Source: Eubacteriales bacterium | GTDB lineage: Bacteria > Bacillota > Clostridia > Oscillospirales > CAG-272 | Reading direction: 5' to 3' | DNA length: 64,000 bases | NCBI GenBank assembly: GCA_045586225.1 | Contig: JAZMZX010000128.1 | Location: 95 to 64,094, forward strand | In this document: piece by piece, positions 1-64,000 of the stretch | How the letters are laid out: every line of letters starts with the position of its first letter | How positions within the stretch are numbered: position 1 is the first letter of the stretch | Notes under the pieces: model-generated | What the model saw: the letters and a program-made list of their open reading frames with translations, nothing else | Database searches by the model: none | Told to the model about the DNA's origin: nothing | Position numbers and translations under genes: made by a program

Positions 1-13
1 TCCTTCTGACAAT

Positions 14-1204
14 ATGAGCGATGATGATTTCAAACCTGTTTACGATATGTTTGCGTTAAGCGGTGTTGTTGAAATTTTTGAAGAATCTCATATGAATGAG
101 ATAATTTCGGTCAACGGTTCAAGTCCGGCTTATGTTTATCTTTTTGCAAAAGATAAAAGAATCGGTGTACTTACATCGGGAGGCGACGCCCCCGGAATGA
201 ACGCTGCAGTGCGTGCCGTTACACGTTCCGCTATCGAGCGCGGCGTTGAGGTCGTGGGAATATATAAGGGCTATCGCGGCCTTATCGACAACGAAATGAA
301 GACCTTCTCATACCGTGACGTTTCCGGTATCCTTAACGAGGGCGGCACCGTCCTCTATTCCGACCGCTGCCACCGCTTCCGCTCTCTTGAGGGTCAGCAG
401 GCGGCTGCAAAGACCTGCCGCGAAAACGGCATCGACGGCATTATCGTTATCGGCGGAGACGGTACCTTCCGAGGCGGCGTTGACCTGACGGCTCAGGGCA
501 TCCCCACCATTGGCATTCCTGCCACCATCGACAACGATATCACCTCCACAGACTACACCATCGGCTTCGACACCGCATCAAACACCTGTCTTTCCATGAT
601 CGACCGTCTCCGCGACACCTGCGAATCTCACGCACGTGCAAACGTTGTTGAGGTTATGGGACGTGACGCCGGCTACATTGCCCTTGAGGTGGGCATCTCC
701 GTAGGTGCCATCGGCATCGCCATCAAGGAGATCCCCTTCAACGAGGAAGAGCTTATCGAAAAGATCCAGATCGGACGCGACGGCGGCAAGCGCCACTACA
801 TCATCGTCGTTGCCGAGGGACTCGGCGACTATTCCGAGCGCCTTGCAAAGCTCATTCCCGAAAAGACCGGTGTTGAGACCCGCTTTGCACGTCTCGGTCA
901 CGTGCTCCGCGGCGGCTCCCCCACACTCCGTGACAGAATGCTCGCCACCCGCATGGCAGACAAGGCTGTTGAATGCCTTCTCGCAGGCGACAGCAACCTT
1001 GTTATGTGCGAGAGCAACGGTAAGATCGAGCCCATGGATATCACCTACGCCCTCCGTCTCGACCAGATGTACAAGGGCAAGCTGAAGGACGGCGATCTCA
1101 AGCCCTACTCCCTGGCCGACATCACCGAGATGCAGCAGATATGCAACGAAAAGCGCGCATACCTGAAAAATCTCTACGACGTTGCAAACAGACTTTCCAA
1201 ATAA
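14..1204 (+). CDS. pfkA: ATP-dependent 6-phosphofructokinase carrying an anomalous 47-codon N-terminal extension
   Basis: 396-aa ORF. From residue ~49 it has canonical PfkA blocks KRIGVLTSGGDAPGMNAA, IGGDGT, PATIDNDI, MGRDAGYIAL and LGHVLRGG. There is no ATG/GTG/TTG where MKRIGVL would normally start; in-frame ATGs occur only at 14, 47 and 92. Confidence 0.85.
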   Translation: MSDDDFKPVYDMFALSGVVEIFEESHMNEIISVNGSSPAYVYLFAKDKRIGVLTSGGDAPGMNAAVRAVTRSAIERGVEVVGIYKGYRGLIDNEMKTFSYRDVSGILNEGGTVLYSDRCHRFRSLEGQQAAAKTCRENGIDGIIVIGGDGTFRGGVDLTAQGIPTIGIPATIDNDITSTDYTIGFDTASNTCLSMIDRLRDTCESHARANVVEVMGRDAGYIALEVGISVGAIGIAIKEIPFNEEELIEKIQIGRDGGKRHYIIVVAEGLGDYSERLAKLIPEKTGVETRFARLGHVLRGGSPTLRDRMLATRMADKAVECLLAGDSNLVMCESNGKIEPMDITYALRLDQMYKGKLKDGDLKPYSLADITEMQQICNEKRAYLKNLYDVANRLSK

Positions 1205-1216
1205 GACTGTCAAGAG

Positions 1217-1254
1217 CAAAAAAAGAGCAGTTCCGAAGAACTGCTCTTTTTTAT
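1217..1254. terminator. Bidirectional intrinsic terminator between convergent pfkA and the minus-strand ligase-like gene
   Basis: 10-bp stem agagcagttc / gaactgctct with cgaa loop (1224-1247), preceded by an A-run and followed by a T-run. Confidence 0.7.
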
Positions 1255-1263
1255 TTGCTTTGG

Positions 1264-2460
1264 TTACATTGTGTAGTTATCGAAGTAGCCCTGGATCCAG
1301 ATGATAGGCGTGCCCTTATCGCCGGAGCCGGATGTCAGGTCGCAAAGAGAACCGATAAGGTCCGTAAGGTTACGGGGAGTGGTACCCTGAGAAACCATCT
1401 TGCCGTGGAGGTCCTCATCCTTATTGCGGATGTACTCGGAGATAGCGGCCTTCAGCTCTTCACCCTTAAGGTGAGCAAATTCGTTATCTGCAAGGTACTT
1501 GAGCTTAAGCTCGTTGGGCTGACCGATCAGTCCGTCGGTGTATGCAGGGGAAACGACAGGGTCTGCAAGCTCCCAGATCTTGCCTACGGGATCCTTGAAT
1601 GCGCCGTCGCCGTAGATCATAACCTCTACCTTAACGCCGGTAGCATCGAGGATGCGCTGCTGGATATCGCGAACGATGGGATCGCAGTCGCGGGGGAAAA
1701 GCTTAACGGAATCCTCGGTTGCCTTGTTGCTTCCGAGCAGACCGTACTTTTCATTGCAGCCGCTTCCGTTTACGGGAGCGGAAAGAACGTCGTCAAGACC
1801 GTATACTGTCTCGGCGCCTGCCGCCTTGAGAAGGCGCTTGGAGCGTGCGCGGGAGTGGATATCGCAGGTGAGCACGTTCTTCTTATAGTTAAGAATAGCG
1901 CGGCAGTCGTTTGCGAGGATGATCTCTGCTTCGCAGCCCTGGCTCTCGATGAGTCCCTTGTAGTATTCTATATAGTCAACTGCGGTGAACTCGTGCTTCG
2001 GGTGACCGAAAAGCTCGATAAAGCGGTCAGCGGTGAGAACGTCGGACCAAGGATTTATGCCTGCAGCATCAAGCTCGTCCAGAGAAATGATGTGGTTGCC
2101 AACCTCGTCGGAGGGGTAGCTGAGCATAAGTGTGATCTTTTTCGCGCCTGCTGCGATGCCCTTAAGGCACATAGCAAAACGGTTGCGGGAAAGGATGGGG
2201 AAAATAACGCCGATCTCTCCCTCGGGGAATTTGTTTCTGATATCGGCTGCGATATCAGAAACCGTTGCATAGTTGCCCTGAGCTCTTGCAACAACGGCCT
2301 CTGTGATGCCGATAACGTCGCGCTCGCGCAGCGAGAGTCCTTCGCTCTGTGCAGCTGCGATAACGCTTTCCGCAACGATCTGTGCGATATTGTCTCCGCG
2401 TCTGATGATGGGAGCGCGTACGCCGCGGGATATTGTTCCGATTAATCTCTGCTCTGACAT
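1264..2460 (-). CDS. CofE-like (F420-0:gamma-glutamyl ligase family) protein
   Basis: 398-aa ORF with RBS gaaagg upstream of ATG 2460. Overall pattern (RAPIIRRGDNI, ITEAVVARAQG, GLLGSNKA, ELADPV) recalls the CofE ligase fold family found in Clostridia. Assignment is from memory of the family, not a search. Confidence 0.55.
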   Translation of the reverse strand: MSEQRLIGTISRGVRAPIIRRGDNIAQIVAESVIAAAQSEGLSLRERDVIGITEAVVARAQGNYATVSDIAADIRNKFPEGEIGVIFPILSRNRFAMCLKGIAAGAKKITLMLSYPSDEVGNHIISLDELDAAGINPWSDVLTADRFIELFGHPKHEFTAVDYIEYYKGLIESQGCEAEIILANDCRAILNYKKNVLTCDIHSRARSKRLLKAAGAETVYGLDDVLSAPVNGSGCNEKYGLLGSNKATEDSVKLFPRDCDPIVRDIQQRILDATGVKVEVMIYGDGAFKDPVGKIWELADPVVSPAYTDGLIGQPNELKLKYLADNEFAHLKGEELKAAISEYIRNKDEDLHGKMVSQGTTPRNLTDLIGSLCDLTSGSGDKGTPIIWIQGYFDNYTM

Positions 2461-2524
2461 ATTATTTGCCTTTCAATAAATGAAATATAGGATAAATAGG
2501 GATCGCTTTATTGATTTTGTGTCA

Positions 2525-2776
2525 TCACTCAGCTTCCACCGCTTCGGTAAGAGCCAATGCAAACTGATCTGCGCAGGAGGTGCTGCGGCTGCCGCAGGTG
2601 TTTCCGCGGAGAAGGCCGATAAGGTGCTCTGCGCTCTGGCCCTCGGAAAGCTTTGCGATGGCTTTAAGATTTCCATTGCATCCGCCGAGGAATTTTACGT
2701 TGTGCACGATGCCGCCGTCAAGCTCGAATTCGATCTCGCGGGCGCATGTGCCGCTTGTTTTATAAACGTGCTTCAT
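2525..2776 (-). CDS. TSCPD-domain small Cys-rich protein (TIGR03905-like)
   Basis: 83 aa with GTCA, GGCNGN and NTCGSRSTSCADQ motifs. TSC[AP]DQ is the signature of the TSCPD domain. Confidence 0.6.
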   Translation of the reverse strand: MKHVYKTSGTCAREIEFELDGGIVHNVKFLGGCNGNLKAIAKLSEGQSAEHLIGLLRGNTCGSRSTSCADQFALALTEAVEAE

Positions 2777-2810
2777 GGTATTTCCTTTTCAGTCGCTTTA
2801 TTATTCTGTA

Positions 2811-3833
2811 TCAGCCTTCCGCGCCCTCGCCCGAGGTCTCGGTGTCGGCTGTGCCTTCCGTTTCGGTGCCTTCCGTTTCGGTGCCGTCGCCCTCAGGGCC
2901 GACCTCGTCGGAAACGGGAGGTATCTCGTGGTTCACGATAACATTACCCTCGGTAACGGTGATGAGCACGGTAGCGTCTCCCGCAGCGGAGGACTCAAAA
3001 TTATAGCTGTCGCCAAAATTCTCGCCGCTTACGCTCACAGTGCCGTTTCTCGCGGAAAGGTGCATATCGTAGAATTCAAGAACAGCGGGAGTGGTGATGC
3101 TCACGTTGGTGGCAGCACCGGTAACGCTGACGTTATTGAAGCTGAAGTTTGCGGCGTTGATATCGCCCGCCTTCATAGCAGCCTCAAGGGTGTCAACGGC
3201 CACATCACTCAGATAAAGGCTTCCCTTCGTGATATCCGTTTTGATGTAAGAGGTGGTCTTCACCGAGGTGAATACCGCGTTACCTTCACCCAGTGTCACA
3301 GACACGTCGATGGAGGTATCGAAGTTTGCCACGTAGACGTTACCCTTGTTTACGTTGATGTTGATAACGTTAAGGTCGCCGTCGGTGGGGAGATACACGT
3401 TGATCTTCTTGGAAACGAGGACCTCATCGGAAGCGCCGCGCTTGATATAATTGCGCAGGCCGTTGAAGCTGAAGCCGGATTCCCAGAATTTGATCACAGA
3501 CATGAAATCTATCATCGTGTTTATGGCGATGTTTCTGTTGGAGGTCGTCAGCGTGTATGTACCTTCGTCGAAATTGTAAAGCTCGATGTAGGGCTCTGCG
3601 GTGCCGCCGTAAATGTAAACGTCGGCCTCGTCGATAACGAACTCAAGCTTATTGTAGATCTCGCCCTCACCGAAAACCACGGTGTTGACGGTATTGTCTT
3701 CGCTGTCAAGGGTCTGATTGAAGATCTCGATTCCCTCTTCAAGGGCGCGCTCCTCTGCTTTTTTGCAGGTGAGCCAGCCGCAAAGAACGATGATAAGAGC
3801 AACGACGATGAATATCATTGACGTGGGTTTCAT
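2811..3833 (-). CDS. Membrane-anchored beta-strand-repeat protein (DUF4097-like putative adhesin)
   Basis: N-terminal TM helix IFIVVALIIVLCGWL followed by repetitive V/N/T-rich strand-like segments. The acidic GTETEGTETEG tail is encoded by a short tandem DNA repeat near 2851-2885. ATGA start/stop overlap with the upstream gene at 3830-3833. Confidence 0.5.
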   Translation of the reverse strand: MKPTSMIFIVVALIIVLCGWLTCKKAEERALEEGIEIFNQTLDSEDNTVNTVVFGEGEIYNKLEFVIDEADVYIYGGTAEPYIELYNFDEGTYTLTTSNRNIAINTMIDFMSVIKFWESGFSFNGLRNYIKRGASDEVLVSKKINVYLPTDGDLNVININVNKGNVYVANFDTSIDVSVTLGEGNAVFTSVKTTSYIKTDITKGSLYLSDVAVDTLEAAMKAGDINAANFSFNNVSVTGAATNVSITTPAVLEFYDMHLSARNGTVSVSGENFGDSYNFESSAAGDATVLITVTEGNVIVNHEIPPVSDEVGPEGDGTETEGTETEGTADTETSGEGAEG

Positions 3834-4879
3834 ATATCAGCGCACGCTCCTTTCACATAGAAGTAAAGCTCCACGCACTTGCGGGAGAGGTACGTGAGAA
3901 GGGTGAACAGCTGCTTGATGATAAAGGGGATCAGTCTTATAGCAACGTTATAAGCAATAATTCCCACAAACATCGTGACACCGCCTATCATCAGGCCAAG
4001 ACCGATCTCGTAAAGGCCGATAGGCGCATAATTGAACAGCTGCGTTACGCCGTATACGATACCGACAAGAGAGAGCACGGTTCCTGCCGCAGCACCCGCA
4101 ACGAGAGCGAGTATCAGAAGGATGATCGACACGCAAAGGGCGCCGATGGTGAGGAGGAACAGCGTGAGTACCGCAAGACCGAGGAAGATCCATATGGGAG
4201 AGGTACACCAGAAAATGATGTAAAACTTCTTATAGTCTGCGTTGGGGTCGGGTCTGTATATGAGCTTCTTATCGTTTCTCTTTTCGCGTCCGCTCTGGGC
4301 ATTCTGTCCCTGAGCCTTAGGTGCGGGCTTAGGTCCTGCACCGCGGGGACGTACGGGCGCGCCGCTGCCGTTTTTTCTCATGGGCGCCGCGTTCTGAGGA
4401 GCTGCGGGCACGTTTCCCTGCTGAGGCTGAGGACGGCGCACAGGCTGAGGCTGGGCAACGGGTGCCTGCTCAGGTCTCACCGCTGCGGGTGCTGCCTGCA
4501 CGGGTGCGGACTGCACCGGCGCCGCCTGCACGGGTGCGGGAACGGGCCTTTCGGCAGGTGCGGAGATCTCCGCTGCGGGCTTAGGCTCGCTGTGTGCGGG
4601 CTGGACTGCGTTCACCTCTGCTTTTTTGGGCTCTGCCGCAGGATCTGCGGGCTTACGGGCAGTTGCGGATCTGGCTGCGCGGCTTTCAGCTTTTCTTTTA
4701 AGCGTTGCCGCGATACGGTCCATCATAGCTTCATTGCCGACGAGGGCAACTATCTTATCGGCTTCCGCATCGGAAAGGGAGCCTACGAATGCTTTCGCCT
4801 CTGCGACCGCAGCATCTCTTGCGATACCGCTCTCTTCGAGCTTGTACGCCAGAACTGCGATCAATTTATTTTTATCCAA
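3830..4879 (-). CDS. Membrane protein with helical N-domain, Pro/Ala/Gln-rich linker and C-terminal multi-TM block (DUF1700-like partner of DUF4097)
   Basis: 349-aa ORF. Low-complexity APVQAAPVQSAPVQAAP region, with the 16-nt string gcctgcacgggtgcgg repeated at 4494 and 4524. It has 4-5 C-terminal hydrophobic helices and is translationally coupled to the next gene. Confidence 0.45.
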   Translation of the reverse strand: MDKNKLIAVLAYKLEESGIARDAAVAEAKAFVGSLSDAEADKIVALVGNEAMMDRIAATLKRKAESRAARSATARKPADPAAEPKKAEVNAVQPAHSEPKPAAEISAPAERPVPAPVQAAPVQSAPVQAAPAAVRPEQAPVAQPQPVRRPQPQQGNVPAAPQNAAPMRKNGSGAPVRPRGAGPKPAPKAQGQNAQSGREKRNDKKLIYRPDPNADYKKFYIIFWCTSPIWIFLGLAVLTLFLLTIGALCVSIILLILALVAGAAAGTVLSLVGIVYGVTQLFNYAPIGLYEIGLGLMIGGVTMFVGIIAYNVAIRLIPFIIKQLFTLLTYLSRKCVELYFYVKGACADI

Positions 4880-4908
4880 ATTTCCACCCCCTTTTTAAGA
4901 GTTCAGTG

Positions 4909-4937
4909 TAGATAAAAGCGATTTTTTGTGGTATACT
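4909..4937 (+). promoter_or_regulatory. Candidate sigma-A promoter of trmB
   Basis: TAGATA (4909-4914), 17-nt spacer, then TATACT (4932-4937) with upstream TGg extended -10. Confidence 0.4.
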
Positions 4938-5014
4938 GTGTCTTACACGGAGCGCATTTGCACGCTCACACAAAAACACATAATATTGTACCAAAAATAA
5001 GGATAAAATTCAAT

Positions 5015-5689
5015 ATGAGAATGCGAAAAAAAAAGAATTCACAAATCAGAATTGATAAATGTGCGTCCCTTCTTATAAACGATCCCGCAAGCGAGACCTT
5101 CGCCGACGTGTACGCGCCCTTCCCCGAGGAGCTTCGCGGACTTCCCGTGTGCGTTGAGTTCGGATGCGGCAAGGGAGACTTCGTCTGCGGCATGGCAAAA
5201 AAACACCCGGACCGCCTTTTCTACGCCGTTGAAAGAGTTTCCGACGTTATGCTTTTCGCTCTCGAAAAGCGCGCAGCGCAGATGGCGGAGGACCCCACCC
5301 TGCCCGATAACGTGCGCTTCATCATCGGCAATGCACAGAATGCGAAGGAGTGGTTCGCCCCCGACTCACTCTCGGCGATATATCTTAATTTCAGCGACCC
5401 CTGGCCCAAGAAGGGCTACTACAAGCGCCGCCTTACCTATCGCGGATTTTTGGCGATCTATTCCCGTATTCTCGCCCGCGGCGGCACTCTCAACCAGAAG
5501 ACCGACAACGTGATCCTCTTCGATTTCACCCTTGAAGAGCTTCCCGAATCCCCCTTCAAGCTTTCCTGGCACACCCGCGACCTTCACGCAAGTGAATGGA
5601 ACGAGGGCAACGTCGTGACCGAATACGAGCGCCGCTTCACGGAGCTTGGCACCCCCATCAACGCCCTCTCGGCCGTTAATGAAAAGTGA
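5015..5689 (+). CDS. trmB: tRNA (guanine46-N7)-methyltransferase
   Basis: Motifs VEFGCGKGDF (SAM site), IYLNFSDPWPKK and KTDN. I chose ATG 5015 (RBS aagga upstream) rather than the tracked GTG 4928, which lies inside the promoter. Confidence 0.85.
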   Translation: MRMRKKKNSQIRIDKCASLLINDPASETFADVYAPFPEELRGLPVCVEFGCGKGDFVCGMAKKHPDRLFYAVERVSDVMLFALEKRAAQMAEDPTLPDNVRFIIGNAQNAKEWFAPDSLSAIYLNFSDPWPKKGYYKRRLTYRGFLAIYSRILARGGTLNQKTDNVILFDFTLEELPESPFKLSWHTRDLHASEWNEGNVVTEYERRFTELGTPINALSAVNEK

Positions 5690-5743
5690 TCATGTGAGCT
5701 TGATCCGGAGGGAAACTCCCCCTCTTCTTTCAAAAGCTTTAAT

Positions 5744-5777
5744 AAAAAAAGAGCCTTCACCGAAGGCTCTCTTTTTG
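5744..5777. terminator. Bidirectional intrinsic terminator (trmB / membrane cassette)
   Basis: Stem agagccttc / gaaggctct (5750-5770) with an A-run before and ctttttg after. It abuts the stop of the 49-aa minus-strand ORF. Confidence 0.7.
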
Positions 5778-5927
5778 TTATATATCTCTTTCGAAGGTTA
5801 TGAGAAGCTTGATCGTCCAGACGTTCCAATACGTCACGGACACCACTCTCCATCCCTGCCTTGCCATGGCGTTCATGGTTTCTTCCGCGCGCCACTTTGA
5901 GGTCTCGATCATTTTATATTCCTTCAT
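5778..5927 (-). CDS. 49-aa DUF4177-like small protein (absent from supplied ORF track)
   Basis: My translation is MKEYKMIETSKWRAEETMNAMARQGWRVVSVTYWNVWTIKLLITFERDI. Strong RBS GGGAGG lies 7 nt upstream of ATG 5927. The GW[RE][LV]V..........F[EK]R pattern recalls DUF4177. Confidence 0.5.
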   Translation of the reverse strand: MKEYKMIETSKWRAEETMNAMARQGWRVVSVTYWNVWTIKLLITFERDI

Positions 5928-5965
5928 TTGTGTGCCTCCCTATAGCTTTTCCTTCGCGGGATTCT

Positions 5966-6526
5966 TTATCTCACCATGGTTTCCTCAACGTTCTTTCTGG
6001 TGAGCACCAGGAAGATCACGCTGACACCGGCATTCACGATACCGAACACAAGCACCTTCAGTATCACGCCGAGGATAGCGGAGCCTGTGAGAAGATAGAA
6101 GCCCGAATCCATGATATAAAACTGCTCGATGCCCATAGCGCCGCCGAAAGCGAAGCCGAAGATGGAGAAGAAGATCATATACGGTATCTGGAATATTACA
6201 CCGACCGCCATTCTCAGAAGGGTCTCCTTCAGAATATTTTCCTTCAGATATTTGATGACGGAAAACTCCCCGTTGCGAAGCGCCTCCTTGATGGAGGTCC
6301 TGTATTCAATGTAGGAAGTTTCAAATTTCGATATCAGCGCGATAAGGAATGCATCAACGAAAACGTTGAATCCGATGAGGGTCAGCATTGCGCGCCCGGG
6401 CGCGTCGAGCCACATATAGGTAACGGCGTTTGAAAGCAAAAGGCCGTATGCAAACATTGAAATGATATGCGCAAGAGCGAGAACTCCCACCCATTTAACA
6501 CATTTTCTGAAGATCTCTTTTTTCAT
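5966..6526 (-). CDS. Polytopic membrane protein, family C (copy C2)
   Basis: 186 aa with ~5 hydrophobic helices and RBS aggag. Paralogue of 6564-7127 (TSYIEYRTSIKEALRNGEFS, FQIPYMIF, RKNVEETMV). Confidence 0.6.
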   Translation of the reverse strand: MKKEIFRKCVKWVGVLALAHIISMFAYGLLLSNAVTYMWLDAPGRAMLTLIGFNVFVDAFLIALISKFETSYIEYRTSIKEALRNGEFSVIKYLKENILKETLLRMAVGVIFQIPYMIFFSIFGFAFGGAMGIEQFYIMDSGFYLLTGSAILGVILKVLVFGIVNAGVSVIFLVLTRKNVEETMVR

Positions 6527-6563
6527 AAGTAACTCCTTATATCAGTCGTCCCCGATATGGGGA

Positions 6564-7127
6564 TCAAAGCATTGAATCTTCCACGTTTCTCTTGGCGAAA
6601 AGGATGACAACTACCGTAAATATAATGTTTATGATGCCGAAAGTCAAGCCTTTGAGAAGCATCGCCAAAAAAGGCACGTGGGTAAGAAAATAGAAAAACG
6701 AATCCATTGCGTAAAAATCCATGAACTTAGCAAGCGAAGGGGACAAAAAGCCTACGCCCGCCGCGTTTACGATGGCATATGGTATCTGAAACAGAACGTA
6801 TATCCCGGCTTTGAAGAGGGATTCCTTGAGCAGCCACCTTTTGAGCTCGCCCGCGATCGAAAACTCTCCCGCCTTTAAGGCATCACGCATTGCGTACCGA
6901 TATTCGACGTACGTGGTCTCGCTGTAGGCGAGGATGGCGGTGAAGCAGCTCTGGAGAAAAAGGCTGTAGCAGGCGAGCAGCATCAGCGCCGGCACCTTCA
7001 TCTGATCGAGATACAGGTGCGCGAACACGTTTGAAACCGTCATCGCATAGGTGAACATCGAAACAAAATGAACGATGAAGAGTCCAGCCGTCCAGTGCAC
7101 CAGCCTTTTGAAAAGCTTATGATCCAT
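6564..7127 (-). CDS. Polytopic membrane protein, family C (copy C1)
   Basis: Paralogue of 5966-6526 (TTYVEYRYAMRDALKAGEFS, FQIPYAIV, KRNVEDSML). Start moved to ATG 7127 (RBS gggaga 6 nt upstream) rather than tracked 7142. Overlaps the upstream gene by 11 nt. Confidence 0.6.
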   Translation of the reverse strand: MDHKLFKRLVHWTAGLFIVHFVSMFTYAMTVSNVFAHLYLDQMKVPALMLLACYSLFLQSCFTAILAYSETTYVEYRYAMRDALKAGEFSIAGELKRWLLKESLFKAGIYVLFQIPYAIVNAAGVGFLSPSLAKFMDFYAMDSFFYFLTHVPFLAMLLKGLTFGIINIIFTVVVILFAKRNVEDSML

Positions 7128-7749
7128 AATTTTCTCCCACATCTTCCGTCAACAATATGGAATGCTTGCATTTGTCGCATACTCTGTCGGATTTTTCGTT
7201 TTCTTCTCCGCAGATAACGCATTTCACCACATCGCTGTCGCTTATCACCTGAAGATATTTCGTTCCGTACACGTGGAGCACACGGGTACCCACTCTGTAA
7301 TCGGAAATAAATGATTCAAAGATATCGGCGTCGGTGGTATCGCAGGCGGTGAAGGAGACCTTCATACCGTTCTGAAGCTTCACTATCACCGTGAGCACGT
7401 GTCGGTATTCCGACATTTTTGAGCCGTAGCCGTCAAAGCCCGTCTTATAATTGGCACCATTCATTTTACTTTGAATGACCGTTTTCGTTTTGTGCTCAAC
7501 AACCTCGCCGCACCAGGTTGAATCTATCAGCTTCACAGGGACGCCCGTCACGATAAGCACGATCAGCGACGGGAGAGCATACATGATCACGGCGTAGGAC
7601 GTGCCCTTTTCAAGTATTGCGTCAAGGTTCATCGTCACGCCCGTGATCACCGCCGCGAGAAGCAATGCGCAAACGGTCACTCTTGCCAATACACGGATCA
7701 GAACGTAACGCTTTATGTCTTTTGGGATCTTGATCGTCTGCATAGCCAA
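7117..7749 (-). CDS. Two-TM protein with DUF2500-like domain and C-terminal zinc ribbon (copy A')
   Basis: 210 aa with two N-terminal helices, a beta-rich middle and CVICGEENEKSDRVCDKCKH. Paralogue of 9070-9687. GGAGG lies 7 nt before TTG 7749 (ATG 7743 is an alternative). Confidence 0.6.
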   Translation of the reverse strand: MAMQTIKIPKDIKRYVLIRVLARVTVCALLLAAVITGVTMNLDAILEKGTSYAVIMYALPSLIVLIVTGVPVKLIDSTWCGEVVEHKTKTVIQSKMNGANYKTGFDGYGSKMSEYRHVLTVIVKLQNGMKVSFTACDTTDADIFESFISDYRVGTRVLHVYGTKYLQVISDSDVVKCVICGEENEKSDRVCDKCKHSILLTEDVGENYGS

Positions 7750-7762
7750 ATAATTTCCTCCG

Positions 7763-8413
7763 TCAATAATTCAATCTGTTTTTATACATATCGTCTAACT
7801 TTTTTCGTTCCATAAGTGATCCTTCGAGCATCCTTTTGTTTCTCAAAATCTCTTTTTTGAACTTTTTCAAAAAAGCAAATTCATATAAAGCAAAATATAG
7901 AATATAGATCAGCAAAAACACCGCCGTATCCATCGGTGTGGCTTCGCGTCCTGCAACGATCTGATCATATTTTCCCAGCGGAACGACATATAAAATTGAA
8001 TATAAATGATAGGTCACAGGAGATGTGATTAGTCCATATTTGGTATACACAGTTGGCAAAAGTCCAACCACGAACCTGACGGCTTCACCCAATGCCGCTA
8101 TTGAAATAGCTTTCACATACCACTTATTCAGATCGTCGGAAAGAGAATAAAACCTTGTGACTATATGACGCAAAGCTCTTGTCGTCAGTATCCACGGCAA
8201 AATGATGGCAATGGGAATGAGCGTCAACGCCTGCAAAAGCACGTGCAGCGCCATGCCTTGCATGATAGACAAAAGCTGCGCCACAAGTGTGATGATATAA
8301 AACGTAGCGGCGTTTGAGATAACGGTGATGCCCATAAATTTTATTTTGTCTTGCCTTGTAACTTCGCGTTCAAAATAAAAATCTCGATTGATTATTTTGT
8401 CATCGTGTGTCAT
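7763..8413 (-). CDS. Polytopic membrane protein, family B (copy B2)
   Basis: 216 aa with RBS aggag and a charged C-terminal tail. Paralogue of 8428-9051 (YVVPLGKYDQIV vs YISPLGLHDRIF). AT-rich relative to its flanks. Confidence 0.6.
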   Translation of the reverse strand: MTHDDKIINRDFYFEREVTRQDKIKFMGITVISNAATFYIITLVAQLLSIMQGMALHVLLQALTLIPIAIILPWILTTRALRHIVTRFYSLSDDLNKWYVKAISIAALGEAVRFVVGLLPTVYTKYGLITSPVTYHLYSILYVVPLGKYDQIVAGREATPMDTAVFLLIYILYFALYEFAFLKKFKKEILRNKRMLEGSLMERKKLDDMYKNRLNY

Positions 8414-8427
8414 AGCTTTCTCCTTTA

Positions 8428-9051
8428 TCAGAAGTACTGTGTATTTTTATACTTTTCTTCTCTTCTACGGAGTGTTTCTTCCTGTTCAGCAGCAAGCTTT
8501 TTATATCCCCTATAGTACAAATAAATCAGCAATGCGCTCAAGAGAACATCAAAGATTCCATACACAAGGAAATCCGTTGCCGTGTACTGAAGCTTGTTGA
8601 ATATACGGTCGTGCAGTCCCAAAGGTGAAATATATAACGAATCAAACAACACAAATGAAGGATATGCCAAAAGCTGACCGAATTTATAATTGACATAGAA
8701 TCCAAAGGGTATGATCCTTAGTATCGTCCAGATGATCTCGCCGGGTAAAGCATACAAAAGAAAATCACTAAGCTGCGTTTTCTTATCAGGAACTTCTTTT
8801 TCGTAAAAATCAAACGGAACGTTTTTGATCAACATCTTCATGATCGTTGCCGGAACTATCGTCCATGCAACGATGATTATCAGATATGCACCAACAGTTG
8901 CGATAGATAGCTCCGTAATTTTGAAAATGCGCGTCATCACGATCTCGGACCAAACGTAAACAAGGATCATCATAACGGCAAAGGCACCTATCCTTGATAT
9001 AAGCGTATAGAAAAAATACTTTACGCGGTCCGCTAAACTAACACGATCCAT
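8428..9051 (-). CDS. Polytopic membrane protein, family B (copy B1)
   Basis: 207 aa with RBS gggagggg, ~5 helices and a charged tail AAEQEETLRRREEKYKN. Paralogue of 7763-8413. Confidence 0.6.
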   Translation of the reverse strand: MDRVSLADRVKYFFYTLISRIGAFAVMMILVYVWSEIVMTRIFKITELSIATVGAYLIIIVAWTIVPATIMKMLIKNVPFDFYEKEVPDKKTQLSDFLLYALPGEIIWTILRIIPFGFYVNYKFGQLLAYPSFVLFDSLYISPLGLHDRIFNKLQYTATDFLVYGIFDVLLSALLIYLYYRGYKKLAAEQEETLRRREEKYKNTQYF

Positions 9052-9069
9052 CTTCCCCTCCCACTTTGA

Positions 9070-9687
9070 TTAAAACCACATGGTTTCGTCTTTTTTGATG
9101 AGGCGGAGCGTATGTCCGCAGGTCTCGCAGACCTCCACGCCCTCCTCGTTATCGTAGCCGCAAACGACACAGTTCATAGTGTCGGGGTTGTTGTCCGGGT
9201 CGATCTGATAATATTCCGCGCCGCGGATGTGAATGATGCTCACGCCGGGGCGGTAATTCTTCAGGTAAAAGGAAAGGGCCACTCCGTCGCGGGAGTCGTC
9301 TGCCCTGCCCTCAAAGGCAACGCACCGCTCAAGCCTTCCATCCTCTGTTTCAACGTCCACGTAAACGGTGTTAACCCAGTAGCGGTTACGTGTGCCGCCC
9401 GGGGAGCGGAGGGTGGTGGCCACCTTCACATCTCTGATAACACCTGCCCACGTTCTGTCCTTCAGAAGTTCGGGAATTCCCGACAGGAAGTACACGGCAA
9501 CGAGGACCCCCAGATACACCGGCACCGTCCACAGGCGGACCTTCGTCCAGAATTCCGCCGCGTACCAGGCGAGGGCGAAAAGCGTGAAGCACACGATAGC
9601 GGCAGTCTTTACGACGCGCCTTGCGATACGTTTGCCAACGTGCTTTTTCACGTCTTGCGGTATGATTATTTCCGTCTTTTTTTGCAT
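9070..9687 (-). CDS. Two-TM protein with DUF2500-like domain and C-terminal zinc ribbon (copy A)
   Basis: Start set to ATG 9687 (RBS gaggaaag), which aligns MQKKTEIIIPQDVKKHV with MAMQTIKIPKDIKRYV of copy A'. Zinc ribbon CVVCGYDNEEGVEVCETCGH. Confidence 0.6.
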   Translation of the reverse strand: MQKKTEIIIPQDVKKHVGKRIARRVVKTAAIVCFTLFALAWYAAEFWTKVRLWTVPVYLGVLVAVYFLSGIPELLKDRTWAGVIRDVKVATTLRSPGGTRNRYWVNTVYVDVETEDGRLERCVAFEGRADDSRDGVALSFYLKNYRPGVSIIHIRGAEYYQIDPDNNPDTMNCVVCGYDNEEGVEVCETCGHTLRLIKKDETMWF

Positions 9688-9709
9688 GTAAGCTTTCCTC
9701 ACAGTCTCT

Positions 9710-10075
9710 TTACCACGAACGTTCAAAGCCAAGGTACCGCGTTCCCTGAAAGGTCAGGCTGCCCACATCTCCTTCTGCAAGCATACCGTACTCTTCGCCG
9801 CCAACACACAGCTCGAGCCGATCACTGCTTTCAAACTGAAAGGTAACGTAATAGGTGGTATGGGTATGATGATAATGATGGCCTCCGGCACCCGTGCTGC
9901 GGTGACGAGTAACGTTGGTCCTTTTTGACACGATAGTTGCGGGAACGGTCAGGCGGGGAGAATTATTGTTTCTGTGCCATTGACCAATATCCTTCACAAC
10001 CGTAAAAATGAAAGTGCCGATCACAAAGGCAAAAACCGCTGTAAACATAACGAAAAATATCGATTCAAATCCCAT
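9710..10075 (-). CDS. DUF2500 family single-TM protein
   Basis: 121 aa with an N-terminal helix, then WHRNNNSPRLTVPATIVSKR...YYVTFQFESSDRLELCVGGEEYGMLAEGDVGSLTFQGTRYLGFER. This matches my memory of the DUF2500 consensus. RBS gggaga. Confidence 0.6.
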   Translation of the reverse strand: MGFESIFFVMFTAVFAFVIGTFIFTVVKDIGQWHRNNNSPRLTVPATIVSKRTNVTRHRSTGAGGHHYHHTHTTYYVTFQFESSDRLELCVGGEEYGMLAEGDVGSLTFQGTRYLGFERSW

Positions 10076-10095
10076 ATTTATTCTCCCGTTTGCGC

Positions 10096-10128
10096 AAAAA
10101 GGGGCACCGTTTCGTGTGCCCCTTTTTC
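10096..10128 (-). terminator. Intrinsic terminator/attenuator after the SPFH gene, ~20 nt before the DUF2500 RBS
   Basis: On the minus strand: ggggcac-acgaaacg-gtgcccc followed by ttttt. No promoter-like hexamers fit between it and ATG 10075. Confidence 0.6.
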
Positions 10129-10177
10129 TGTTTTCAATACTTCCGCATTCCCGCGGAAAACGAGCTACGCCCGTTCT

Positions 10178-11131
10178 TTAGCTCTTCATAAGCTCGGATG
10201 CGGAAACTGCAAGGCCTGCGAGAGACTGGATCTCGGAGGGGATGATGATCTTCGTTGCCTGGCCGTCTGCCACCTTTTCGAGAGCCTCGAGGCTCTTGAT
10301 AGCGATCACGCCGCTGCCGGGAGCAGATTCGTTTACCATTCTGATACCTTCAGCCGTTGCCTGCTGGATCTTGAGGATAGCCTCGGCTTCACCCTCTGCC
10401 TCGCGGATCTTTGCTTCCTTGATAGCCTCTGCGCGGAGGATAGCAGCCTGCTTTTCAGCCTCTGCTTCAAGGATCATACTTTCCTTCTTACCTTCCGCAA
10501 CGAGGACGGAGGACTTCTTTTCACCCTCTGCCTTGAGGATAGCCTCGCGGCGCTCGCGCTCCGCCTTCATCTGCTTTTCCATTGCATCCTGGATCTCTCT
10601 CGGAGGGATGATGTTCTTCAGCTCAACGCGGTTTACCTTGATACCCCAGGGATCGGTAACCTCGTCGAGGATGGATCTCATCTTCACGTTGATAACGTCG
10701 CGGGAGGTGAGAGTCGCGTCGAGATCAAGCTCACCGATGATGTTACGGAGAGTGGTGGAGGTGAGGTTTTCGATAGCGGCGATGGGGTTGATGTGACCGT
10801 ATGCATAAAGCTTGCAGTCGGTGATCTGATAGAATACGACGGTGTCGATCTGCATTCTTACGTTATCCTTGGTGATAACGGGCTGGGGCGGGAAGTCTGC
10901 CACCTGCTCCATGAGGATCACGTTCTTTGCGATGCGATCGATAAAGGGGAACTTAAAGTGGATACCCGTGTCCCAGGTGGTGTGATAGCGTCCGAGGCGC
11001 TCGAGAACGCATGCACGTGCCTGAGGCACGATCTTGATATTGCTGATAATGATGATGAAAAGAACGGCTGCGATAATGATGAGAGCTGCGATTCCTCCAT
11101 CCGAAATGAGAGCTGCTTTGGTTAATAACAT
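10178..11131 (-). CDS. SPFH/Band-7 (stomatin-like) membrane scaffold protein
   Basis: N-terminal TM, then an SPFH core (IKIVPQARACVLERLGRY, NVRMQIDTVVFYQI, TLRNIIGELDLD) and an Ala/Glu/Lys coiled-coil tail. Confidence 0.85.
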   Translation of the reverse strand: MLLTKAALISDGGIAALIIIAAVLFIIIISNIKIVPQARACVLERLGRYHTTWDTGIHFKFPFIDRIAKNVILMEQVADFPPQPVITKDNVRMQIDTVVFYQITDCKLYAYGHINPIAAIENLTSTTLRNIIGELDLDATLTSRDVINVKMRSILDEVTDPWGIKVNRVELKNIIPPREIQDAMEKQMKAERERREAILKAEGEKKSSVLVAEGKKESMILEAEAEKQAAILRAEAIKEAKIREAEGEAEAILKIQQATAEGIRMVNESAPGSGVIAIKSLEALEKVADGQATKIIIPSEIQSLAGLAVSASELMKS

Positions 11132-11168
11132 GATCTTTCTCCTTTTTCAGTTAATGTGTGGATTATTG

Positions 11169-11603
11169 TCACTTTATGACGATGGCTTTTACGCCCTCGA
11201 TGCGGAGCACCGTCACCTTTTCTCCGGTGGCAATACGGTCGCCGTTTTCCGAGCGGGCGGTCCAGTGCTGACCGGCAACGGAGATCTCTCCCGCGGGCGC
11301 ATCATTATCGATGTCGGCGGTGACGACGGCAGCCTGACCGATGATACGGTCTGCGTTTGTGGGTACCTTTTCCTTTGCGGAAAGCCTATCCTTGAACACC
11401 GTTTTCGAAAGCAGCAGGGCTACAGCGCCGAGGACGATATAGGTTACGATCTGCACGGGAAGCGGGACATTGAAAATGGACAGGATCAGGCAAACAAAGC
11501 CTGCCGGCATAAACCATATGGTGGTAAGCGTTGCCGTTGCTGCTTCGACCAAAACGCTCAGAATGAGCAAAAACGTCCATACGTAAGGCATATACTCTAA
11601 CAT
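11169..11603 (-). CDS. NfeD family membrane protein
   Basis: 144 aa with three helices plus a C-terminal OB-like domain (GQAAVVTADI...GEISVAGQHWTARS...GEKVTVLRIEGVKAIV). Classic NfeD-SPFH gene pair. Confidence 0.8.
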   Translation of the reverse strand: MLEYMPYVWTFLLILSVLVEAATATLTTIWFMPAGFVCLILSIFNVPLPVQIVTYIVLGAVALLLSKTVFKDRLSAKEKVPTNADRIIGQAAVVTADIDNDAPAGEISVAGQHWTARSENGDRIATGEKVTVLRIEGVKAIVIK

Positions 11604-11652
11604 AGCGGTTCCTCCTTTCGAAAATTTAGTCCGGTTCTTTCACCTTGATTTG

Positions 11653-11681
11653 ATTATAGCACGCAGTCACTTGATTGTCAA
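11653..11681 (-). promoter_or_regulatory. Perfect consensus sigma-A promoter of the nfeD-SPFH operon
   Basis: On the minus strand: TTGACA (11681-11676), 17-nt spacer, TATAAT (11658-11653). About 45 nt upstream of the RBS aaaggagg. Confidence 0.7.
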
Positions 11682-11734
11682 GCGAATTCTGTAGAATTTT
11701 TGAAAATATTTTTTGAAAGCTCACGGGCAAATAA

Positions 11735-11772
11735 AATAACAAAAAACGCTCCCGGCAAAGCGGGAGCGTTTT
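11735..11772 (-). terminator. Intrinsic terminator of the M23 gene
   Basis: Stem aacgctcccg / cgggagcgtt (11745-11770) followed on the minus strand by a T-run. Confidence 0.7.
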
Positions 11773-11780
11773 CGCTTGTT

Positions 11781-13421
11781 TTATTCCATAGAGGGGATCT
11801 CAACGGGAGTATCCCAAAGCTTATAAATGGAAACCGGTACGTCGAATACGGTAAGACCAACGTGAGTGCGGTTCTTTGCCGCAAAGCCGGTGTCGCCGGA
11901 AAGGCCGATAACGTCGCCCTTTGCAACGGTGTCGCCAACCTTAACGGAGTTTTCGGAAAGGTGGCAGTACCAGCTCTTAAGACCCCAGCCGTGATCCACA
12001 ACGACGATATAACCGGTGGTCGTGAGGTAGCCCTCGTATACGACCTGTCCTGCGTTAACGGCGTAGACCTCGGTTCCCTTGGGAACGTTATAGTCGCAGC
12101 CCGTGTGACGGAACTTGGTGCCCGTTTCGCTGACGGTGATGAAGCGGCCGAAGCCGGGAGATATCTTATCTGTGGAGCCCTTGCCCACAACGTCCTCAAG
12201 GAAGGTGCCCTCGAATGCGTGAGCGGAGAGGACCTCCTTATTTGCAATGGTGCGGAGAACGGTCTCTGCCTCTGCGATAGCCTCCTCGGTGTAGGTCGCC
12301 TTTTCAGTGGCCTTGGAGATGCTGCTGGAGCTGGAGCCGTACTTATAAGGAGTAACGGTCAGATTCATCGTCTGGACCGTGGTTCCGTAGGTGATGGTGA
12401 AGGTGAGGTTCTGCTCGGAGCCGCTTTCAAGCTCGTAGCTGATGGGCACCAGCGCGTACACATACTCGCCCTCTGCGAAGAACTTGGGTGTGAAATTGAT
12501 GGAGGGCTCGGAGGTAAATGCGATCTTGGAAACGTCGTCCACGTTCTTGCCGCCGATGCAGACGAACTTGCCGTTTTCAACGGTGGTCTGTCCCAGATAG
12601 AACACAGCGGGATCGACGATATCGCCGATGAAGGTGTAGGTGGCGGAGCCGTAGTAGCTCTTGTCTGCCGACTGATACCATTCAGCGCTTACGTCAACGG
12701 TGAAGTTATCGGCGTTGCCGAGGGAGAGCGAGCCGATGTTTTCGATGGAATCGGAGAAGATCACGTTTTCGCCGTCCTTGACGGTGATCTTCACGTAATC
12801 GGGCATGCTGGAGAATCCAATGTCGAATCCGCCGTCGATAACGCAGGTGAGCACCTCCTCGGAGGTCATACCCGTCGTATCGAGGGGAGCAAAGGTTCCG
12901 TCATAGGTGGTATAGTTCCACACCCAGGATGCGGGGGTGATGTAAGTCTCACCGACGATGAGCTGAGGCGTGGATGCGCCGCCATAGAGGCACGCGGAAT
13001 ACTTCGTCTTCAGGAATGCGGAGGCATCCTCGGAGCTAATCTTATACACGAGGCCTGCGGAGTCAACGATGTAGGCATCGTCGGGGCTCGTGGTGAAGTA
13101 ATACTTATATTCGGATTTGTTCTCAAAGCTTGTGATGGTGACGAGGAAGAAATCCTGCGACTTCATGGCCTCGGGAAGCTCGGCCACAGCGGTGGCTTTC
13201 GTTCTCATGCCAAGGAAGAGATTTATCATCGCCTCGGAATCCTCGGTGGGGGTTTCGGTGGAGAATTCCCACTTGGTTCCGTTCAGGTCCTCAAGCTTCA
13301 GCTTGCTGACGACCTTGCTGTCGCTGGGGTCCTTCTGCGTGGATGAATAATAACCTATAGCAACAAAAGACGGTATAAACAGCGCGATCAGCAAAAGCAC
13401 TGTGAGTATTTTTTTATTCAT
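11781..13421 (-). CDS. Membrane-anchored protein with C-terminal LytM/M23 peptidase domain (possibly degenerate)
   Basis: 546 aa with N-terminal anchor ILTVLLLIALFIPSFVAIG. The C-terminus has HTGCDY (HxxxD), WYCHLS and GDTGFAAKNRTHVGLTV, where the usual HxH reads HVG. Confidence 0.7.
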   Translation of the reverse strand: MNKKILTVLLLIALFIPSFVAIGYYSSTQKDPSDSKVVSKLKLEDLNGTKWEFSTETPTEDSEAMINLFLGMRTKATAVAELPEAMKSQDFFLVTITSFENKSEYKYYFTTSPDDAYIVDSAGLVYKISSEDASAFLKTKYSACLYGGASTPQLIVGETYITPASWVWNYTTYDGTFAPLDTTGMTSEEVLTCVIDGGFDIGFSSMPDYVKITVKDGENVIFSDSIENIGSLSLGNADNFTVDVSAEWYQSADKSYYGSATYTFIGDIVDPAVFYLGQTTVENGKFVCIGGKNVDDVSKIAFTSEPSINFTPKFFAEGEYVYALVPISYELESGSEQNLTFTITYGTTVQTMNLTVTPYKYGSSSSSISKATEKATYTEEAIAEAETVLRTIANKEVLSAHAFEGTFLEDVVGKGSTDKISPGFGRFITVSETGTKFRHTGCDYNVPKGTEVYAVNAGQVVYEGYLTTTGYIVVVDHGWGLKSWYCHLSENSVKVGDTVAKGDVIGLSGDTGFAAKNRTHVGLTVFDVPVSIYKLWDTPVEIPSME

Positions 13422-13585
13422 AAGATGTCCCTCTTATTATTCTGCGCGGGCACCGACGGTGTACTGCGCAAGAAACGATATAGTTTGCACATATTAAGTT
13501 TATTATACCCCAAAAATCGACTTCGGTCAATAGCTGATGGCCCACTCCATCCATATAAGATTTATAAAATATGCGATTTTTTTGT

Positions 13586-13613
13586 TTGCACTCGGCAAAA
13601 TATGTGCTATAAT
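13586..13613 (+). promoter_or_regulatory. Candidate sigma-A promoter of nrdR
   Basis: TTGCAC (13586-13591), 16-nt spacer, TATAAT (13608-13613) with TGc extended -10. Confidence 0.55.
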
Positions 13614-13687
13614 GTATGAAGCGAGGTATGTCGTCTCGTAAAACCAACGATAAAACTACTCTCTTCACAGGAGCCGGAGGTCAACTT

Positions 13688-14143
13688 ATGAAATGTCCCG
13701 TTTGCGGATATCCCGAAAGCAAGGTCGTAGATTCAAGACCCGCAAGTGATTTTTCAAGTATCAGACGTCGCCGCGAGTGTCTTCAGTGCCAGCGCAGGTT
13801 CACCACCTACGAGGTTGTTGATACCGTTCATCCCGTCGTTATAAAGAGAGACGGCTCCAAGGAGCTGTTCGATAAAAATAAGCTTCTTGTGGGAATCATC
13901 AAGGCTTGCGAAAAGCGCCCCGTCAAGGCTGAGCTTATCGCAAACGATATCGAAGCCGCCCTCAACGGTTCTTTGAACAGAGAGATCTCCTCCGCAGACC
14001 TTGGAGAGATGGTGCTCGACAGGCTGAAGCACGAGGACCCTGTGGCATACGTGCGCTTTGCCTCCGTCCACAGAGAATTCAAGGACATGGAGACCTTCAT
14101 TGAAGAGATAAGAAAGCTTCGCTCAGAAGAAAAACCCGAATAA
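13688..14143 (+). CDS. nrdR: Transcriptional repressor NrdR
   Basis: MKCPVCGYPESKVVDSRP...RRRRECLQCQRRFTTYE zinc ribbon plus an ATP-cone. ATG 13688 with RBS ggagg; the tracked start 13616 is rejected. Confidence 0.9.
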   Translation: MKCPVCGYPESKVVDSRPASDFSSIRRRRECLQCQRRFTTYEVVDTVHPVVIKRDGSKELFDKNKLLVGIIKACEKRPVKAELIANDIEAALNGSLNREISSADLGEMVLDRLKHEDPVAYVRFASVHREFKDMETFIEEIRKLRSEEKPE

Positions 14144-14158
14144 GATCAAAAGCTATCT

Positions 14159-14188
14159 CGGGCTGATGTAAAAGTCAGCCCGTTTTTA
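14159..14188 (+). terminator. Intrinsic terminator after nrdR
   Basis: Stem cgggctga / tcagcccg (14159-14182) followed by ttttt. It ends 12 nt before the next start codon. Confidence 0.6.
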
Positions 14189-14199
14189 CCGCAATCAGA

Positions 14200-16176
14200 A
14201 TGGAAGAAAACAAAAATCAAAATACCCAAAGCATAAAGGAGCGGCTTTCCTCCGTGCCCGCGGTGGTGTGGCTGACGGTGCTTGCCTCCGTTATCATTAT
14301 CGCGGCAACGGTCACTGCGCTCTGCCTCAGCCGGCAAGGAGCCCCCACCGACACGGACGCCACCGGCACGGAAAGCGGATATCAGAGCAGCGACACCGTA
14401 CTGACCGAGGATTCGGTTTATCCGCCTCCCGGTGACGGCAGTGAAACGGAAACCGAATCGCAAACAGACAAGGACACCGAAGACGGTACTGACACGGAAG
14501 CCGACACCGAAACGGTCACCGACACCGAAGGTGAAAGCGAAACCGAAACTGAAACTGAAACTGAGACCGAGCTTCCCGAGACCGTTCTCGGCGAGCTTTC
14601 GGTAAAGGGCGATTACGTTCCCTCCGACGACGCTCTCACGGCACTTTACGATGCCCTCGAGAACTACGGCTACAAGGTGGGCTTCACCGCCGTTGACATC
14701 AAAACGGGGATGACCCTTTCCTACAACGCAAAAACGAGATTCGAAAGTGCCAGCATCATAAAAGCCGCGTACGTATATTACGTATGCACCCTTATCGATA
14801 AGGGCGAGGCCTCCCTCGACGACGTTATCGTTTACACGGAGGCAGATGCCGTGCACCGCAACGGCACCATCGGAAAATCCGCCTTCGGCACCGAATACTC
14901 CCTCCGCGACGTTATCAAATACACGGTCAAGAAAAGCGATAACGAGGGCTACTACATGCTGGTACGCACCTTCGGACGCAGCGGATACGATAAGTTTGTG
15001 AAGTCATTGGGCGCCGGGTCCTGCACCATCTCATCGTCCAGATGGCCTAAGGTGAAGCCTGCAGACTTCGCTCTCGTCTGGAAACAGATATACAACTACA
15101 GAAACGATTCCGACACAGGCGAGTGGCTCTACGACCTTTTCCTGAATATCGATTATAAGCACTTTTTCAAGGACGCCCTTTCACTGAAAACCGCAAACAA
15201 GGCAGGCTGGAACGACGAAAGCTACAACGACAGCGGCATCGTTTACGGCGACAGGACCTACATATTCGTGCTCCTTGCCGACGCAAGCTATTACGATTCG
15301 TCCACGAAGCTTTATAACAAGATCATCAAAGCCGTGAACGCTATGATGTCCGAGTACGCAGACAGCATCGACGAAGACGGCACCGTCACAACGGAGCCCG
15401 AGCCCGAGACCACAAAGCCCGAGCCCGAGACCACAAAGCCCGAGCCCGAGACCACAAAGCCCGAGCCTGAAACCACGAAGCCCGAGCCTGAAACCACGAA
15501 GCCCGAGCCTGAAACCACGAAGCCCGAGCCCGAAACTACAAAGCCCGAGCCCGAAACTACAAAGCCCGAGCCCGAGACCACAAAGCCCGAGCCTGAAACT
15601 ACGAAGCCCGAGCCCGAAACTACGGAGCCCGAGCCCGAAACTACGGAGTCGGAATCCGTGACCACGGAAACCGAAACCGAGACCGAGACCGAGTCGGAAA
15701 CGAAAACCGAAACCGATGCGGAGATAACGGAAACGGAGCCCGAAGCGGTGGTTCCCGAGGAAACGCCCTTCCCCGCTGCCATGACTGCGGAGCAGTATGA
15801 AAACCTCATAAACGAAGCAGAAAAGTATCTTGGCAAGAAATACACCTGGGGCGGCTCCACACCCGCCACCGGCTTCGACTGCTCAGGATTCATTTCCTAC
15901 GTTGTGAACAACTGCGGAAACGGATGGAGCATCGGACGCAAATCCTCCAAGACCCTCTATTCCATCTGCACAAAGGTAAGCAGCAGCGAAGTGCAGCCGG
16001 GCGACCTTGTGTTCTTCACCGGCACATATGACACAAAGGGCGTCAGCCACGTGGGCTTTTACGTTGGAAACGGAAAAATGCTCCACTGCGGCGACCCGAT
16101 CTCATACGTTTCTCTCAGCATCGATTACTGGCAGGATCATTTTTACTGCTACGGCAGATTCAATTTTCTCACATAA
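14200..16176 (+). CDS. Membrane-anchored fusion: class-A beta-lactamase/PBP-fold domain + PEPETTK linker + NlpC/P60 endopeptidase
   Basis: TM helix [22 protein letters not shown] and an acidic T/E/D-rich segment. Serine-hydrolase motifs SIIK (SxxK), SDN and KAG. Twelve 7-aa repeats. The NlpC/P60 domain has DCSGFISYV (Cys) and [17 protein letters not shown] (His). Confidence 0.75.
15397..15648 (+). repeat. 12 x 21-bp in-frame tandem repeat encoding PEPETT[K/E]
   Basis: Counted unit by unit. Units 1-3 and 9 are cccgagcccgagaccacaaag. Units 4-6 are cccgagcctgaaaccacgaag. Units 7-8 are cccgagcccgaaactacaaag. Unit 10 is cccgagcctgaaactacgaag. Units 11-12 are cccgagcccgaaactacggag. Confidence 0.95.
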
Positions 16177-16214
16177 AAAAACACCCCGCAGCTTCGGTTG
16201 CGGGGTTATTTTTC
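16175..16214. terminator. Bidirectional terminator between convergent genes
   Basis: Stem ccccgca / tgcgggg (16184-16205) with an A-run before and a T-rich run after. Confidence 0.6.
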
Positions 16215-16219
16215 TTTAT

Positions 16220-17740
16220 TCAGTTACGGGGCGCAAACCAGTCTTCAAGCTTATCGTTTGCCTTATTATCCAGTTTGCCGAACTGCTTTTCCACGTTCAT
16301 CTCCGGATCGAGAATGGCTTCTCTTATAAGCTCGAAGGTGGATGCCGTGATCCTTTCGCTGACGGTGCCCAGCCCCTTGTCGAAGCAGAAGAAGGGCGTT
16401 CCGTACACAAGCTCGATAAGCGGGAGCACGCCGCTGTGGCTCACCGTATTATAGTGATGATAGTCAACGTAGGCGTCGCGCAGATAGCCCATGGATGCCG
16501 CAGACATTGCGCGCAGAAGCACCGACGCGCCGTCAGGATCGACCGTGTTAACGGGCACCGCAAGCACGAGGGTGTCGTTGGAAACGAAGGCGCGGTATTC
16601 GTCCTCTGCCGCCGTTTTGGGCACGGGAAGCACCGTCCAGCCGAAGCCGGCAGCGGCAAGCCTGTTCATATCTCCAAGGGAGCCTAAGTGAAGCGCGGTC
16701 TCTGCAGCAAGAAATACATCGATGGCCGCCTTCTCCTCCGTCGAGCTTACAAGGGTCAGCTCGGAGAAGATTCGTTGGCAAATGTCTATAACCGTATGAG
16801 CCTCCTCGGGGAACATCACCTCGGGAGTTTCGTTTCGTTTGTTGTCCACCATGGAAAGCCCCGCGGACGCGGAGACGATATCGGTGATGCCTCCGTCCTC
16901 TGTCAAAGGATAACCGGTGGAAAGTCCCCCTGCGGCAGCAACGGACATAAGCTCATCCCACGTCCACTGACCGGACTTGGCGAGAGACTCAAGATCGCCC
17001 TCGTATATACCGCGAAGAAGATCAAGATTCGCATAAACGCAGGAAATATTGTCCGGATTCACGGTTGCCGCGCCGATAACGCCATAGTCGCCGTAGCCGG
17101 CAGAAAATGCGGCGGCGCCGTAGGGATTGAAATATTCCTCCTCAAGAGAGAAGAACGGCAGCTGTCGTAGATTATATAGGCAGTTTTCCTTATAGAGAAG
17201 CGCCAGCTCCTTCTGGGTCACAGCAAGGAGGTCGGCGTAATATTCCTCCGCTTCAAGGGCTGCTTCGATATCGATGATCATCTGATCCACAGTCGTTACA
17301 ACATAGTGGAGCTCGCAGGCGAAGCGCTCCTCAACCATGCGATTGCGTTCGTAGACGCTTGCCGAATACGTATCCTTTTCATCGAGGTCGGAGGAAACGA
17401 AGAGCACTCCAAGCTCGTCTGTGGCGGTGGTCCTGATAAACACCGTCTGGCTGTCGAAGCTGTGCTCGCCTATCTCATCGAGATACGCCTTCGCCTCCTC
17501 AAGGCCGGTATATTCATAAATGGGCACGTCCTTTTCGGTTTCCGATTCCGGTTCCGTGTCGGCGGCGGAGGTGCTGCCCGGCTCCGTACTTTCCTCCTCG
17601 GAGAAGGTGCCCTCAAAGGGGAAAAGCTCCTCAAGGATGCTGTCGTAGTGGATGTCCACGATGGAGCAAGAGGTCAGGGCTGCCGTCAGAGACAGCGTAA
17701 GAAAAAGCGCAAATATTCTTTTCGATCTGCTGATTTTCAC
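16220..17740 (-). CDS. Lipoprotein, extracellular solute-binding-protein-like (orphan, no adjacent permease genes)
   Basis: Signal peptide with lipobox LTAALTSC and an acidic S/T/E linker. Size and GQWTWDELMSVAAAG-type segment resemble ABC substrate-binding proteins; the family call is tentative. Confidence 0.4.
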   Translation of the reverse strand: MKISRSKRIFALFLTLSLTAALTSCSIVDIHYDSILEELFPFEGTFSEEESTEPGSTSAADTEPESETEKDVPIYEYTGLEEAKAYLDEIGEHSFDSQTVFIRTTATDELGVLFVSSDLDEKDTYSASVYERNRMVEERFACELHYVVTTVDQMIIDIEAALEAEEYYADLLAVTQKELALLYKENCLYNLRQLPFFSLEEEYFNPYGAAAFSAGYGDYGVIGAATVNPDNISCVYANLDLLRGIYEGDLESLAKSGQWTWDELMSVAAAGGLSTGYPLTEDGGITDIVSASAGLSMVDNKRNETPEVMFPEEAHTVIDICQRIFSELTLVSSTEEKAAIDVFLAAETALHLGSLGDMNRLAAAGFGWTVLPVPKTAAEDEYRAFVSNDTLVLAVPVNTVDPDGASVLLRAMSAASMGYLRDAYVDYHHYNTVSHSGVLPLIELVYGTPFFCFDKGLGTVSERITASTFELIREAILDPEMNVEKQFGKLDNKANDKLEDWFAPRN

Positions 17741-17773
17741 CGTCGTTGCTCCTTTCGTTTTGTTTTCCGAAGA

Positions 17774-18841
17774 TTAATTGCTCTCTTCTGTATCGGCACC
17801 GTTTATAACGCCGTCGATGCCGTCGGCGCTGTCAAGCTTCGCCGTTACGATGAAGCCGCCGGCATTGTTGCCGGAAATAACGTACTCCGCCCCCTTGGGG
17901 ATCTCGATGGGAGTCTGTTCACTCTCGGACACGGGTGCGGAATAGATCATATAGATCTCACCGCCGTCCGTCATGTAGTAGTAGGGGGCTTCCGCCGTGG
18001 CGGTGTCGATAAGCTCGATATATTCCTCCATGCAGAGGTTTTCGTCATACATTATCTCCGCGTGAGGCGCACCCACGTATCTGTAGTGCCAATACTCGTA
18101 TGAAATACCCGTAAGGTGCACCTTGTCGGCCTGATAGCGCTGGATGAAGCCGTAGCGCCAGCAGTTTGCGGGCATCCATGCAGGGTCGTAGTTGTCGCCG
18201 TAGGAGGCGATGTCGAGAGCATAGCCCGTGTGGTGCTCGCTATAGCCGGGGATGGCAACGTACTTATACGCCTCCTCCTCGCCTACCGAGTCGATCCTGT
18301 TCTGGAGAATGGAATTCTGATCGTCGTAGGTTCTGTGTCCGCTGTTTATGACGACCTTGTTATCCTCGGTGGCTTCATAGTAATCGTCCATAAAGGCGTT
18401 AAGGTGAGAGAGCACGGAATGTGCGCAGGAAATATTCACCGTTGCGAGGCCATAGCTTTTGGACTTCTCCTCGTGCTGATAGAGGAACACTATCTCCTCC
18501 TCGATATCGAAATCGTAAACGGTGGAGTTATTCACCAAAATGAGAAATCCGCGGCTCACGTCGGAGCTTGAAACGTACACGGTGTCGAATCTATCCTCCG
18601 CCGTCGTTTCCTCCTCGGTGTCCTCCCCCTCCTCGGTGTCAACGATGATAACGTTGCCCTCCTCGTCGGTTTCGGTGACGGGAGCCTTCGTTTCCGTTTC
18701 AAAGGGGTCCACCTCGCGGTTGCACACGAAATAAACGGAAAGCACGATGACAGCCGCAATGAATATGGTGAGCACTATCATTCCCGAAGAAAAATCGGGG
18801 CCTACGGTATCGTTATATCTTGTCACGCGTCGTTTTCCCAT
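17774..18841 (-). CDS. VanY/M15B-family D-alanyl-D-alanine carboxypeptidase, membrane-anchored
   Basis: NSGHRTYDDQ, SEHHTGYALD and EYWHYRYVG motifs, with TM IVLTIFIAAVIVLSVYFV. Start set to ATG 18841 (ggag 8 nt upstream). Confidence 0.75.
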   Translation of the reverse strand: MGKRRVTRYNDTVGPDFSSGMIVLTIFIAAVIVLSVYFVCNREVDPFETETKAPVTETDEEGNVIIVDTEEGEDTEEETTAEDRFDTVYVSSSDVSRGFLILVNNSTVYDFDIEEEIVFLYQHEEKSKSYGLATVNISCAHSVLSHLNAFMDDYYEATEDNKVVINSGHRTYDDQNSILQNRIDSVGEEEAYKYVAIPGYSEHHTGYALDIASYGDNYDPAWMPANCWRYGFIQRYQADKVHLTGISYEYWHYRYVGAPHAEIMYDENLCMEEYIELIDTATAEAPYYYMTDGGEIYMIYSAPVSESEQTPIEIPKGAEYVISGNNAGGFIVTAKLDSADGIDGVINGADTEESN

Positions 18842-18938
18842 AACGTCTCCATTCTGTAAACTGATGTCTCTTTGTAATTTGAAAATGTGAGATGACACAG
18901 CGGTGCCTCTCACATTTTCTTTAAGTGATTATTGTGTT

Positions 18939-21029
18939 TTAGCCTTCGAGGCAAGCCTTGCGGGAGAGATTGAGTCTGCCCTTTTCGTCGGTGCCGAGGA
19001 ACTTAACGGTCATCATATCGCCAACCTGGCAAACGTCCTCAACCTTTTCGGTGCGCTTGTTTTCAAGGTCCTTGATGTGAACCATACCTTCCTTACCGGG
19101 AGCGAATTCAACGAATGCGCCGATAGGGATGATACGGGTAACCTTACCGGTGTAGATAGCGCCTGCTTCGGGCTCGAATACGATGCCTTCGATGATCTTC
19201 TGAGCTTCGTATGCAGCATTGCGGTTAACGGCAGAGATGTAGATGGTGCCGTCTTCCTCGATATCGATCTTAGCGCCGGTGTCGGCAACGATCTTCTGGA
19301 TAACCTTACCGCCGGTGCCGATAACCTCGCGAATCTTGTCCACCTTGATCTTCATGGTGAGCATCTTGGGAGCGTATTCGGAAACGTCGGCTCTGGGCTC
19401 GGGGATCGCCTTGAGCATGATCTCGTCGATGATATAATCGCGGCCCTTGTGGGTAACAGCGAGAGCTTCCTTGATGATCTCAGGAGTAAGACCGTCGATC
19501 TTAAGGTCCATCTGGATGGAGGTGATACCCTTGTGAGTACCTGCAACCTTGAAGTCCATATCGCCGTAGAAGTCCTCAAGACCCTGGATGTCGATCATAG
19601 TCATCCAGCGCTCGCCTTCGGTGATAAGACCGCAGGAGATACCTGCAACGGGAGCCTTGATCGGAACGCCCGCGTCCATAAGAGCGAGGGTGGAGCCGCA
19701 AACGGAGCCCTGAGAGGTGGAGCCGTTAGAGGAAACTACTTCGGATACTACACGGATAGCGTAGGGGAATTCCTCAACGCTGGGAAGTACGGGGATAAGG
19801 GAACGCTCAGCAAGTGCGCCGTGACCGATCTCACGTCTGCCGGGAGTACGGGAAGCCTTTGCTTCACCGGTGGAATAGCCGGGCATATTGTAGTGGTGCA
19901 TGTAGCGCTTGGTGGTCTGATCGTCGATACCGTCGAGCTCCTGAGCTTCGTCGATGGAGCCGAGGGTGCAGATGGAGAGGACCTGAGTCTGTCCGCGGGT
20001 GAAGAGGCCGGAGCCGTGTACTCTGGGGAGTACTGCTACTTCGGATGCGAGAGGACGGATCTCGTCGAGACGTCTGCCGTCTACGCGCTTGCCGTCTTCC
20101 AGGAGCCAGCGGCGAACGATCTTCTTCTGGATCTTATAGATGATCTCTTCAAGCTGAGTTTCGATCTCGGGATACTCTTCGGAGAACTTTTCAACGATAG
20201 CGTCCTTAACGGGAACCATTCTTTCGTCTCTTACGTTCTTATCGGGGGTATCGAGAGCAAACATAACGTCCTTTTCGCAGAAAGCGAAAATGGAATCGAA
20301 CATATCGTGGTCAAGCTCGCAGGAGGGATATTCAAACTTGGGCTTGCCAACCTCTGCGATGATGTGGTTGATGAACTGAAGGAGCTTGCAGTTTTCTTCG
20401 TGACCGAGCATGATAGCGGTGAACATGTTCGCATCGGAGATCTCCTGTGCGCCAGCTTCGATCATAACTACCTTTTCCGCACTGGATGCAACGGTGAGCT
20501 CGAGTGTGCTTACGCGGCGCTGCTCCTGAGTGGGGTTAACAACGGGAACACCGTCCACCATACCGATGAAGCAGCCGGAGATAGGTCCGTTCCACGGAAT
20601 ATCGGAAATGGAGAGAGCGATGGAAGCACCGATCATACCGGTGATCTCAGGGCTGCAGTCGGGGTCAACTGCCATAACGGTCATGGAAAGAACGATATCG
20701 TTGCGAAGATCCTTGGGGAAAAGAGGACGGATGGGGCGGTCGATCACACGCGCGGTGAGAATAGCCTTCTCGGAAGGTCTGCCTTCGCGGCGGAGGAACG
20801 CGCCGGGGATCTTGCCTGCAGCGTAAAGACGCTCTTCGAAGTCAACGGAAAGGGGAAGGAAATCGATTCCGTCGCGGGGCTTCTCGGAAGCGGTCGCGCA
20901 TGCAAGGATAGTGGTATCGCCATAGGAAATAAGGCAGGAGCCGTTTGCAAGGCCTGCTACCTTACCGACCTCAACCTTAAGAGGACGGCCTGCGTATTCG
21001 GTTTCAAATACTCTGTAGTTTTCAAACAT
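18939..21029 (-). CDS. pnp: Polyribonucleotide nucleotidyltransferase (PNPase)
   Basis: 696 aa with two RNase PH domains, KH and a C-terminal S1 (GKVTRIIPIGAFVEFAPGKEGMVHI). Typical position downstream of rpsO. Confidence 0.95.
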   Translation of the reverse strand: MFENYRVFETEYAGRPLKVEVGKVAGLANGSCLISYGDTTILACATASEKPRDGIDFLPLSVDFEERLYAAGKIPGAFLRREGRPSEKAILTARVIDRPIRPLFPKDLRNDIVLSMTVMAVDPDCSPEITGMIGASIALSISDIPWNGPISGCFIGMVDGVPVVNPTQEQRRVSTLELTVASSAEKVVMIEAGAQEISDANMFTAIMLGHEENCKLLQFINHIIAEVGKPKFEYPSCELDHDMFDSIFAFCEKDVMFALDTPDKNVRDERMVPVKDAIVEKFSEEYPEIETQLEEIIYKIQKKIVRRWLLEDGKRVDGRRLDEIRPLASEVAVLPRVHGSGLFTRGQTQVLSICTLGSIDEAQELDGIDDQTTKRYMHHYNMPGYSTGEAKASRTPGRREIGHGALAERSLIPVLPSVEEFPYAIRVVSEVVSSNGSTSQGSVCGSTLALMDAGVPIKAPVAGISCGLITEGERWMTMIDIQGLEDFYGDMDFKVAGTHKGITSIQMDLKIDGLTPEIIKEALAVTHKGRDYIIDEIMLKAIPEPRADVSEYAPKMLTMKIKVDKIREVIGTGGKVIQKIVADTGAKIDIEEDGTIYISAVNRNAAYEAQKIIEGIVFEPEAGAIYTGKVTRIIPIGAFVEFAPGKEGMVHIKDLENKRTEKVEDVCQVGDMMTVKFLGTDEKGRLNLSRKACLEG

Positions 21030-21180
21030 TTTGGATTAACCTCCGTTTATATTTTTATCAAAACGGGGAGCCGCGAAAGGGATAAACACTTAAATAAACG
21101 TGCGGCGGGATATTCCCTTTTTTCCGTGCGCTTAATTAAATGCTGATCCGTCTCACGCTCACCCGACGGTTACATGAAAC

Positions 21181-21204
21181 AGGGTTGCCGCTAATGCGGC
21201 AACC
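21181..21204 (-). terminator. rpsO-pnp intergenic hairpin (terminator/attenuator or processing site)
   Basis: Perfect 10-bp GC-rich stem gggttgccgc / gcggcaaccc with a 4-nt loop. Only a weak U-run (tgtttc) follows on the minus strand. Confidence 0.55.
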
Positions 21205-21226
21205 CGCCATGGTACAAAGTCCGGAA

Positions 21227-21496
21227 TTACTTTCTGATGCCGAGCTTTTCGATGATCGCGCGGTAACGCTCGATGTCTACCTTCTGGAGGTAGCCGAGAA
21301 GGTTGCGTCTGTGACCAACCATCTTAAGAAGACCGCGACGGCTGTGGTGGTCCTTCTTGTTGACCTTGAGATGCTCGGTGAGAGAGTTGATTCTCGATGT
21401 GAGGATTGCGATCTGAACTTCGGGAGAACCGGTGTCGCCCTCGTGGATAGCGTACTGCTCGATGATCGCCTGCTTGGTGTCCTTTGTAAGTGCCAT
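21227..21496 (-). CDS. rpsO: 30S ribosomal protein S15
   Basis: 89 aa: [64 protein letters not shown]. The tracked N-terminal extension is rejected. Confidence 0.95.
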
Positions 21497-21638
21497 TGTT
21501 TTCACCTCTGTGATGTATTTATTTCGCAGTCGACTCAGCGAGCGGCGGGTGAAACGCCCTTTATTTCGGAGGGATCTCGTTATCAGATCCGGCCTCAAAA
21601 AGGCTCTTTGTCCGCGGACCGTGCCGACAGCGAGAGTT

Positions 21639-21667
21639 ATTATATCACGAAAAAATCGGTTTGTAAA
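21639..21667 (-). promoter_or_regulatory. Candidate sigma-A promoter of rpsO
   Basis: On the minus strand: TTTACA (21667-21662), 17-nt spacer, TATAAT (21644-21639). Leaves a ~135-nt leader. Confidence 0.55.
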
Positions 21668-21726
21668 TACGGACTTTCAATTATTTCTCCATCAAATCAT
21701 GCACATTTTCCGACTTCAAAGAAAAT

Positions 21727-22113
21727 TTACATTTCAGTCTTCCTTTTACGGACTGCGTCAGGAGTCCCCTCCCCTTTGAAAAGGGAGCAAAGACCGCTCC
21801 CCGCAAGAAGCACGCCGAGGATAAGGCGCAGCACCTCCGTTTCCGTCACCGTAGCCAGAGATGCTCCCGCCAGGGCACCGACAACGCCTCCCGCCGCCGC
21901 AACGGTCACCACTGCCGCATCGGTGTGGCGCTTGTACACGTGCACCGTCAGCGAGGCGGCTGAGGCGGCTATAAAAAACACAAGATTCGACAGCTGCGCC
22001 GCTTTCTGCTCCACTCCGCACACAAGGGTCAGATAGATAAGAAAAAGTCCGCCTCCCCCGACTCCCATGCCGGAAAGGGCTGCTGTGATAAAAGCGATGA
22101 TAACGTCGGTCAT
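21727..22113 (-). CDS. TauE/SafE (TSUP) family half-size membrane protein, second half
   Basis: 128 aa, 4 helices, MGVGGGGLFLIYL glycine motif. Start ATG 22113 with RBS ggaggg. Confidence 0.65.
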   Translation of the reverse strand: MTDVIIAFITAALSGMGVGGGGLFLIYLTLVCGVEQKAAQLSNLVFFIAASAASLTVHVYKRHTDAAVVTVAAAGGVVGALAGASLATVTETEVLRLILGVLLAGSGLCSLFKGEGTPDAVRKRKTEM

Positions 22114-22129
22114 TTTCCTCTTCCCTCCG

Positions 22130-22534
22130 TCATAATATTCCGGTGCCGCGGAGCACAAGGGACGTGCCCGCCCATATAACGAGCAGCGCGAATATCCGCC
22201 TTAGCCACGGCAGGCTGATGCGGTCCAGAAGATACGCCCCCACGATGCCGCCGCAAAGGGCGGGGACCACGTGCCCGGGCTCTGCCGCAGAGACCGGGTC
22301 TCCCGACCGTAAGTATATAAGCGCCGACACCGCCGACATAGGCAGCACTGACGCCACGGCCGAGGCGAAAACGTCGCGGCTGTCCCTTTCGGGGGAGCCG
22401 CGGTATGCACGGGTGAGCACGTACACGAGAACGATACCGCCGCCGCAGCCCACAAGTCCGTTCAGAAGCCCCGCAAAAGCTCCCGCAAAAAACAGCAGCA
22501 ATACCTGCCCGTACCCCCGCTTTATTGCGTCCAA
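22130..22534 (-). CDS. TauE/SafE (TSUP) family half-size membrane protein, first half
   Basis: 134 aa, 4 helices, LVGCGGGIVLVYVL motif. Lies 16 nt upstream of the second half. Confidence 0.65.
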   Translation of the reverse strand: MDAIKRGYGQVLLLFFAGAFAGLLNGLVGCGGGIVLVYVLTRAYRGSPERDSRDVFASAVASVLPMSAVSALIYLRSGDPVSAAEPGHVVPALCGGIVGAYLLDRISLPWLRRIFALLVIWAGTSLVLRGTGIL

Positions 22535-22702
22535 TCCGCATCACCTCACTATAATTAATAAGTCATCCGGGTCTATGCCCTTGTATTTTGACTTAAAATC
22601 TGTTATTATATACATTGGTATCGTATCGAACGGCGAAGCCAACGGAAACGGTGCCTTCAAACGAGCTTGAATGCCGAACACAGAAAGGCTATACATAAAA
22701 CA

Positions 22703-25441
22703 ATGGCACAGAACAAAAACCCCATAAACGAAAAGAAAAAAACGGGCGCCGGCACCGCCGAAAAGAAAGCTGCCGTAAAGAAAACGGCAGCAGAAAAGGA
22801 AAACAAGTCCGAGCGCAGAGCTGCTCCCAAGGAGGAGCGCATCAAAAAGGAGCGCGACCCTCAGAGCGTTACGAATCAGATACTCCCCTTCGTTTTCGTA
22901 GTATGCGCCATACTCATTCTGCTGGTGCTCCTTCTGGAGTCCGACGGATGGCTGGTGCGCCCCCTGAAGGGTATCCTTCTCGGCTTCTTCTCAGGCGCCG
23001 CATACATCATCCCCATACTCTTCCTGCTCCTCGGCTGCTTCTGGCAGTCCGACGTTGTTACGAACAGAATAACCATGAAGCTTTGGTGCGCGGGAACCTC
23101 TCTCGTGCTCACCTCCATGCTGATGCATCTGCTTCTTAGCGGCACCGCCGCATTCGGTGTCGTTGAGCTTTTCAAAAGCGGCATTGAATACGGAAGCGGC
23201 GGCATCATAGGCGGCCTGCTGGCATCCCTGCTCATTAAGGCAACGGGCACCGGCAACGTGCTTGCCTGGATAATCACCGTGTCCGCACTCTTCATCTCCA
23301 CCCTCCTTCTTTTCGGGCTCACCCCCCGCTCGGTGCAGATATACTTCGCCTACAGAATGAAGGTATACCGCGAGAACAAGCGCGCCGAAAGGTCCATAAA
23401 GGCGCTCACACCCCTTCCCAAGCCTGCTGCAGACCGCATCAAGCAGCTTGATTCCTCCGCCCCCGTCCCCGCAGAGGAGGATGACGAGGACGAATCCCAT
23501 TCCCCCAAATTCGATCCGGACGTGGATATGTCCGGCGACAGAAGAGCCTCCAAAAAAAAGAAGGCTCAGGTGAAGGAGGAGGAAAAGGATCAGGACGCTA
23601 TCGACCAGAAGATATTCGACGAGGTCATGCGCCGCACCCGCGAGCGATACGGCGAGCAGTCCTTCGACGAGGCTGATACCGCCCACGATAACGTGCCCGA
23701 ATACGGCAAAACGGGCAAAAAGGCTGCGGCTCCCGCCGCAAAGGCAGACGTGAAAGCGCTCCCCGCCGTTTCCGACTCCCTCTCCTCAAAAGGAGAGATC
23801 GACCTTTCAAAGATATTTATCGATCCCGAAAAGATCGAGCTTTTGCAGAACGCATCAAAGGATGATGAGCCGCCCTTCGACATAGAAGCCGAGTGCGACG
23901 TTATCTCATCCCCCGAGGAAGCTGAAAACGAAGCTGTCGAGGAGCCCGAAGCACCCGTTCCCGTTTACGAGTTCCCGCCTCTTTCCCTGCTTGCCATGCC
24001 CGGCAAGCCCTCCGCCGCCGACCTTGACGAGCTGAAGAACAACGCCTCCAAGCTCGTTGACACTCTCCGCAGCTTCAACGTTAAAACGAGAGTTTCCGAC
24101 GTTTCCCGCGGCCCCACCATCACAAGATACGAGCTCACCCCCGAATCGGGCACGAGAGTTCGCTCCATCTCCAATCTTTCCGACGATATCGCCCTCGGCC
24201 TCGCCGTTCCCAACATAAGGATCGAGGCTCCCATCCCCGGCAAGGCTGCCGTGGGCATCGAGGTGCCCAACAAGAAGCGCGAGAACGTTTATCTCCGCGC
24301 GCTTCTCGAAAACGAAGCCTTTGAAAAATCCGAAAGCAGACTCACCTGCGCCCTCGGTGCAGACGTTGCGGGCTCGCCCATCTACTGCGACATCGCAAAA
24401 ATGCCTCACCTTCTCGTTGCAGGTGCAACGGGTACGGGTAAGTCCGTGTGCATCAACTCCATCATAACGAGCCTTCTTTATAAGTCCACTCCTCAGGAGA
24501 TCAGGCTTATAATGATCGACCCGAAGAAGGTCGAGCTCACGATTTATAACGGCATCCCTCACCTTCACGTTCCCGTTGTCAGCGACGTGAAGAAGGCGGC
24601 GGGCACCCTTGCCTGGGCCGTTACCGAAATGGAGCGCCGCTACGAGCTTATCGAAAGCGTGGGCGTGCGCAACATCCAGAGCTACAACGAGATCACCTAT
24701 AACGACCCCGAGAAGGAATTCATGCCTCAGATGGTCATCATCATCGACGAGTTTGCAGACCTTATGATGACGGTACCCGACGACGTCGAGACCTCCGTCT
24801 GCCGCATCGCGCAGATGGGACGTGCCGCCGGTATCCACCTCATCATCGGTACTCAGCGCCCCTCCGTCAACGTTGTCACCGGTCTTATCAAGGCAAACAT
24901 CCCCTCAAGGATCGCGTTCACCATGTCCTCCCAGGTGGACTCCCGTACCGTTATCGACGTTGCGGGCGCCGAAAAGCTTCTGGGACGCGGTGACATGCTC
25001 TACACTCCCGTGGGCATGCTGAAGCCTCAGCGCGTTCAGGGTGCGTTCGTCAGCGAGGCTGAGGTACAGAAGGTGATCGACTTCCTCAAGGGCATCTGCC
25101 CCAATCCTCAGTACGACACCGATGCCATCGACGGCATCGAGGCTGCAGCTGCCCGCTGCGGTCAGGGCAAGGGACGCGGCAACGACGGCGGCGGAGAAGC
25201 CCCCGTTGCCACCGACGACCCCATGCTCAAGCAGGCTCTCGAGCTTGCCGTTGAAACGGGCAAGATATCAACGTCACTCATTCAGCGACGCCTCTCTCTC
25301 GGCTACGGCAGAGCGGCGAAGCTTATCGACACAATGGAGGTCCGCGGATTCGTCAGCGCCCCCGACGGACAGCGTCCGAGAGACGTGCTTATCACACGTC
25401 AGCAATTCCAGGAGCTCGTGCTTCACGACGAGCTTGGCTAA
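22703..25441 (+). CDS. ftsK: DNA translocase FtsK/SpoIIIE
   Basis: N-terminal TM block, acidic linker, Walker A VAGATGTGKS, Walker B IIIDEFADLM and a gamma winged helix ISTSLIQRRLSLGYGRAAKLID. The start is uncertain (ATG 22703 or 22667). Confidence 0.9.
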   Translation: MAQNKNPINEKKKTGAGTAEKKAAVKKTAAEKENKSERRAAPKEERIKKERDPQSVTNQILPFVFVVCAILILLVLLLESDGWLVRPLKGILLGFFSGAAYIIPILFLLLGCFWQSDVVTNRITMKLWCAGTSLVLTSMLMHLLLSGTAAFGVVELFKSGIEYGSGGIIGGLLASLLIKATGTGNVLAWIITVSALFISTLLLFGLTPRSVQIYFAYRMKVYRENKRAERSIKALTPLPKPAADRIKQLDSSAPVPAEEDDEDESHSPKFDPDVDMSGDRRASKKKKAQVKEEEKDQDAIDQKIFDEVMRRTRERYGEQSFDEADTAHDNVPEYGKTGKKAAAPAAKADVKALPAVSDSLSSKGEIDLSKIFIDPEKIELLQNASKDDEPPFDIEAECDVISSPEEAENEAVEEPEAPVPVYEFPPLSLLAMPGKPSAADLDELKNNASKLVDTLRSFNVKTRVSDVSRGPTITRYELTPESGTRVRSISNLSDDIALGLAVPNIRIEAPIPGKAAVGIEVPNKKRENVYLRALLENEAFEKSESRLTCALGADVAGSPIYCDIAKMPHLLVAGATGTGKSVCINSIITSLLYKSTPQEIRLIMIDPKKVELTIYNGIPHLHVPVVSDVKKAAGTLAWAVTEMERRYELIESVGVRNIQSYNEITYNDPEKEFMPQMVIIIDEFADLMMTVPDDVETSVCRIAQMGRAAGIHLIIGTQRPSVNVVTGLIKANIPSRIAFTMSSQVDSRTVIDVAGAEKLLGRGDMLYTPVGMLKPQRVQGAFVSEAEVQKVIDFLKGICPNPQYDTDAIDGIEAAAARCGQGKGRGNDGGGEAPVATDDPMLKQALELAVETGKISTSLIQRRLSLGYGRAAKLIDTMEVRGFVSAPDGQRPRDVLITRQQFQELVLHDELG

Positions 25442-25456
25442 GCAAAGGAGAACACT

Positions 25457-25783
25457 ATGAAAGCCGAGTATAAGAACTGCCCCAAATGTCATATAATCAA
25501 TGCACCGAATGCCACCCGCTGCGAGTGCGGATATCAGTTTACCGAGGGCGAGGTGCTCACTGACGGCGACGTGAGCCGTCAGCTTCGCGCCGCAAAAAGA
25601 AGACGTCTTCTTTACACCGTCCCCGTGGTGCTGTTTCTGATACTCTATTTCGTGCTCTCCATCAAATTCGGCTTCCTTCAGGTGCTTCTGTATTCTCTCG
25701 GCGTCGTTGTTCTGGCGCTGCTCCTGCTCTACGTTACCTCAAGGATCAAAAGCGCCGCCGACAGAAAGCGCATGGGTGACTGA
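25457..25783 (+). CDS. Zinc-ribbon membrane protein
   Basis: 108 aa with CPKC...CECG followed by two hydrophobic helices. Confidence 0.5.
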   Translation: MKAEYKNCPKCHIINAPNATRCECGYQFTEGEVLTDGDVSRQLRAAKRRRLLYTVPVVLFLILYFVLSIKFGFLQVLLYSLGVVVLALLLLYVTSRIKSAADRKRMGD

Positions 25784-25785
25784 TC

Positions 25786-26472
25786 ATGGGATTTTTCATC
25801 GCCATCGACGGCCTTGACGGCTCCGGCAAAAAGACCCAGAGCGACCGCCTTGCCGACTATCTCAGATCCAGAGGCATCAGGGTCCGCGAGCTTGACTTTC
25901 CCGTTTACGAAAGCGACAGCTCCTACTTTGTGAAAATGTACCTGAACGGTGAGCTGGGCAAGGATCCCGCCGAAACGAACGCATACGCGGCATCTATGTT
26001 TTTCGCTGCGGACAGATACGTTTCCTACCGCCGCGACTGGCAGGCGGACTTTCTCGATCCCGACACCGTTATCATCGCAAACCGCTACACCACCGCAAAC
26101 GCCATCCACCAGCTTTCAAAGCTTCCCCGTGAGGAGTGGGACGAATTTCTCCCCTGGCTCTGGGACTTTGAATTTTCAAAGCTGGGTCTCCCCGCACCCG
26201 ACCTGGTGCTTTTCCTTCTGCTTCCCCCCGCACTTTCGCTTGCAATGGTGGACTCACGCTCAAACGAAACGGGCCGCGTGAAGGACATACACGAGCTTGA
26301 CCGCAGCCACATGTACAAAAGCTACGATGCCGGCGTTTACGCCGCCGAAAGCTTCGGATGGAAGCGGATCGACTGCGCAGAAGGCACAGCAGCCGCAATG
26401 CGCACGAGAGACGACATATTCGGTGAAATAAAGGAATATGTTGACTCTCTTCTCGGCCTTGCCGGGGAATAA
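25786..26472 (+). CDS. Thymidylate kinase family protein
   Basis: P-loop FIAIDGLDGSGKKTQ and the length fit the dTMP-kinase fold. Whether this is the orthologous tmk is not established. Confidence 0.6.
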   Translation: MGFFIAIDGLDGSGKKTQSDRLADYLRSRGIRVRELDFPVYESDSSYFVKMYLNGELGKDPAETNAYAASMFFAADRYVSYRRDWQADFLDPDTVIIANRYTTANAIHQLSKLPREEWDEFLPWLWDFEFSKLGLPAPDLVLFLLLPPALSLAMVDSRSNETGRVKDIHELDRSHMYKSYDAGVYAAESFGWKRIDCAEGTAAAMRTRDDIFGEIKEYVDSLLGLAGE

Positions 26473-26495
26473 TCCACGAAAGAAGGTTTTTTACC

Positions 26496-27044
26496 ATGGT
26501 ATATATGTTTCTTGCAAACGGATTTGAAGAAACTGAGGCTATCGCGCCTCTGGATCTTCTCCGCCGCGCAGGCGTTGAAGTGAAAACCGTTGCCGTCGGC
26601 ACCGACGGCAGCCGCACCGTTACCGGCTCACACGGCATCCCCGTTATTGCCGACGTAACGGAGGACGGCGTTATCGCCGAGGGCGTTGAAATGGTGATAC
26701 TCCCCGGCGGACTTCCCGGAGCCGACAATCTTTTCGCCTCCGACGCCGTGAAGGCGGCACTCAAGGCAGCGCACGAAAGCGGCGCTTACCTTGCCGCGAT
26801 CTGCGCAGCACCCTACATCCTCGGTCAACGCGGATATCTCGCAGGCAAGACCGCAACCTGCTACCCCGGCTACGAGGATAAGCTTACGGGCGCCGTGAAA
26901 TCAGAGGCTCCCGTGGTATGCGACGGCAACACCGTCACAGGCGAGGCTATGGGCTCCGCCTGCGACTTCGGTCTCGCTCTCGTTGCCGCACTGAAAGGAA
27001 AGGAGACTGCGGATAAGATCGCTTCCGCCATTATCAAAAGATGA
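26496..27044 (+). CDS. DJ-1/PfpI family protein
   Basis: LANGFEETEAI, ILPGG and nucleophile-elbow AAICAAP motifs. Confidence 0.8.
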   Translation: MVYMFLANGFEETEAIAPLDLLRRAGVEVKTVAVGTDGSRTVTGSHGIPVIADVTEDGVIAEGVEMVILPGGLPGADNLFASDAVKAALKAAHESGAYLAAICAAPYILGQRGYLAGKTATCYPGYEDKLTGAVKSEAPVVCDGNTVTGEAMGSACDFGLALVAALKGKETADKIASAIIKR

Positions 27045-27640
27045 ATCACATGAAAAATCAGAAGGCAGAGCTCCGCGAAGAGATCCTTGAAAAGCGCGCT
27101 GCCGTTTCCCCTGAGGACCGCCGCCGCATGAGCGACGAGATCTGCCGCCGCGCGTGCGCCCTTTCGGGCTTCAGGCTGGCAGAGACTATCCTTCTCTATG
27201 CTCCCAAGGAGATAGAGGTGGACGTTCTCCCCATTGCAGAGGCTGCGTGGGCAGAGGGAAAGACCGTTGCCTTCCCCAAGTGTCACATATCCCCCGAGGG
27301 ATACGCGTATATGACGTATCACATCGTTTCCGATCTTTCCGAGCTGAAGCCCGGCAAATACGGCATTTCCGAGCCCGACGACGACGCTCCCGTTTACGAT
27401 GCGAAAAAGGATCCCCGCGGCTCCATATGCTTCGCACCCGCACTTGCATTTGATAAAAAAGGCTACCGTCTCGGCTACGGCGGCGGCTACTACGACAGAT
27501 ATTTCAATTCCTACAGCGGCTCCGTTGTGGGCGTCATCTTCTCGGAATTTATCGTGCCCTCCCTTCCCCACGGCAAATACGACATCAAGGCAGGGCTTCT
27601 CATAACCGAAAAAGGAGTGAAGGTCACCCTTGAAAGCTAA
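27041..27640 (+). CDS. 5-formyltetrahydrofolate cyclo-ligase
   Basis: KAELREEILEKR, YGISEP and AFDKKGYRLGYGGGYYDRY motifs. ATGA overlap with the upstream gene. Confidence 0.8.
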   Translation: MNHMKNQKAELREEILEKRAAVSPEDRRRMSDEICRRACALSGFRLAETILLYAPKEIEVDVLPIAEAAWAEGKTVAFPKCHISPEGYAYMTYHIVSDLSELKPGKYGISEPDDDAPVYDAKKDPRGSICFAPALAFDKKGYRLGYGGGYYDRYFNSYSGSVVGVIFSEFIVPSLPHGKYDIKAGLLITEKGVKVTLES

Positions 27641-28520
27641 AGGTCTCACGGCGGCACCGTTTCTCGTTGCCGTCATATACGTACTCCTTCTGGCATCCGG
27701 TCTTTTCAACGTCACCGAGTCCGGCGTTGATCCGTACCTTTCGGTGATCATAATCGAGCTTCTCATTTTTGCACTTCCCGCCCTCTTTTTCTGCCGTCTC
27801 CGCGGAAAAAACTACGGCTCCCGCATCAGAACGAAGCTTTTTGAGCCCGGATGCATCCCCTTCATTTTAACGGCCGCCATCACGCTGATGCTGGCCTCCT
27901 GCGCCATCAAGCTTGGCATATACGCCATATTTGATTACACACTCGACGTAACGAACGTTTATAATCCTTACTCCCCCTCTGAGGGAGGCTCGATCCTGTT
28001 CCCCGCGCTGGCCCTTGCGGTGTTCCCCGCCATCACCGAGGAGCTTGTGTTCCGCGGCATCGTGCTGGCGGAATATGAGACGTGCGGCGTTATCCCCGCC
28101 ATCGGCTACAGCTCCCTTCTTTTTGCCATGCTTCACTTCGATCTGAAGCTTTTCGTCGTTTATTTCGTGTCGGGCATTATCCTTGCCCTTTCCGCATACG
28201 TTTGCCGCTCCATTCTGGCGCCGATGATAATACACGTAATAAACAACGTTTTCAGCATTTTCTTCGAGGACTACATCTGGAACAGCATCCTTCAGCCGAG
28301 AAACATCGTTATATTCTCCTTCGTTATCGTTTCTCTCCTTATGCTTATGATCACGCTTCTTTTCGGAGAGGCGGGACGCATATACAGCGCATACGGCCGC
28401 TACGGAGCCGACAGCTCCTACAGGCCCGAAAAGGAAGAGCGCACCTCTGCCGTTTACGCGGTGATGTCCGTGCCCTTTTCCGTGTGCATACTCATTTTCA
28501 TATTCGCAGTGCTGCTCTGA
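27630..28520 (+). CDS. CPBP family intramembrane glutamic endopeptidase (CAAX protease-like)
   Basis: AITEELVFRG (EExxxR), LLFAMLHF (FxxxH) and HVINN motifs; polytopic. TTG start at 27630. Confidence 0.75.
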   Translation: MKAKGLTAAPFLVAVIYVLLLASGLFNVTESGVDPYLSVIIIELLIFALPALFFCRLRGKNYGSRIRTKLFEPGCIPFILTAAITLMLASCAIKLGIYAIFDYTLDVTNVYNPYSPSEGGSILFPALALAVFPAITEELVFRGIVLAEYETCGVIPAIGYSSLLFAMLHFDLKLFVVYFVSGIILALSAYVCRSILAPMIIHVINNVFSIFFEDYIWNSILQPRNIVIFSFVIVSLLMLMITLLFGEAGRIYSAYGRYGADSSYRPEKEERTSAVYAVMSVPFSVCILIFIFAVLL

Positions 28521-28551
28521 TAAAACGGAGCCGCCGCGAAACGGAGCTTTT

Positions 28552-29901
28552 ATGAACAATACCCCTATCCCGGAAAAAAACAATATTCCCGACGAGGCTT
28601 CCCTCAGCAACACCGTGGCGGAGCCTGCCGAGACCGCCTCCGAGGGCGAAACTCAGCTTCACAACACCGTTAAGGAGCTTCTTCGTCAGTACGAGGAAAA
28701 AGAGGACGAGCCCGAAGAGATCGTCGTGAGCGAATCTGCCGGCAGCCGCATGGTATCTGGCACCATTATCGGCCTCGTGAAGGGCATCGTTTACATCTGT
28801 GCCGTCACCGTTATCGGCGTGTGCCTGGCGCTTTTCGCCATCATACCCATCGCAAACGACGTTTTTGCCTTCGTTAAGGAGGAGCGCGTGGTGGATATCA
28901 CCGTGCCCGAGCTTGCCACACTTAACGACATAACGGACATCCTTTACGAAAACGGGATCATATCCTATCCCGGCATTTTCAAGCTGTACGCAGGATTTAC
29001 CGACGATAACGGTCAGTTCCTCGCAGGCGACTACACCATCTCAACGAATCTGAACTACACCCAGATCCTCGACACCTTCAAGGAAAGCTACGAGCGCGAG
29101 GTCATCTCCCTCACCTTCCCCGAGGGTATCACCACAGACGAGATGATAGACATCTTCGTGGAATCCGGCATCGGCACCCGCGAGGGCTTCGAGTACGCCA
29201 TCAACGAATACGACTGGAGCGTTGACTACAGCTATTGGTTTATCGATGAGCTGGAGGAGCGCGGAATGAACCCCGACCGCTTCTATCGCCTTGACGGCTA
29301 CCTTTACCCCGACACCTATTATTTCTACACCACCTCCACCGAGGTGGAGGCTATTGCAAAGCTTTTGGACAACTTCAACGTGAAATTCACGGAGACCTAC
29401 CGCAATTATGCGGAGGGTCTCGGCTACACCGTTGACGAGATCATCACCCTTGCTTCCATGATCGAATGCGAGGCAATATACCTTTCCGAATTTTCGATGG
29501 TATCATCCGTTTTCCATAACCGTCTCGACAACAGAGCCTACTATCCCTATCTCGACTCCGACGCGACGATAATGTACGCCATTATCCACGAAACGGGCGA
29601 GCGTCCCGAAACACTGACGAGCACCGATTTCGAATCCCCCTACAACACCTATAAGAACCGCGGACTCCCTCCCGGTCCCATATCCAACCCCGGATATAAC
29701 GCCATCACCTACGCCCTCTACCCCAAGATCACGAACTACTATTATTTCGTTGCAAACAACGACGGATATTCCGTATTCTCCGAAACCTATCAGGACCACC
29801 TCGTTGCCATCCAGGCCGTTGCCGACGGCACCGCCATTTCGACGGTGCTCCAGGGAATGACCAACGTTGGCGAGGAATACGAAGACGAAGAGCTCAACTG
29901 A
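28552..29901 (+). CDS. mltG: Endolytic murein transglycosylase MltG (YceG-like)
   Basis: Acidic N-terminus, single TM, TFPEG and YNTYKNRGLPPGPISNPG motifs. Confidence 0.85.
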   Translation: MNNTPIPEKNNIPDEASLSNTVAEPAETASEGETQLHNTVKELLRQYEEKEDEPEEIVVSESAGSRMVSGTIIGLVKGIVYICAVTVIGVCLALFAIIPIANDVFAFVKEERVVDITVPELATLNDITDILYENGIISYPGIFKLYAGFTDDNGQFLAGDYTISTNLNYTQILDTFKESYEREVISLTFPEGITTDEMIDIFVESGIGTREGFEYAINEYDWSVDYSYWFIDELEERGMNPDRFYRLDGYLYPDTYYFYTTSTEVEAIAKLLDNFNVKFTETYRNYAEGLGYTVDEIITLASMIECEAIYLSEFSMVSSVFHNRLDNRAYYPYLDSDATIMYAIIHETGERPETLTSTDFESPYNTYKNRGLPPGPISNPGYNAITYALYPKITNYYYFVANNDGYSVFSETYQDHLVAIQAVADGTAISTVLQGMTNVGEEYEDEELN

Positions 29902-29916
29902 CAAAAGAGGTAGACT

Positions 29917-30972
29917 ATGTTTTACACCACAGAAGAGTACATGAAGCTGCGCTTTGAGCGCTACGGCAGGCAGTGCGCATTCGGCGCCGCCACCGTTGAG
30001 GAGCACGAAAAATGGAAGGCAGAAACGAAAAAGCGGCTTGCCTCCGTTATCGGTGTTGACCGCGCTATCCCCGTTTCGGCTGCTCCCTCGCTTCTTGAGG
30101 AAAAGCGCTTTGAGGCAAATGAAAACGGTGGCGGCTTCACCGCCGAAAAATGGCTTCTTGAAACTGAGCCTACCGTGTTCATGCCATTCTGGCTTCTCAA
30201 GCCCGACGCGCCAAACGGCGCCGTGATGATAAATCCTCACGGCCACGGCGGTGGCAAGGACATTTATCTCGGCATCGGTCCCGAAAAAGCGCCTTTGCTT
30301 TCGGGCTCCCCCGAATCCTTCGGTGTGTCCCTTGCAAGACGCGGGTATTTCGTTGCCGCGCCCGATGCGAGAGGCGCAGGTGAGCGCCGCGAAAAGGGCC
30401 AGCAGGGTGCAGGCATGGAGGGAGGCTCCTCCCACAGAGAAATGCTGAACGCGGGTATATGCCTCGGCATCACCCCCATCGGCGGCATGGTGTGGGACAT
30501 TATGAAGCTCATCGACTTTCTCCTGACGGTGCCCGGGGTGGACCCCGCCCGCATCGGCTGCGGAGGAATGAGCGGCGGCGGCGCGCAGACCATCTACACC
30601 GCTGCCCTTGACGACAGAATTGCCCTCGCCGTCACGAGCGGATATTTCTACGGCTTCCGCGACGCCCTTCTGCTCCAGCCCGCAAACTGCGGCTGCAACT
30701 ATGCGCCCGGTCTTTACGAGGCTGTTGACATGGGCGATATCGGCGCCCTTATCGCTCCCCGTCCCTTCTATATCGAATCCGGACGAAACGACCACCTGAA
30801 CGGCGCCTCCGGCATTGAAAACGTTTATTCTCAGGTGAAGATAACGAAAGCGGCGTACACCCTTTTCAATAAGGAAGAAAATCTCCTCCACTCCGTCCAC
30901 GAGGGCGGGCATCAGTGGGTGGGTGAGGGACTTTTCGAATTCATCGACAAGCACCTTTCCCCGACAGAATAA
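29917..30972 (+). CDS. Alpha/beta hydrolase (esterase-like)
   Basis: 351 aa with nucleophile elbow GGMSGGG, an HGHGG oxyanion-like segment and a C-terminal HEGGHQW. No signal peptide. Confidence 0.6.
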   Translation: MFYTTEEYMKLRFERYGRQCAFGAATVEEHEKWKAETKKRLASVIGVDRAIPVSAAPSLLEEKRFEANENGGGFTAEKWLLETEPTVFMPFWLLKPDAPNGAVMINPHGHGGGKDIYLGIGPEKAPLLSGSPESFGVSLARRGYFVAAPDARGAGERREKGQQGAGMEGGSSHREMLNAGICLGITPIGGMVWDIMKLIDFLLTVPGVDPARIGCGGMSGGGAQTIYTAALDDRIALAVTSGYFYGFRDALLLQPANCGCNYAPGLYEAVDMGDIGALIAPRPFYIESGRNDHLNGASGIENVYSQVKITKAAYTLFNKEENLLHSVHEGGHQWVGEGLFEFIDKHLSPTE

Positions 30973-30993
30973 AATATTGGCAGGTATCAGCCG

Positions 30994-31035
30994 TATCCCC
31001 GACGTGAAAACTAACGTCGGGGATAACTTTTTTCT
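30994..31035 (+). terminator. Intrinsic terminator
   Basis: 12-bp stem tatccccgacgt / acgtcggggata followed by cttttttc. Confidence 0.75.
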
Positions 31036-31055
31036 CCGGAAAGGATACGGAATAC

Positions 31056-31271
31056 ATGAGTTATTTTGAAAGCATCACTCCCGCCGCCGACGACGGACTT
31101 CCCGAAGGGCTCCTTATGGCATTCGCCGGCGACACCGACGCCTTCGTCCGCTTCACGAATCTGACGACGGAGGCGCAGGACGACCTGATAAAACGTGCGC
31201 GCTCCGTGAAAACGAAAAACGAGATGCGCCGCCTTATTGCATCTATCGAAAGCTCGCCGACCCTTATGTAA
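31056..31271 (+). CDS. Hypothetical 71-aa protein
   Basis: ORF only, with a weak RBS. Acidic N-half and basic helical C-half. No family recognised. Confidence 0.35.
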   Translation: MSYFESITPAADDGLPEGLLMAFAGDTDAFVRFTNLTTEAQDDLIKRARSVKTKNEMRRLIASIESSPTLM

Positions 31272-31327
31272 AAGCTTAAATTATTTTCTCCGCCGGGGCA
31301 AAAACGGTGGAATCCGGATGAAATAAA

Positions 31328-31365
31328 TGTTATAATGACTTGACGGCATTTCCGTCAAGTCATTA
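31328..31365 (+). promoter_or_regulatory. Extended -10 promoter overlapped by a 14-bp-arm perfect palindrome (operator candidate) upstream of the GH2 operon
   Basis: TGtTATAAT at 31328-31336. Palindrome TAATGACTTGACGG (31333-31346), loop cattt, CCGTCAAGTCATTA (31352-31365). ATG at 31387. Confidence 0.55.
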
Positions 31366-31386
31366 TTCATTTATAAGAGGTGTAAT

Positions 31387-34300
31387 ATGACCGAAAGAAC
31401 TCTTTTCTGTAACGGCTGGAGCTTCCGCGAAGCCCCCCTTGAAACAGCATACGAAGACGCTCTCAGCGGCGATTTTTATCCCGTTGAGATCCCTCACGAC
31501 TATATGATATACGACGTTAACGGCCTTTACCGCAACGGTGAGGGCTGGTACCGCCGCACCCTCTCGCTCCCGCAGGTGAAGGGCACGTACATCCTCCGCT
31601 TTGAGGGAGTATATATGAACTGCACCCTTTTCGTAAACGGAAAAGAGGCCTTCGAATGGAAATACGGATATTCCACCTTTGAAGCAGACGTAACTCCCTT
31701 CCTTAAAGAGGGCGACAATGAGATCGTTGTCCGCTGTGTATACCGCGACCCCAACACCCGCTGGTATTCGGGCGCAGGCATTTACCGCCGCGTGTGGCTT
31801 ATAAACGCAGGTGAAGACCGCATCCCCACCGACGGCGTGTATATCACAACGGAAAAGACCGAGGCCGGCTGGCGCGTTCTTGCGGATACCGATGTTATCG
31901 GAAGAGGAGAGGTCATATCCACCGTTCTCGATAAAGACGGAAACGTGCTCGGCACTGCCGTCGGCAGCTCCGTTTCAATTCCCGTTTCGGAGCCCCGTCT
32001 CTGGGACCCCGAGGATCCTTATCTTCACATCCTCAGAACAGAGCTCACCGTTGACGGCGAGACTGCGGACGTTATCGAGAACACCTTCGGCTTCCGCACC
32101 ATCCGCTTCGACACCGAAAAGGGCTTCTTCATCAACGGCAGAAACGTAAAGCTCCACGGTGTCTGCGAGCATCACGACAACGGCGCGCTCGGCACCGCCA
32201 TCAACAAGGCTGCCCTCCGCCGCAAGATCGAAAAGCTCATGACCATGGGTGTCAACTCTATACGTACGTCTCACAATATGCCCGCAACGGAGCTTCTTGA
32301 GCTCTCCGACGAAATGGGCATCCTCATCATCGACGAGGCCTTCGATATGTGGGAACACCCCAAAACCAAATACGACTACGCAAACTTCTTCCCTGCCTGG
32401 TATGAGCGGGACGTTGAATCCTGGATCACCCGCGACCGCAATCATCCCTCTGTTATTATGTGGAGCATCGGCAACGAGATTGGCGACACCACCAACGAGC
32501 GCGGCTATGAGGTGACGAAGATGCTCACAAATGCAGTGCGCCGCCACGACCCCAGACGCAATGCCGCTGTCACCATCGGCTCTAACCATATGAGAAGCGA
32601 ATGGGCGCAGAAGTGCGCGCTTGAGATCGACGCTGTGGGCTATAACTATGCGGAAAAGCTCTACAGCGAGCACCATGAAAAGTACCCCACCTACTGCATC
32701 TACGGAAGCGAGACCTCCTCAACGATACAGAGCCGCGGTATTTATCACTTCCCTCATGAGGATAAGTCCGTCAGCCACGCCGACCATCAGTGCTCCTCCA
32801 TATTCAACTGTACCACGTCCTGGGCTTCTCCCAACACCGAGTATAACATCACCCGCGACAGAGCTGCGGAGTTCTGTGCAGGTCAGTATATCTGGACGGG
32901 ATTCGACTACATCGGCGAGCCCACCCCCTACGACACCAAGAACTCCTATTTCGGTCAGATCGACACCGCAGGCTTCCCCAAGGATTCCTACTACGCATAC
33001 CGCGCCGAATGGACCGACGGCGAAAAATCGCCTATGATACATATCACCCCCTCCGTGTGGGACTTCAACGACGGCGAGATCATCGACGTTACCGTTCACA
33101 CAAACGCAGCCCGCTCCGAGCTTTATTTCAACGGCTCCCTTATCGGCAGCTTCGATCACGATCACACCGTCAGGGGAATGAAGATCTCCGAATTTTATAA
33201 GATCCCCTACGAAAAGGGCACGCTCACCGCTATCGCGTATGACAAAAACGGCAACGCCGTTGCAAAGGACGAGGTGAAGTCCTTCTCCGATCCTGCTGCG
33301 ATCATACTCGAGCCCGAAAAGACCGTTATCAACGCCGACGGACGCGACCTTTGCTACGTTGCCATCTCCACCGTCGATAAGGATGGCAATTTCGTTGGCA
33401 ACGCGCGCAACAGAATGAACGTGACCGTTTCCGGTGCCGGCAGACTCGTCGGCCTCGACAACGGCGACAGCACCGACTACGAGCCTTACAAGTGCACCTC
33501 ACGCCGTCTCTTCTCCGGCAGGCTCATGGCCATCATCGCCGCAACGGACAAGACGGGCGACATCACCCTTACCGTTTCCTCCCCCGCCATGCCCACGTCA
33601 TCCGTAACCGTCACCGCTGCGCCTGCAGAGGTGCCCGCAGGCATCGAGATAATCGACGAATGCAAGGCTTCCCCCGAGTATAACGAGATCCCGCTGCGCA
33701 AGCTTGAGCTTTCCGTCAAGGGATCGAAGACTCTCACGAAGGAATCCCCCTCCGCGGAGGTTACGATCAAGGCGTATCCCGAAAACGCCACGGTATCGGA
33801 CATTCACTATATGGCCTACGACCGCGGCATCCCCACCGACAATATCCTTATAGAGCCCACAGCGGACGGAATAAGGGTCACCGCACTTGCAAACGGTGAA
33901 TACCGCCTCCGCGTGTTCTCAAATAACGGCACCAAGTATCCCGCTATATATTCCGAGATCGTTTTCACCGCAGAAAACGTTTCCGAGCCCCGCCTCAACC
34001 CCTACAAGAACGTTGCCGCCATCTACGGCACCGACGAAGCGGCTGAGCACATCATGGAGGCTGAGGGAGGCATACGCTTCCCCGAGGCCGACGGCTATGC
34101 CGTTTTCCGCAGAGTAGACTTCGGAAGCGCCGGCACAGACGGCTTCGACATTACCCTTATGCGCACTCATATGGTGGATCTGCCCTTCTCCGTATACGAC
34201 GTAACTGACGGAAACGAGACCCTCATCGGCACCTTCGGCTTCACCGCAACGAACGTGTGGTGGGTATATTCCCATAACAGCTATAAGCTCACGGAAAAGC

Positions 34301-34719
34301 TTTACGGCATGCACGATCTCAAGTTCACGTTCTCGCGTCCTCTCGTATTCAGAGGCTTCAGATTCCACAAGATCAATCCTGCGTACGTGGGCATTCCCGC
34401 AGGCAGCTGCGACGTTATCTACGGCGACGACTACGACCGCCGCGACGGCGCCGTTTACAGCATCGGCAACAACGTGACCGTTGGATTCAAGGGCATTGAC
34501 CTTGAAGAGGGCGCCTCCTCCGTTACGGTTCGTGCAAAAACGAAAAACGAGGCCGATTCCATCCGTCTTCTTATCGGCGGTGATGCTTATGCCGTCAACT
34601 TTACGAAGGAAGACGAAGAGGTGACTGTTCCCGTGAACGCAAAGGGCACCGCCGACGTGGACCTCATCTTCCTGCCCGGCTGCAGCTTCGACCTCTTTGA
34701 GATCAGATTCAATAAGTGA
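31387..34719 (+). CDS. Glycoside hydrolase family 2 (beta-galactosidase-like), 1110 aa
   Basis: GH2 sugar-binding N-domain (WSFREAP, WYRR), TIM barrel NSIRTSHNMPA and WSIGNEIG, and long C-terminal beta-sandwich/CBM-like extensions. No signal peptide. Confidence 0.85.
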   Translation: MTERTLFCNGWSFREAPLETAYEDALSGDFYPVEIPHDYMIYDVNGLYRNGEGWYRRTLSLPQVKGTYILRFEGVYMNCTLFVNGKEAFEWKYGYSTFEADVTPFLKEGDNEIVVRCVYRDPNTRWYSGAGIYRRVWLINAGEDRIPTDGVYITTEKTEAGWRVLADTDVIGRGEVISTVLDKDGNVLGTAVGSSVSIPVSEPRLWDPEDPYLHILRTELTVDGETADVIENTFGFRTIRFDTEKGFFINGRNVKLHGVCEHHDNGALGTAINKAALRRKIEKLMTMGVNSIRTSHNMPATELLELSDEMGILIIDEAFDMWEHPKTKYDYANFFPAWYERDVESWITRDRNHPSVIMWSIGNEIGDTTNERGYEVTKMLTNAVRRHDPRRNAAVTIGSNHMRSEWAQKCALEIDAVGYNYAEKLYSEHHEKYPTYCIYGSETSSTIQSRGIYHFPHEDKSVSHADHQCSSIFNCTTSWASPNTEYNITRDRAAEFCAGQYIWTGFDYIGEPTPYDTKNSYFGQIDTAGFPKDSYYAYRAEWTDGEKSPMIHITPSVWDFNDGEIIDVTVHTNAARSELYFNGSLIGSFDHDHTVRGMKISEFYKIPYEKGTLTAIAYDKNGNAVAKDEVKSFSDPAAIILEPEKTVINADGRDLCYVAISTVDKDGNFVGNARNRMNVTVSGAGRLVGLDNGDSTDYEPYKCTSRRLFSGRLMAIIAATDKTGDITLTVSSPAMPTSSVTVTAAPAEVPAGIEIIDECKASPEYNEIPLRKLELSVKGSKTLTKESPSAEVTIKAYPENATVSDIHYMAYDRGIPTDNILIEPTADGIRVTALANGEYRLRVFSNNGTKYPAIYSEIVFTAENVSEPRLNPYKNVAAIYGTDEAAEHIMEAEGGIRFPEADGYAVFRRVDFGSAGTDGFDITLMRTHMVDLPFSVYDVTDGNETLIGTFGFTATNVWWVYSHNSYKLTEKLYGMHDLKFTFSRPLVFRGFRFHKINPAYVGIPAGSCDVIYGDDYDRRDGAVYSIGNNVTVGFKGIDLEEGASSVTVRAKTKNEADSIRLLIGGDAYAVNFTKEDEEVTVPVNAKGTADVDLIFLPGCSFDLFEIRFNK

Positions 34720-34767
34720 TCCCCAAAAATCCTCCATCAAAAGCAAAAACGAACAAGGGATTCTATC

Positions 34768-37700
34768 ATGGCAAATAACGAGTTTGTTTACATCAGAAAC
34801 GAAAAAGACTGTCATCCCGAAAACGTGTTCGGGCAGTACCGCACGGAGGACTGGGTCAGCGCAGGCCGCTGGCCGCTTATCGAAGGTGTCCCTGCGGGCA
34901 CCTGGGGCGTGCACGAGGATTATAAGACCTATTACAGCTATGCCGAGGGCTCGCCGCTGGCACACACAAAAACCGTTTTCACGGATTTTGACTATCTTAT
35001 CACGGTCCAGTTCACAAGCGAGGGCTGTGCGGATATCGTTTTCCGCATGACGGACGAGAAGAATTACTATTTTCTCAGGCTCGACACTCCGTCACGCTCC
35101 GCCTCCTTTGGCAAATGCGTGAACGGCAGCATCTTCATCGAAAGCACCGTAAGCTTTGAGCTGGAGCTTGTGACCTGCACCCACGTCCGCATCATCGCCG
35201 ACGGCGACCGCATTCTGACAAAGGTGCAAAACGATAAGGAAGCCAGCTATTTCCGCAATGAAAATCCCGGCGTAACCGTTGCCGACGTCAAGGACAGCAC
35301 CTTCCGCAGCGGTGTCTGCGGCATTATCGCAGGCGGCACGGGCGTTTCCTTCAACAACTCCTCCGTCGTTGACATTTCGAAGGACATCGTTATCGAAAAC
35401 GATCTTTTCCACGTTGTCACCGGTGTGTACGGCGAGATCAAATCGCTGAAGCTGAAAAACGAGCCCTACGACACGAACTTCGTCACAAACGAATCCGAGC
35501 ACCGCTACGAGCTGGGAGCAGACCAGTTCCTGGGTGAGATGAAATTCAACTGCACCGTAAACGGCGAGACCTTCGACGTCACCACCGGCAGCTCTGCCGA
35601 CGTGAGGACGGTCCGCAAGCTTACAGACTCCTCAATCGCCGTTGATTACAGCGGGGATTCCGCAGGCAGTCACGGCATCCGCGGAAAGAGCGCATTTTCC
35701 ATTTCCGAAAAATACACACTCGAGGACGATCATTTAAGATTTGACATCACGCTGAAAAACACCTCGGGCACCGACGTGATCTTCAACGACATCTGCCTTC
35801 CCATCTCATGGAACAACCACTGGCAGTTTGAATCGCCCTACGAAAGATACCTTGCGGCAACGGACAATTTTATCTCCTACGACGCATCGTATCTTGTGCT
35901 TGAGCGCGCGATGGGCGGCGGAAACAAGCTCGTGTTCACGCCCGACCCCGCAACAAACACGGCGCTCGAATACCGCAGCCTCCGCTCCACCCAGATCACC
36001 TGGGCAAATCCCCCGGAGCATTATTACATAAAGAGCAAGGCGGCAAACAAGGGCAAGCACAGCTACCTTGAGAGCTCCTCTCTCACGCTGCCCGCAGGGG
36101 AATCGGTAAGCTATTCGTTCCTGCTCCACAAGATCGGCAACGATATGGCGGAGCTCGGAGAGCTTCTCTACCGCGAAGGGCTCCTTGACATAAAGGTGCT
36201 CCCCGGCATGATATTCCCCACGAATATGACCGCCACCGTCAGCATCAGAACAAAGCACCCCGTCTCAAGGCTGACGGCATCCGACCCCGGAGCCGTAGTC
36301 AGATCCGTGAGCGAGGGGAACGACCGCTACGTTTACGAGCTTGAATTCACAAAGCTGGGCAGAAACGACGTTACCATCCACTATGGCAGCGGCAAGCGCG
36401 GAGTGATCCAGTTCTGGACAGAGGAGCCTCTCGACCGCGCCATCAGGCGGAGAGTCGATTTCCTCATTGAAAACTGCCGCATCACAGATGAGAACGACCC
36501 GCACTGCTACAGCTTCCTTGAATGGGATAACGTTTCAAACACCGCAAAGCTCGGCGGAAACAAATGCAGCAACAACGACTTTGAGCAGATGTACGACGGA
36601 CCTGCCTTCATTCTCGAAAAGCAGGTGTACGCTCCCGTTCAAAGCGAGATCACCGTGGTTGACGATTATCTCACGAAGCTTGTGTGGGAGAAGGAAGTGA
36701 TCCACGGCGGCGAATACGACGGCTATCTTTGCCACAAGTGCTGCGAGGGCCGCTGCTGGAGCGATCCCTTCCCTGCAGCCGAGCCCTACCTCTGCACACG
36801 CGGATACAACTATCCGAGAATGTATAATTCCTTCTACTCCATGTATAAAACGGCGAAGCGCTATCCGAAGCTGAAGTATTACTGGGGAGCGGCAGAGTAC
36901 CTTTCCGCAGCGGCACTCATTCTCCGTGCATGCCTGAAGCTGGAGCCCTGGGTCGGTCTTATGGGCGAGCAGACGGTCCCCGACATTATCGACGCGCTGA
37001 AAAAAGAAGGCATGGCTTCCATCGCAGACGAAATATTCGAGCTGTCGATCAACAAATGCGAGACTATGAACAGCCAGGCTTATCCCTTCGGCTCGGAATT
37101 CGGTACAGACAGCACAGGCGAGGAAGGCGCATACTTCTTCTCAAAAATGGGCGGCAACAGGCACGCAATGGACGTTACCATAAACAAATCCGTTGCATGG
37201 ACGGGCAAGGTGCCCGTGTGGTACTGGCAGACAACGGGCAACCGTCAGGACATGGAATGGTGGCTCTTCCAGTACACGGTGGGTCTGCACGGAAGAATAT
37301 TCCACGATTATTATATGAACGTGGTCGAAAACGGCAGCGACGAATGGGCATTCGTTTACCCCTTCAAGCTTTCTCCCTTCGCCCACATCAATTCAGGTCA
37401 GCCCGAATGCATCGGCAAGGTGGGCACAAACTGGGGCAACTATCACTCCTCATTCGTTTACGATTGGGACCACGGCTTCCCCTACAGCGAATCCGCCGAA
37501 TCCGACATTTCTCTCTGGGCAGGACTTCAGCTCCTCTCAGCAGACCTTGTGACCTGCCACCCCACCTTCGGTCTTTCCGCCTGGGGCTGCGAGGTCACCG
37601 AATCCGAAGACGCCTACGGCATCACCCCTCTCGACGGACTGTTCCGCAGGCTCAATATCGTGGATAAAAAGCTTTCGGTAGTCTTTGAAACGGACTCCTA

Positions 37701-37923
37701 TTCCTTCGCCGGAATCGGCAAAAACGGCAGGTCTCTCTCCTTTGAGCTTACGAAGACGGAGGGCACCGACGGCGGATACGTCACCGTCAACGGCCTTGAC
37801 GGCGGCAGCTACCGCATCACCTGCGACGGCGAGGAGCAGGGCATCGTAACCGTCAGCGGCACCGCCGAGATCCGATACACCTTAAAGGGTGAAAAAGGAA
37901 CTCTCGTGATAACAAAAATATAA
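34768..37923 (+). CDS. 1051-aa protein of unknown function with N-terminal concanavalin/LamG-like jelly-roll
   Basis: Single uninterrupted ORF with codon usage like its neighbours and RBS aaggga. The N-terminal ~190 aa (ADIVFRMTDEKNYYFLRLD, IIADGDRILTKV) resemble DUF1080/LamG-type modules. The remaining ~850 aa are not recognised. Confidence 0.6.
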   Translation: MANNEFVYIRNEKDCHPENVFGQYRTEDWVSAGRWPLIEGVPAGTWGVHEDYKTYYSYAEGSPLAHTKTVFTDFDYLITVQFTSEGCADIVFRMTDEKNYYFLRLDTPSRSASFGKCVNGSIFIESTVSFELELVTCTHVRIIADGDRILTKVQNDKEASYFRNENPGVTVADVKDSTFRSGVCGIIAGGTGVSFNNSSVVDISKDIVIENDLFHVVTGVYGEIKSLKLKNEPYDTNFVTNESEHRYELGADQFLGEMKFNCTVNGETFDVTTGSSADVRTVRKLTDSSIAVDYSGDSAGSHGIRGKSAFSISEKYTLEDDHLRFDITLKNTSGTDVIFNDICLPISWNNHWQFESPYERYLAATDNFISYDASYLVLERAMGGGNKLVFTPDPATNTALEYRSLRSTQITWANPPEHYYIKSKAANKGKHSYLESSSLTLPAGESVSYSFLLHKIGNDMAELGELLYREGLLDIKVLPGMIFPTNMTATVSIRTKHPVSRLTASDPGAVVRSVSEGNDRYVYELEFTKLGRNDVTIHYGSGKRGVIQFWTEEPLDRAIRRRVDFLIENCRITDENDPHCYSFLEWDNVSNTAKLGGNKCSNNDFEQMYDGPAFILEKQVYAPVQSEITVVDDYLTKLVWEKEVIHGGEYDGYLCHKCCEGRCWSDPFPAAEPYLCTRGYNYPRMYNSFYSMYKTAKRYPKLKYYWGAAEYLSAAALILRACLKLEPWVGLMGEQTVPDIIDALKKEGMASIADEIFELSINKCETMNSQAYPFGSEFGTDSTGEEGAYFFSKMGGNRHAMDVTINKSVAWTGKVPVWYWQTTGNRQDMEWWLFQYTVGLHGRIFHDYYMNVVENGSDEWAFVYPFKLSPFAHINSGQPECIGKVGTNWGNYHSSFVYDWDHGFPYSESAESDISLWAGLQLLSADLVTCHPTFGLSAWGCEVTESEDAYGITPLDGLFRRLNIVDKKLSVVFETDSYSFAGIGKNGRSLSFELTKTEGTDGGYVTVNGLDGGSYRITCDGEEQGIVTVSGTAEIRYTLKGEKGTLVITKI

Positions 37924-37935
37924 AGGAGCAAGCAT

Positions 37936-38865
37936 ATGAAAAACGGACAGTATTTATACGACACGAACGGAGATCTTCTCCACGCTCACGGCGGCTATAT
38001 CATCCGTCACGGTGAATTCTGGTACTGGTACGGCGAGGACAGAACGGGCGACAATTACGTTTCCTGCTACCGTTCCGCTGACCTGCACACCTGGGAATTC
38101 CGCAACCATATCCTCACCACCAAGAGCAAAACGGAGCCCTACCGCGTGCGCACCGGCCTTAAGCTTACAGCGGACGTTTTCGACCTTATCTCCAAAAAGA
38201 AAAAGGTGAATATCGAGCGCCCCAAGGTGCTTTACTGCGAAAGAACGGGCAAGTTCGTTATGTGGGCGCACTACGAAAACGGCAAGGACTATAACGATGC
38301 CGCCGCCTGCATCGCCACCTGCGACACTCCCGACGGCGATTTCACCTATCACGGCCACTTCAATCCCTACGGATATATGAGCCGCGACTGCACACTCTTC
38401 CTTGACGACGACGGCACCGCATATTTTATCTCTGCCGCGCGCGACAATGCAGACCTTCACGTTTACCGCCTTGCAGACGACTATATGAACGTGGATAAGC
38501 TTGTGAACATCCTCTTCCAGGGTGAATACAGAGAGGCTCCCGCCGTATTCAAGAAAAACGGCAAATACTATATGCTCTCCTCCTTCTGCACGGGCTGGGC
38601 TCCCAATCAGGGCTGCTTCTCCGTGGCAGACTCCATGGACGGAAAATGGTCGCTTCTCGAAAACTTCGGCGACCGCACCACCTTCTATTCTCAGCCCGCC
38701 TTCGTTTTACCCGTTGACGGTGAATTCTACTACGTTGGCGACCGCTGGGGCGATCCCTTCACCCGTCCCTTCGACTACTATAAGTCCACCTACGTGGTGC
38801 TTCCCATTCAGTTCACGGAGGACGGTAAGCCCTATATCGAATGGAACGACAACGCCCCCATATAA
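37936..38865 (+). CDS. Glycoside hydrolase family 43-like five-bladed propeller
   Basis: LLHAHGGYIIRHGEFWYWYGEDR, ERPKVLY, SRDCTLFLDDDGTAYFI and REAPAVFKKNGKYYML. The AHGG...YWYGE signature recalls GH43 exo-beta-1,3-galactanases (subfamily assignment from memory). Confidence 0.7.
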   Translation: MKNGQYLYDTNGDLLHAHGGYIIRHGEFWYWYGEDRTGDNYVSCYRSADLHTWEFRNHILTTKSKTEPYRVRTGLKLTADVFDLISKKKKVNIERPKVLYCERTGKFVMWAHYENGKDYNDAAACIATCDTPDGDFTYHGHFNPYGYMSRDCTLFLDDDGTAYFISAARDNADLHVYRLADDYMNVDKLVNILFQGEYREAPAVFKKNGKYYMLSSFCTGWAPNQGCFSVADSMDGKWSLLENFGDRTTFYSQPAFVLPVDGEFYYVGDRWGDPFTRPFDYYKSTYVVLPIQFTEDGKPYIEWNDNAPI

Positions 38866-38898
38866 AATAAGCCGAGACGGCGCTTTTTGAGGTGAATT

Positions 38899-40665
38899 AT
38901 GAAGATCAGATTTTCGGTGATTCTTTCCCTTGTGCTCTCCCTTATGCTCCTTTTGCCCACGTTCACCGTTTTCGTTTCAGCCGATTCTTACGTAAGTCAG
39001 TCGGCGGCAGGCGAGAGGGTGATACGCGAGGGCGTGCCCGAGCACTGGCAGAGCAAAAAGGGCTACGTGGGCTTCTACACCAAGCACATTATGGTCTACG
39101 GCATCCCCGTGCTCTCCACCGATGACGTTGAGGACTGGATACTGTACCGCGCCTACGACGTGCTTGAGATCTACCTGCGCAAGATATACCTTGAATACCC
39201 CGAGATCATCGCCACGATGATCAAGAACAAGGCAAACGTTATCGTTATCGGTGCTCACGAGTACAACATCGACCACCCCGACTGGACCGCTTCACAGCAG
39301 GCAATGGGCGAGGCAGGCAAAACCGAGCGCCGCGGCGGCGGCGGTCTTGCCACCACCGTTCTTGTGGACGACCTGGGCATACAGGACCCCAACAACTGGT
39401 TCTCCGATTTCTGCGGTCTTATCCATGAGTTCAGCCACACGATGCTCTCCTACGGCATCGGTGACGCAGATAACGCAGGCGCCCGCCCCGACATATACGA
39501 AAAGATCAACACCGCATACGAGGCCGCATACCGCGAATACGTGAAAAACGGCAAGTATAAGGAATCCTCTTACGATATGAACAACTACCACGAGTATTTC
39601 ACAGGTCAGGCAGGCCGTTGGTTCAACGCAAACGGAACAAATCTGAAGGTGAAGCACGTTGCGGAAAAGACGGAGCGCGAGCAGCTGAAGGAATACGACC
39701 CTGCGATTTACGAGGTCTGCGAAATGCTCTTCGGTGAGTATGACGTTATCGCGCCCTGGGGTACCGGCACAGACAGCAAGCTCAACGAAAACGAAACGAT
39801 CGTTGATTATTCTCCTCTGTACGGAGCATTCTCCTCTCTCTCCGCTCTCGATTCCACCATGTTTGAGTCCGGGCACGATAAGCTGGAGACGGCGCTCACC
39901 TCTGCCCGCGATGCTCTCGCATCGGGTACGTTGGATGCAGAGGCTGTTGAAGCTGAGCGAAGAAAGCTTATGAGTGTGCTCTCCGAGCTGACACCTGCCG
40001 AAGGAAACCTCGCATACTTCGCCTCCCCCTCCACCACCTTCGTTTCCGAGTGGGAATCCATCGCCGCCGTGAACGACGGAAAATGGACGAAGAAATCAGG
40101 CGATTCCTCCATCCCCCACTACGGCTCCTGGGGCAACAGAAGCGCCTCCGAAACGGTGACCTACACCTGGTCCGTTCCCGTTACTCTCACCTCCTCGGAC
40201 CTTTACATCTGGACCGACAACTACACCACCAACTCCAACATCGCCATCCCCTCCTCATACCTCTATGAATATCTTGGCGAGGACGGAGAATGGCATGCTG
40301 TGACGGGAGCAGACGATTACTCCGTTCTCAGAGAACGCGAGGGCGGCAAAAAGGCCAATATCGACGGCTTCAACCTGACAAACTTCGACGAGATCACCAC
40401 CACCGCATTCAGAGTGACGCTTTTCAAATCCTCCACCGCCGATTACGGCGTGGGAATCGTTGAGTGGCGCGTTTACGGTGAGTTTGCTGAAATCATTTCC
40501 GAAGCCCCGGAAAGCGACTCCGTTGACACCACCGCACCTGCCGACACCGACGGAGAAGAAAAGGGCGGATGCGGCTCCGCGCTCAGCGCGGTACCCGTGG
40601 TTCTTGCGTTCCTTGCCGCTGCACCTGCCGCGGCAAAGCGACAGAAACCGAAAAAAACCAAATAA
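38899..40665 (+). CDS. Secreted HExxH protein with discoidin/CBM-like domain and C-terminal hydrophobic-basic anchor
   Basis: Signal peptide MKIRFSVILSLVLSLMLLLPTFTVFVSA, putative zinc site LIHEFSHTM and a CBM-like module ending VGIVEWRVYGE. Tail GGCGSALSAVPVVLAFLAAAPAAAKRQKPKKTK. Confidence 0.6.
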   Translation: MKIRFSVILSLVLSLMLLLPTFTVFVSADSYVSQSAAGERVIREGVPEHWQSKKGYVGFYTKHIMVYGIPVLSTDDVEDWILYRAYDVLEIYLRKIYLEYPEIIATMIKNKANVIVIGAHEYNIDHPDWTASQQAMGEAGKTERRGGGGLATTVLVDDLGIQDPNNWFSDFCGLIHEFSHTMLSYGIGDADNAGARPDIYEKINTAYEAAYREYVKNGKYKESSYDMNNYHEYFTGQAGRWFNANGTNLKVKHVAEKTEREQLKEYDPAIYEVCEMLFGEYDVIAPWGTGTDSKLNENETIVDYSPLYGAFSSLSALDSTMFESGHDKLETALTSARDALASGTLDAEAVEAERRKLMSVLSELTPAEGNLAYFASPSTTFVSEWESIAAVNDGKWTKKSGDSSIPHYGSWGNRSASETVTYTWSVPVTLTSSDLYIWTDNYTTNSNIAIPSSYLYEYLGEDGEWHAVTGADDYSVLREREGGKKANIDGFNLTNFDEITTTAFRVTLFKSSTADYGVGIVEWRVYGEFAEIISEAPESDSVDTTAPADTDGEEKGGCGSALSAVPVVLAFLAAAPAAAKRQKPKKTK

Positions 40666-40680
40666 CAAATGCAGAAAAAG

Positions 40681-40716
40681 ATTGCCGACACACAAAATGT
40701 GTCGGCAATTTTTATT
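40681..40716 (+). terminator. Intrinsic terminator of the glycan operon
   Basis: 12-bp stem attgccgacaca / tgtgtcggcaat followed by ttttt. Confidence 0.8.
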
Positions 40717-40746
40717 TATGCCGCCGCCTGCATCCTTCCGCCTCAA

Positions 40747-40775
40747 TTGACACCGCCCCCTTTCGGCGGTATAAT
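40747..40775 (+). promoter_or_regulatory. Perfect consensus sigma-A promoter of the surface-glycopolymer operon
   Basis: TTGACA (40747-40752), 17-nt spacer ccgccccctttcggcgg (itself a ccgcc/ggcgg inverted repeat), TATAAT (40770-40775). Confidence 0.7.
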
Positions 40776-40805
40776 TAGCATAGTATTAAAAATCGGGGTG
40801 TGACG

Positions 40806-42224
40806 ATGAGAGAACAGTTTTCACGTCTCCATCTCGGCGGAAAGGTCTCCGTATTCGTTTTCGTCATCACCGCGATCCAGCCGTTTATGGACGTTATTTC
40901 GTATTTTTGCATAAGCTTCGGCGACGGAAATACTCCGCTTTTCCTCCGCGGACTTTTGCTCACCGCTATTCTCGCGGCAGGCTGCGCGGCTTCGGAAAGC
41001 AAGCGGCTTTACCTCATCATGGCGGCGATGCTGTTTTCCCACGCCGCCCTGCACCTGACGGCAGCCACCATCATATACGGTCTTTCCGTGGAGGAGCTTG
41101 TCTCCGATGCATCCAATCTCATAAGGATATATTCGTTTCCCATAACGGCAGCTTCATTTGTTTCCCTTTTGAAAAGGGAGCCGGAGGCCGTCCGCAGCGC
41201 CGAAAGGGGCGCCCTCTCCGCGCTTTTCGTCATCGTTTTCGTTGAGGCGCTTGCCGTTATCACGGGGACAGACCCGCACTCCTACCCAAACAAGGCTATC
41301 GGGGTGCTCGGCTGGTTTTACTTTGCAAATTCCCAAAGCGCCATTCTTTCGATGCTTTATCCAATCGCGCTGATCTCAGCCCTCACCTGTCGGCGGCGCA
41401 GAGCCTTCGCCGTCACCCTGAGCGCGGGGGGCGCCGCGCTCTTTTTCCTTGCAACGAGGCTTGCGTATTTTTCCCTTGTGTTCACGCTCTCGCTCCTTGC
41501 GGCAGTGTGCCTTTATCTGAGCAAAAGGCGTGGCGCGCCGCTGAAAAAAACGGCTCTCATCCTTGCCGCCGCGCTCTTTTTGTCTGTGGCGGCGCTTCCT
41601 GCCTCACCAATGGCGGAAAACATCAGGCAAACGGGCCAAAATGCCGTGAAAAAGCAGGAGCACATCGATTCTCTTGCCGAGTCAGGCGGCACCCGCGCCG
41701 TGTACGCACACTATCTTCCCGCGCTGGTCGACCGCTTCGGCTTTCGGCGCACCGAAAGCCTCTATGGAGGCTCCACCCGTGTGGACGACGTTTGCGACGT
41801 GAGGCGGATGAAGATAGCATACTGCCGTCTTTTAACGGAGGACTTCCCCGCCGCCGCCATCGCAGGCCACCCAATAAGCGAGATGACTCACGGAGGCAAA
41901 AACCACGACGTTGAAAACGACCTTAACGGTATATTCTACCTGACGGGAGCCTCGGGGCTGTGCCTTCTTTTATCCTTTTTCCTGTATTTCGCTTTTCGCA
42001 TCCTGCGCTTTTTGCTCCGGGACCGGGGAAAGGCAATATCGCTGCGCCGTGCGGCGTATATTTCCTCGCTTCTTTTCGGATGCATGCACGCATACTTCAC
42101 CGCAGGGGTGCTCCGCCGTCCCAATGCAAGCTTTTTCTTAGCGCTCACCCTGGCGCTTATTTATTCCGAAACAAACAAAAGAAACACGAAAGGTACCGCT
42201 TATGATGAAAACGGAAGCTTTTGA
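40806..42224 (+). CDS. O-antigen ligase/polymerase-like polytopic membrane protein (copy 1)
   Basis: At least 10 helices. Wzy_C-like segment NSQSAILSMLYP...TRLAYFS and C-terminal HDVENDLNGIFYLTGASGL. Start is ATG 40806 or GTG 40800. Paralogue of the next gene. Confidence 0.5.
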   Translation: MREQFSRLHLGGKVSVFVFVITAIQPFMDVISYFCISFGDGNTPLFLRGLLLTAILAAGCAASESKRLYLIMAAMLFSHAALHLTAATIIYGLSVEELVSDASNLIRIYSFPITAASFVSLLKREPEAVRSAERGALSALFVIVFVEALAVITGTDPHSYPNKAIGVLGWFYFANSQSAILSMLYPIALISALTCRRRRAFAVTLSAGGAALFFLATRLAYFSLVFTLSLLAAVCLYLSKRRGAPLKKTALILAAALFLSVAALPASPMAENIRQTGQNAVKKQEHIDSLAESGGTRAVYAHYLPALVDRFGFRRTESLYGGSTRVDDVCDVRRMKIAYCRLLTEDFPAAAIAGHPISEMTHGGKNHDVENDLNGIFYLTGASGLCLLLSFFLYFAFRILRFLLRDRGKAISLRRAAYISSLLFGCMHAYFTAGVLRRPNASFFLALTLALIYSETNKRNTKGTAYDENGSF

Positions 42225-43689
42225 ACCGAATACTCTCATAAGGCATTTGCCGCAGGCGGTGTACGTCCTTTTCGTTATCCAGCCCGTGATGGACGTTATC
42301 TCCTATTTCACGGCAAAGCTCGGCGTGTCAAACGCCCCCACCCTTGCCCTCCGCCTTCTCGTGCTCGCTGCCACCGTTTCCGTGGGCTTTGCGGTCTCAA
42401 AAAGAAGAACGATATATTACACCGCCGCCGCGGTGGCTCTCATTATCGGCGCGGGTCACGTATTCGCTTCCCTTCAGTTTGGCTACGCCGACCCCTTCGG
42501 CGACCTGACGAATTACGTCCGCGTGCTGCTCATGCCCTTCACCGCCATCGCTCTCATATCGGCAATGAAGGCAAACAAGGCTGCCTACGAGGCTCTGAAA
42601 AAGGCTATGGTCACAGTGCTCTTCATCATCATTGCCGTGGAGCTTGCCGCCTCCGTCAGCGGCACAGAGCCCCACACCTATGCCGACGGAGAGGGCTTTA
42701 TCGGCTGGTTTGCAAACACAAATTCTCAAAGCGCCATACTCACCGCTGCTGCACCCGTTGCGGTTTTATACGTTTACGAAAAGAAGGGCTGGCGAAGCCT
42801 TCACTTTATTGCCACCCTTATTTTGGCATGCCTTGCGCTCTCTCTTTTCGGCACGCGGCTTTGCTATGCGGGCATGGCGGCAATGACGCTGGGTCTTGCC
42901 GCGTCTATTATCATTATCCGCCCGAAAAACTGCCTCCGTGCCCTTTCATTTATTTTTGCCGCTGTGCTCTTCACGTGCGCGATACCGCTCTCGCCTATGG
43001 TGAGACATCAGACGAAATATAACGATTTTCAGTCGGAGCGGCAGGAAAACGTGGATAACATCCTTTCACGCCCTCCTGCATCCGATACGTCCCAGGAAAG
43101 CGCCCCCGCAGAGCCCGACAGCGGCACCGACACCGCTCCCACGAAAAAAGAGCTTATCGAAAGACTCACTCCCATATATGAGTTTTACGCTGCCGATTTC
43201 GTTGCCATCTTCGGAATTGAAGAAACTATAGAAATGTTCGATTACACCAGCGACATTTATAAGATCACGGCAACGCGCCCGAAAAAGCTTATTTTCGCTC
43301 AGCTTCTGATGGAAAACTCTCCGCCCTCCTCTCTCTTTTTCGGCATTGAGCTTTCAAGATTCACAGTGGACGACGCAATATACGACGTTGAAAACGATCT
43401 GCACGGCATCTACTATCTTTACGGTGCCGTGGGTCTTGCCGCCATGCTTGCCTTCATCGGATATTTCATTTATCTCATAGGGGAAGCCCTCGTCCGCGAC
43501 AGAAGGCGCTACTTCACACTTGATGCTGCCGCCTGGGGCATTTCCCTCGTTATGTGTCTCGGCCACGTATACTGCACCGCAGGCGTGCTGCGCCGACCGG
43601 GCGCATCCGTTTACCTTGCCGCCATCCTCGCCGCCGTTTACTTTCTGACGCGGATCGCGGATAAAGAAGAAACGGAGGCAGTCCGATGA
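42202..43689 (+). CDS. O-antigen ligase/polymerase-like polytopic membrane protein (copy 2)
   Basis: Shares IQPVMDVISYF, NSQSAILTAAAP, TRLCYAG, YDVENDLHGIYYLYGAVGL and GVLRRPGAS with copy 1. Has an extra Ser/Asp/Thr-rich loop. Confidence 0.5.
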   Translation: MMKTEAFEPNTLIRHLPQAVYVLFVIQPVMDVISYFTAKLGVSNAPTLALRLLVLAATVSVGFAVSKRRTIYYTAAAVALIIGAGHVFASLQFGYADPFGDLTNYVRVLLMPFTAIALISAMKANKAAYEALKKAMVTVLFIIIAVELAASVSGTEPHTYADGEGFIGWFANTNSQSAILTAAAPVAVLYVYEKKGWRSLHFIATLILACLALSLFGTRLCYAGMAAMTLGLAASIIIIRPKNCLRALSFIFAAVLFTCAIPLSPMVRHQTKYNDFQSERQENVDNILSRPPASDTSQESAPAEPDSGTDTAPTKKELIERLTPIYEFYAADFVAIFGIEETIEMFDYTSDIYKITATRPKKLIFAQLLMENSPPSSLFFGIELSRFTVDDAIYDVENDLHGIYYLYGAVGLAAMLAFIGYFIYLIGEALVRDRRRYFTLDAAAWGISLVMCLGHVYCTAGVLRRPGASVYLAAILAAVYFLTRIADKEETEAVR

Positions 43690-44660
43690 GATTTTCCGTT
43701 ATCGTCCCCGTTTATAACACGGCTTCATATCTGCCCCTTGCCATAGATTCCGTTCTTGCAAACGACACCTCATCGGCTGAGGTCATCATCGTTGACGACG
43801 GCTCCACAGACTCCCTTTGCCCCGCCATTTGCGACGGATATGCAGAAAGGCATCCCGACCTCGTCCGCGTTATACATCAGGAAAACAGAGGCCTCGGCGG
43901 CGCGCGGAACAGCGGCCTTGAGGCAGCCCGCGGCGACTACGTTATTTTCCTTGATTCCGACGACGAGCTTGCGCCTGATGCGCTGGCAAGGCTCGCCGCC
44001 GCCATTGACGAAGCCGAAGCAGACGTGATCATTTTCGGAATGGCGAAGCTTCTTCCCGACGGCACCCGCCGTCCCGTGGAGGATATTCACCTTCCCGCGG
44101 GCACGTTCACAGCAGAGTCTGTGCCCGAAGTGCTCACCTCCCTTCCCGGTGCCTGCAATAAGGCATGGCGCCGAGAGCTTTTCTCATCTTCGGGCATATC
44201 ATTCCCTCCGCGCGCTCTATACGAGGACCTGCGCACCACGCCGAAGCTCCTTGCTTTATCCGGATCCGCAGCCGCTATCGGCGATCACCTGTATCTTTAC
44301 AGAGAGCGGGAGGGCTCCATTATGAGCTCTGCCTCCCTTTCAAGAGCCCACGAGATCATCGACGCATTCGACGACCTGCTCCGCTGGTTTTCCCGCCGCT
44401 CACTTTCGGAAAGGTATGCCGCCGAGCTTGAAAAGCTCTCCATCGACCATCTTCTCATTGCCGCCACCGTCCGCGTGGCAAGGTGCGACCCGCGCTCGCC
44501 GCTGCTTTTAAGGCTGCGGGAATACATGCAAAAGCACTTTCCCGGATACAGAAGCAATCCCTATATCTCCTCGCTCCCCCGACGCCGCAGGCTGATACTC
44601 CGGCTGGCGGAGCACAAGCGCTACAGACTGATAAAGCTTATCTTTGACCTGAAAGGATAA
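43686..44660 (+). CDS. Family 2 glycosyltransferase
   Basis: FSVIVPVYNTASYL, VIIVDDGSTDS and LDSDDEL (DxD) motifs. ATGA overlap with the upstream gene. Confidence 0.85.
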   Translation: MRFSVIVPVYNTASYLPLAIDSVLANDTSSAEVIIVDDGSTDSLCPAICDGYAERHPDLVRVIHQENRGLGGARNSGLEAARGDYVIFLDSDDELAPDALARLAAAIDEAEADVIIFGMAKLLPDGTRRPVEDIHLPAGTFTAESVPEVLTSLPGACNKAWRRELFSSSGISFPPRALYEDLRTTPKLLALSGSAAAIGDHLYLYREREGSIMSSASLSRAHEIIDAFDDLLRWFSRRSLSERYAAELEKLSIDHLLIAATVRVARCDPRSPLLLRLREYMQKHFPGYRSNPYISSLPRRRRLILRLAEHKRYRLIKLIFDLKG

Positions 44661-44685
44661 CCACCGCAGAAAGGAGGCGAGAGCC

Positions 44686-45951
44686 GTGATGCAAAGCAAA
44701 AAAGGCGCCCCCGCAAAGGGGATGCTCATAAAAAACACCGTGATGCTGGCTGTCCTGCAGCTTTCCACGTACGTGCTGGCTCTTGCCGCCGTCCCCTATG
44801 AGACCCGCGTGCTGGGTCCCGAGGCATACGGCACCGTGGGCGTGATGACAGCGGTGACCGTGTACTTCGCTCTTTTCATCGATTTCGGATTTCTGGTCTC
44901 GGCAGTTGCCGACGTTTCCGCCAAAAGAGACTCCTCAAAAGAGCTTTCACGCATCTTCACCTCCGTTACAGCCTGCAGGCTGCTGCTTGCGCTCATCTCG
45001 CTGCCCGTGATTTTTGGGCTGACGCTTGTTATCCCTCAGTGGCGCGAGAGCAGAGGACTTCTGCTCCTCTTCTTCGCCGCCACCGCCGTCACCTCCCTTC
45101 TCCCCGACTTCATCTACCGCGGCCTCGAAAAAATGGCCGCCATCACCCTGCGCACCGTTTTCGTCCGCGGCTTTTTCACAGCCGCCATATTCCTCTTTCT
45201 GCGCTCCCCCGAGGACGTTTACCTCATCCCCCTTCTGAATCTTATCGGCGGCATCATCGCCCTTCTATGGTCTCTTCTCGACCTTCGCCGCCATTCCATA
45301 GTGCCTGTGAGAGTGTCTCTTCGCGATGTGAAGGATGCCTTCCGCCGCTCATTCGGCTTCTTTGCCTCCCGTATGGCAACCACCGCCTACACAGCTCTCA
45401 ACACCGTTATCTTAGACCTTATTGCGCGGGGCGGCGCCGTTACGGGATTTTATACGTCTGCCGACAAGCTTATCGTCACCGGCAGAAACCTGCTCTCCCC
45501 CGTGTCTGACAGTCTCTATCCCTATATGGTGAAAAACCGCGATTTCAGGCTGGCAAAGCGCCTGCTTCTGATATCGACCCCCATCATCTTTGCCGCATCA
45601 CTGACCGTGTTTATTTATGCCCGTGAGCTTTGCATATTCATTTTCGGTGCCGAATACGGCCCCGCAGGAGACGTGCTCCGCGCAATGATGCCCGTTGCCG
45701 TTTTCACCCTGCCGAATTACGTTTGCGGATTCCCCGTGCTCACCGCTATGGGCATCGGCAAATACGCAAACGTCTCCGTCATCTTCGGCTCCGTGCTCCA
45801 CGTTGCAGCTCTTTTGCTCCTGTGGCTCACGGGCAGCATAACGACCGTATCCCTGGCCGCCCTCGTTTCTCTCACAGAGGGGGCAATACTCGCATTCCGC
45901 CTTGCTGTGATCGCAAAACACAGCGGCGCCCGAAAGGAGAAGGACCTGTGA
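44686..45951 (+). CDS. Wzx-type oligosaccharide flippase (MOP superfamily)
   Basis: 421 aa, ~12 helices, N-terminal KNTVMLAVLQLSTYVLALAAVPY pattern. AGGAGG RBS. Confidence 0.7.
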   Translation: MMQSKKGAPAKGMLIKNTVMLAVLQLSTYVLALAAVPYETRVLGPEAYGTVGVMTAVTVYFALFIDFGFLVSAVADVSAKRDSSKELSRIFTSVTACRLLLALISLPVIFGLTLVIPQWRESRGLLLLFFAATAVTSLLPDFIYRGLEKMAAITLRTVFVRGFFTAAIFLFLRSPEDVYLIPLLNLIGGIIALLWSLLDLRRHSIVPVRVSLRDVKDAFRRSFGFFASRMATTAYTALNTVILDLIARGGAVTGFYTSADKLIVTGRNLLSPVSDSLYPYMVKNRDFRLAKRLLLISTPIIFAASLTVFIYARELCIFIFGAEYGPAGDVLRAMMPVAVFTLPNYVCGFPVLTAMGIGKYANVSVIFGSVLHVAALLLLWLTGSITTVSLAALVSLTEGAILAFRLAVIAKHSGARKEKDL

Positions 45952-47081
45952 AAGCGCTTATAAGAAACGCCGCCTCCCGCGCCGCCTGGGTGCTTTGCAG
46001 TCTTTTGCCCGTCAAGGAGGATAAGGTCGTCTTTATCAGCTTCGGAGGCAAGGGCTTCGGCGGAAACCCAAAGGCTGTGGCGCTTGCCCTTCACGAGCTG
46101 CGCCCGGATCTTGATCTCGTGTGGCTCACCAAGGAGCCCCGCCACGGGCTCCCCGATTTTATCCGCCCCGTCCCCTTCGGCTCCTTTGCCGCCGTGCGTG
46201 AGCTTTCCCGTGCCAAGGTGTGGGTGAACGACAGCCGAGGCGGAGAGCGTCGCAAGAAAAAGAATCAGTTTTATCTTCAGACCTGGCACGGCTTTGCCCA
46301 CAAAAGGATCGAAGCTGCCGCCGAGCAAAGCCTGCCCGAAAGCTACATACGCCAGTGCAGGCGCGACTCCTCCCACATCGACCTTATCGTTTCGGGAAGC
46401 CGCTTTATGACAGAAATATACCGCCGTGATTTCTGGTATTCCGGAAGGATCGCAGAATACGGCACTCCGCGAAACGACGTTTTTTTCGGCAGCGCCGAAA
46501 AAACGCGCCAAGCGGTGCGCCGAGCCCTTTCCGTTCCCGATGAAAGAAGGCTTGTGCTATACGCCCCCACCTTTCGCCGCGACGGCTCTCTCGACGCCTG
46601 CAGGCTCAGTCTCTCCGCCGTCACGGAGGCCTGCGCCCACCGCTTCGGCGGTGAGTGGACGGCGCTGGTGCGCCTGCATCCAAATCTGGCAGATAAGTCC
46701 CCGGAGCTCCTCACGGGAAACGGCTCCGCTGTGGACGTGACCTCCTACCCCGATATGCAGGAGCTGCTTACTGCAGCAGACGTGCTTATAACAGATTATT
46801 CCTCGTCCATGTTCGATTTTGCCCTCACGGGAAGGCCCTGCTTCCGCTTCGCCGCCGACATTGAATCTTATCTTGCCGACCGGGGATTTTATTTCCCGCC
46901 GGAGTCGCTCCCATTTCCGCTGGCCGCAAACGAGCGGGCCCTCTCGCTCAGCATCCTCAGCTTCGACGAGGATGAATACGGCGTCCGTCTTGCCCGATTC
47001 GTGGAGGATAAAGGCTTCTGCGAGGACGGAAAGGCATCCCGCCGCGCGGCAGAGGAAATACTCTCACACATAAAGCGCTGA
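45948..47081 (+). CDS. CDP-glycerol glycerophosphotransferase (TagB/TagF family)
   Basis: FYLQTWHG, LYAPTFR, LVRLHPN and VLITDYSSSMFDF motifs. GTG 45948 overlaps the flippase stop (GTGA) with RBS aaaggagaagg. The tracked start 45630 is rejected. Confidence 0.8.
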   Translation: MKALIRNAASRAAWVLCSLLPVKEDKVVFISFGGKGFGGNPKAVALALHELRPDLDLVWLTKEPRHGLPDFIRPVPFGSFAAVRELSRAKVWVNDSRGGERRKKKNQFYLQTWHGFAHKRIEAAAEQSLPESYIRQCRRDSSHIDLIVSGSRFMTEIYRRDFWYSGRIAEYGTPRNDVFFGSAEKTRQAVRRALSVPDERRLVLYAPTFRRDGSLDACRLSLSAVTEACAHRFGGEWTALVRLHPNLADKSPELLTGNGSAVDVTSYPDMQELLTAADVLITDYSSSMFDFALTGRPCFRFAADIESYLADRGFYFPPESLPFPLAANERALSLSILSFDEDEYGVRLARFVEDKGFCEDGKASRRAAEEILSHIKR

Positions 47082-47111
47082 CGAAAAGCCACGGCGCATG
47101 AGGAGAAACAT

Positions 47112-47504
47112 ATGAAAAAAGTTATCACATACGGCACCTTCGACCTGCTCCACTACGGACATATAAATCTTCTGAAGCGGGCAAGAGAACTTGGCGACTA
47201 TCTTATCGTTGCTCTTTCCACGGATGAATTCAACAAAAACGAAAAGGGCAAGGATAGCTACTTTTCCTATGAGGAACGGCGCGCGCTCCTTTCCGCCATA
47301 AAATACGTGGACATGGTGATCCCCGAGGAAAGCTGGGAGCAGAAGCTTACGGACGTGGAAAAGTACGGGGTGGACGTTTTCGTTATCGGCGACGACTGGG
47401 AGGGAAAATTCGATTTCCTTTCGGAAAAATGCCGCGTTGTCTACCTGCCCCGCACACCCGAGATCTCTTCCAGCCGCATCAGGGAGGATCTTTCCGCACA
47501 ATAA
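47112..47504 (+). CDS. tagD: Glycerol-3-phosphate cytidylyltransferase
   Basis: MKKVITYGTFDLLHYGHINLLKRARELGDYLIVALSTDEFN, RTPEISSSRIR; 130 aa. Confidence 0.9.
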   Translation: MKKVITYGTFDLLHYGHINLLKRARELGDYLIVALSTDEFNKNEKGKDSYFSYEERRALLSAIKYVDMVIPEESWEQKLTDVEKYGVDVFVIGDDWEGKFDFLSEKCRVVYLPRTPEISSSRIREDLSAQ

Positions 47505-47505
47505 A

Positions 47506-47550
47506 ACAAAAACCGCCTTCGGTATACCCGAAGGCGGTTTGTTTTCGTTT
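47506..47550. terminator. Bidirectional intrinsic terminator
   Basis: 13-bp stem aaaccgccttcgg / ccgaaggcggttt (47510-47540) flanked by an A-rich and a T-rich run. Confidence 0.8.
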
Positions 47551-48253
47551 ATTTTTCAAGGTATGAAAGAGCATCCTCAATTATGGAGGACTGCCCCGCC
47601 ATAACGAGCTCCTTATAATCCTCAACGGAGGTGAGCCTTCTGCCAAACGCCATGGCGCACTGAGGAGAGCCGGGGTTGCCGTGGAAATCGGAGCCGCAGG
47701 TGCGGCGGAGCCCATAATGCTCTGCAAAGAAATTGCTGATCTCGGAATCCTTTGGAGTCTTGTTCACGGTGCAGTTATACACCTCTGCCGCATCTGTCAG
47801 GCGGGGGAAAAGCCTGATGAAGGGCACCCAGGGAGCCTCTCTGAAGGGATGTGCCTGAGAAAGGAACGCGCCTGCCTCGTGAGCTCTTTGGCAGTATTCG
47901 TTTACGCTCCAGCGGCAAACGTCGGGATTATCCAGCAGCCACTCCTTCGTGAGACCGTAGGTGAGTATCTCTGTGCCGCCGTGGCAGTACTCCCAGCCGA
48001 AGAACACATCAAGACCTACCTCGTCTCCTCGCTTTTTTGCATTTTCATAGCCCTGCATAAACCGCTCCACTCTTTCCTCCCAGGGAAGGTCGCGGGGAAC
48101 GGCACAGTTGCCGTTGAAAAAATGGTCCGTGATGATAACGCCCGTGTAGCCGAGAGCCTTATAGTGGTCAACGGCGTCGGCGCCGGAAATTCTTGAGCAG
48201 GCACTGCCCTCAAGCGTGTGCATATGCGCTTCGTATAAATACTTCTTTTCCAT
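47549..48253 (-). CDS. PHP-domain metal-dependent phosphoesterase
   Basis: EAHMHTLEGSAC, VIITDHF and SDFHG His/Asp clusters typical of the PHP fold. Confidence 0.65.
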   Translation of the reverse strand: MEKKYLYEAHMHTLEGSACSRISGADAVDHYKALGYTGVIITDHFFNGNCAVPRDLPWEERVERFMQGYENAKKRGDEVGLDVFFGWEYCHGGTEILTYGLTKEWLLDNPDVCRWSVNEYCQRAHEAGAFLSQAHPFREAPWVPFIRLFPRLTDAAEVYNCTVNKTPKDSEISNFFAEHYGLRRTCGSDFHGNPGSPQCAMAFGRRLTSVEDYKELVMAGQSSIIEDALSYLEK

Positions 48254-48421
48254 GTATTCTCCGAAAAATCAAATAGTGTGATCCCTTTTGCTTAATGTTA
48301 TTTTACATTTTCCGCGCACCGGTGTCAAGGTGGGATAAAGACGAAAAAAGTATTTTAATCCGTGATAAAGTATGATACAATAATAAGGTAACGTATGTCC
48401 AGGAAGAAAGGAGGCCGAAAC

Positions 48422-51421
48422 GTGAAAAGGACGTCGGCAATGCTTGCCATATTCATATCACTCATTTTAATATCAGCGGCAACGGTCTGCGTTTTGGCTG
48501 AAAGCTCCGGCAGGGACAGCAGTCTCACCGTCGACAGTATGTCGTCTCCGCTTCTCTGGCGTGACACAGATTCCATTGTCAGCGGCACATCCGTTTCCAA
48601 GGAAGCATACAGCGACGAAAGCCACACCTCCCCCCTGGGAGAAGACGACAGCGGCTACACCTCGGTTTCGCGTCCGGGAGCGCTTTCGGGCGAGTCTGCC
48701 TCCATAAAGCGCACCTTTGAAGAAAGCATAAACCTTTACGGCAAAAGCGAGCTTTCATTCGACTTTTTCGCCGCCGCGCCCGAAATGGGTGCCTCCGGCA
48801 TTTCATACACCCTCACCGTCACCCTCTTTTCCGACGGCGAGGAATACGCAGCCCACTTCCCCGCGAGCCTCGGTCAGTGGCAGAAGGTGTCTCTCCCCCT
48901 TGAAGACTGGAGCAGATACACCAAGCTCACCGCCATCGCCATTTCCCTCTCCGTGGACATAATGGGAGAGCGCACCGCCGACATCTCTTATTCCGTCGAC
49001 AACATCATCGCCTCCGGCACGGCGGACACAAGCTTTGAGGATACCTTTCTCAGCCGCAGCTTCGAGGCAACGGGCGCTCATCTTTTCACAAGCGACGCCC
49101 ACGGCACCCTCACCCTGAGGCACACCGCCTCCGCCTCCGTCACAGGCTTTGCAAGCTTCCGCGACCGCGGCGCCCTGAAGGACCACAACACTTTGCGAAT
49201 GGTGCTCACCACAGACGGCGCCGTGAATATTAAGCTTTTGGTTTCGCATTCCGACGGGGAGGCCTTCATCGGTGACACCGTCACCGTTTCCGCATCCACG
49301 CCCCGAGCCTTCTATTTCGAATTCCCCCGGGCATCGACGGCGGAAGCCTTTACGCTCCTTATCACGAGCGAAAAAACGGGTACCGTCGTATTTTACGGCA
49401 TCGACACCCTCTATATGCCCCCGGAGGAAGACGGCGGCGGTCAGGCTGAGGAGCTGGGCAGCCTGTCCGAATGCACCGTCGACAGCACGGGAAGCGTTAA
49501 TCTCCGCGGGACCGTTACGACAGATACAGTCGTGAATCACTATAACGGACTCCTTGCCGTTTACGCCGTCCCCTTCTACGAAGACGCAGAGCGATACATT
49601 ATCTCATCATCTCCGCTCGCAGTGATGGCGATGACAACGAGATTCAACGTCACCATTCCCGAATTCACCCTCCCCGACGGCTTTGCGGCACACCGCTACG
49701 TTGTTGCCATCGAGGAAAACGGCGAAAAGCTCATCATAGACGAGCCCCGCCTTCCTTCATCGGACGGAGCGGGCGCCATCGTGCCCATCAGAGCAAAGAG
49801 CCTGAAGGGCATCGCATACCACAGTCTGAAGGCCGGTCAGTCCGCCGCGCTTACGGAGATAGAGGTGAACCTTTCCGAACTTGCGGGAAGCCCCTCCACA
49901 GGCAGAATGTACTCTGCCTTCGGCAAGCTCTTCTATTTCAATTCAGAATATCTGAAAAAGCTCGATGCAAAGATCAGATCTCTTTCCCTGTCGGGGACCG
50001 ACGTTTATCTCCGTCTGACGAAAAGCACCGTGACAGAGGATGGCAGAAAGCAATATGAGGCCGTCACTGCAGATACAAAGGAGCAGTTTGAAGACCTTTA
50101 TGCGGCCGTGGACTTCATCACTCAGCACTATTCCTCCGGCGACTACGGCTACGTCAGCGGAATGATCGCAGGACACACCTCGGGCGACCTGAGGCTTGAC
50201 ACGTCTCCTGCCGCAATAGCCTCGTCCATGGTAAACACCGCTGCCGTCGTTTACGGTGCAGGCATGTCAAACATAAACGATTTCCGCGTGATGCTCCCCT
50301 TTGGCGACACCTTCGTTTCCACACGTCCCGAAGAGGATGCCGGCGCTGAGCTTCTTCTGCGCCTCACAGCCCACTACGCGGAGCGCGCGGGTCTCGTTTC
50401 ATACGGCATCATCTGGCAATCGGACAAGCCGGAGTCGGACGCCCCCTTCTCCCTCGGGCTCGACGGCTCGAACACACTCAAGCAGTATCTGAACACCCTT
50501 TCGGGAACTCTTCCTTCATTCATCTTTATGGAATACACCCCCGAATCCAAATACTGCAGCACCGACATCTCTATTCTGGAGAATTATCTTGAGGCCTATT
50601 ACCTCGTCTGCGATTCCCTTTCCGTTTCGGGATTCATTTATAATCTGGACATTCCCGTGCGTGACGAAATGTGGCTTTCCTTCATTCGATATTTTGCCCT
50701 TATCGACACAGACCGATATAAGGACGCAGAGGAATACGTTGCCGCTCATTCAGCGGACGGCAAGTCTCCGACGGTTTCCGACGGTGCCGCCGGCAGAGCA
50801 CATCCCTACTGCACGATCGAGACCCCTCCCGCCCTTTCACCTCCCGGTGCAATAATCGGAAGCTACAAGCTTTTCGACTACACAGAATCCTTCGACACGG
50901 GCGGATGGTTCGCGCTGGACCCTGCAGGTGAATGCTTCACCGTTAAATCGGGAACGTCACGTATGCTCCGCGCACTTGGAAGCGGAATAATGTACTCCTG
51001 CGCTTCGTCTCCTCTGGACCTTTCCGTTTCGCCCATCATTTCCGTTGACCTGCCCTCAGCCGAGAATGGAGAATATGAGCTGATCGTTTTCTCAGACGGC
51101 GGAAGCATACGCACCGCCTTCACCTCATACGGCGCCGCCACCGTGTACGTTGACATATCCGCGCTCCCCGGGTCTGATGCCGTAACGGGCATTATGCTCC
51201 TTTCAAAGGACGGCTCATCCCGTGAGATATTCGTCAGATCGATCTCCGTTCACAGCACCGCCTTAACGGGCGAGGAGCTCAGCGCCCTTTATCTTGCCGA
51301 GGGTCCCTCCGAAAGCAAGCTGGAGGAGGAGACAAATGTCATCGAGATAGTTGCCGTTATCTTTTCAGCCATCGTGCTTTCCGCAGCGGCATTTTCGCTG
51401 ATAAAGCGATTCGACAAATAA
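48422..51421 (+). CDS. ~1000-aa extracytoplasmic protein of unknown function with N-terminal signal/anchor and C-terminal TM anchor
   Basis: AGGAGG lies 7 nt before GTG 48422 (tracked ATG 48395 is less likely). N-terminus KRTSAMLAIFISLILISAATVCVLA; C-terminus IEIVAVIFSAIVLSAAAFSLIKRFDK. No family recognised. Confidence 0.6.
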   Translation: MKRTSAMLAIFISLILISAATVCVLAESSGRDSSLTVDSMSSPLLWRDTDSIVSGTSVSKEAYSDESHTSPLGEDDSGYTSVSRPGALSGESASIKRTFEESINLYGKSELSFDFFAAAPEMGASGISYTLTVTLFSDGEEYAAHFPASLGQWQKVSLPLEDWSRYTKLTAIAISLSVDIMGERTADISYSVDNIIASGTADTSFEDTFLSRSFEATGAHLFTSDAHGTLTLRHTASASVTGFASFRDRGALKDHNTLRMVLTTDGAVNIKLLVSHSDGEAFIGDTVTVSASTPRAFYFEFPRASTAEAFTLLITSEKTGTVVFYGIDTLYMPPEEDGGGQAEELGSLSECTVDSTGSVNLRGTVTTDTVVNHYNGLLAVYAVPFYEDAERYIISSSPLAVMAMTTRFNVTIPEFTLPDGFAAHRYVVAIEENGEKLIIDEPRLPSSDGAGAIVPIRAKSLKGIAYHSLKAGQSAALTEIEVNLSELAGSPSTGRMYSAFGKLFYFNSEYLKKLDAKIRSLSLSGTDVYLRLTKSTVTEDGRKQYEAVTADTKEQFEDLYAAVDFITQHYSSGDYGYVSGMIAGHTSGDLRLDTSPAAIASSMVNTAAVVYGAGMSNINDFRVMLPFGDTFVSTRPEEDAGAELLLRLTAHYAERAGLVSYGIIWQSDKPESDAPFSLGLDGSNTLKQYLNTLSGTLPSFIFMEYTPESKYCSTDISILENYLEAYYLVCDSLSVSGFIYNLDIPVRDEMWLSFIRYFALIDTDRYKDAEEYVAAHSADGKSPTVSDGAAGRAHPYCTIETPPALSPPGAIIGSYKLFDYTESFDTGGWFALDPAGECFTVKSGTSRMLRALGSGIMYSCASSPLDLSVSPIISVDLPSAENGEYELIVFSDGGSIRTAFTSYGAATVYVDISALPGSDAVTGIMLLSKDGSSREIFVRSISVHSTALTGEELSALYLAEGPSESKLEEETNVIEIVAVIFSAIVLSAAAFSLIKRFDK

Positions 51422-51426
51422 AAGAA

Positions 51427-51463
51427 AAGCCTCCGCTTCGTTAATCGAAGCGGAGGCTTTGAT
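51427..51463. terminator. Bidirectional intrinsic terminator
   Basis: 14-bp stem aagcctccgcttcg / cgaagcggaggctt between convergent genes. Confidence 0.8.
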
Positions 51464-51469
51464 CTTTTC

Positions 51470-52765
51470 TTATTCTTCTTCCTCATCGGAGGTAAGCTTC
51501 TGTACGGTCACCTCGTTCACTCCCTTTTCATCGGAGGCAACGACGGTGAAAACGTATTTTTCATATTCGAGAGTCTCACCCGCTAAGGGTATCTGACCGA
51601 TGGTCTCTATCAACCATCCGTTCAGCGTGGTGGATTCACCTTCGAATTCTATCTTAAGAAGCCTTGCGATTCGGGAAAGCTCCGTAAGTCCGCGAAGCTT
51701 GTATCCGTCGTCGAGGCGAACGATATCGTCGGATATCCATTCATATTCGCCGAGAAGGCACTTGATAAGGTCGCTCATGGTGACGATACCGTCGGTGCCG
51801 CCGAATTCATCCACAACGACTGCGAATCTCAGCTTTTCTTCCTTCATGTGATTGAAAATATCGCTTGCCTTTGCATAGGAGGAGATAAAGCAGGGCTTGC
51901 TCACGGCCTCGTCCAGCACACGCTCCTTGGTCACATCACCGCGCAGCGTAAGATACTTCTTGACGTCCAGAACGCCCAGAATGTTATCTGCGTTTTCGGC
52001 GTAGATGGGATAATAGTCATGGACCTTCTCCCCGATAGTGTCGCGCCAATCGTCGAGGGTGTCGTCTATCTGAAGCATAGCCACCTCCTTGCGGTGCACC
52101 ATGGCTTCGCTGACGGAAAGCTCGCCAAATTCAAACACGTTCTGAATGATATTGTTCTCCTCGGCATCGATAACGCCGCGCTCAGCGCCGATATCTGCCA
52201 TCATTCGGATCTCGTCCTCGGAAACGTTTTCTTCGGTTTCGGAGGGGTCAATGCCAAGAAGACGGAGAATGCCGTTTGTGGAGATGGTGAGAAGCCACAC
52301 AACGGGCGCGAAAACCTTCGAAATAAAGGTTACGGGGCCTGAAAGGCCGAGAGCCATGGCTTCGGATTTTCCCATTGCAAGGCGCTTCGGCACAAGCTCG
52401 CCGAAAACGAGGGTCACAAAGGAAAGGATAAGCGTAATAAGGACAACGGCAACAGCGTCAAGCGTTGCCTCGGAAACGGGGATGCCCGTGGACACCAGCC
52501 ATCTCACGATCGGATCGGAAAAATTGTCTGCCGCAAACGCACTTCCCAAAAATCCCGAAAGGGTTATGGCCACCTGAATGGTAGCAAGGAAACGCGCAGG
52601 CTCACGGGTCAGCTTGCGGAGACGCTTTGCACCGCGGCTGCCCTCGTCGCACATTCTCTCAAGCTTAGCCTCGCTGACGGAAAGCACTGCGATCTCAGCG
52701 CAGGCAAAAACAGCGTTCAAAAATATAAGTATTACTTGTAATAAAAGCGATTGCCACAAATTCAT
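51470..52765 (-). CDS. CNNM/HlyC-CorC family transporter (DUF21-CBS pair-CorC_HlyC)
   Basis: DUF21 N-terminus LLQVILIFLNAVFACAEIAVLSV, a CBS pair and a C-terminal CorC_HlyC-like domain. Confidence 0.85.
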   Translation of the reverse strand: MNLWQSLLLQVILIFLNAVFACAEIAVLSVSEAKLERMCDEGSRGAKRLRKLTREPARFLATIQVAITLSGFLGSAFAADNFSDPIVRWLVSTGIPVSEATLDAVAVVLITLILSFVTLVFGELVPKRLAMGKSEAMALGLSGPVTFISKVFAPVVWLLTISTNGILRLLGIDPSETEENVSEDEIRMMADIGAERGVIDAEENNIIQNVFEFGELSVSEAMVHRKEVAMLQIDDTLDDWRDTIGEKVHDYYPIYAENADNILGVLDVKKYLTLRGDVTKERVLDEAVSKPCFISSYAKASDIFNHMKEEKLRFAVVVDEFGGTDGIVTMSDLIKCLLGEYEWISDDIVRLDDGYKLRGLTELSRIARLLKIEFEGESTTLNGWLIETIGQIPLAGETLEYEKYVFTVVASDEKGVNEVTVQKLTSDEEEE

Positions 52766-52943
52766 ATAAGTTCACTCCCAATTCAATAATAAAGATTCCG
52801 TTTTTGGTTCAGGCTCAGAGCCGGAGCACGTAAACCCATCGGGAGCGATAAACTGCGGTACTGTTCGGGTCCTGGGATGAATCGCCGGGACAACTGTCCG
52901 TATTCATTAAATATGATCCTCACTTTCGGATGATATATACTGA
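52766..52943 (-). promoter_or_regulatory. ~180-nt structured 5' leader with anti-Shine-Dalgarno element (unclassified cis-regulator candidate)
   Basis: The leader runs from the predicted TSS to ATG 52765. The RNA segment CGCUCCCGAU (plus-strand coordinates 52838-52847) can pair with AUUGGGAGUG, which covers the SD (52773-52782). Several local hairpins. Confidence 0.4.
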
Positions 52944-52949
52944 ATTTGA

Positions 52950-52978
52950 ATTGTACCAAAAAGTCGAAAAAAAATCAA
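52950..52978 (-). promoter_or_regulatory. Candidate sigma-A promoter of the CNNM gene
   Basis: On the minus strand: TTGATT (52978-52973), 17-nt spacer, TACAAT (52955-52950). Confidence 0.6.
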
Positions 52979-53005
52979 CACATATTCAGAAAACAACTGA
53001 ATAAT

Positions 53006-53038
53006 TTAAAAAACGGAGCATTACGGCTCCGTTTTTTA
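53006..53038. terminator. Intrinsic terminator downstream of the zinc-ribbon gene
   Basis: Stem acggagc / gctccgt flanked by aaaaaa and tttttt. Confidence 0.7.
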
Positions 53039-53044
53039 AATTGA

Positions 53045-53413
53045 TTATTCCTCAAAGGTGAACTTCTTTCCGCAGTGGTTGCAGTAGAAGCTTTCCTCGT
53101 CCACTTCCTCGCCGCAGGCATCGCAAAGGAGCTTGTGCTTTGCAGAGGCAAGCGTCAGGCGGTAGCCCTTGATCTCCTCGGTGAGCTCCGCTACGTCTGC
53201 CATAAGATCGCTGATAGCTTCGGTGGTGTCTGCCCCCTCCATTACTGCCGTGTAGTAAAGGCGGCCAATGCCCTCATAGGTGCAGGAAAGCTTTGTTTCC
53301 GCAAGATAAAGCTTATACTTCACCTTAGCGGCATTTTTGATCTCGCCTGCTTTTTTCACGGTATAGCTTGCCGCGTCGGTCGCGGTCTTCGTTACGTCGT
53401 CCCAGAATCTCAT
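53045..53413 (-). CDS. Zinc-ribbon domain protein
   Basis: 122 aa: helical N-part plus CDACGEEVDEESFYCNHCG. RBS ggagg. Confidence 0.55.
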   Translation of the reverse strand: MRFWDDVTKTATDAASYTVKKAGEIKNAAKVKYKLYLAETKLSCTYEGIGRLYYTAVMEGADTTEAISDLMADVAELTEEIKGYRLTLASAKHKLLCDACGEEVDEESFYCNHCGKKFTFEE

Positions 53414-53447
53414 ATTAACCTCCGTCAGGATGCTTATTCTACATTCT

Positions 53448-53477
53448 ATATTACACCAAATATATATTGATTGTCAA
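53448..53477 (-). promoter_or_regulatory. Candidate sigma-A promoter of the zinc-ribbon gene
   Basis: On the minus strand: TTGACA (53477-53472), 18-nt spacer, TAATAT (53453-53448). Confidence 0.5.
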
Positions 53478-53563
53478 ACCGAAAAATGCATTCGCCGTCA
53501 AACTTTAATAGCGCAACGGAAAGCGGAGCATAATAACGTCAAAGCATTATTCGGGAGGAACAG

Positions 53564-54007
53564 ATGAATATCACAAACAAAGAATACAAACGCTATGCCG
53601 ACAAAACAGCAAATCACTCGCCCACAGGCAAAAATTGCGTGCACGCATTTTTGTCGGGCGGACTTATCTGTCTTTCGGCAGGTCTTCTTGCAGAGCTCTA
53701 CACCGCTCTTGGAGCAGGCAAGGAGGATGCGGGCACCCTCGCCTCGGTAACTCTCATTTTTCTGGCGGCACTCCTGACCGGCATCGGCGTTTTCGACGAT
53801 ATCGCAAAATGGGCAGGCGCCGGCACCCTCGTGCCCATAACGGGGTTTGCCAACTCCGTTGTGTCTCCCGCCATCGACAACAAGGCCGAGGGCTGGGTCC
53901 TTGGCGTGGGCGCGAAGATATTCACTATCTCGGGGCCCGTTATCCTCTACGGCACCCTTGCGGGCGTGATTTACGGGGTCGTTTATTGGGTAACGACGCT
54001 GACGTAA
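53564..54007 (+). CDS. spoVAC: Stage V sporulation protein AC
   Basis: KNCVHAFLSGGLICLSAGLL and VPITGFANSVVSPAIDNKAEGWVLGVG match my memory of B. subtilis SpoVAC closely; 147 aa. Confidence 0.85.
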   Translation: MNITNKEYKRYADKTANHSPTGKNCVHAFLSGGLICLSAGLLAELYTALGAGKEDAGTLASVTLIFLAALLTGIGVFDDIAKWAGAGTLVPITGFANSVVSPAIDNKAEGWVLGVGAKIFTISGPVILYGTLAGVIYGVVYWVTTLT

Positions 54008-54048
54008 AAAAACCACCCGAAGCCTCACGGCGTCGGGTGGTTTTTGCA

Positions 54049-55965
54049 TCATTTATTATAAAAATCAATAAGGACATCCTCGGGCATAGGACGTGCAAGA
54101 GCATAGCCCTGAACGCGGTCCACACCGTTTGCCTTCAGCGCCTCGACCTCAGCCATAGTCTCTGCACCCTCCGCTATGACCTCGAAGCCCATCTCGTGGA
54201 AAAGCTTCGTCAGCGTACGCGCTGCGGAATAGGTGTCGCTGCCCTCGCGGGCTGGACGCACAAGGCAGGTGTCAAGCTTGATAAGCTGGAAGGGCAGCTG
54301 AAGAAGACAGTTGAAATTGGAATAACCTGCGCCAAAATCGTCCAGGAAGAAGCGGTATCCGTCCTCCTTCAGGCTCTCCATCACGCTTTGTGTCTGCTCA
54401 AAGGTGTCGAGTATCGCACGCTCCGTAAATTCAATACAGATGCGGTTATGAGCAATGCCGGCTCTGTCCACGATGCTGTTCAGCCTTGTGATGAAGCCCT
54501 TATCAAGAAGCTGAGCCATGGGCACGTTCACGGAAACACTGACGGAATCGAGCTCGCGGCGGCGGCGAAGCACGTCGCACACCTCTTCAACCACGAACCA
54601 GGTGATGGGAGCGATGCAGCCCGTTTCCTCTGCAAGGGGGATGAACTCTCCGGGGCTTATCATGCTTCCGTCGGGCTCGCGCAGACGTATCAGCGCCTCC
54701 ATTGAGCAGAATCTGCAGGTGGAGATGCACTGCACCGGCTGGAACCAGACCTCGTAGCCGTGTGCCTTGTCCACGTGCCTCAGGCGCTCCGTGAGATAGC
54801 GGCTGCGGATAAGGTCCTTGCCGATATCATCTGTATACCGTATGTAGCTGAGCTTTTCATTATATGCACGGGAAGCGGCGTATTCAAGCTTTTCGTAAAA
54901 GTCTGCCGCGCTCTTTTCCGTCTCATCAACGGCATATTCAACGTCCACGTACTGCAGCGTCACGTGCTGCCGCATACACCAGATGCCGTTATCAAGGAAA
55001 TAAAGCAGCTCTCCTGTGCGCTTCTCCGCATCGGATTCGGAAAGCGAAGGCATAATGAGCGAGAACACAGTGCCGTTCATATGGAATGCCACCGTATCCT
55101 TAAAGAGCCTTTCAAGTGAGAACGCAAACTGATAAAGAAGCTCGTCGCCGTACATGTGGCCGTATTTGCGGTTTACAGCGCCGAAACCCTTCACGTTGAT
55201 AAGATGAACGCAGAAGCGCTCCTTTGCGTTTATGCGGCGCTCGATCTCCTTGAAGAAGCGGTGTCGGTCGTTAAGATTCGTAAGGGAGTGGATACCCTGG
55301 CGCTGCCCCTGGAAGGAAAGGAAAAGCACCGTATCCACCATAGACATAATAAAGCCGTTGAGCATGATAGCGGGATATATCCGCTGGATTATGATGCACA
55401 TAACGACAACGGGGAACGTCATAAGAAGCACGCGCTTCATGGAGCGGCTCGCCATCTTGCTGTTTCTTGCATAGCAAATGATAACGAGCACCATCTGACA
55501 TATGGTGGCTAAGTATCCGATGGCATTCAAGGGACCGCGGATGTATTTGCCCTCTTCATTGAAGGAGAAGAGCCATCCTGTCCAAAGGTTCAGAATTACG
55601 ATAAGGATATAAACGCAGAAGATCGCCACGAGGCCTCTTACTGCGTTTTTCATACAGTGGTGGCTGTCGTGAGAATGCTCGAGGATCTTTGTAAAGAGGA
55701 AAAGACCGATAAAGGACGTTGTGACGAGATTCACCACGAAATAGAGGGAATTCGCAAGAACGTGCAGCTCTATCCACATTGGTTCAAGCTCCATCAGCAC
55801 GATGGAAGCGATGTCGATAGCGGACGTAAGTGCCGTGCATATCAGCCCGGCAATAAAATACTTGCTTGATAAGGATGTATAGTGAGGGCGCGCCTTGCCT
55901 TCAAAAAAGAAGAGAAACAGGACCAGCACAAGTCCTATTGCAAAACAGTCTCCTACGTAGATCAT
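54049..55965 (-). CDS. Membrane sensor protein with degenerate GGDEF and intact EAL domain (c-di-GMP phosphodiesterase candidate)
   Basis: About 6-7 N-terminal helices. The GGDEF-fold has AVNRKYGHMYGDELL, but NGTVF sits where GGDEF is expected. EAL motifs MEALIRL, EFTERA and DDFGAGYSNF. Confidence 0.75.
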   Translation of the reverse strand: MIYVGDCFAIGLVLVLFLFFFEGKARPHYTSLSSKYFIAGLICTALTSAIDIASIVLMELEPMWIELHVLANSLYFVVNLVTTSFIGLFLFTKILEHSHDSHHCMKNAVRGLVAIFCVYILIVILNLWTGWLFSFNEEGKYIRGPLNAIGYLATICQMVLVIICYARNSKMASRSMKRVLLMTFPVVVMCIIIQRIYPAIMLNGFIMSMVDTVLFLSFQGQRQGIHSLTNLNDRHRFFKEIERRINAKERFCVHLINVKGFGAVNRKYGHMYGDELLYQFAFSLERLFKDTVAFHMNGTVFSLIMPSLSESDAEKRTGELLYFLDNGIWCMRQHVTLQYVDVEYAVDETEKSAADFYEKLEYAASRAYNEKLSYIRYTDDIGKDLIRSRYLTERLRHVDKAHGYEVWFQPVQCISTCRFCSMEALIRLREPDGSMISPGEFIPLAEETGCIAPITWFVVEEVCDVLRRRRELDSVSVSVNVPMAQLLDKGFITRLNSIVDRAGIAHNRICIEFTERAILDTFEQTQSVMESLKEDGYRFFLDDFGAGYSNFNCLLQLPFQLIKLDTCLVRPAREGSDTYSAARTLTKLFHEMGFEVIAEGAETMAEVEALKANGVDRVQGYALARPMPEDVLIDFYNK

Positions 55966-56033
55966 ATATTGCTCCTGTTACTACAAATTACAAATTTAGG
56001 TGCAGTTCGGTTACTTTTTAACTTTATAATTAC

Positions 56034-56062
56034 ATAATACTCCTTATTTTGTGACTTTTCAA
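56034..56062 (-). promoter_or_regulatory. Candidate sigma-A promoter of the EAL gene
   Basis: On the minus strand: TTGAAA (56062-56057), 17-nt spacer, TATTAT (56039-56034). Confidence 0.5.
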
Positions 56063-56145
56063 GCCGTTTTAAGAAATATCAGGTCACTTTTTTTAATAAG
56101 TCGTTTTTTGGAGCCGTTATTTCGTTTCTGTCGTCACTCCTCCGA

Positions 56146-56185
56146 AAAAGCAAAAGCCACCGCAGGGATGCGGTGGCTTTTTTAT
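56146..56185. terminator. Bidirectional intrinsic terminator
   Basis: 12-bp stem aaagccaccgca / tgcggtggcttt (56153-56180) with flanking A and T runs. Confidence 0.75.
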
Positions 56186-56649
56186 TACTCTTTTTCAGCT
56201 GCAGGTCCGTTTATAGCCTCATTCAAAAGAGTGACGAGGCGCCCGCTGAGCACAGCCATAGATTCAATGTGCACCTTCTTTTTTCCAACGAAGACGGTGA
56301 TGGAATCCTTATTCTGTCTGATAGCGGTTATATCGCCAAAGCGATACTCATACGTGTTTCCGAGGAACGTGGTGTACTCGAATCTTTCCGATGAGATCAC
56401 CCGTATGCTCTGATTCTTCCAGCACATAAGTGCTGTGATGCCGAAAGCTATTCCCGCTGCGGCAACAACGATGAGCCACACCTCAAACACGAAAAACAGC
56501 GCGATCGCTGCTGTGAAGCCTGCGATGATAAACACAAGCCCCATGGCAAGAAGCCTCTCGGGCAGGTACATATCGGGGCGGTCTGCGCCCTCACGGCTTT
56601 GCATCTTCAAAGCCTTTTCAAGTATGGCAACGAGGATCTTCAGCTTCAT
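56185..56649 (-). CDS. Hypothetical two-TM membrane protein
   Basis: 154 aa with two adjacent helices and a small C-terminal beta-rich domain. Lies 20 nt downstream of the GH35 gene. Confidence 0.5.
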   Translation of the reverse strand: MKLKILVAILEKALKMQSREGADRPDMYLPERLLAMGLVFIIAGFTAAIALFFVFEVWLIVVAAAGIAFGITALMCWKNQSIRVISSERFEYTTFLGNTYEYRFGDITAIRQNKDSITVFVGKKKVHIESMAVLSGRLVTLLNEAINGPAAEKE

Positions 56650-56669
56650 TTCTTTCCCCCGGGTGCCGT

Positions 56670-58418
56670 TTACTGCTTATTCTTATCGAGAACGGGAGCA
56701 TCGCAGAATTCAACGGTGGGCTCGCCCTTGAGTCCGTCGCCCTCGAAGACCACGATCTCGTTTTCGCCCTTCTTCAGAAGGGATGCGGGTATATAGAGGG
56801 TCACCTGCGGACCGATCTCCCAATAGCGGCCGATGTTGTAGCCATTTACGAGAACGAAGCCCTTTTTGAAGTTATCCAGTCTCATAAAGGTATCGGCAGG
56901 ATCGTCGATATTGATGTTGCCGCGAAGGAACAGGGACTTTTCCGCAGGCATTTCAGCCTTATATTCCACAAGACCCAGATTGTCCATGGGAAGGGTGTAA
57001 ACGTCCCAGCCGAAATGGATCTTTCCGCCCAGGAGGCATCTGCCTGCAATACCCTTCTTGCGCATCATCTTGGGTCCGAAGTTGCAGCGACCCATATTCT
57101 CGCAAAGAACGGTGAGCACGTCACCCTTTTTGGCGGTTATCTTCGTTTCAAGGGAATCGTTTATGTAAAGAACGTCGACGAGCTCTCTGTTAACGTAGAT
57201 CTGCGCTCTGTCGCCAAGGCTCTCAAAGGAGAGCTTTGCGTCTTCATAGTCGCGGTTGAGGGTGGTGCGGTATGCTATGTAGCCGTAGCCCTGACCGTAC
57301 TTTTCCATAGGAAGGGGAACGTCGGAGTGAACGGGTGCGGAAAGCTTATCGAGATTATCGAAAATGCCCGCACACTCGGTGAGGGTCAGCTTGCCGTACG
57401 CCTTCTTGCGTCTGTTGCCGGGCACCTCGGGAAGCTCGCGGTGGATATGCTTTTTGATCACCTCGCGAACTGCGTAATACTTGGGTGTCACGTCGCCGCA
57501 CTCGGAAAGGATGGCGTCGTAATCGTAGCTCGTTACGTCGGGTGCAAACTTTTCATAGTGATTTGCGCCGGAGGTGAAGCCGAAGTTTGTGCCGCCGATG
57601 AACATATACATATTCAGGTGGCCGCGGGTGAGCATATCGTCAACGACCTTGGCATAATTTTCCGCGGAGGTGGTGTGGTGCTCGGGATCGCCCCATGCAT
57701 CGAACCAGCCGTTCCACATTTCCATGCACACCTTGGGCACGTCGGGGAAAAGCTTATCGTGTGCTCTGAAATTCTCCTCAACACGGCTGCCGAAGTTCAG
57801 CGTGGGAAGGCAGCCCTCGATATATCCGTCCAGAATGTCTGTGACGCTCGTTCCGTCGGAGGTGAAAAGAGGCACGTCTATGCCGCGGCGGATGTATCCG
57901 TCGCGCAGATATTTGAGATATTCCTTGTCGTCGCCGTAGTAGCCGTATTCGTTCTCGCACTGAAGCATGATAACGGGACCGCCGTTTGTGGAAAGGAACG
58001 GCCTCACCTCTGCGAGAAGGTGATCAAGATAGCGGTCGAAGTGCTTGATGTATGCGGGATTCGAGCAGCGGATCTCGATATTTTCATCGGACTGTATCCA
58101 CCAGGGGAGACCGCCGAATTCCCACTCGGCGCAGATGTAAGGACCCGGTCTCACGATGACCATAAGACCTGCCGCCTCTGCCGTTTTAATGAAGCTTGCG
58201 ATATCGAGATTCCCCGTGAAATCGTATTCACCGGGCTTTTTTTCGTGCATATTCCAGGCGCAGTACGTTTCAACGCAGTTGCAACCCATTGCCACCATTT
58301 TTTCGAAAATGTCGGCCCATGTGTCGGGCATATTACGGAAATAATGAACGGCGCCCGAAATGAGCTTTATGGGCTTCCCGTCCTTGACGAACTGATCTTT
58401 GATTATTTCAAATGTCAT
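56670..58418 (-). CDS. Glycoside hydrolase family 35 beta-galactosidase
   Basis: ISGAVHYFR, NCVETYCAWNMHE, VIVRPGPYICAEWEFGGLPWW and LQCENEYG motifs. Confidence 0.9.
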   Translation of the reverse strand: MTFEIIKDQFVKDGKPIKLISGAVHYFRNMPDTWADIFEKMVAMGCNCVETYCAWNMHEKKPGEYDFTGNLDIASFIKTAEAAGLMVIVRPGPYICAEWEFGGLPWWIQSDENIEIRCSNPAYIKHFDRYLDHLLAEVRPFLSTNGGPVIMLQCENEYGYYGDDKEYLKYLRDGYIRRGIDVPLFTSDGTSVTDILDGYIEGCLPTLNFGSRVEENFRAHDKLFPDVPKVCMEMWNGWFDAWGDPEHHTTSAENYAKVVDDMLTRGHLNMYMFIGGTNFGFTSGANHYEKFAPDVTSYDYDAILSECGDVTPKYYAVREVIKKHIHRELPEVPGNRRKKAYGKLTLTECAGIFDNLDKLSAPVHSDVPLPMEKYGQGYGYIAYRTTLNRDYEDAKLSFESLGDRAQIYVNRELVDVLYINDSLETKITAKKGDVLTVLCENMGRCNFGPKMMRKKGIAGRCLLGGKIHFGWDVYTLPMDNLGLVEYKAEMPAEKSLFLRGNINIDDPADTFMRLDNFKKGFVLVNGYNIGRYWEIGPQVTLYIPASLLKKGENEIVVFEGDGLKGEPTVEFCDAPVLDKNKQ

Positions 58419-58456
58419 AACAAAACTGCCTTTCGGTTAGTTGTAGGATCAAGACA

Positions 58457-58486
58457 ATTATACAACATAAGGCACGTCAAAGTCAA
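58457..58486 (-). promoter_or_regulatory. Candidate sigma-A promoter of the GH35 gene
   Basis: On the minus strand: TTGACT (58486-58481), 18-nt spacer, TATAAT (58462-58457). Confidence 0.55.
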
Positions 58487-58590
58487 CACGGACAAACTCT
58501 TCCCGTCCTTTCGTGTTTTTATGTTTTTCTATGGCGAAGGCGGAGATTTTCTGTTATACTTAATATAATGAATTTATCGGAGGAACTCTT

Positions 58591-59790
58591 ATGAAATCGC
58601 TCCTGCACTTATATAAGATCGGACACGGTCCGTCAAGCTCTCATTCCATGGGTCCCGCATACGCTGCGGAGGAATTCCGCCGCCGCATAGGCAACGGCTG
58701 CGACCGCATCGTCGTTGTGCTTTACGGCTCTCTTGCCAAAACGGGAAAGGGACACCACACCGATTACGCCGTGCTCTCTGCTCTTGAGGGCATCCCCACG
58801 GAGGTGATCTTCGACATTGATACCGAGGACCTGCCCCACGAAAACACACTTGACTTCACCGCCTACAAGGACGGAAAAGAAGTTCTCACAATGCGCGCCA
58901 TATCCGTTGGCGGCGGCGATATCGAGATAGTGGGCGAGGCGCCCTCCGTGCCCTCGGACGTTTATCCCGAAGACAAGTTCTCCCTTATCGCAGACATTTG
59001 CAAGCACGAGACCATCCGCCTCTCCGACTACGTTTATCAGCACGAGGGCGAGGAGATAAAGCAGCACCTTCACTCCGTTTGGGAGGCAATGAAGGCCGCC
59101 ATCGCCCGCGGTCTTGCCACCTCCGGTATTCTTGAGGGCGGCCTCGACGTTGAGCGCAAGGCGCAGCTTTTATATAATCAGCGCCACATCGACGAAAGCA
59201 AGACCACCCGCGAAAACAGACTGGTGTGCGCCTACGCCTTCGCCGTCGGCGAAGAAAATGCGGCAGGCGGCATCGTTGCCACAGCCCCCACCTGCGGTGC
59301 GGCAGGCGTTATGCCCGCGGCTCTTAAATATATGCAGGAAACAAAGGGCTTTTCCGACGAGGAGATCGTGAATGCTCTTGCAGTTGGCGGTCTTGTGGGC
59401 AACATAGTGAAAACAAACGCCTCCATCAGCGGCGCCGAGTGCGGCTGTCAGGCTGAGATAGGCACCGCCACCGCAATGACGGCGGCGGCTCTGGCTGAGC
59501 TTCACGGAATGGGCATCGACCAGATCGAATACGCCGCAGAGGTGGCCATGGAGCATCAGCTTGGTCTCACCTGCGACCCTATCTGCGGTCTTGTGCAGAT
59601 CCCCTGCATCGAGCGCTGCGCCGTTGCGGCAATGCGTTCCATCAACGCGCTCTCCCTTGCAAATTTCCTTTCCACAACGAGAAAGATCTCCTTCGACCTT
59701 GTGGTCCATACCATGTACGAAACGGGCCGCGACATGAAGCCTCTTTACCGTGAAACGGCAGAGGGCGGCCTGGCAAAGCACTATAAATAA
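58591..59790 (+). CDS. Iron-sulfur-dependent L-serine dehydratase (single-chain type)
   Basis: LYKIGHGPSSSHSMGP N-terminus; TAPTCGAAGV and GAECGCQAEIGTATAMTAAALAE cluster-binding region. Confidence 0.8.
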   Translation: MKSLLHLYKIGHGPSSSHSMGPAYAAEEFRRRIGNGCDRIVVVLYGSLAKTGKGHHTDYAVLSALEGIPTEVIFDIDTEDLPHENTLDFTAYKDGKEVLTMRAISVGGGDIEIVGEAPSVPSDVYPEDKFSLIADICKHETIRLSDYVYQHEGEEIKQHLHSVWEAMKAAIARGLATSGILEGGLDVERKAQLLYNQRHIDESKTTRENRLVCAYAFAVGEENAAGGIVATAPTCGAAGVMPAALKYMQETKGFSDEEIVNALAVGGLVGNIVKTNASISGAECGCQAEIGTATAMTAAALAELHGMGIDQIEYAAEVAMEHQLGLTCDPICGLVQIPCIERCAVAAMRSINALSLANFLSTTRKISFDLVVHTMYETGRDMKPLYRETAEGGLAKHYK

Positions 59791-59874
59791 GCCCCGTGAG
59801 CACCGCCCGCTGTGCTCACCAGGAAAAACGGGCTCACTCCCGTTTATCACACTCTCAGCTTAAAGGAGGCTACT

Positions 59875-60717
59875 ATGACAAAGCAATTCCGTATGAGATT
59901 TCCCGAAGGCAGAATGAAGACCTTCACAATGAGCTACGACGACGGCGTTGAGCAGGATATCCGCCTCATCGAACTGATGAGAAAGCACGGAGTGCACGGC
60001 ACCTTCAACCTTTCCTCCGGCGAATATCCCCCCGAGGGTCACCGCTGGCCTGAGGGGCAGGTCCATCGCCGTATGCCCCTTTCCGAATGCCAAAGCCTTT
60101 ACCGCGGTGACGATATCGAGGTCGCCATCCACGGCACCCACCACCCCTTCTGGGATTCACAGCCCTCTCCCGCCGCAATGTGGTACATTATAAACGACCG
60201 CAGAGAGCTTGAGGCTCAGTACGGCGGCATCATCCGCGGCGGCGCATACCCCTTCGGCACCTTTTCCGACACGGCAGTGGACATTCTCCGCCTTGCGGGC
60301 ATCAGATACTGCCGCACAGTCATTTCCTCCCACAGCTTCGCCATGCCCCGGGATTGGCTCCGCCTTGAGGCCACCTGCCACCACAGAGATGCAGACCTTA
60401 TGAAGCTTGCGGAAAGATTCGTTTCCATCGACCGCCCGAATGCAGAGCCCATGATGTTTTATCTCTGGGGTCACGCATACGAGTTCGAGGGCGCCGACAA
60501 CTGGTACGTTATCGAGGAGCTTCTCGATTTCATTGGCGGACGCGACGATATATGGTATGCCACCAACATTGAGATATGCGACTACACCCACGCCTTCGGC
60601 GAGCTTGTCTTCTCCGCAGACGGCTCAAAGGTGTATAACCCCACCGCCACCGACCTTTGGGGCTTCGACGGCAACACTGTCGTAAAGATCCCCGCAGGCG
60701 AGACCGTTAACCTTTGA
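59875..60717 (+). CDS. Polysaccharide deacetylase family protein
   Basis: TFTMSYDDGVEQDIRL and HGTFNL, then His-containing AIHGTHH and WGHAYEF. ATG 59875 with RBS aaaggagg. Confidence 0.65.
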   Translation: MTKQFRMRFPEGRMKTFTMSYDDGVEQDIRLIELMRKHGVHGTFNLSSGEYPPEGHRWPEGQVHRRMPLSECQSLYRGDDIEVAIHGTHHPFWDSQPSPAAMWYIINDRRELEAQYGGIIRGGAYPFGTFSDTAVDILRLAGIRYCRTVISSHSFAMPRDWLRLEATCHHRDADLMKLAERFVSIDRPNAEPMMFYLWGHAYEFEGADNWYVIEELLDFIGGRDDIWYATNIEICDYTHAFGELVFSADGSKVYNPTATDLWGFDGNTVVKIPAGETVNL

Positions 60718-60719
60718 AA

Positions 60720-62843
60720 ATGAAAAAAACCGTAACGTTTGAGAGTCCCGTGTCGTCCCTTTCGGGCGTTGCCGAGGGTGGAGCCCGCGAAAAGCAGCTC
60801 CACCGCCTCGGTATCTTCACCGTGGGAGACCTTGTGACTCACTATCCCCGCGGCTACGAGGACCGCGGCGACCTGCGTCCCGTTGGCGACGAGCCCGACG
60901 GGATGCCGCATTCCTATATGCTCACAGTTATAACTGCGCCGACGGTGACGACACCGCGGCGCTCTATGACTATACTGCGCTTCCGCGCCGCCGATGACAG
61001 CGGTACTGCGGAGGTTTGCTTTTTCAATCAGCATTATCTGAAGCCCTCCTTCCCCGTTGGTGCACGCTTCCGCTTCTACGGAAAGACCGTGCGTGAGCGC
61101 GGAGGGATCAAGCTTTATTCCCCCGCATTCGAGGCCTTCGGCTCCGAAATGCAGGACCTCGTTCCCGTTTACCGCACAACGGAGGGGCTTTCGCGAAAAA
61201 TGCTCGTTTCCCTCATCGGCAAAGCCAAGGATGCTCTGCTCCCCTCGGTGCGCGACTATCTCCCCACGGAGATACGCCTCCGCCGCGAGCTTTCCACCCT
61301 CCGCTTCGCCTATGAAAACATTCACTCTCCCATAGACAAGGATTCTCTTGAGCGGGCACGCCGCCGCCTTGTGTACGATGAATTTTTCTTCTTCGCCGCA
61401 CGTCTGCGCCTTGCACGCAGGGAAAGAGAATCCGAATCCGCCGTTCCCTTTGAAAGGGTGGACCTGACTCCCTTCAAAAATGCGCTTGGCTACGAGCTCA
61501 CAGGCGCCCAGAAGCGCGCCATATCGGAAATATCCGCCGACCTTGAAAGCTCCGCCTCGCCCATGTGCCGCATCGTCGTCGGCGACGTTGGCTGCGGAAA
61601 AACGGCTGTTGCCGCCGCTGCGGCATATATAACGGCGAAAAACCGCCGTCAATGCGTTCTGATGGCACCCACGGAAATACTCGCCCGCCAGCACTATGCA
61701 GACCTTTCGAAAATGCTGGGGTCCTTAGGGCTCAGCGTTTCCCTTCTCGTGGGCTCCATGAAGGCGGCTGAAAAGCGCGCCGCGCTTGCCTCTGCGGCAG
61801 GGTCCGGCGCCCCTCGCGCCGACCTTATCATCGGCACTCACGCCCTTATCGAGGATAACGTAAAGTTCGATGCTCTCGGCCTCGTTATCACCGACGAGCA
61901 GCACCGCTTCGGTGCCATGCAGAGAGCGAAGCTTGCGGGAAAGGGCGGCGAGGGCACCCACACCCTCGTTATGAGCGCCACCCCCATCCCCCGCACACTT
62001 TCCCTTGTTTTATACGGAGACCTTGACGTTTCCCTCATAGACGAAATGCCTCCGGGACGTCAGGTGGTGGACACCTTCGCCGTTGACGAAAGCTACCGCC
62101 CCCGCCTGAACGCCTTCATCAGAAAGCAGGTGGACGAGGGGCATCAGGTGTACGTTGTGTGCCCTGCCGTTGGCGGCGACGAGGAAGAGGAGGCAGACGC
62201 CGAGGACTCCGCCACCAGGATGAAGGCCGCAACGGAATACGCCCGCGAGCTTTCGGAAAACGTTTTTCCCGACGTTGCCGTGGGCTTCGTTCACGGCAAG
62301 ATGAAGGGCACGGAAAAGGATGCCGTCATGCGCGATTTTGCCGAGGGCAAAATAAAGATACTCGTTTCCACCACCGTTATCGAGGTGGGTGTGAACGTGC
62401 CGAACGCCACCCTTATGGTGGTCGAGGATGCAGAGCGTTTCGGTCTTTCCCAGCTTCATCAGCTCCGCGGACGTGTCGGCCGTGGCAAAGCGAAATCATA
62501 CTGCGTTCTGGTATCAAAATCTGTGACTTCGGAGGGCACTCCCGCCTACGAGCGGCTCATCACCATGAAAAAGGAGCACGACGGCTTCAGGATAGCGGAG
62601 CGAGACCTTGCCCTGCGAGGCCCCGGCGACTTTCTGCCGAAAAACGGCTCGGTCCGTCAGAGCGGCTCCCTTTCCTTCAAGCTTGCGGAGCTTGACGACG
62701 AGAACGGTATGACCTGGCTTCGTCGCGCCTTTGCCGATGCAGGTGAGCTTCTCACCGCCGACCCCGAGCTTTCCCTGCCCGAGCATTCGGAGCTTCGTGC
62801 AAGGATCACCTCCTCTGAGGATGACAGAAACACCATATCATAA
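60720..62843 (+). CDS. recG: ATP-dependent DNA helicase RecG
   Basis: Wedge domain, Walker A GDVGCGKTAVA, ITDEQHRFG and QLHQLRGRVGRG. ATG 60720 lies just after the upstream stop. Confidence 0.9.
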   Translation: MKKTVTFESPVSSLSGVAEGGAREKQLHRLGIFTVGDLVTHYPRGYEDRGDLRPVGDEPDGMPHSYMLTVITAPTVTTPRRSMTILRFRAADDSGTAEVCFFNQHYLKPSFPVGARFRFYGKTVRERGGIKLYSPAFEAFGSEMQDLVPVYRTTEGLSRKMLVSLIGKAKDALLPSVRDYLPTEIRLRRELSTLRFAYENIHSPIDKDSLERARRRLVYDEFFFFAARLRLARRERESESAVPFERVDLTPFKNALGYELTGAQKRAISEISADLESSASPMCRIVVGDVGCGKTAVAAAAAYITAKNRRQCVLMAPTEILARQHYADLSKMLGSLGLSVSLLVGSMKAAEKRAALASAAGSGAPRADLIIGTHALIEDNVKFDALGLVITDEQHRFGAMQRAKLAGKGGEGTHTLVMSATPIPRTLSLVLYGDLDVSLIDEMPPGRQVVDTFAVDESYRPRLNAFIRKQVDEGHQVYVVCPAVGGDEEEEADAEDSATRMKAATEYARELSENVFPDVAVGFVHGKMKGTEKDAVMRDFAEGKIKILVSTTVIEVGVNVPNATLMVVEDAERFGLSQLHQLRGRVGRGKAKSYCVLVSKSVTSEGTPAYERLITMKKEHDGFRIAERDLALRGPGDFLPKNGSVRQSGSLSFKLAELDDENGMTWLRRAFADAGELLTADPELSLPEHSELRARITSSEDDRNTIS

Positions 62844-62855
62844 AACAACATCATT

Positions 62856-63170
62856 ATGAAAAATAAAATTGTAACAGTCTGCGGCTCGCTCCGATTTTGG
62901 GATAAGATCTGTGAGGTCTCGGAGCTTTTGGAGCTTGAGCAAAGATACACCGTCCTCGGCATCGTGCCCCACGTGATAGACAGAGAGCTGACCGATGCTG
63001 AAAAACTCCGCCTCGGCGAGCTTCATATGAAGCGCATTGAGCTTTCCGATGCCATATTCGTTGTGAACGTGGGCGGATATATCGGTGATGCCGTAAAAAA
63101 AGAGATCGCCCATGCCCAAAAGCTCGGCATCGAGGTGATGTATCTCGAACCGCCTGTCCGAGGTGAGTGA
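62856..63170 (+). CDS. Small Rossmann-like protein (nucleoside 2-deoxyribosyltransferase-like pattern)
   Basis: 104 aa. IVTVCGSLRF...HMKRIELSDAIFVVNVGGYIGDAVKKEIAHAQKLG resembles that superfamily from memory; tentative. Confidence 0.35.
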   Translation: MKNKIVTVCGSLRFWDKICEVSELLELEQRYTVLGIVPHVIDRELTDAEKLRLGELHMKRIELSDAIFVVNVGGYIGDAVKKEIAHAQKLGIEVMYLEPPVRGE

Positions 63171-63661
63171 TGGCTACGGTAATCGTAATAGAGATCGAAG
63201 ACTCCCTGCGCCTCCGACGTTTCGACGGGGATTACGGCTTTGCCTTTGAGTGGTATCAAGACCCCGAAACTGTCCTTCTCGTTGACGGCGTTGCAGAGCC
63301 CTATTCATACGAGACCCTGACGAATATGTATAACTACCTCAACAGCAAAGGCGAGCTTTACTTCATCGAAGTCAATGAAAACGGTGAATGGAAGCCCATC
63401 GGCGACGTCACCTTTTGGCAAAAGGATATGCCCATCGTGATCGGCGACCGTGAATACCGCGGAAAAGGCATCGGCAAAAAGGTCGTGGGTGCCCTTGTGG
63501 AGCGCGGACGGGCAATGGGGTACGATAAGCTGTACGTTGGCGAGATCTACGATTTCAACGTGGGCTCGCAAAAATGCTTTGAGAGCGTTGGCTTTCGGAG
63601 CTATGAAAAAACAGAGAAAGGCTCCCGATACGTTCTGGAGCTGAAACGCGATAAAAATTGA
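63167..63661 (+). CDS. GNAT family N-acetyltransferase
   Basis: Acetyl-CoA motif YRGKGIGKKVVGALVERGRAMG and FESVGFR. ATGA overlap with the upstream gene. Confidence 0.75.
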   Translation: MMATVIVIEIEDSLRLRRFDGDYGFAFEWYQDPETVLLVDGVAEPYSYETLTNMYNYLNSKGELYFIEVNENGEWKPIGDVTFWQKDMPIVIGDREYRGKGIGKKVVGALVERGRAMGYDKLYVGEIYDFNVGSQKCFESVGFRSYEKTEKGSRYVLELKRDKN

Positions 63662-63669
63662 AAATACCT

Positions 63670-64000
63670 ATGGAAGAAAAAAAGAAAACAGAAGAAAGCG
63701 TTATACATGCCGTCCTTGAATTATACGGCTTGGACACAGCTTTCAGCGAACAAAAGGAATACATAAGCTATAACGGTGAGTACGGAGACGGTCTTATAAA
63801 GATCATTCTGTCCGTTCTTCCCGAAAGCGGGAGGCGTGTCGTTATAAAGATCCTGCACGAAGGGGACGATCTACTCAAAGACCGTGCCAAGATCGAAAAA
63901 CAAAGTGCATTCTCGGAATTTATGCGTCAAAGCGGTATCAAAACTCCGATGCGATACATGGCAAAGGGGAGATACTGCAACGAATACGTCTATAACGGAA
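63670..64000 (+). CDS. Phosphotransferase (APH/choline-kinase-like) family protein, N-terminal fragment running off the window
   Basis: Open frame from ATG 63670 to the window end, by my own translation: MEEKKKTEESVIHAVLELYGL...RRVVIKILHEG... A Lys in a VIK context is typical of the kinase-fold N-lobe. Confidence 0.4.
   Translation, partial: MEEKKKTEESVIHAVLELYGLDTAFSEQKEYISYNGEYGDGLIKIILSVLPESGRRVVIKILHEGDDLLKDRAKIEKQSAFSEFMRQSGIKTPMRYMAKGRYCNEYVYNG

Follow-up and report, generated by a model that had tools for sequence, protein, structure and literature searches.

The window analysed here is a stretch of 64,000 nucleotides that contains an open reading frame whose product joins two catalytic domains, a serine peptidase domain of the class A beta-lactamase fold (domain 1) and an NlpC/P60 cysteine peptidase domain (domain 2). 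Domain 1 is preceded by a hydrophobic segment and an acidic spacer and is separated from domain 2 by a repeat linker (Table 1). The start of the frame is ambiguous between the ATG at 14200 and a GTG at 14254; the latter has AAAGGAG upstream and is the start used in the NCBI call (P0001, 640 aa), and no conclusion rests on the choice. The gene belongs to a conserved order of M23, nrdR, lactamase-like gene, lipoprotein, VanY and pnp. Since nrdR orthologues are 150-151 aa long, the true start of nrdR is probably the internal Met at ~13691. The hairpin between nrdR and the reading frame is kept in the closest relatives.

Table 1. Coordinates of the two-domain gene, its parts and its flanking features in the window.
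Feature	Position	Strand	Details
nrdR	13616..14143	+	Immediately upstream of ORF 14200..16176
Terminator-like GC hairpin with T-run	14159..14187	+	Between nrdR stop codon and ORF start
Whole ORF	14200..16176	+	658 aa; ATG start; stop codon within coordinates
Hydrophobic segment	14254..14331	+	Residues 19-44; Kyte-Doolittle
Acidic T/E/D-rich spacer	14332..14574	+	Residues 45-125; 81 aa
Class A beta-lactamase-fold, PBP-A-like serine peptidase domain (domain 1)	14575..15381	+	Residues 126-394
Pfam PF13354 (Beta-lactamase2) match	14680-15276	+	Residues 161-359
SIIK (SxxK); S185 nucleophile, K188 general base	14752..14763	+	Residues 185-188
SDN motif; S246-D247-N248	14935..14943	+	Residues 246-248; family alignments A1/A3
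Omega-loop neck remnant; S280-R281-W282-P283	15037..15048	+	Alignment to 4c75
KAG (KxG motif); K334-A335-G336	15199..15207	+	Residues 334-336; family alignments A1/A3
P/E/T-rich linker	15382..15765	+	Residues 395-522; 128 aa; net charge -31
NlpC/P60 (MEROPS C40) cysteine peptidase domain (domain 2)	15766..16173	+	Residues 523-658
Pfam PF00877 (NLPC_P60) match	15832-16152	+	Residues 545-651
Triad codons C561, H617, H629	15880-15882, 16048-16050, 16084-16086	+	In DCSG, SHVG, LHCG
Bidirectional terminator-like hairpin	16183..16206	.	Between ORF and convergent lipoprotein gene

The product has a single hydrophobic segment (residues ~19-44), in which the maximum 19-residue mean reaches 2.53 on the Kyte-Doolittle scale. 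By its sequence this segment could serve as a signal-anchor or could belong to a long signal peptide of the Gram-positive kind, and cleavage by signal peptidase I at a V-T-A site is possible. An earlier sequence-only reading had proposed an N-terminal membrane anchor; the hydrophobic segment is present and may be that anchor or a cleaved signal peptide. No lipobox occurs in residues 19-44, and lipobox-like VIGC or LFSC sequences are present in the orthologues P0003, P0004 and P0125. The acidic spacer described in that reading is clearly recognizable, with 21 Thr, 16 Glu and 11 Asp residues and a net charge of -25. It is also fast-evolving, with a dN/dS of 0.58 between the window gene and its 70%-identical orthologue. 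The string LPETV (residues 125-129) was considered as a sortase motif and rejected, as it is internal, is not accompanied by a sorting signal at the C-terminus and is replaced by LPEIV in the orthologue.

Domain 1 scores 110.2 bits with Pfam PF13354, whose cut-off is 22 (E=1e-31, profile positions 1-213 of 214), and AF2 models residues 125-394 with a pLDDT of 95.2 and a pTM of 0.92. Both results bear out the class A/PBP-type serine hydrolase fold, composed of an alpha/beta and an all-alpha domain, that had been suggested by the SIIK, SDN and KAG motifs. Foldseek matched the model to over 1000 class A and PBP-A chains with a probability of 1.00 and TM-scores of 0.72-0.83; the top scores (0.80-0.83, rmsd ~3 A) belonged to PBP-A of T. 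elongatus (2J7V, 2J8Y, and 2J9O) and those of bona fide class A beta-lactamases were 0.72-0.77. In the family alignments A1 and A3, which extend down to 24% identity, five motif residues never vary: Lys of SxxK, Ser and Asp of SDN, and Lys and Gly of KxG. The nucleophilic Ser and the Asn of SDN show a conservation of 90% or more; one protein (P0010) carries Cys at the position of the nucleophile. The Lys of the KxG motif is followed by Ala in place of the usual Thr or Ser, a substitution that could weaken carboxylate binding. E249, which directly follows the SDN motif (SDNE), was tried as an alternative catalytic base and set aside. Although invariant in the close family, it is not kept in distant members, and by homology it occupies position 133, which faces away from the active site.

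The omega loop of domain 1 is ~13-16 residues shorter than that of class A beta-lactamases and contains no equivalent of the catalytic Glu or Asn. The distance from SxxK to SDN is 61 residues versus 60 in TEM-1, whereas that from SDN to KxG is 88 residues versus 104, or 16 shorter. What is left of the loop reads SRWPKV (family consensus SRWPxV), and in the alignment to the ancestral enzyme PNCA (4C75) its Pro falls on Glu166 ('SSRW-P' vs 'LDRW-E'); no acidic residue is found in the omega-loop region between residues 270 and 287. It is at this loop that sequence alignments of domain 1 to true beta-lactamases end. Their N-terminal half is collinear with domain 1 through SDN (E down to 8e-12 by single sequence and 6.5e-19 by profile), and the NCBIfam class A model bla_class_A (NF033103), whose cut-off is 200, reaches 67.3 bits over profile positions 6-131 of 257 only. 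The fold and the three active-site motifs are thus common to domain 1 and class A beta-lactamases such as TEM-1, PenP, and PNCA, whereas domain 1 lacks Glu166 and Asn170, has KAG in place of KT/SG, and is fused and probably tethered. Because the omega loop is reduced and Glu166 is absent, we expect domain 1 to be not a beta-lactamase but a DD-peptidase that would bind penicillin without destroying it. The DD-peptidase or beta-lactam-reactive module of the sequence-only reading is therefore favoured, and the beta-lactamase activity that its fold might imply is disfavoured.

The closest structural counterpart, PBP-A, likewise combines the class A fold and the SxxK, SxN, and KxG motifs with the absence of the omega-loop catalytic Glu, and its activity as a penicillin-sensitive DD-carboxypeptidase/DD-endopeptidase has been demonstrated (PMC11189452). 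However, the structural alignment gives ~16% identity, the SRWPKV remnant is particular to the family of domain 1, and PBP-A is a cyanobacterial periplasmic protein with another N-terminal region and without an NlpC/P60 fusion, acidic spacer, or repeat linker. No PBP-A chain is found among the best 60 sequence-search matches of domain 1, which comes from a gut Clostridia host and does not belong to the cyanobacterial PBP-A sequence family. Its own family includes uncharacterised class-A-like 'serine hydrolases' of Firmicutes, namely 3CJM from E. faecalis, 4HES from Veillonella, and at least 606 metagenomic relatives; among the matches listed, 3CJM is the only solved structure that aligns in sequence over all of domain 1. 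Close family members have the same layout of anchor, acidic spacer, and PF13354 domain, but those compared are single-domain proteins and none carries NlpC/P60. The metagenomic class A 'precursor' LRA-5 (8EO5) shares the class A fold, likewise has no acidic residue at position 166 and confers no beta-lactam resistance as wild type. Its omega loop is of full length and can be activated by two substitutions, whereas in domain 1 the loop itself is deleted.

The linker between the domains contains a tandem repeat of 21 nt in 11.8 copies (15395-15641, 93% matches). The repeat had been read as 12 units of PEPETTK; the number of units holds, and their composition is 10 PEPETTK and 2 PEPETTE. In the sister gene (P0002) the unit is PEPETTA and the copy number differs, with at least 19 units. 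As the 128 residues of this flexible linker permit independent action of both domains, the sequential trimming of one and the same stem peptide that was proposed earlier is not implied by the architecture.

The NlpC/P60 assignment of domain 2 is well founded, with a PF00877 match of 85.9 bits against a cut-off of 23 (E=2e-24, profile positions 1-103 of 105). Like that of PF13354, this score lies well beyond the curated threshold and does not reflect a chance likeness of motifs. Domain 2 resembles the Tn916-like hydrolase of C. difficile (4HPE/9UBF; E=1e-26, 45% identity over 122 residues for 4HPE) and CwlT of S. aureus (4FDY; E=5e-23). C561, H617, and H629 correspond to the C/H/H of these structures, and none of the three positions varies among the 87 nearest NlpC/P60 relatives. 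These relatives are 55-65% identical to domain 2, and 58 of them carry NF045974 (conju_CD1108). In a neighbor-joining tree, built without support values, the window domain and its P0002 counterpart group with the CD1108-family proteins at distances of 0.29-0.34, as compared with 0.53-0.68 to SH3-type chromosomal NlpC/P60 proteins; the mean distance of the pair to the CD1108 group is 0.34, versus 0.23 within the group. Capture from a mobile element is the likeliest origin to judge from these kinships. The NlpC/P60 segment gives no compositional sign of recent horizontal acquisition (GC3 0.68 vs 0.72 in domain 1), and neither another NlpC/P60 or lactamase-like copy nor a donor element occurs in the window.

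Proteins of the CwlT and Tn916 Orf14 type (4FDY, 4HPE, and 9UBF) also possess two catalytic domains. Their partner domain is an N-terminal lysozyme/muramidase, whereas in the window protein it is a PBP-like peptidase, and they reside on conjugative elements and are needed for transfer, whereas the window gene is chromosomal and syntenic. CD1108-family proteins, the nearest sequence kin of domain 2, likewise have NlpC/P60 at the C-terminus, but their N-terminus is a CD1108 domain with a TM segment to which the window protein has no significant match. Neither a lysozyme-like nor a CD1108 N-terminal domain appears among its Pfam matches or its best 25 NCBIfam matches. By analogy with the NlpC/P60 half of CwlT, described as a DL-endopeptidase by Xu et al. 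(2014) as cited in PMC9324163, domain 2 is expected to be a DL-endopeptidase that cuts the gamma-D-Glu/diamino-acid bond.

Among the proteins compared, domain 1 and NlpC/P60 occur together only in the window protein (P0001) and its 70%-identical relative (P0002). No other two-domain protein was present among 116 word-index matches, in the best 150 matches of an exhaustive phmmer scan of 1.84 billion cluster representatives, or in the best 120 of the 606 family members; the word index is not exhaustive, given that the 606-member search did not recover P0001 or P0002. A scan of JGI metagenomes with the fused protein pair returned 220 pattern matches and 0 relatives. The literature searched contained neither an architecture of NlpC/P60 with a beta-lactamase or DD-carboxypeptidase nor a functional study of the PF13354 family of domain 1. 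The claim that this architecture is uncharacterised holds for that literature. The rarity itself is that of sequence searches, and PF13354 and PF00877 may have been joined independently in distant proteins elsewhere.

A lactamase-like gene is located downstream of nrdR in ~14 related Clostridia genomes. The set comprises 13 loci from a scan of species representatives together with L002 and L003, giving 15 genomes (14 besides the window's own), and the only fused locus other than that of the window is the one encoding P0002. P/T/E-rich tails are already present in the nearest unfused relatives (L005, P0003, P0004, and P0125). Gene fission or loss was considered as well and rejected, because no separate or decayed NlpC/P60 gene lies within +/-6 kb of the unfused orthologues. 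Between the window gene and its 70%-identical orthologue, dN/dS is 0.099 in domain 1 and 0.092 in domain 2 at a dS of ~1.1-1.2; both domains are under purifying selection.

On balance, we consider it moderately probable that the product hydrolyses peptidoglycan stem peptides outside the cytoplasm by means of its two catalytic domains, one of PBP-A type and the other an NlpC/P60 module of the CwlT lineage that was added late. The protein would probably be tethered to the membrane. Domain 1 retains the acylation machinery (S185/K188, S246-D-N, and K334-A-G) and has lost the omega-loop segment that bears the deacylating Glu166 and Asn170. It would then be acylated both by D-Ala-D-Ala termini and by beta-lactams, acting as a DD-carboxypeptidase and/or DD-endopeptidase to which penicillin is bound rather than hydrolysed. 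Domain 2 would act as a Cys-His-His peptidase on the gamma-D-Glu/diamino-acid bond. The 81-aa spacer and the 128-aa linker may set differing and adjustable distances of the two domains from the membrane, which would enable both to work independently on a thick Gram-positive wall. As for the order of events, domain 1 presumably represents an old gene, inherited vertically and placed downstream of nrdR, in which a disordered C-terminal tail was the first to arise; the NlpC/P60 module, kin of the wall hydrolases of conjugative elements (CD1108 family), was then probably captured at its end.

Several other explanations have to be set against this one. It is very unlikely that domain 1 is a genuine resistance-conferring class A beta-lactamase that has merely been joined to an autolysin. 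It has the fold and three motifs of class A enzymes, and many NCBIfam models for class A beta-lactamases match it with E-values between 1e-18 and 1e-6, but all of these matches are far under the cut-offs and cover the N-terminal half only, the shortened omega loop offers no Glu or Asn equivalent, and the gene is chromosomal, conserved, and situated among cell-wall genes. The class-A-like LRA-5, which carries Val166, confers resistance only when Glu is introduced together with Y69Q (PMC12777564). An unlikely but more serious alternative, raised already in the sequence-only reading, is that domain 1 is a targeting or sensing module that binds, or is transiently acylated by, D-Ala-D-Ala stems of nascent wall or beta-lactams. 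It would in this way position or regulate the NlpC/P60 endopeptidase, which would be the sole true hydrolase. Acylation motifs are also kept in sensor and decoy proteins, so their conservation is no proof of peptidoglycan turnover. With these motifs kept and the deacylation Glu absent, long-lived acyl-enzymes are expected; the Ala of KAG also counts in favour of this alternative, as do the unfused relatives, which bear the tail only and show that the domain can work without a partner catalytic domain. However, the family (606 members or more) consists overwhelmingly of single-domain proteins, and its ancestral role was thus not the targeting of NlpC/P60. Moreover, a flexible linker of this length provides poor positional control, the product has no signalling output domain, and low-molecular-weight PBPs, in particular PBP-A, turn over peptides without an omega-loop Glu (PMC11189452).

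The remaining explanations concern the origin of the gene. Its domain 2 is nearest to Tn916-like and CD1108-family hydrolases, and the product could on that account be a CwlT-like mobile-element hydrolase that opens the wall for conjugation. This is extremely improbable in view of the absence of the CD1108 N-terminal domain among significant NCBIfam matches, the conserved chromosomal synteny in ~14 genomes, the lack of conjugation genes among the window ORFs scanned, and the single NlpC/P60 copy in the window. The sequence does come from a metagenome-assembled genome and the junction adjoins a 250-nt tandem repeat, and the fusion might accordingly reflect mis-assembly across the repeat or read-through in the gene call, or the gene might be a pseudogene in decay. 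We regard this as next to negligible. GCA_964464905.1, an independent MAG, has the same in-frame fusion in a protein of 70% identity, with another repeat unit (PEPETTA) and copy number; dN/dS is ~0.1 in both domains at a dS above 1; the gap to the downstream gene is 44 nt with a terminator hairpin, too small for a separate gene start; and GC3 is uniform along the gene. The fusion is a genuine, rare, and lineage-specific domain accretion.

Modular enzymes with two catalytic domains are familiar among peptidoglycan hydrolases, and the window protein is built from ordinary parts and is not a new kind of system. The pairing of DD-peptidase and DL-endopeptidase chemistry on one tethered polypeptide, which is what the proposed activities would amount to, was not found described in the literature searched. 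The accretion appears to be traceable stepwise, from a single-domain gene through a disordered tail to a catalytic module with kin on conjugative elements. In addition, the family of domain 1 is often automatically labelled as class A beta-lactamase, and resistome surveys score PF13354 matches as beta-lactamases. The fusion hints that the role of this large and unstudied Clostridial family is the processing of peptidoglycan peptides and not the destruction of antibiotics, which bears on such surveys.

A bolder reading, which we think improbable, takes the fusion as both a 'Rosetta stone' and a molecular ruler; the widespread tethered class-A-fold 'serine hydrolases' of gut Clostridia would be DD-peptidases of peptidoglycan stem peptides, and the enzyme would in this lineage have become a depth-resolved remodeller with two catalytic domains. 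If so, the PBP-like domain would be the one that trims pentapeptides or cross-links close to the membrane, and the captured DL-endopeptidase would be held farther out by a linker of variable length (12 units here, at least 19 in the sister genome) and cut older wall. Trapping of domain 1 by beta-lactams could then link the behaviour of the autolysin to penicillin exposure. Since linker length varies naturally, the proteins would offer a convenient system in which to study what determines reach across a thick wall.

A single uninterrupted reading frame directly downstream of nrdR encodes a class-A-fold domain of penicillin-binding protein (PBP) type (domain 1, residues 126-394) joined to an NlpC/P60 domain (domain 2, residues 523-658). 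The sequence-only reading had divided this protein into a membrane anchor, an acidic spacer, a lactamase-fold domain, a repeat linker and an NlpC/P60 domain, and all of these parts were recovered by Pfam, repeat, hydropathy and composition analyses. The public record of the gene (P0001, 640 aa, 100% identical) begins at GTG 14254, preceded by an AAAGGAG box, and the MEENK... N-terminus is conserved in the fused orthologue P0002. The start may be either ATG 14200 or GTG 14254, and the architecture results are independent of this choice. Translation of the tandem repeat gives ten PEPETTK and two PEPETTE units, which lie in the 128-residue linker (net charge -31) between the two domains. The neighboring VanY-like protein and lipoprotein likewise have acidic T/E-rich spacers after their anchors; thus, this spacer seems to be common among the exported proteins of the organism and not peculiar to the ORF.

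Features of the ORF under study and its immediate surroundings
Feature	Position	Strand	Details
Promoter-like site before nrdR	13585-13613		
nrdR	13616-14143	+	mechanical ORF 175 aa; Pfam Zn-ribbon from residue 25; orthologues 150-151 aa
Terminator-like hairpin and T-run between nrdR and ORF	14159-14187		hairpin 14159-14182
ORF under study	14200-16176	+	658 aa
Strongly hydrophobic segment (one)	ORF residues about 19-44		
T/E/D spacer of ORF			81 residues; net charge -25
Pfam Beta-lactamase2	ORF residues 161-359		E=1.2e-31; 110 bits, cut-off 22
21-nt tandem repeat	15395-15641		11.8 copies; between domains 1 and 2
Pfam NLPC_P60	ORF residues 545-651		E=2.2e-24; 86 bits, cut-off 23
Bidirectional hairpin 3' of ORF	16183-16206		
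506-aa lipoprotein	16220-17740	-	LTSC lipobox, then acidic S/T/E spacer; no Pfam match
VanY-like carboxypeptidase	17774-18913	-	

The class-A/PBP fold proposed for domain 1 is backed by its Pfam match and by structural comparison with the PDB. An AlphaFold2 model of residues 125-394, built with a 20-sequence family alignment (mean pLDDT 95.2, pTM 0.92), matched more than 1000 class-A-fold chains in Foldseek. The top TM-scores (0.80-0.83) belonged to PBP-A of Thermosynechococcus elongatus (2j7v, 2j8y, 2j9o), followed by the Veillonella 'class A-like protein' 4hes (0.78-0.81) and the uncharacterised 3cjm and 4ewf (0.75-0.80), while TEM, PenL, GES and other true beta-lactamases reached 0.72-0.77. 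Family alignments with identities down to 24% retain the acylation residues: the SxxK Lys, the SDN Ser and Asp, and the KxG Lys and Gly never vary, and conservation is 90% or higher for the nucleophile Ser and the SDN Asn.

The N-terminal half of domain 1 is collinear with class A enzymes up to SDN, and the alignments end at the omega loop. Here 'SSRW' lies opposite 'LDRW', Pro283 occupies the position of Glu166, the family consensus is SRWPxV, and a stretch of 18 residues contains no acidic residue. SxxK and SDN are 61 residues apart and SDN and KxG 88, against 60 and 104 in TEM-1. The missing acidic residue and the shorter SDN-KxG spacing indicate that the omega loop has largely been deleted, positions 166 and 170 included. 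With the NCBI class A beta-lactamase model the score was 67 bits (cut-off 200), and the match covered only profile positions 6-131 of 257. Domain 1 is thus a class A fold of the PBP type and not of the lactamase type. We know of no characterised member of its family.

PBP-A is a demonstrated penicillin-sensitive DD-carboxypeptidase and DD-endopeptidase, and, according to its authors, lack of the omega-loop glutamate is what chiefly distinguishes it from class A beta-lactamases (PMC11189452). Domain 1 is comparable to it in predicted mode of action but lies outside the PBP-A sequence family, with only about 16% identity. By analogy, domain 1 would be expected to form covalent adducts with beta-lactams and to act on D-Ala-D-Ala termini and/or 4-3 cross-links. 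It is very improbable that domain 1 is a true beta-lactamase, as this is contradicted by the deleted omega loop, the feature on which it fails the defining test of a functional class A enzyme. According to PMC12777564, the class-A-like LRA-5, which carries Val166, conferred resistance only after Glu166 was engineered in with Y69Q. A targeting or sensing role would be compatible with acylation motifs that are retained while the deacylation residue is absent; however, it sits uneasily with the overwhelmingly single-domain make-up of the family, and we consider it unlikely, if still worth bearing in mind. A profile search with trimmed domain 1 returned 606 relatives, and the 120 listed all had PF13354 as their only domain family, with an extra PF00144 match in one.

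On sequence grounds, domain 2 is a predicted intact NlpC/P60 peptidase of conjugative-element lineage. The C-terminal 130 residues matched the NlpC/P60 halves of the C. difficile Tn916-like hydrolases 9ubf and 4hpe (E about 1e-26, 45% identity over 122 residues) and also S. aureus CwlT (4fdy; E=5e-23), with C561, H617 and H629 aligned in these enzymes and invariant across 87 relatives. Among the matches listed in an exhaustive phmmer search of 1.84 billion cluster representatives, the nearest relatives (55-65% identity) were domains at the C-termini of larger proteins. Of the 87 nearest, 58 contain NCBIfam NF045974 ('CD1108 family mobile element protein'), and four, CD1108 relatives, also carry an M23 domain. 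In a simple neighbor-joining tree without support values, the domains of the window and P0002 join the CD1108-type group at distances of 0.29-0.34, against 0.53-0.68 to SH3-type chromosomal NlpC/P60 proteins, and the pair diverges from that group more than the group does internally. The domain 2 segment shows no compositional anomaly. Domain 2 is similar to the hydrolase domains of CwlT/CD1108 proteins, but the ORF protein lacks their N-terminal domains and mobile context. Four metagenomic proteins (P0124, P0128, P0130 and P0164) consist of 4-9 complete NlpC/P60 domains in tandem, with nine in the 1183 aa of P0124.

The setting of the ORF is chromosomal and vertically inherited. It directly follows nrdR on the same strand in every locus examined, and the nrdR/lactamase-like pair is kept in 14 of 14 other loci. 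A divergent M23 peptidase gene lies upstream, and the convergent block downstream comprises the lipoprotein, a VanY-type D-Ala-D-Ala carboxypeptidase, pnp and rpsO; the first two are neighbors in at least 10 related genomes (lipoprotein identity 32-75%). PNPase is 93-99% identical across related genomes and domain 1 only 41-83%, so the lactamase-like gene evolves fast. The real start of nrdR, judging from its orthologues, is probably an internal Met near 13691. The intergenic hairpin is conserved in the closest relatives (L001, L002, L003, L005 and L011), whereas the more distant L006 and L009 have the two genes directly adjoining or overlapping (gaps of 6 and -1). The ORF may be transcribed by read-through from nrdR or from an internal promoter. 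Elsewhere the window carries unremarkable chromosomal genes (for PFK, FtsK, glycoside hydrolases, O-antigen-ligase-like proteins, an EAL/GGDEF protein and RecG), and no conjugation genes were found among the window ORFs scanned. Six consecutive small ORFs without Pfam match (5966-9732, -; 186-220 aa), most resembling multi-pass membrane proteins, form three paralogous pairs (5966/6564, 36% identity; 7117/9070, 26%; 7763/8428, 22%), and both 7117 and 9070 carry a C-terminal CxxC...CxxC. Two adjacent O-antigen-ligase-like membrane protein genes (40800-43689, +; 474 and 495 aa) belong to a gene block that also encodes glycoside hydrolases and DUF5695/DUF5722 proteins.

It is common for wall hydrolases to combine two catalytic domains, as do CwlT (a muramidase and DL-endopeptidase) and the CD1108 relatives with an M23 domain. 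The sequence searches run and the literature searched gave no other case of a PBP-like serine peptidase joined to NlpC/P60; its parts are clear members of the known superfamilies PF13354 and PF00877. Among 116 hits of a word index, which is non-exhaustive (two other searches of it missed the cluster of the query itself), only P0001 and P0002 (70% identical, from the independent MAG GCA_964464905.1) carried both Pfam domains. In the best 150 matches of an exhaustive scan, beyond which distant independent fusions could escape, the self cluster was the sole entry matching both, with the domain content of entries with several matched stretches verified by Pfam; the remaining strong matches were lactamase-like only (P0125, P0118, P0122, P0126 and P0127) or NlpC/P60 only. 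A scan of GTDB species representatives gave 13 loci in Clostridia MAGs, and only that of P0002 is fused. The nearest unfused relatives, L005 (65% in domain 1) and P0003, P0004 and P0125 (56-59%), end in P/T/E/D-rich tails of 100-130 residues without a domain (APDTET-type repeats in L005, 5644-7053; P/T/E-rich low complexity in the others), distant orthologues (41-50%) terminate right behind domain 1, and no NlpC/P60 remnant was found near unfused genes. Therefore, the most parsimonious order is that a tethered single-domain enzyme gained a disordered C-terminal tail, at the end of which an NlpC/P60 module was captured.

The capture is older than the split of the two fused genomes, between which dS is about 1.1-1.2 and dN/dS is 0.099 in domain 1, 0.092 in domain 2 and 0.58 in the spacer. 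The linker has 12 PEPETT[K/E] units in the window and at least 19 P[E/K]PETT[A/T] units in P0002, so its length is evolutionarily labile. That the fusion is an assembly artefact is contradicted by this independent, diverged and selected orthologue and can practically be dismissed. A role of the protein in conjugation, contradicted by the chromosomal synteny, is hardly more credible.

We propose that the protein acts on the cell wall. It would be exported and most likely kept tethered by an uncleaved signal-anchor, although signal cleavage at a V-T-A site is possible; orthologues with a lipobox-like VIGC or LFSC may be tethered by lipid instead. Domain 1 would stand about 80 disordered acidic residues off the membrane, and domain 2 another 128 Pro/Glu/Thr-rich residues outward. 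The literature describes NlpC/P60 domains of the CwlT type as DL-endopeptidases (Xu et al. 2014, cited in PMC9324163). In the proposed model, domain 1 would be a DD-carboxypeptidase/endopeptidase whose substrates are pentapeptide stems or 4-3 cross-links, and domain 2 would be a DL-endopeptidase cutting the gamma-D-Glu/diamino-acid bond, each working independently and possibly at different wall depths. Sequential trimming of one stem by both domains, as suggested in the sequence-only reading, is possible but not favored because the tether is so long.

Other members of the domain 1 family vary further. In P0010 the nucleophile Ser is replaced by Cys (ACTRK, not ASxxK), and P0006 joins the lactamase-like domain with PF14056 (DUF4250). 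A 711-aa protein from a Ruminococcus MAG (L016, 4654-6789) represents a further architecture of the family, with a signal peptide, long N-terminal repeated segments that look all-beta, and a C-terminal lactamase-like domain.

Follow-up and report, generated by a model that had tools for sequence, protein, structure and literature searches.

What does the 1051-residue protein encoded between two glycosidase genes do, and is it, as a preliminary description of the sequence proposed, a candidate for a new family of glycoside hydrolases, lyases or phosphorylases? The gene is the second of a four-gene operon in the window (the whole stretch of 64,000 nucleotides that was analyzed), preceded by a gene for a GH2 β-galactosidase and followed by genes for a GH43_24-type exo-β-1,3-galactanase-like protein and a secreted HExxH protein, Table 1. 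As described, the ORF is real and the second largest of the cluster, exceeded by GH2 (1110 aa); full-length orthologs of 1046-1060 aa (62-73% identity) can be aligned from residue 1, so that both start and length are right. Codon usage was said to resemble that of the neighbors and indeed a GC3 of 0.716 compares with 0.70-0.72 in the three co-operonic genes and FtsK/YceG (0.65-0.72 across all genes compared), with codon frequencies that correlate with those of the operon neighbors at r = 0.83-0.91. No signal peptide is present in the N-terminus, MANNEFVYIRNEKDCHPENVFGQ, again in agreement with what had been reported.

Table 1. Positions in the window of the gene of interest, its domains and conserved loop residues, and the surrounding features.
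Feature	Positions	Strand	Remarks
Upstream α/β-hydrolase, weak CE15/AXE1 similarity	29917..30972	+	syntenic in orthologous loci
Palindrome, 15-bp arms, overlapping TATAAT, just upstream of GH2	31332..31366	.	candidate promoter/operator
Operon gene 1, GH2 β-galactosidase-like	31387..34719	+	C-terminal CBM6, no signal peptide
Operon gene 2, DUF5695 / PL27-related enzyme	34768..37923	+	complete ORF, ATG start, 1051 aa plus stop
aa 1-66	34768..34965	+	low model confidence; W29, G33, W35, W46, G47 conserved in close orthologs
aa ~70-202, β-jelly-roll, CBM66 / DUF1080 (PF06439)-like	34975..35373	+	Foldseek, weak PF06439
aa ~205-552, all-β (galactose-mutarotase-like) sandwich	35380..36423	+	homologous to PL27 N-terminal β-sandwich
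aa ~555-922, (α/α)6 barrel, 12 helices	36430..37533	+	putative catalytic domain; model, conservation
Barrel loop residues W586/D587	36514-36540	+	conserved
Barrel loop residues R678/Y682/Y693	36799-36846	+	conserved
Barrel loop residues E777/D781/E786	37090-37125	+	conserved
Barrel loop residues R826/Y836	37219-37275	+	conserved
Barrel loop residues E911/D913	37486-37518	+	conserved
aa ~925-1050, C-terminal β-sandwich	37540..37917	+	absent from 694-aa PL27; D956/G957 conserved
Operon gene 3, GH43_24-type exo-β-1,3-galactanase-like	37936..38865	+	309 aa, no signal peptide
Operon gene 4, secreted, membrane-anchored protein	38899..40665	+	588 aa, HEFSH motif, no family match
GC-rich hairpin, then TTTTATTT	40681..40709	.	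terminator-like operon end

Beyond the N-terminal ~190 residues, the remaining ~850 had been thought to resemble nothing nameable. This is not the case, since Pfam DUF5695 (PF18951) matches aa 226-838 with 186.6 bits (E=8.5e-55; gathering cut-off 25.2 bits), as it does all 28 of the 28 relatives aligned. The family is thus an existing one, with ~1600 clusters (50% identity) passing E<=0.001, and it contains the characterized PL27 enzymes, which themselves score as DUF5695. A profile built from 28 diverse DUF5695 members retrieves PDB 5NO8/5NOK (BACCELL_00875; E=1.4e-32, ~570 residues) and hhalign against a PL27 alignment gives a probability of 99.9% (E=3e-33, 552 columns). BACCELL_00875 is a characterized PL27 L-rhamnose-α-1,4-D-glucuronate lyase, with a fold made up of an N-terminal β-sandwich and an (α/α)6-barrel and with arabinogalactan proteins as its target glycan class (PMC8377490). 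The confident match to a characterized CAZy family, which the preliminary description had set against novelty, is therefore found at the level of profile and fold but not at that of sequence: identity to PL27 is 13-19%, a PL27-only HMM of 694 positions aligns over 115 of them with a score of 30 bits, and pairwise BLASTP reaches 34.7 bits (217 aa, 21% identity). Using the single sequence, phmmer found no match in the PDB at E<=1 and a search of NCBIfam gave nothing useful, while a second homolog search with the diverse alignment as query returned the same close relatives and no others. A literature search for DUF5695/PF18951 found no characterization. The sole characterized branch of the family is that of the PL27 lyases, which uncap the side chains of plant arabinogalactan proteins, and for this reason the 1051-residue protein is related, if divergently, to enzymes of a known kind and does not represent a wholly new family. 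Published dbCAN/CUPP annotations assign PL27 in Paenibacillus and Penicillium, so that CAZy PL27 is wider than Bacteroides.

In an AlphaFold model (pLDDT 82.5, pTM 0.83) the chain folds into four domains: from the N-terminus, a jelly roll like that of CBM66/DUF1080, a β-sandwich, an (α/α)6 barrel and, at the C-terminus, a second β-sandwich. A Foldseek search of such a model for an (α/α)6 or β-helix domain had been suggested, and it is the barrel that is found; the top match of the full model is 5NO8 (E=6.5e-25, target-normalized TM 0.78, 765 columns), which is again the top match when a barrel-only model is used. The LamG/DUF1080 likeness claimed for the N-terminal ~190 residues is real but weak by sequence (PF06439 on aa 60-198, E=0.0072 and 16.8 bits, under the 26.8-bit cut-off); the same domain is scored in relatives at 43-47% identity, and Foldseek superimposes it on CBM66 4B1M with a target-normalized TM of 0.66 and an rmsd of 2.3 Å at 21% identity. 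Judging from the model, there is little doubt that this is a carbohydrate-active enzyme whose catalytic domain is an (α/α)6 barrel, and this much of the original proposal stands, with a lyase among the options that it named. The novelty of the family does not. Nor is a phosphorylase likely, given that the relatives sharing 47-50% identity and the domain order are secreted multidomain proteins with CBM6/35/32. Membership of two other families was considered and rejected: for GH94/GH65 there is no Pfam or PDB sequence match, Foldseek TM values are below 0.3 and close relatives are secreted, and for GH127 there is no PF07944 match at E<=1 and the resemblance in fold is remote.

Membership of DUF5695, fold and homology to PL27 are thus established, and the pattern of conservation is equally clear. 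Six residues, N331, N349, R678, Y682, Y693 and E777, are kept both among ~130 diverse representatives of the family and among 120 PL27 sequences. The two asparagines belong to the β-sandwich, N349 in a WNNHWQ loop (nt 35809-35850), Y693 is in helix 4 of the model, and R678, Y682 and E777 occupy long inter-helix loops or their ends, which puts them on one face of the barrel. R678/Y682/Y693/E777 correspond to R447/Y451/Y462/E537 of PL27. All three of the Trp/Tyr/acidic motifs that had looked conserved could be located (aa 348-361, 583-591 and 818-836), and they include some of the most conserved DUF5695 columns. Other positions argue against a PL27-like reading. The PL27-invariant H586, H594 and H612 are replaced by Tyr, a gap and Gln, respectively. 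The DUF5695 core keeps D781, E786, E911 and D956 almost without exception; PL27 has Gln/Glu and Pro at the positions aligned with D781 and E786, while E911 and D956 lie past its alignable part. Because the last third of the barrel does not align significantly by itself with the PL27 C-terminus (hhalign, E=0.22), the equivalences of Y836 with Y613 and of E911/D913 with D679/D681 are only suggestions from sequence. The catalytic apparatus of PL27, described by Munoz-Munoz in 2017, reportedly consists of a tyrosine acting as base, with partner residues, in the pocket of the barrel; papers on PL42 are silent on the catalytic residues of PL27.

The composition of the operon has likewise been established and the position between a GH2 and a GH43 is as first described, here a β-galactosidase and a GH43_24-type exo-β-1,3-galactanase in an arabinogalactan-directed operon. 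The GH43 protein matches 3VSF (E=7.4e-75) as well as 7BYS and 5FLW, and since it is 35% identical to a GH43 adjoining Bacteroides PL27, which neighbors GH43 genes there, the GH43/PL27-type pairing is the same in both. A search for related loci using the close-ortholog alignment gave 7 from genomes and 2 from metagenomes. The order of the operon is kept where the DUF5695 ortholog is 70-73% identical, and at the locus of a 64% ortholog there is a CE15 gene within the operon and a β-glucuronidase-like GH2 nearby. In our window the upstream α/β-hydrolase gene is closed by a terminator-like hairpin at 30994-31025 and is probably on a separate transcript. Downstream, at 40800-47081, are O-antigen-ligase-like, GT2, flippase and glycerophosphotransferase genes, separated from the operon by a terminator-like hairpin and a consensus σ70 promoter. 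Relatives of the protein are fused to CBMs (CBM35 in one of them) and to SGNH esterase domains, one more distant DUF5695 member has a dockerin, and relatives are found in loci for sugar import that also encode LacI and ABC transporters; the loci of two others, P0024 and P0045, gave no information. The 588-aa gene of the window and a 578-aa gene that adjoins the ortholog at one related locus (L001) are unrelated, and the CE15-like esterases of the two loci show marginal mutual similarity (E=1e-4, 74 aa).

Our preferred reading, held tentatively and at somewhat below even chances, is that the protein is a cytoplasmic enzyme of the DUF5695/PL27 six-hairpin superfamily that decaps arabinogalactan oligosaccharides through PL27-like β-elimination at a 4-O-substituted glucuronate; its substrate, chemistry and the roles of individual residues we infer as follows. 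Co-transcribed with the two galactosidase genes, the DUF5695 enzyme would target imported type-II arabinogalactan (arabinogalactan-protein) oligosaccharides and strip a non-galactose cap off β-1,6-galactan side chains, so that both galactosidases could finish the degradation. The substrate would bind in the central pocket of the barrel, which the β-sandwich would close with its WNNHWQ loop; Arg678, found throughout the family, would neutralize the uronate carboxylate, H-5 would be abstracted by a family-wide tyrosine, Tyr682 or Tyr693, and β-elimination would expel the 4-O-linked sugar, which may be L-rhamnose, the sugar released by PL27, or else an L-arabinofuranosyl unit. The uronate theme in the gene context (the CE15-like esterase upstream, CE15 and the β-glucuronidase-like GH2 at the 64% ortholog, the CBM35 fusion) is counted in favor of this reading. 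A point against a lyase is that the window ORFs that were scanned include no GH88/GH105 unsaturated uronyl hydrolase.

A close rival, because relatives repeatedly adjoin GH127 or GH51, is a glycoside hydrolase of the same fold and niche, which we consider possible if on the improbable side. Here E777 with D781, E786 or E911 would serve as acid/base and an L-arabinose-containing unit, possibly β-L-Araf-capped, would be freed from the glycans of arabinogalactan proteins or extensins; secreted relatives would correspond in function to the GH121 β-L-arabinobiosidase feeding GH127, and the 1051-residue protein a cytoplasmic version that de-arabinosylates β-1,6-galacto-oligosaccharides. A secreted DUF5695 protein together with LacI, an ABC importer and GH127 recurs in four lineages (L003, L012, L013 and L018), one of them an actinobacterium at 28% identity, and GH51-type genes adjoin DUF5695 in L017 and L021; that the neighbors in six other lineages are GH127 or GH51-type arabinofuranosidases, not uronate enzymes, argues against a PL27-like reading. 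The hydrolase is favored as well by the near-invariant acidic residues of the core, of which D781 and E786 are not kept in PL27, by the loss of the three PL27 histidines, by an operon that would be self-sufficient without GH88/GH105 and by the fold of the barrel plus C-terminal β-sandwich, which after PL27 comes closest to that of GH127 HypBA1. However, the sole characterized homologs are lyases with which R678, Y682, Y693 and E777 are held in common, the CE15 and β-glucuronidase associations of the closest cytoplasmic clade point to uronates, and a lyase that frees arabino-oligosaccharides from 4-O-substituted GlcA would also explain the adjacency of GH127. For the DUF5695 core clade, our protein included, we see a chance, if less than an even one, that it is not a rhamnose-glucuronate lyase and has a distinct, previously undescribed activity on plant hydroxyproline-rich glycoprotein glycans; this would take the form of a hydrolase arisen on a lyase scaffold or of a lyase clipping arabino-oligosaccharides off 4-O-substituted glucuronate.

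The envelope-polysaccharide genes that directly follow the operon, and that adjoin it in L006 and L007 too, could mean that the bacterium remodels or recycles its own cell-surface polysaccharide rather than plant glycans. We find this decidedly unlikely, as a terminator-like hairpin and a promoter lie between the two gene sets, GH43_24 and PL27 are signature enzymes for arabinogalactan proteins, the loci of relatives are ones for sugar import, and the GH2, DUF5695 and GH43 proteins are all cytoplasmic. A binding or scaffold protein without catalytic activity, or a role unrelated to carbohydrates, would fit with a CBM-like N-terminal domain and with a core activity that is predicted only, but is very improbable given the concentration of invariant polar and aromatic residues on the barrel's loop face in ~1600 sequence clusters, the operon shared with two glycosidases and the fusions to CBMs and SGNH esterase domains. 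Scarcely credible is a cytoplasmic glycoside phosphorylase of GH94/GH65-like architecture (β-sandwich, (α/α)6 barrel, β-sandwich), for which the lack of a signal peptide and the presence of GH94 and GH65 in the Foldseek list (E~1e-8 to 1e-4) might be cited. These matches, with TM below 0.3, have rmsd values above 20 Å, GH94 drops to E=0.07 in the barrel-only search and the true homolog is PL27; moreover, glycoside phosphorylases are not expected outside the cell, to which the relatives with CBMs are directed, and the more distant member carries a dockerin.

The 1051-residue protein is, then, a real and well-conserved carbohydrate-active enzyme of DUF5695 with a reaction that is predicted, in a family whose known biochemistry is that of three closely related Bacteroides PL27 lyases only. 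It represents the DUF5695 core: two domains are additional, the conserved acidic residues form a different set, and the operon is clearly an arabinogalactan one. Once pinned down, its reaction would tell how Clostridia strip side-chain caps from arabinogalactan proteins (gum arabic, wheat, larch AGP), dietary fibers of prebiotic interest, would explain the recurring pairing of DUF5695 and GH127 genes, and would permit hundreds of genes labeled 'DUF5695 / six-hairpin glycosidase' to be annotated by function. A distinct activity of the core clade, if true, would, together with ABC importers and GH127/GH51, make up a previously unrecognized pathway of Firmicutes and Actinobacteria and would deserve a CAZy family or subfamily of its own.

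Neither the protein nor its operon is a fundamentally new type of system. In Bifidobacterium longum the HypBA2 (GH121) locus combines a secreted multidomain enzyme, LacI, an ABC importer and a cytoplasmic GH127. The loci of the secreted DUF5695 relatives bear a functional analogy to it and nothing further, as GH121 gives no sequence or fold match; in our case the protein is cytoplasmic and the window ORFs scanned contain no GH127. GH127 (HypBA1, BT3674) has a Cys/Glu, Zn-dependent catalytic apparatus and is the second-best fold for the barrel and C-terminal part (E 3e-6 to 1e-4, query-normalized TM ~0.4), with rmsd values above 11 Å and no sequence-level match; it is a frequent genomic partner of DUF5695, not a family-level homolog. 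The likeness to CBM66/DUF1080 (PF06439, the '3-keto-disaccharide hydrolase' fold) is confined to the N-terminal domain; 4B1M is the CBM66 of B. subtilis, and the founding CBM66 binds fructans. The nearest known system is PL27 (BACCELL_00875 = PDB 5NO8/5NOK, BT0263, BACFIN_07013). In contrast to the ~690-aa two-domain secreted architecture of PL27 (694 aa, with signal peptide), our protein of 1051 aa is cytoplasmic, has a CBM66-like domain and a C-terminal β-sandwich in addition, and does not conserve His586, His594 and His612. The two nevertheless belong to the same Pfam family, with homologous β-sandwich and (α/α)6 barrel and with N331, N349, R678, Y682, Y693 and E777 in common; both are encoded next to GH43_24-type exo-β-1,3-galactanase genes, and both would act on the same class of glycans, the arabinogalactan proteins, a target that is known for PL27 and predicted here.

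The protein encoded at 34768-37923 (+) belongs to the Pfam family DUF5695 (PF18951), which covers residues 226-838 with a score of 186.6 bits (E=8.5e-55, cut-off 25.2), so that the statement in the preliminary description that the C-terminal ∼850 residues resemble nothing recognisable must be abandoned. The ORF is genuine, with an ATG start and 1051 codons plus a stop, and the gene model is sound since orthologs of 1046-1060 aa (62-73% identity) can be aligned across the entire protein. As had been noted, a hydrophobic signal sequence is absent from the N-terminus and codon usage is host-like (GC3 of 0.716 vs 0.70-0.72 for co-operonic genes and FtsK/YceG; codon-frequency correlation with the operon neighbours of r=0.83-0.91). 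The three motifs quoted earlier are found at residues 348-361, 583-591 and 818-836 and take in some of the most conserved columns of DUF5695. A search of NCBIfam gave only an insignificant best match (E=0.09) and a single-sequence search of the PDB gave none. Exhaustive HMMER searching of 1.84 billion cluster representatives returned 1602 relatives with E<=0.001, of which 214 have E<=1e-30. Giant multidomain proteins are numerous among the relatives, and the common core corresponds to query residues ∼200-1045.

A profile built from an alignment of 28 diverse DUF5695 members matches a single solved protein, BACCELL_00875 (5NO8/5NOK, E=1.4e-32), over chain residues 30-599 of 694. Three CAZy PL27 L-rhamnose-α-1,4-D-glucuronate lyases have been characterised, of which this is one. 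In these enzymes, which free the rhamnose cap from gum-arabic-type arabinogalactan proteins, a β-sandwich at the N-terminus is followed by an (α/α)6 barrel at the C-terminus (PMC8377490). The PL27 sequence passes the DUF5695 threshold (34.9 bits) and PF18951 is present in the large majority of the 120 listed PL27 homologs, the few that are named at source going under 'DUF5695 domain-containing protein' or 'six-hairpin glycosidase'. When the DUF5695 set and a PL27 alignment are compared profile to profile (probability 99.9%, E=3e-33, 552 columns, 17% identity), residues 210-831 of our protein map to PL27 residues 25-599. DUF5695 thus represents in Pfam a superfamily of which PL27 alone, as one branch, has been characterised, and the window protein is a member of the uncharacterised core. 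Over HMM match columns it shares 13-19% identity with PL27 (median 17%) and 20-55% with other DUF5695 representatives (median 25%), which are ∼35% identical among themselves and ∼18% to PL27. Pairwise BLASTP against one PL27 protein gives 34.7 bits, and an HMM made from 108 Bacteroidales PL27 sequences scores 30 bits on the window protein, at model positions 263-377 only, and up to 79 bits on the other representatives. CAZy PL27 is itself wider than Bacteroides, as published dbCAN/CUPP-based annotations in Paenibacillus and Penicillium indicate.

An AlphaFold2 model computed from the 28-member alignment (pLDDT 82.5, pTM 0.83) divides the protein as listed in the table, and the (α/α)6 catalytic barrel that the preliminary description had suggested looking for is predicted. 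Foldseek places 5NO8/5NOK first in the PDB (E=6.5e-25, target-normalised TM 0.78, 765 columns, 14% identity), followed by GH94, GH101 and GH116 (E∼1e-7 to 1e-8, TM <0.3). The N-terminal jelly roll resembles CBM66 (4B1M; target-normalised TM 0.66, rmsd 2.3 Å, 21% identity), in agreement with a sub-threshold PF06439/DUF1080 match (E=0.0072) and with the scored PF06439 domains that relatives of 43-47% identity carry, and the earlier guess of a DUF1080-type fold is borne out. For a second model, of the barrel and C-terminal domain alone (pLDDT 86, pTM 0.91), the first match is again PL27 (E=8.9e-7, query-normalised TM 0.53) and the second GH127 HypBA1 (E 3e-6 to 1e-4, query-normalised TM ∼0.4), with PL33 and GH9 thereafter. 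PL27 terminates at the barrel end, and hence has neither the CBM66-like domain nor the C-terminal sandwich. The suggestion of a new enzyme family therefore survives in part: a carbohydrate-active enzyme with a predicted (α/α)6 barrel in an arabinogalactan operon is what we find, but the family already exists in Pfam and includes CAZy PL27.

Features of the window protein (residues, AlphaFold2 model) and of the operon boundaries (nucleotides of the window)
Feature	Position	Remarks
N-terminal segment	aa 1-66	modelled at low confidence
β-jelly roll	aa ∼70-202	
All-β sandwich	aa ∼205-552	
(α/α)6 barrel	aa ∼555-922	twelve helices
C-terminal β-sandwich	aa ∼925-1050	
Terminator-like hairpin	30994-31025	after upstream α/β-hydrolase
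Perfect palindrome, 15-bp arms	31332-31366	ATAATGACTTGACGG...CCGTCAAGTCATTAT; overlaps TATAAT, 20 nt before GH2 start
GC-rich hairpin + T-run	40681-40709	3' of 588-aa gene
Consensus σ70 promoter	40747-40775	TTGACA-17-TATAAT; beyond GC-rich hairpin

Conservation was counted over 284 sequences aligned to the family HMM. N331, N349, G531, W/Y586, R678, Y682, M692, Y693, E777 and P816 are common to the DUF5695 core and PL27; D587, N681 and R826 are conserved in PL27 and variable in the core; and P479-G480, S776, D781, T783, E786, Y819, Y836, Y864, E911 and D956 are near-invariant in the core only. In the barrel, the conserved residues are mostly located within, or at either end of, the long loops joining helices 1-2, 3-4, 7-8, 9-10 and 11-12, and in the model they share one face, the usual catalytic face among six-hairpin enzymes, while Y693, Y711 and Y864 sit instead within helices 4, 5 and 11. 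The conservation pattern points to a functional pocket, partly common to PL27. Beyond its low identity, the window protein differs from the characterised PL27 enzymes in its two additional domains, its cytoplasmic location and an altered set of pocket residues. The positions of the invariant PL27 histidines H586, H594 and H612 (PL27 numbering) are taken in it by Tyr, a gap and Gln.

The hairpins, the palindrome, the σ70 promoter and the tight intergenic gaps (13-49 bp) define an operon of GH2, DUF5695, GH43 and a 588-aa gene, for which the palindrome is a candidate operator/promoter. Its GH2 is β-galactosidase-like (7CWD and 4YPJ, E∼1e-153 to 1e-156) with an attached CBM6, and its GH43 resembles exo-β-1,3-galactanases (3VSF, E=7.4e-75; also 7BYS and 5FLW), which we take to be the type classed as GH43_24; a signal peptide was sought in both and found in neither. 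The order esterase/GH2/DUF5695/GH43/574-576-aa gene is kept at three other loci (L006, L007 and L010) whose DUF5695 orthologs are 70-73% identical to ours. Between esterase and GH2 lies a 71-aa ORF (31056-31271, +); L006 and L007 have a 68-76-aa gene in the equivalent position. The 588-aa protein (38899-40665, +) has a signal peptide, a C-terminal hydrophobic anchor, a basic tail and a zinc-protease-like HEFSH (HExxH) motif at residues 176-180, and gave no significant match in Pfam, NCBIfam, PHROG or the PDB; orthologs (72-75% identity) hold the same operon place at all three loci. A role as a surface protease acting on glycoproteins is conceivable. Directly beyond the operon (40800-47081, +) are two tandem O-antigen-ligase-like genes, a GT2, a Wzx-type flippase and a CDP-glycerol glycerophosphotransferase; ORFs 44686-45951 and 45630-47081 overlap by ∼320 nt, so that one start is probably mis-set. 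Farther on, a 1008-aa ORF (48395-51421, +) is unassigned apart from a weak match to DUF5722 at aa 468-593, and a GH35 β-galactosidase (56670-58418, -, E=6e-114) is another galactan-related enzyme of the window.

In a Bacteroides locus, the neighbours of PL27 are a pair of GH43 genes, an HTCS regulator and SusC, and one of these GH43 proteins is 35% identical to that of the window (E=9e-53). The pairing with GH43 is thus conserved across phyla, which links the window protein with the degradation of type-II arabinogalactan. Uronate-related neighbours recur. The hydrolase upstream in the window has a weak CE15 likeness; at L001, the locus of a 64% ortholog, AP_endonuc_2 TIM-barrel (xylose-isomerase-like) and CE15 glucuronoyl-esterase-like genes follow DUF5695 in a same-strand, tightly spaced tandem (L001:13207-15159), with a β-glucuronidase-like GH2 (7XYR, E=3e-128) 5 kb away; and one DUF5695 relative bears a CBM35. 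Arabinose is the other theme. Secreted relatives with the same N-to-C domain order (38-50% identity) adjoin GH127 β-L-arabinofuranosidase genes, LacI and a sugar ABC importer also adjoining in the annotated flanks of L003/L009 and L013 and the same importer being found at L008; the arrangement is repeated for a Tat-secreted actinobacterial member of 28% identity (L018/L019). DUF5695-GH127 adjacency occurs in four lineages including the actinobacterium (L003, L012, L013, L018/L019), and also at L008 and L023, with DUF5695 proteins that are mostly secreted and often giant. At L012, from an Oscillospiraceae MAG, the DUF5695 match (10001-13045, 50% identity) lacks a long ORF, which marks it as a pseudogene with frameshifts or else as a product of faulty assembly. 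GH51-type genes accompany DUF5695 at L017 and L021; the ABC-transporter locus of the latter, with its GH51 arabinofuranosidase, also encodes a 929-aa DUF5696 (PF18952) protein (L021:3799-6588), and DUF5696 is a further uncharacterised family, which may work with DUF5695.

The subfamily of the window protein is biochemically uncharacterised, and we tentatively favour a β-elimination like that of PL27, directed at a 4-O-substituted glucuronate that caps oligosaccharides from arabinogalactan side chains, in which Arg678 would neutralise charge, Tyr682 or Tyr693 would serve as base and a Rha or L-Araf unit would leave. This reading draws on the one reaction so far described for the family, and it accounts for the Arg/Tyr/Tyr/Glu set in common with PL27, for the pairing with GH43 and for the links to CE15, β-glucuronidase and CBM35. 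The main rival, a hydrolase that uses the core-specific carboxylates to release arabinose-containing units, is a serious possibility that we rank second, given the lost PL27 histidines, the additional acidic residues, the arabinofuranosidase genes nearby and an operon that would then be self-sufficient. The GH127 loci can also be explained by elimination: α-(1→4)-linked arabinofuranose is reported in gum arabic (PMC13259613), and a lyase would make neutral arabino-oligosaccharides available for import while the unsaturated uronate stays on the polymer. No GH88 or GH105 was found among the window ORFs scanned; this is weak evidence, as none occurs within 10 kb of the Bacteroides PL27 locus either.

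That the operon remodels the cell's own surface polymer is improbable in view of its enzyme types and of the terminator and promoter boundary beyond it, and a glycoside phosphorylase is more improbable still, close relatives being secreted and carrying CBMs. With no more than the tentative confidence given to elimination, a distinct activity of the DUF5695 core may feed a DUF5695-ABC-GH127 pathway; the DUF5695-LacI-ABC-GH127 loci resemble the GH121-ABC-GH127 extensin system of Bifidobacterium.

Follow-up and report, generated by a model that had tools for sequence, protein, structure and literature searches.

The closest described precedent for the leader analysed here is MgtL, a short leader ORF of a Mg2+-transporter gene, in which the progress of the ribosome through the leader settles the fate of the downstream gene. 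In MgtL, Asp, Glu or Pro (D/E/P) and small residues stand next to Met, and a basic and hydrophobic tail comes after them. It represents a programmed example of intrinsic ribosome destabilisation (IRD), by which D/E/P and small residues right after Met cause the E. coli ribosome to abort, more so at low Mg2+ (10.1101/2021.02.02.429294). IRD was shown with E. coli and eukaryotic ribosomes, and the host of the present locus belongs to the Clostridia. The leaders that we describe upstream of CNNM genes are likewise short ORFs with such a start and tail, the progress of the ribosome through them would again settle the fate of the downstream gene, and their likeness to MgtL is compositional. Unlike MgtL, they precede an exporter-type target, and their predicted logic is inverted, complete translation turning the gene on. 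The platforms differ as well: MgtL acts through a Rho-dependent or alternative stem-loop switch together with a Mg2+-sensing RNA, whereas the CNNM leaders would use an intrinsic terminator or, in our locus, sequestration of the Shine-Dalgarno (SD) sequence. MgtL occurs in Enterobacteria and the CNNM leaders in Clostridia, and the second-to-last Arg of the latter has no described counterpart in MgtL. Control by the CNNM leaders most likely rests with the ribosome and not with an RNA aptamer.

Several other systems share single features with these leaders. Synthesis of the E. coli CorC-domain protein ybeX/corC is proposed to increase with Mg2+, when Mg2+ stabilises the ribosome; its IRD sequence lies after the start codon inside the protein itself, whereas our locus has a separate leader ORF, which RNA structure would link to the gene (10.1101/2021.02.02.429294; PMC12421838). 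YoaL is the leader of yoaE (mgpA), which encodes a TerC-CorC protein in E. coli and Salmonella, and its translation likewise promotes a CorC-domain cation-stress protein (PMC12421838). We rejected YoaL as a homologue: it is a basic peptide of 52 aa (MDRHRRHFSIRPF...), overlaps the yoaE start codon and has no similarity to the CNNM leaders. The E. coli pyrBI leader (pyrL) also works without an RNA antiterminator, its ORF ending at or inside the terminator so that the ribosome blocks the hairpin. It senses UTP-dependent pausing of the polymerase, whereas the CNNM leaders carry a conserved N-terminal peptide module, and it corresponds to their terminator version, our locus itself being a translational (anti-SD) version. 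The M-box (Mg2+), yybP-ykoY (Mn2+) and NiCo riboswitches are leaders of metal-transporter genes with terminator or SD-sequestering platforms, as here, but they sense by an RNA aptamer, whereas the conserved unit of the CNNM leader is coding sequence. According to a Salmonella paper of 2025, it is unclear how mgpA and corC are regulated (PMC12421838), and how bacteria sense excess Mg2+ or other cations and control CNNM/CorC-type exporters is a largely open question. For an acidic leader before CNNM/CorC/MpfA genes, the literature that we covered holds only the discussion of IRD and YoaL in E. coli/Salmonella; this coverage is incomplete, and an earlier description is possible.

The analysed window is a 64-kb stretch of DNA, in which the regulated gene occupies 51470..52765 on the minus strand, as placed by the ORF map. 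It encodes a 431-aa transporter, and Pfam assigns CNNM, CBS and CorC_HlyC domains to it, in agreement with the initial annotation. The NCBIfam search for its substrate gave sub-threshold matches only, led by the polyamine exporter PaeA (219 bits; cut-off, 500) and followed by GldE and CorC. The gene is monocistronic, because the neighbouring next gene is convergent. A consensus scan recovers the sigma-70-like promoter that had been proposed (52950..52978, minus strand), with a -35 TTGATT at 52978-52973, a 17-nt spacer and a -10 TACAAT at 52955-52950, and it adds an extended -10 TG at 52958-52957. Both the -35/-10 layout and the distance to the leader ORF are the same in six relatives (L001, L088, L091, L089, L093 and L002). 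The promoter predicts a transcription start site (TSS) at about 52943, and the resulting leader of about 180 nt up to the ATG at 52765 is indeed of riboswitch size. At its 5' side, the unit is limited by the terminator hairpin of a zinc-ribbon-like upstream gene, found by terminator scan at 53002..53043.

This leader had been described as containing no ORF, which is wrong. An upstream ORF (uORF) with its own SD runs from an ATG at 52907 to a TGA at 52815 (52815..52907, minus strand; 30 codons plus TGA), encodes MNTDSCPGDSSQDPNSTAVYRSRWVYVLRL and takes up most of the leader, the predicted TSS lying about 35 nt 5' of its ATG. The SD, GAGGA as read from the sequence, is located at 52917..52921 on the minus strand, 9 nt 5' of the uORF ATG. 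Codons 2-14 (52866..52904, minus strand) encode NTDSCPGDSSQDP, a module of Asp, Pro and small residues only, which by its composition is the window's form of the family-wide acidic N-terminus described below. The first 14 residues include three Asp and two Pro; D/E/P number three in residues 2-11 and four in the best 10-residue stretch, which is borderline against the IRD composition rule, and the window peptide ranks among the least acidic members of the family. The uORF closes with Leu-Arg-Leu-stop (CTC CGG CTC TGA; 52815..52826, minus strand), a C-terminal module in which Arg is second-to-last. In the window's subfamily, the uORF has exactly 30 codons in all eight leaders, with M1, D4, C6, D9, S10, S11, D13, P14, S16 and R29 invariant. 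Among these, D9, S10, S11, D13 and R29 are fixed as residues while their codons vary synonymously; particularly, the invariant Arg29 is written with four different codons.

We surveyed 85 related CNNM loci, applying a composition rule for acidic-start ORFs and then manual curation. After curation, a leader ORF is present at the same upstream position in 66 of the 85 loci, corresponding to 56 distinct peptides. A strict acidic-start ORF precedes the CNNM gene in 72 of 85 loci on the sense strand; the antisense strand has one in 0 of 85 loci, and shuffles in 2.65 of 85. When an SD is included in the pattern, 53 matches fall in 29.6 kb of leaders versus 5 in 680 kb elsewhere. Matches of the form 'MSEAAEPSP...' in the L017 group fall within the upstream gene and were left out. 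The leader ORFs start with ATG, GTG or TTG. An SD core is found 5' of 45 of 50 distinct ORFs, versus 16% of control ATGs, and in most relatives the spacing from SD to start is unusually long, at 12-16 nt.

The first ~10 residues form the most conserved part of the 56 divergent peptides. D/E/P number a median of four in residues 2-11 (at least four in 37 of 56 peptides), and the mean residue volume is 107 Å3 in residues 2-11 versus 147 Å3 in the remainder. Thus the family follows the IRD composition rule, which asks for D/E/P enrichment along with small residues in the ~10 positions that follow Met. At the other end, position -2 is Arg in 34 of the 56 distinct peptides, with all six Arg codons in use, and position -3 is hydrophobic (L, F, M or Y) in 37. 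The DSCP motif is encoded by GAC AGT TGT CCY in some leaders and by GAC TCT TGC CCT in others. Such survival of residues through synonymous changes and codon-family switches indicates that selection is acting on the encoded leader peptide. Judged from their sequences, these ORFs constitute a large unnamed family of leader peptides in gut Clostridia, upstream of CNNM genes. Gene callers miss such ORFs or tag them 'hypothetical protein', the label that some members carry in databases, and a seemingly ORF-free leader of riboswitch size can thus conceal a 30-codon regulatory ORF.

Thirty-eight distinct leaders contain an intrinsic terminator (dG <= -15 kcal/mol), which starts a median of 63.5 nt past the start codon. 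In 37 of these 38 leaders, the uORF frame has no stop until 8 nt or less from the terminator stem; the two alternative frames reach this far in 21 and 6 of 38. The ORF often continues through the hairpin. In 17 of the 38, the stop codon coincides with the foot of the terminator stem or precedes it slightly, its end falling between 6 nt before and 3 nt after the first stem base in 16 of them. Upstream complementarity to the terminator arms, compared with shuffles, is not raised (mean z: 5' arm, +0.28; 3' arm, -0.42). With no RNA antiterminator detectable by this comparison, the ribosome is therefore the sole candidate antiterminator.

The window's subfamily lacks the terminator and has an anti-SD within the uORF instead. 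In line with the initial annotation, the terminator scan calls none in the window leader before the CNNM start. A separate hairpin scan finds a weak, irregular hairpin of about -13.7 kcal/mol at 52798..52842 (minus strand), followed by AAUCUUUAUUAUU; it occupies the position of the relatives' terminator, possibly as a degenerate remnant. The anti-SD pairing that had been spotted is recovered by fold and duplex computation: CGCUCCCGAU (52838..52847, minus strand), within uORF codons 21-24, pairs with AUUGGGAGUG (52773..52782, minus strand) over the CNNM SD. The duplex has -18.0 kcal/mol and is matched by 13 of 1000 dinucleotide shuffles, so that in the window the pairing exceeds chance only modestly, and in several relatives it is not significant. 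The anti-SD is identical in L001, whose CNNM protein is 92% identical to that of the window, and CUCC at uORF nt 61-66 is kept in all eight subfamily leaders despite differing residues (R-S versus L-R). These data uphold translational control through the anti-SD as the probable mode in the window. In both versions the ORF overlaps the expression platform, be it the anti-SD codons 21-24 of the window or the terminator of its relatives, and both platforms predict the same outcome, namely that finished uORF translation turns the gene on.

Our preferred reading, to which we give about an even chance, is that the leader is a uORF-based control element without an aptamer, an MgtL-like ribosome-based sensor of Mg2+ or polyamines with inverted logic. 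By default the gene would be off, the CNNM SD being paired to uORF codons 21-24 in the window and an intrinsic terminator forming ~64 nt past the uORF start codon in most relatives. Only a ribosome that reaches the end of the uORF would melt the anti-SD pairing or cover the 5' arm of the terminator, switching the transporter on. The share of ribosomes that arrive there would be set by the run of Asp, Glu, Pro and small residues with which the peptide begins after Met. We infer that the uORF is translated, that ribosomes abort at its N-terminus and that the signal is a cation. In E. coli, abortion of this kind is stronger at low Mg2+, and a high cation level would therefore give complete translation and CNNM synthesis. 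Under this model, a plentiful ribosome-stabilising cation (Mg2+, possibly polyamines) allows full translation of the leader, and the CNNM exporter would be made. Such logic is opposite to that of MgtL/mgtA and would match the needs of an exporter. The hydrophobic-Arg-x-stop end probably tunes the dwell of the ribosome at the stop codon.

More tentatively, the family may consist of two working modules. The acidic N-terminus would make the ribosome a sensor of cytoplasmic Mg2+ or polycations, through destabilisation or through direct binding of cations by the Asp/Ser/Cys-rich nascent chain, and at the hydrophobic-Arg-x-stop end those ribosomes that survive would be parked on the terminator or beside the anti-SD. 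If this is true, ribosome-based cation sensing, for which MgtL of Enterobacteria has been the known case, would become a general and phylogenetically wide principle, used with opposite sign for exporters and on platforms as interchangeable as those of riboswitches. The family offers ~50 natural variants of a compact element, with two platforms and one predicted logic.

The C-terminal module also bears on an arrest-peptide reading, in which the nascent leader stalls the ribosome at its stop codon in a ligand-dependent manner, as in TnaC, SpeFL, PepNL and the eukaryotic MAGDIS uORF. The stall would occur only with a small molecule or metal (Mg2+, Co2+ or a polyamine) in the exit tunnel, perhaps via the Asp/Ser/Cys-rich N-terminus, and the stalled ribosome would prevent the terminator or the anti-SD helix from closing. 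Known termination-arrest peptides depend above all on their second-to-last residue (PMC11890864), and here a hydrophobic residue and the second-to-last Arg are conserved at the peptide level. The 17 stop codons placed at the terminator base, the fixed length of 30 codons in the window's subfamily, the frequent Cys beside Asp and Ser, and PaeA as the best, sub-threshold NCBIfam match of the transporter are also in line with arrest. However, leader ORFs across the family span 15-66 codons, and the N-terminus therefore has no single fixed position in the tunnel at termination. Moreover, Arg is missing in 22 of the 56 peptides, the stop codon is not fixed, all three being used, and no homology to known arrest peptides was found in a Pfam search with eight leader peptides, which matched no family at E <= 10. 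We consider ligand-dependent arrest unlikely.

The conserved N-terminus weighs on the idea that the uORF merely gates the gene on translation, independent of any signal. In such a case, the uORF ties CNNM expression to active ribosomes, or answers any translation inhibitor, and the acidic start senses nothing in particular. The geometry that would turn the gene on when the leader is translated does not depend on the leader sequence, and ribosome-mediated attenuators answering translation stress are common in Firmicutes. Nevertheless, a gate of this kind leaves unexplained both the top conservation of the first ~10 residues over 56 divergent peptides and the fit of the N-terminus to the IRD composition rule, and we give it a small chance of being right.

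The same N-terminal codons could serve classical amino-acid attenuation, the early Asp (GAC) and Ser (AGT) codons sensing charged tRNA-Asp and tRNA-Ser as in the trp, his and thr leaders. An ORF and a terminator do occur together in leaders of the family, 154 Asp codons lie within the first ten codons of 50 leaders, and the rare Ser codon AGT is strongly favoured at the leader start. But codons 2-8 lie at least 40 nt 5' of the terminator, with no antiterminator for a stalled ribosome to favour, and starvation would merely turn the gene off. Furthermore, Asp and Ser are freely replaced by Glu, Pro, Gly and Cys, and a cation transporter is a target unconnected with Asp or Ser metabolism. This reading is highly unlikely.

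The initial annotation had proposed an unclassified riboswitch or ion sensor; its cis-regulatory leader before a cation-transporter gene stands, and its RNA aptamer is not supported. A metal-sensing RNA, with the ORF incidental, would agree with the riboswitch-typical leader length and the transporter context, with nucleotide-level conservation (GACAGU at the ORF start and G[GA]CAU[GA]AYCUG in the 5' arm of the terminator), and with an anti-SD that is kept as RNA and not as peptide. However, Rfam 15 at gathering level (including M-box, yybP-ykoY, NiCo and leader families) has no match in the 64-kb window or in 20 related loci, which extends the earlier comparison by eye with the M-box and yybP-ykoY, and at E <= 10 the window leader gives only chance-level matches far under the cut-offs. 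The minimum free energy (MFE) of the leader is ordinary (z = -1.24, with 26 of 200 shuffles folding equally well). Covariation in related leaders had been suggested as a check; RNAalifold on the eight subfamily leaders yields no shared structure, with a consensus of -3.88 kcal/mol and 12 pairs and no covarying aptamer-like helix; the only elements that it pairs are the CUCC motif and the SD of the uORF.

The individual helices named earlier do not hold either. The '9-bp hairpin' near the 5' end, with its GAAAGUGA loop (52911..52936, minus strand), proves in the MFE structure to be two 4-bp segments separated by a C.C mismatch; the uORF SD overlaps its 3' arm, and the hairpin is missing in L001 and not conserved in other relatives. 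The segment read as a GGAC-AGUU-GUCC helix consists of uORF codons 4-7, and the GGCGAU/AUCGCU helix is disrupted in L001 by the synonymous uORF change TAT->TAC. Inspection of the folds gave no consistent pairing partner for the conserved GACAGU. The conserved block thus amounts to an SD with a start codon, and to an open frame whose residues outlast codon-family switches, which makes an aptamer very improbable.

Least probable of all is that the small ORF encodes a micro-protein with a function of its own, such as partnering or regulating the transporter. Its peptide is conserved, and databases already list some members as proteins, but it spans 15-66 residues with middle and C-terminal parts not conserved between subfamilies, its ORF often crosses the terminator hairpin, and it has no transmembrane-like segment and no Pfam match.

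The uORF-based control that we prefer does not explain one property of the leaders. The Asp-Ser dicodon is written GAC-AGT in 35 of 54 cases in leaders versus 7 of 95 in CNNM genes, a preference that points to an extra constraint at the nucleotide or codon level. Anaerosporobacter mobilis DSM 15930, a strain in culture, carries one member of the family.

The CNNM/CorC transporter gene (51470-52765, minus strand) encodes a protein of 431 residues with CNNM, CBS and CorC_HlyC domains. Its top NCBIfam matches are the polyamine exporter PaeA (219 bits, cut-off 500), then GldE and CorC; since all of them lie below cut-off, the transported cation is not assignable. With a convergent ORF as its downstream neighbour, the gene is monocistronic. 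The promoter TTGATT-17-TACAAT with its extended -10 TG (52978-52950), proposed in the initial annotation, was recovered by a consensus scan, and the -35/-10 arrangement is equally distant in relatives, giving a predicted leader of about 180 nt as previously estimated. The decisive error of that annotation was to describe this leader as free of ORFs. A 30-codon ORF (uORF; 52907-52815, minus strand), starting at ATG 52907, ending with TGA 52817-52815 and preceded by a GAGGA Shine-Dalgarno (SD) sequence, encodes MNTDSCPGDSSQDPNSTAVYRSRWVYVLRL.

The uORF changes how the RNA elements described earlier are read. The hairpin at 52936-52911 exists, with 4+4 bp flanking a C.C mismatch instead of the nine pairs assigned to it; its 3' arm is the SD of the uORF, and it is absent in L001, a related locus with 92% CNNM protein identity to the window. 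Neither of the two further helices was confirmed: the segment GGAC-AGUU-GUCC corresponds to uORF codons 4-7, and GGCGAU/AUCGCU is disrupted in L001 by a TAT to TAC change. The proposed anti-SD pairing between CGCUCCCGAU (52847-52838) and AUUGGGAGUG (52782-52773) was reproduced, and its anti-SD strand corresponds to uORF codons 21-24. The folding energy of the whole leader is ordinary (z = -1.24). Rfam gave no gathering-level match to any family over the whole window, in line with the earlier failure to recognize an M-box or yybP-ykoY element, and only chance-level matches at E <= 10 in the leader; the Clostridial leader element was negative in all tests for known RNA families.

Acidic leader ORFs are widespread at related CNNM loci, which we collected from a genome scan (7 loci) and a metagenome scan (80 loci), with CNNM identities of 39-92%. 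Within the 350 nt preceding the CNNM start, ORFs were selected by a strict rule: a length of 12-75 codons, two or more D/E among residues 2-8, and only D, E, S, T, G, A, N, C, P or Q at residues 2-7. This rule is satisfied on the sense strand of 72/85 loci, compared with 0/85 on the antisense strand and 2.65/85 in shuffles. When an SD is also required, 53 matches occur in 29.6 kb of leaders versus 5 in 680 kb of remaining sequence. Curation removed doubtful matches within an upstream gene and admitted less acidic peptides of the window's type, leaving a leader in 66 loci (50 distinct nucleotide versions); eight extra look-ups of closer homologues completed the window's subfamily and brought the total to 56 distinct peptides. 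The leader ORFs start with ATG, GTG or TTG, and an SD core precedes 45 of the 50, versus 16% of control ATGs. The spacing from SD core to start is mostly 12-16 nt in relatives (for example L013, L008, L044 and L081), above the usual optimum, whereas the window's is 9 nt. A small hairpin encloses the uORF AUG in the L013 group. Some of the peptides are already present in public databases, labelled only 'hypothetical protein', from Clostridium sp., Christensenellaceae, Lachnospiraceae and Anaerosporobacter mobilis DSM 15930; one such sequence was found on 408 contigs, and Pfam holds no family for them.

The pattern of variation indicates that selection acts on the encoded peptide. The window's subfamily comprises eight leaders, with CNNM proteins about 70-92% identical to the window's. 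Every uORF in it has exactly 30 codons and the alignment is gap-free, with M1, D4, C6, D9, S10, S11, D13, P14, S16 and R29 invariant, and the spacer after the stop is not conserved. Codons for several of these residues vary among synonyms: GAC/GAT at D9 and D13, TCA/TCT at S10, TCC/TCT at S11, and AGG/CGC/CGG/CGT at R29. Likewise, D-S-C-P is written GAC AGT TGT CCY in the window, L053 and L079, and GAC TCT TGC CCT in L012, L013, L042 and L061. Over the 56 peptides, two modules can be recognized. Residues 2-11 contain a median of four D/E/P (at least four in 37/56), with a net charge of -0.29 per residue versus +0.11 in the rest of the peptide, and a mean residue volume of 107 A3 versus 147 A3. 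The window's peptide is among the least acidic, having three D/E/P in residues 2-11 and four in its best 10-residue stretch. The C-terminal module has Arg at position -2 in 34/56 peptides, encoded by all six Arg codons (last three codons of the window's uORF, 52826-52815), and L, F, M or Y at position -3 in 37/56; all three stop codons occur.

Two features are constrained at the nucleotide level. Throughout the eight subfamily leaders, the anti-SD CUCC keeps its position (uORF nt 61-66), although half of them translate it as R-S and the other half as L-R; by this comparison it is conserved as RNA, in contrast to the peptide-level conservation of the ORF. In addition, Asp-Ser at the leader start is GAC-AGT in 35/54 cases, versus 7/95 within the CNNM genes at those loci, where AGT makes up 9% of Ser codons. 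The bearers include the window (GACAGT, 52898-52893), L008, L009, L041, L044-L047, L050, L053 and L077-L083, among others. This bias is a nucleotide- or codon-level constraint beyond the peptide; a search of the leaders for a complementary partner of GACAGT found none, and one idea is a slow, wobble-decoded codon directly after the acidic run.

The uORF is coupled to one of two expression platforms. Of the 50 distinct leaders gathered in the genome and metagenome scans, 38 carry a strong intrinsic terminator (dG -15 to -33 kcal/mol, followed by a U-run), which starts a median of 63.5 nt past the uORF start codon regardless of uORF length (15 to 66 codons). In 37/38 leaders no stop interrupts the uORF frame until 8 nt or less from the stem; the other two frames stay open that far in 21/38 and 6/38. 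Seventeen uORFs stop at the stem base or just ahead of it, 14 inside the hairpin and 7 beyond it; in 16 of the 17 at the stem base, the end of the stop codon falls no more than 6 nt before or 3 nt after the first base of the stem. Neither terminator arm is more complementary to the upstream leader than expected by chance (mean z +0.28 for the 5' arm, -0.42 for the 3' arm), revealing no RNA antiterminator, and the default state is therefore termination. On this arrangement, a ribosome at the end of the leader ORF is the sole candidate for blocking termination. The 5' arm motif G[GA]CAU[GA]AYCUG, whose complement precedes the U-run, is kept in L008, L013, L037, L059, L081, L084, L085 and others, whether read in one frame, in another or after the stop, and may reflect RNA-level conservation or merely common descent.

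The window, L001 and their relatives have no terminator. The intrinsic-terminator scan of the window's leader was negative, as originally stated, with at most a weak remnant hairpin at 52842-52798. In these leaders the CNNM SD pairs with the 3' part of the uORF. When the stretch is dinucleotide-shuffled 1000 times, 13 shuffles equal the best duplex in the window (-18.0 kcal/mol); the corresponding values are 9 for L001, 21 for L093 and a marginal 50 for L089, so that these four outdo at least 95% of shuffles, and they are at chance for L091 (63) and for L088, L094 and L002 (194-317). The anti-SD platform in the window's subfamily is thus supported, but not strongly. In such leaders the gene would be OFF by default, and a ribosome passing codons 20-24 would open it. 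That the leader ORF exists, is conserved as a peptide and is coupled to its platform seems to us very probable.

The make-up of the N-terminal module fits the published rule for intrinsic ribosome destabilisation (IRD), by which D, E, P and small residues right after Met cause the ribosome to abort, more strongly at low Mg2+, an effect abolished by at least 30 residues ahead of the motif (10.1101/2021.02.02.429294; PMC12421838). IRD in MgtL induces the Mg2+ importer MgtA, and E. coli corC/ybeX carries an IRD sequence at its own N-terminus, with a proposed increase at high Mg2+ (10.1101/2021.02.02.429294; PMC12421838). In the Clostridial leaders, a low level of ribosome-stabilising cation would lead to abortion within codons 2-10, leaving the terminator or anti-SD helix in place and the gene OFF; at high cation, the leader would be fully translated and the gene ON. 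Such a response would have the sign expected of a CNNM-type exporter of Mg2+ or polyamine. An IRD-type sensor of cation or ribosome stability is the best-supported mechanism, with roughly even chances of being correct; IRD has been demonstrated for E. coli and eukaryotic ribosomes.

In known termination-arrest peptides the second-to-last residue is critical (PMC11890864). The Arg conserved at this position in the Clostridial leaders points to a second, peptide-dependent step linked to termination, and likely prolongs the stay of the ribosome at the stop codon. The same Arg keeps alive the less likely reading of the leader as a ligand-dependent arrest peptide.

An IRD-type sensor would resemble MgtL/mgtA, where the ribosome senses cation through an N-terminal D/E/P leader, and pyrBI-type coupled attenuation, where the ribosome is the antiterminator, but by sequence the Clostridial leader is a member of neither. 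The annotated yoaE leader peptide YoaL (L100; E. coli K-12, NC_000913.3, 1901573-1901731) was considered as a relative and rejected as unrelated: it is a basic peptide of 52 residues (MDRHRRHFSIRPF...) whose ORF overlaps the start of yoaE, whereas the Clostridial leaders are acidic. The literature, incompletely covered, yielded no account of acidic leaders preceding CNNM, CorC or MpfA genes in Firmicutes.

Some CNNM homologues are arranged differently. In the L017 group (L017, L019, L020, L023, L025 and others), CNNM follows by 16-26 nt a gene whose product ends in ...AFLKNA, and looks operonic and leaderless; the ORF MSEAAEPSPTSC... that the strict rule selected in this group was discarded as a leader, as it is located inside the gene upstream of CNNM. 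L010 and L011 lack an acidic leader ORF and have, about 250 nt upstream of CNNM, a good promoter followed by a long leader that is rich in G+C, is predicted to form several hairpins and matches no Rfam family; this may be a different, uncharacterised regulatory leader of the same gene family.

The CNNM gene of the window is flanked by ORFs at 48395-51421 (plus strand), 53045-53413 and 54049-55965 (both minus strand). The upstream neighbour is a zinc-ribbon-like gene for a protein of 122 residues (53045-53413), ending at 53045 and followed by a terminator hairpin (53002-53043). Close relatives keep this synteny: CNNM lies between the gene for a small zinc-ribbon-like protein on its upstream side and, downstream, a convergent gene for a DUF5722 protein of about 1000 residues. 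A GGDEF-EAL protein is encoded farther upstream in the window.
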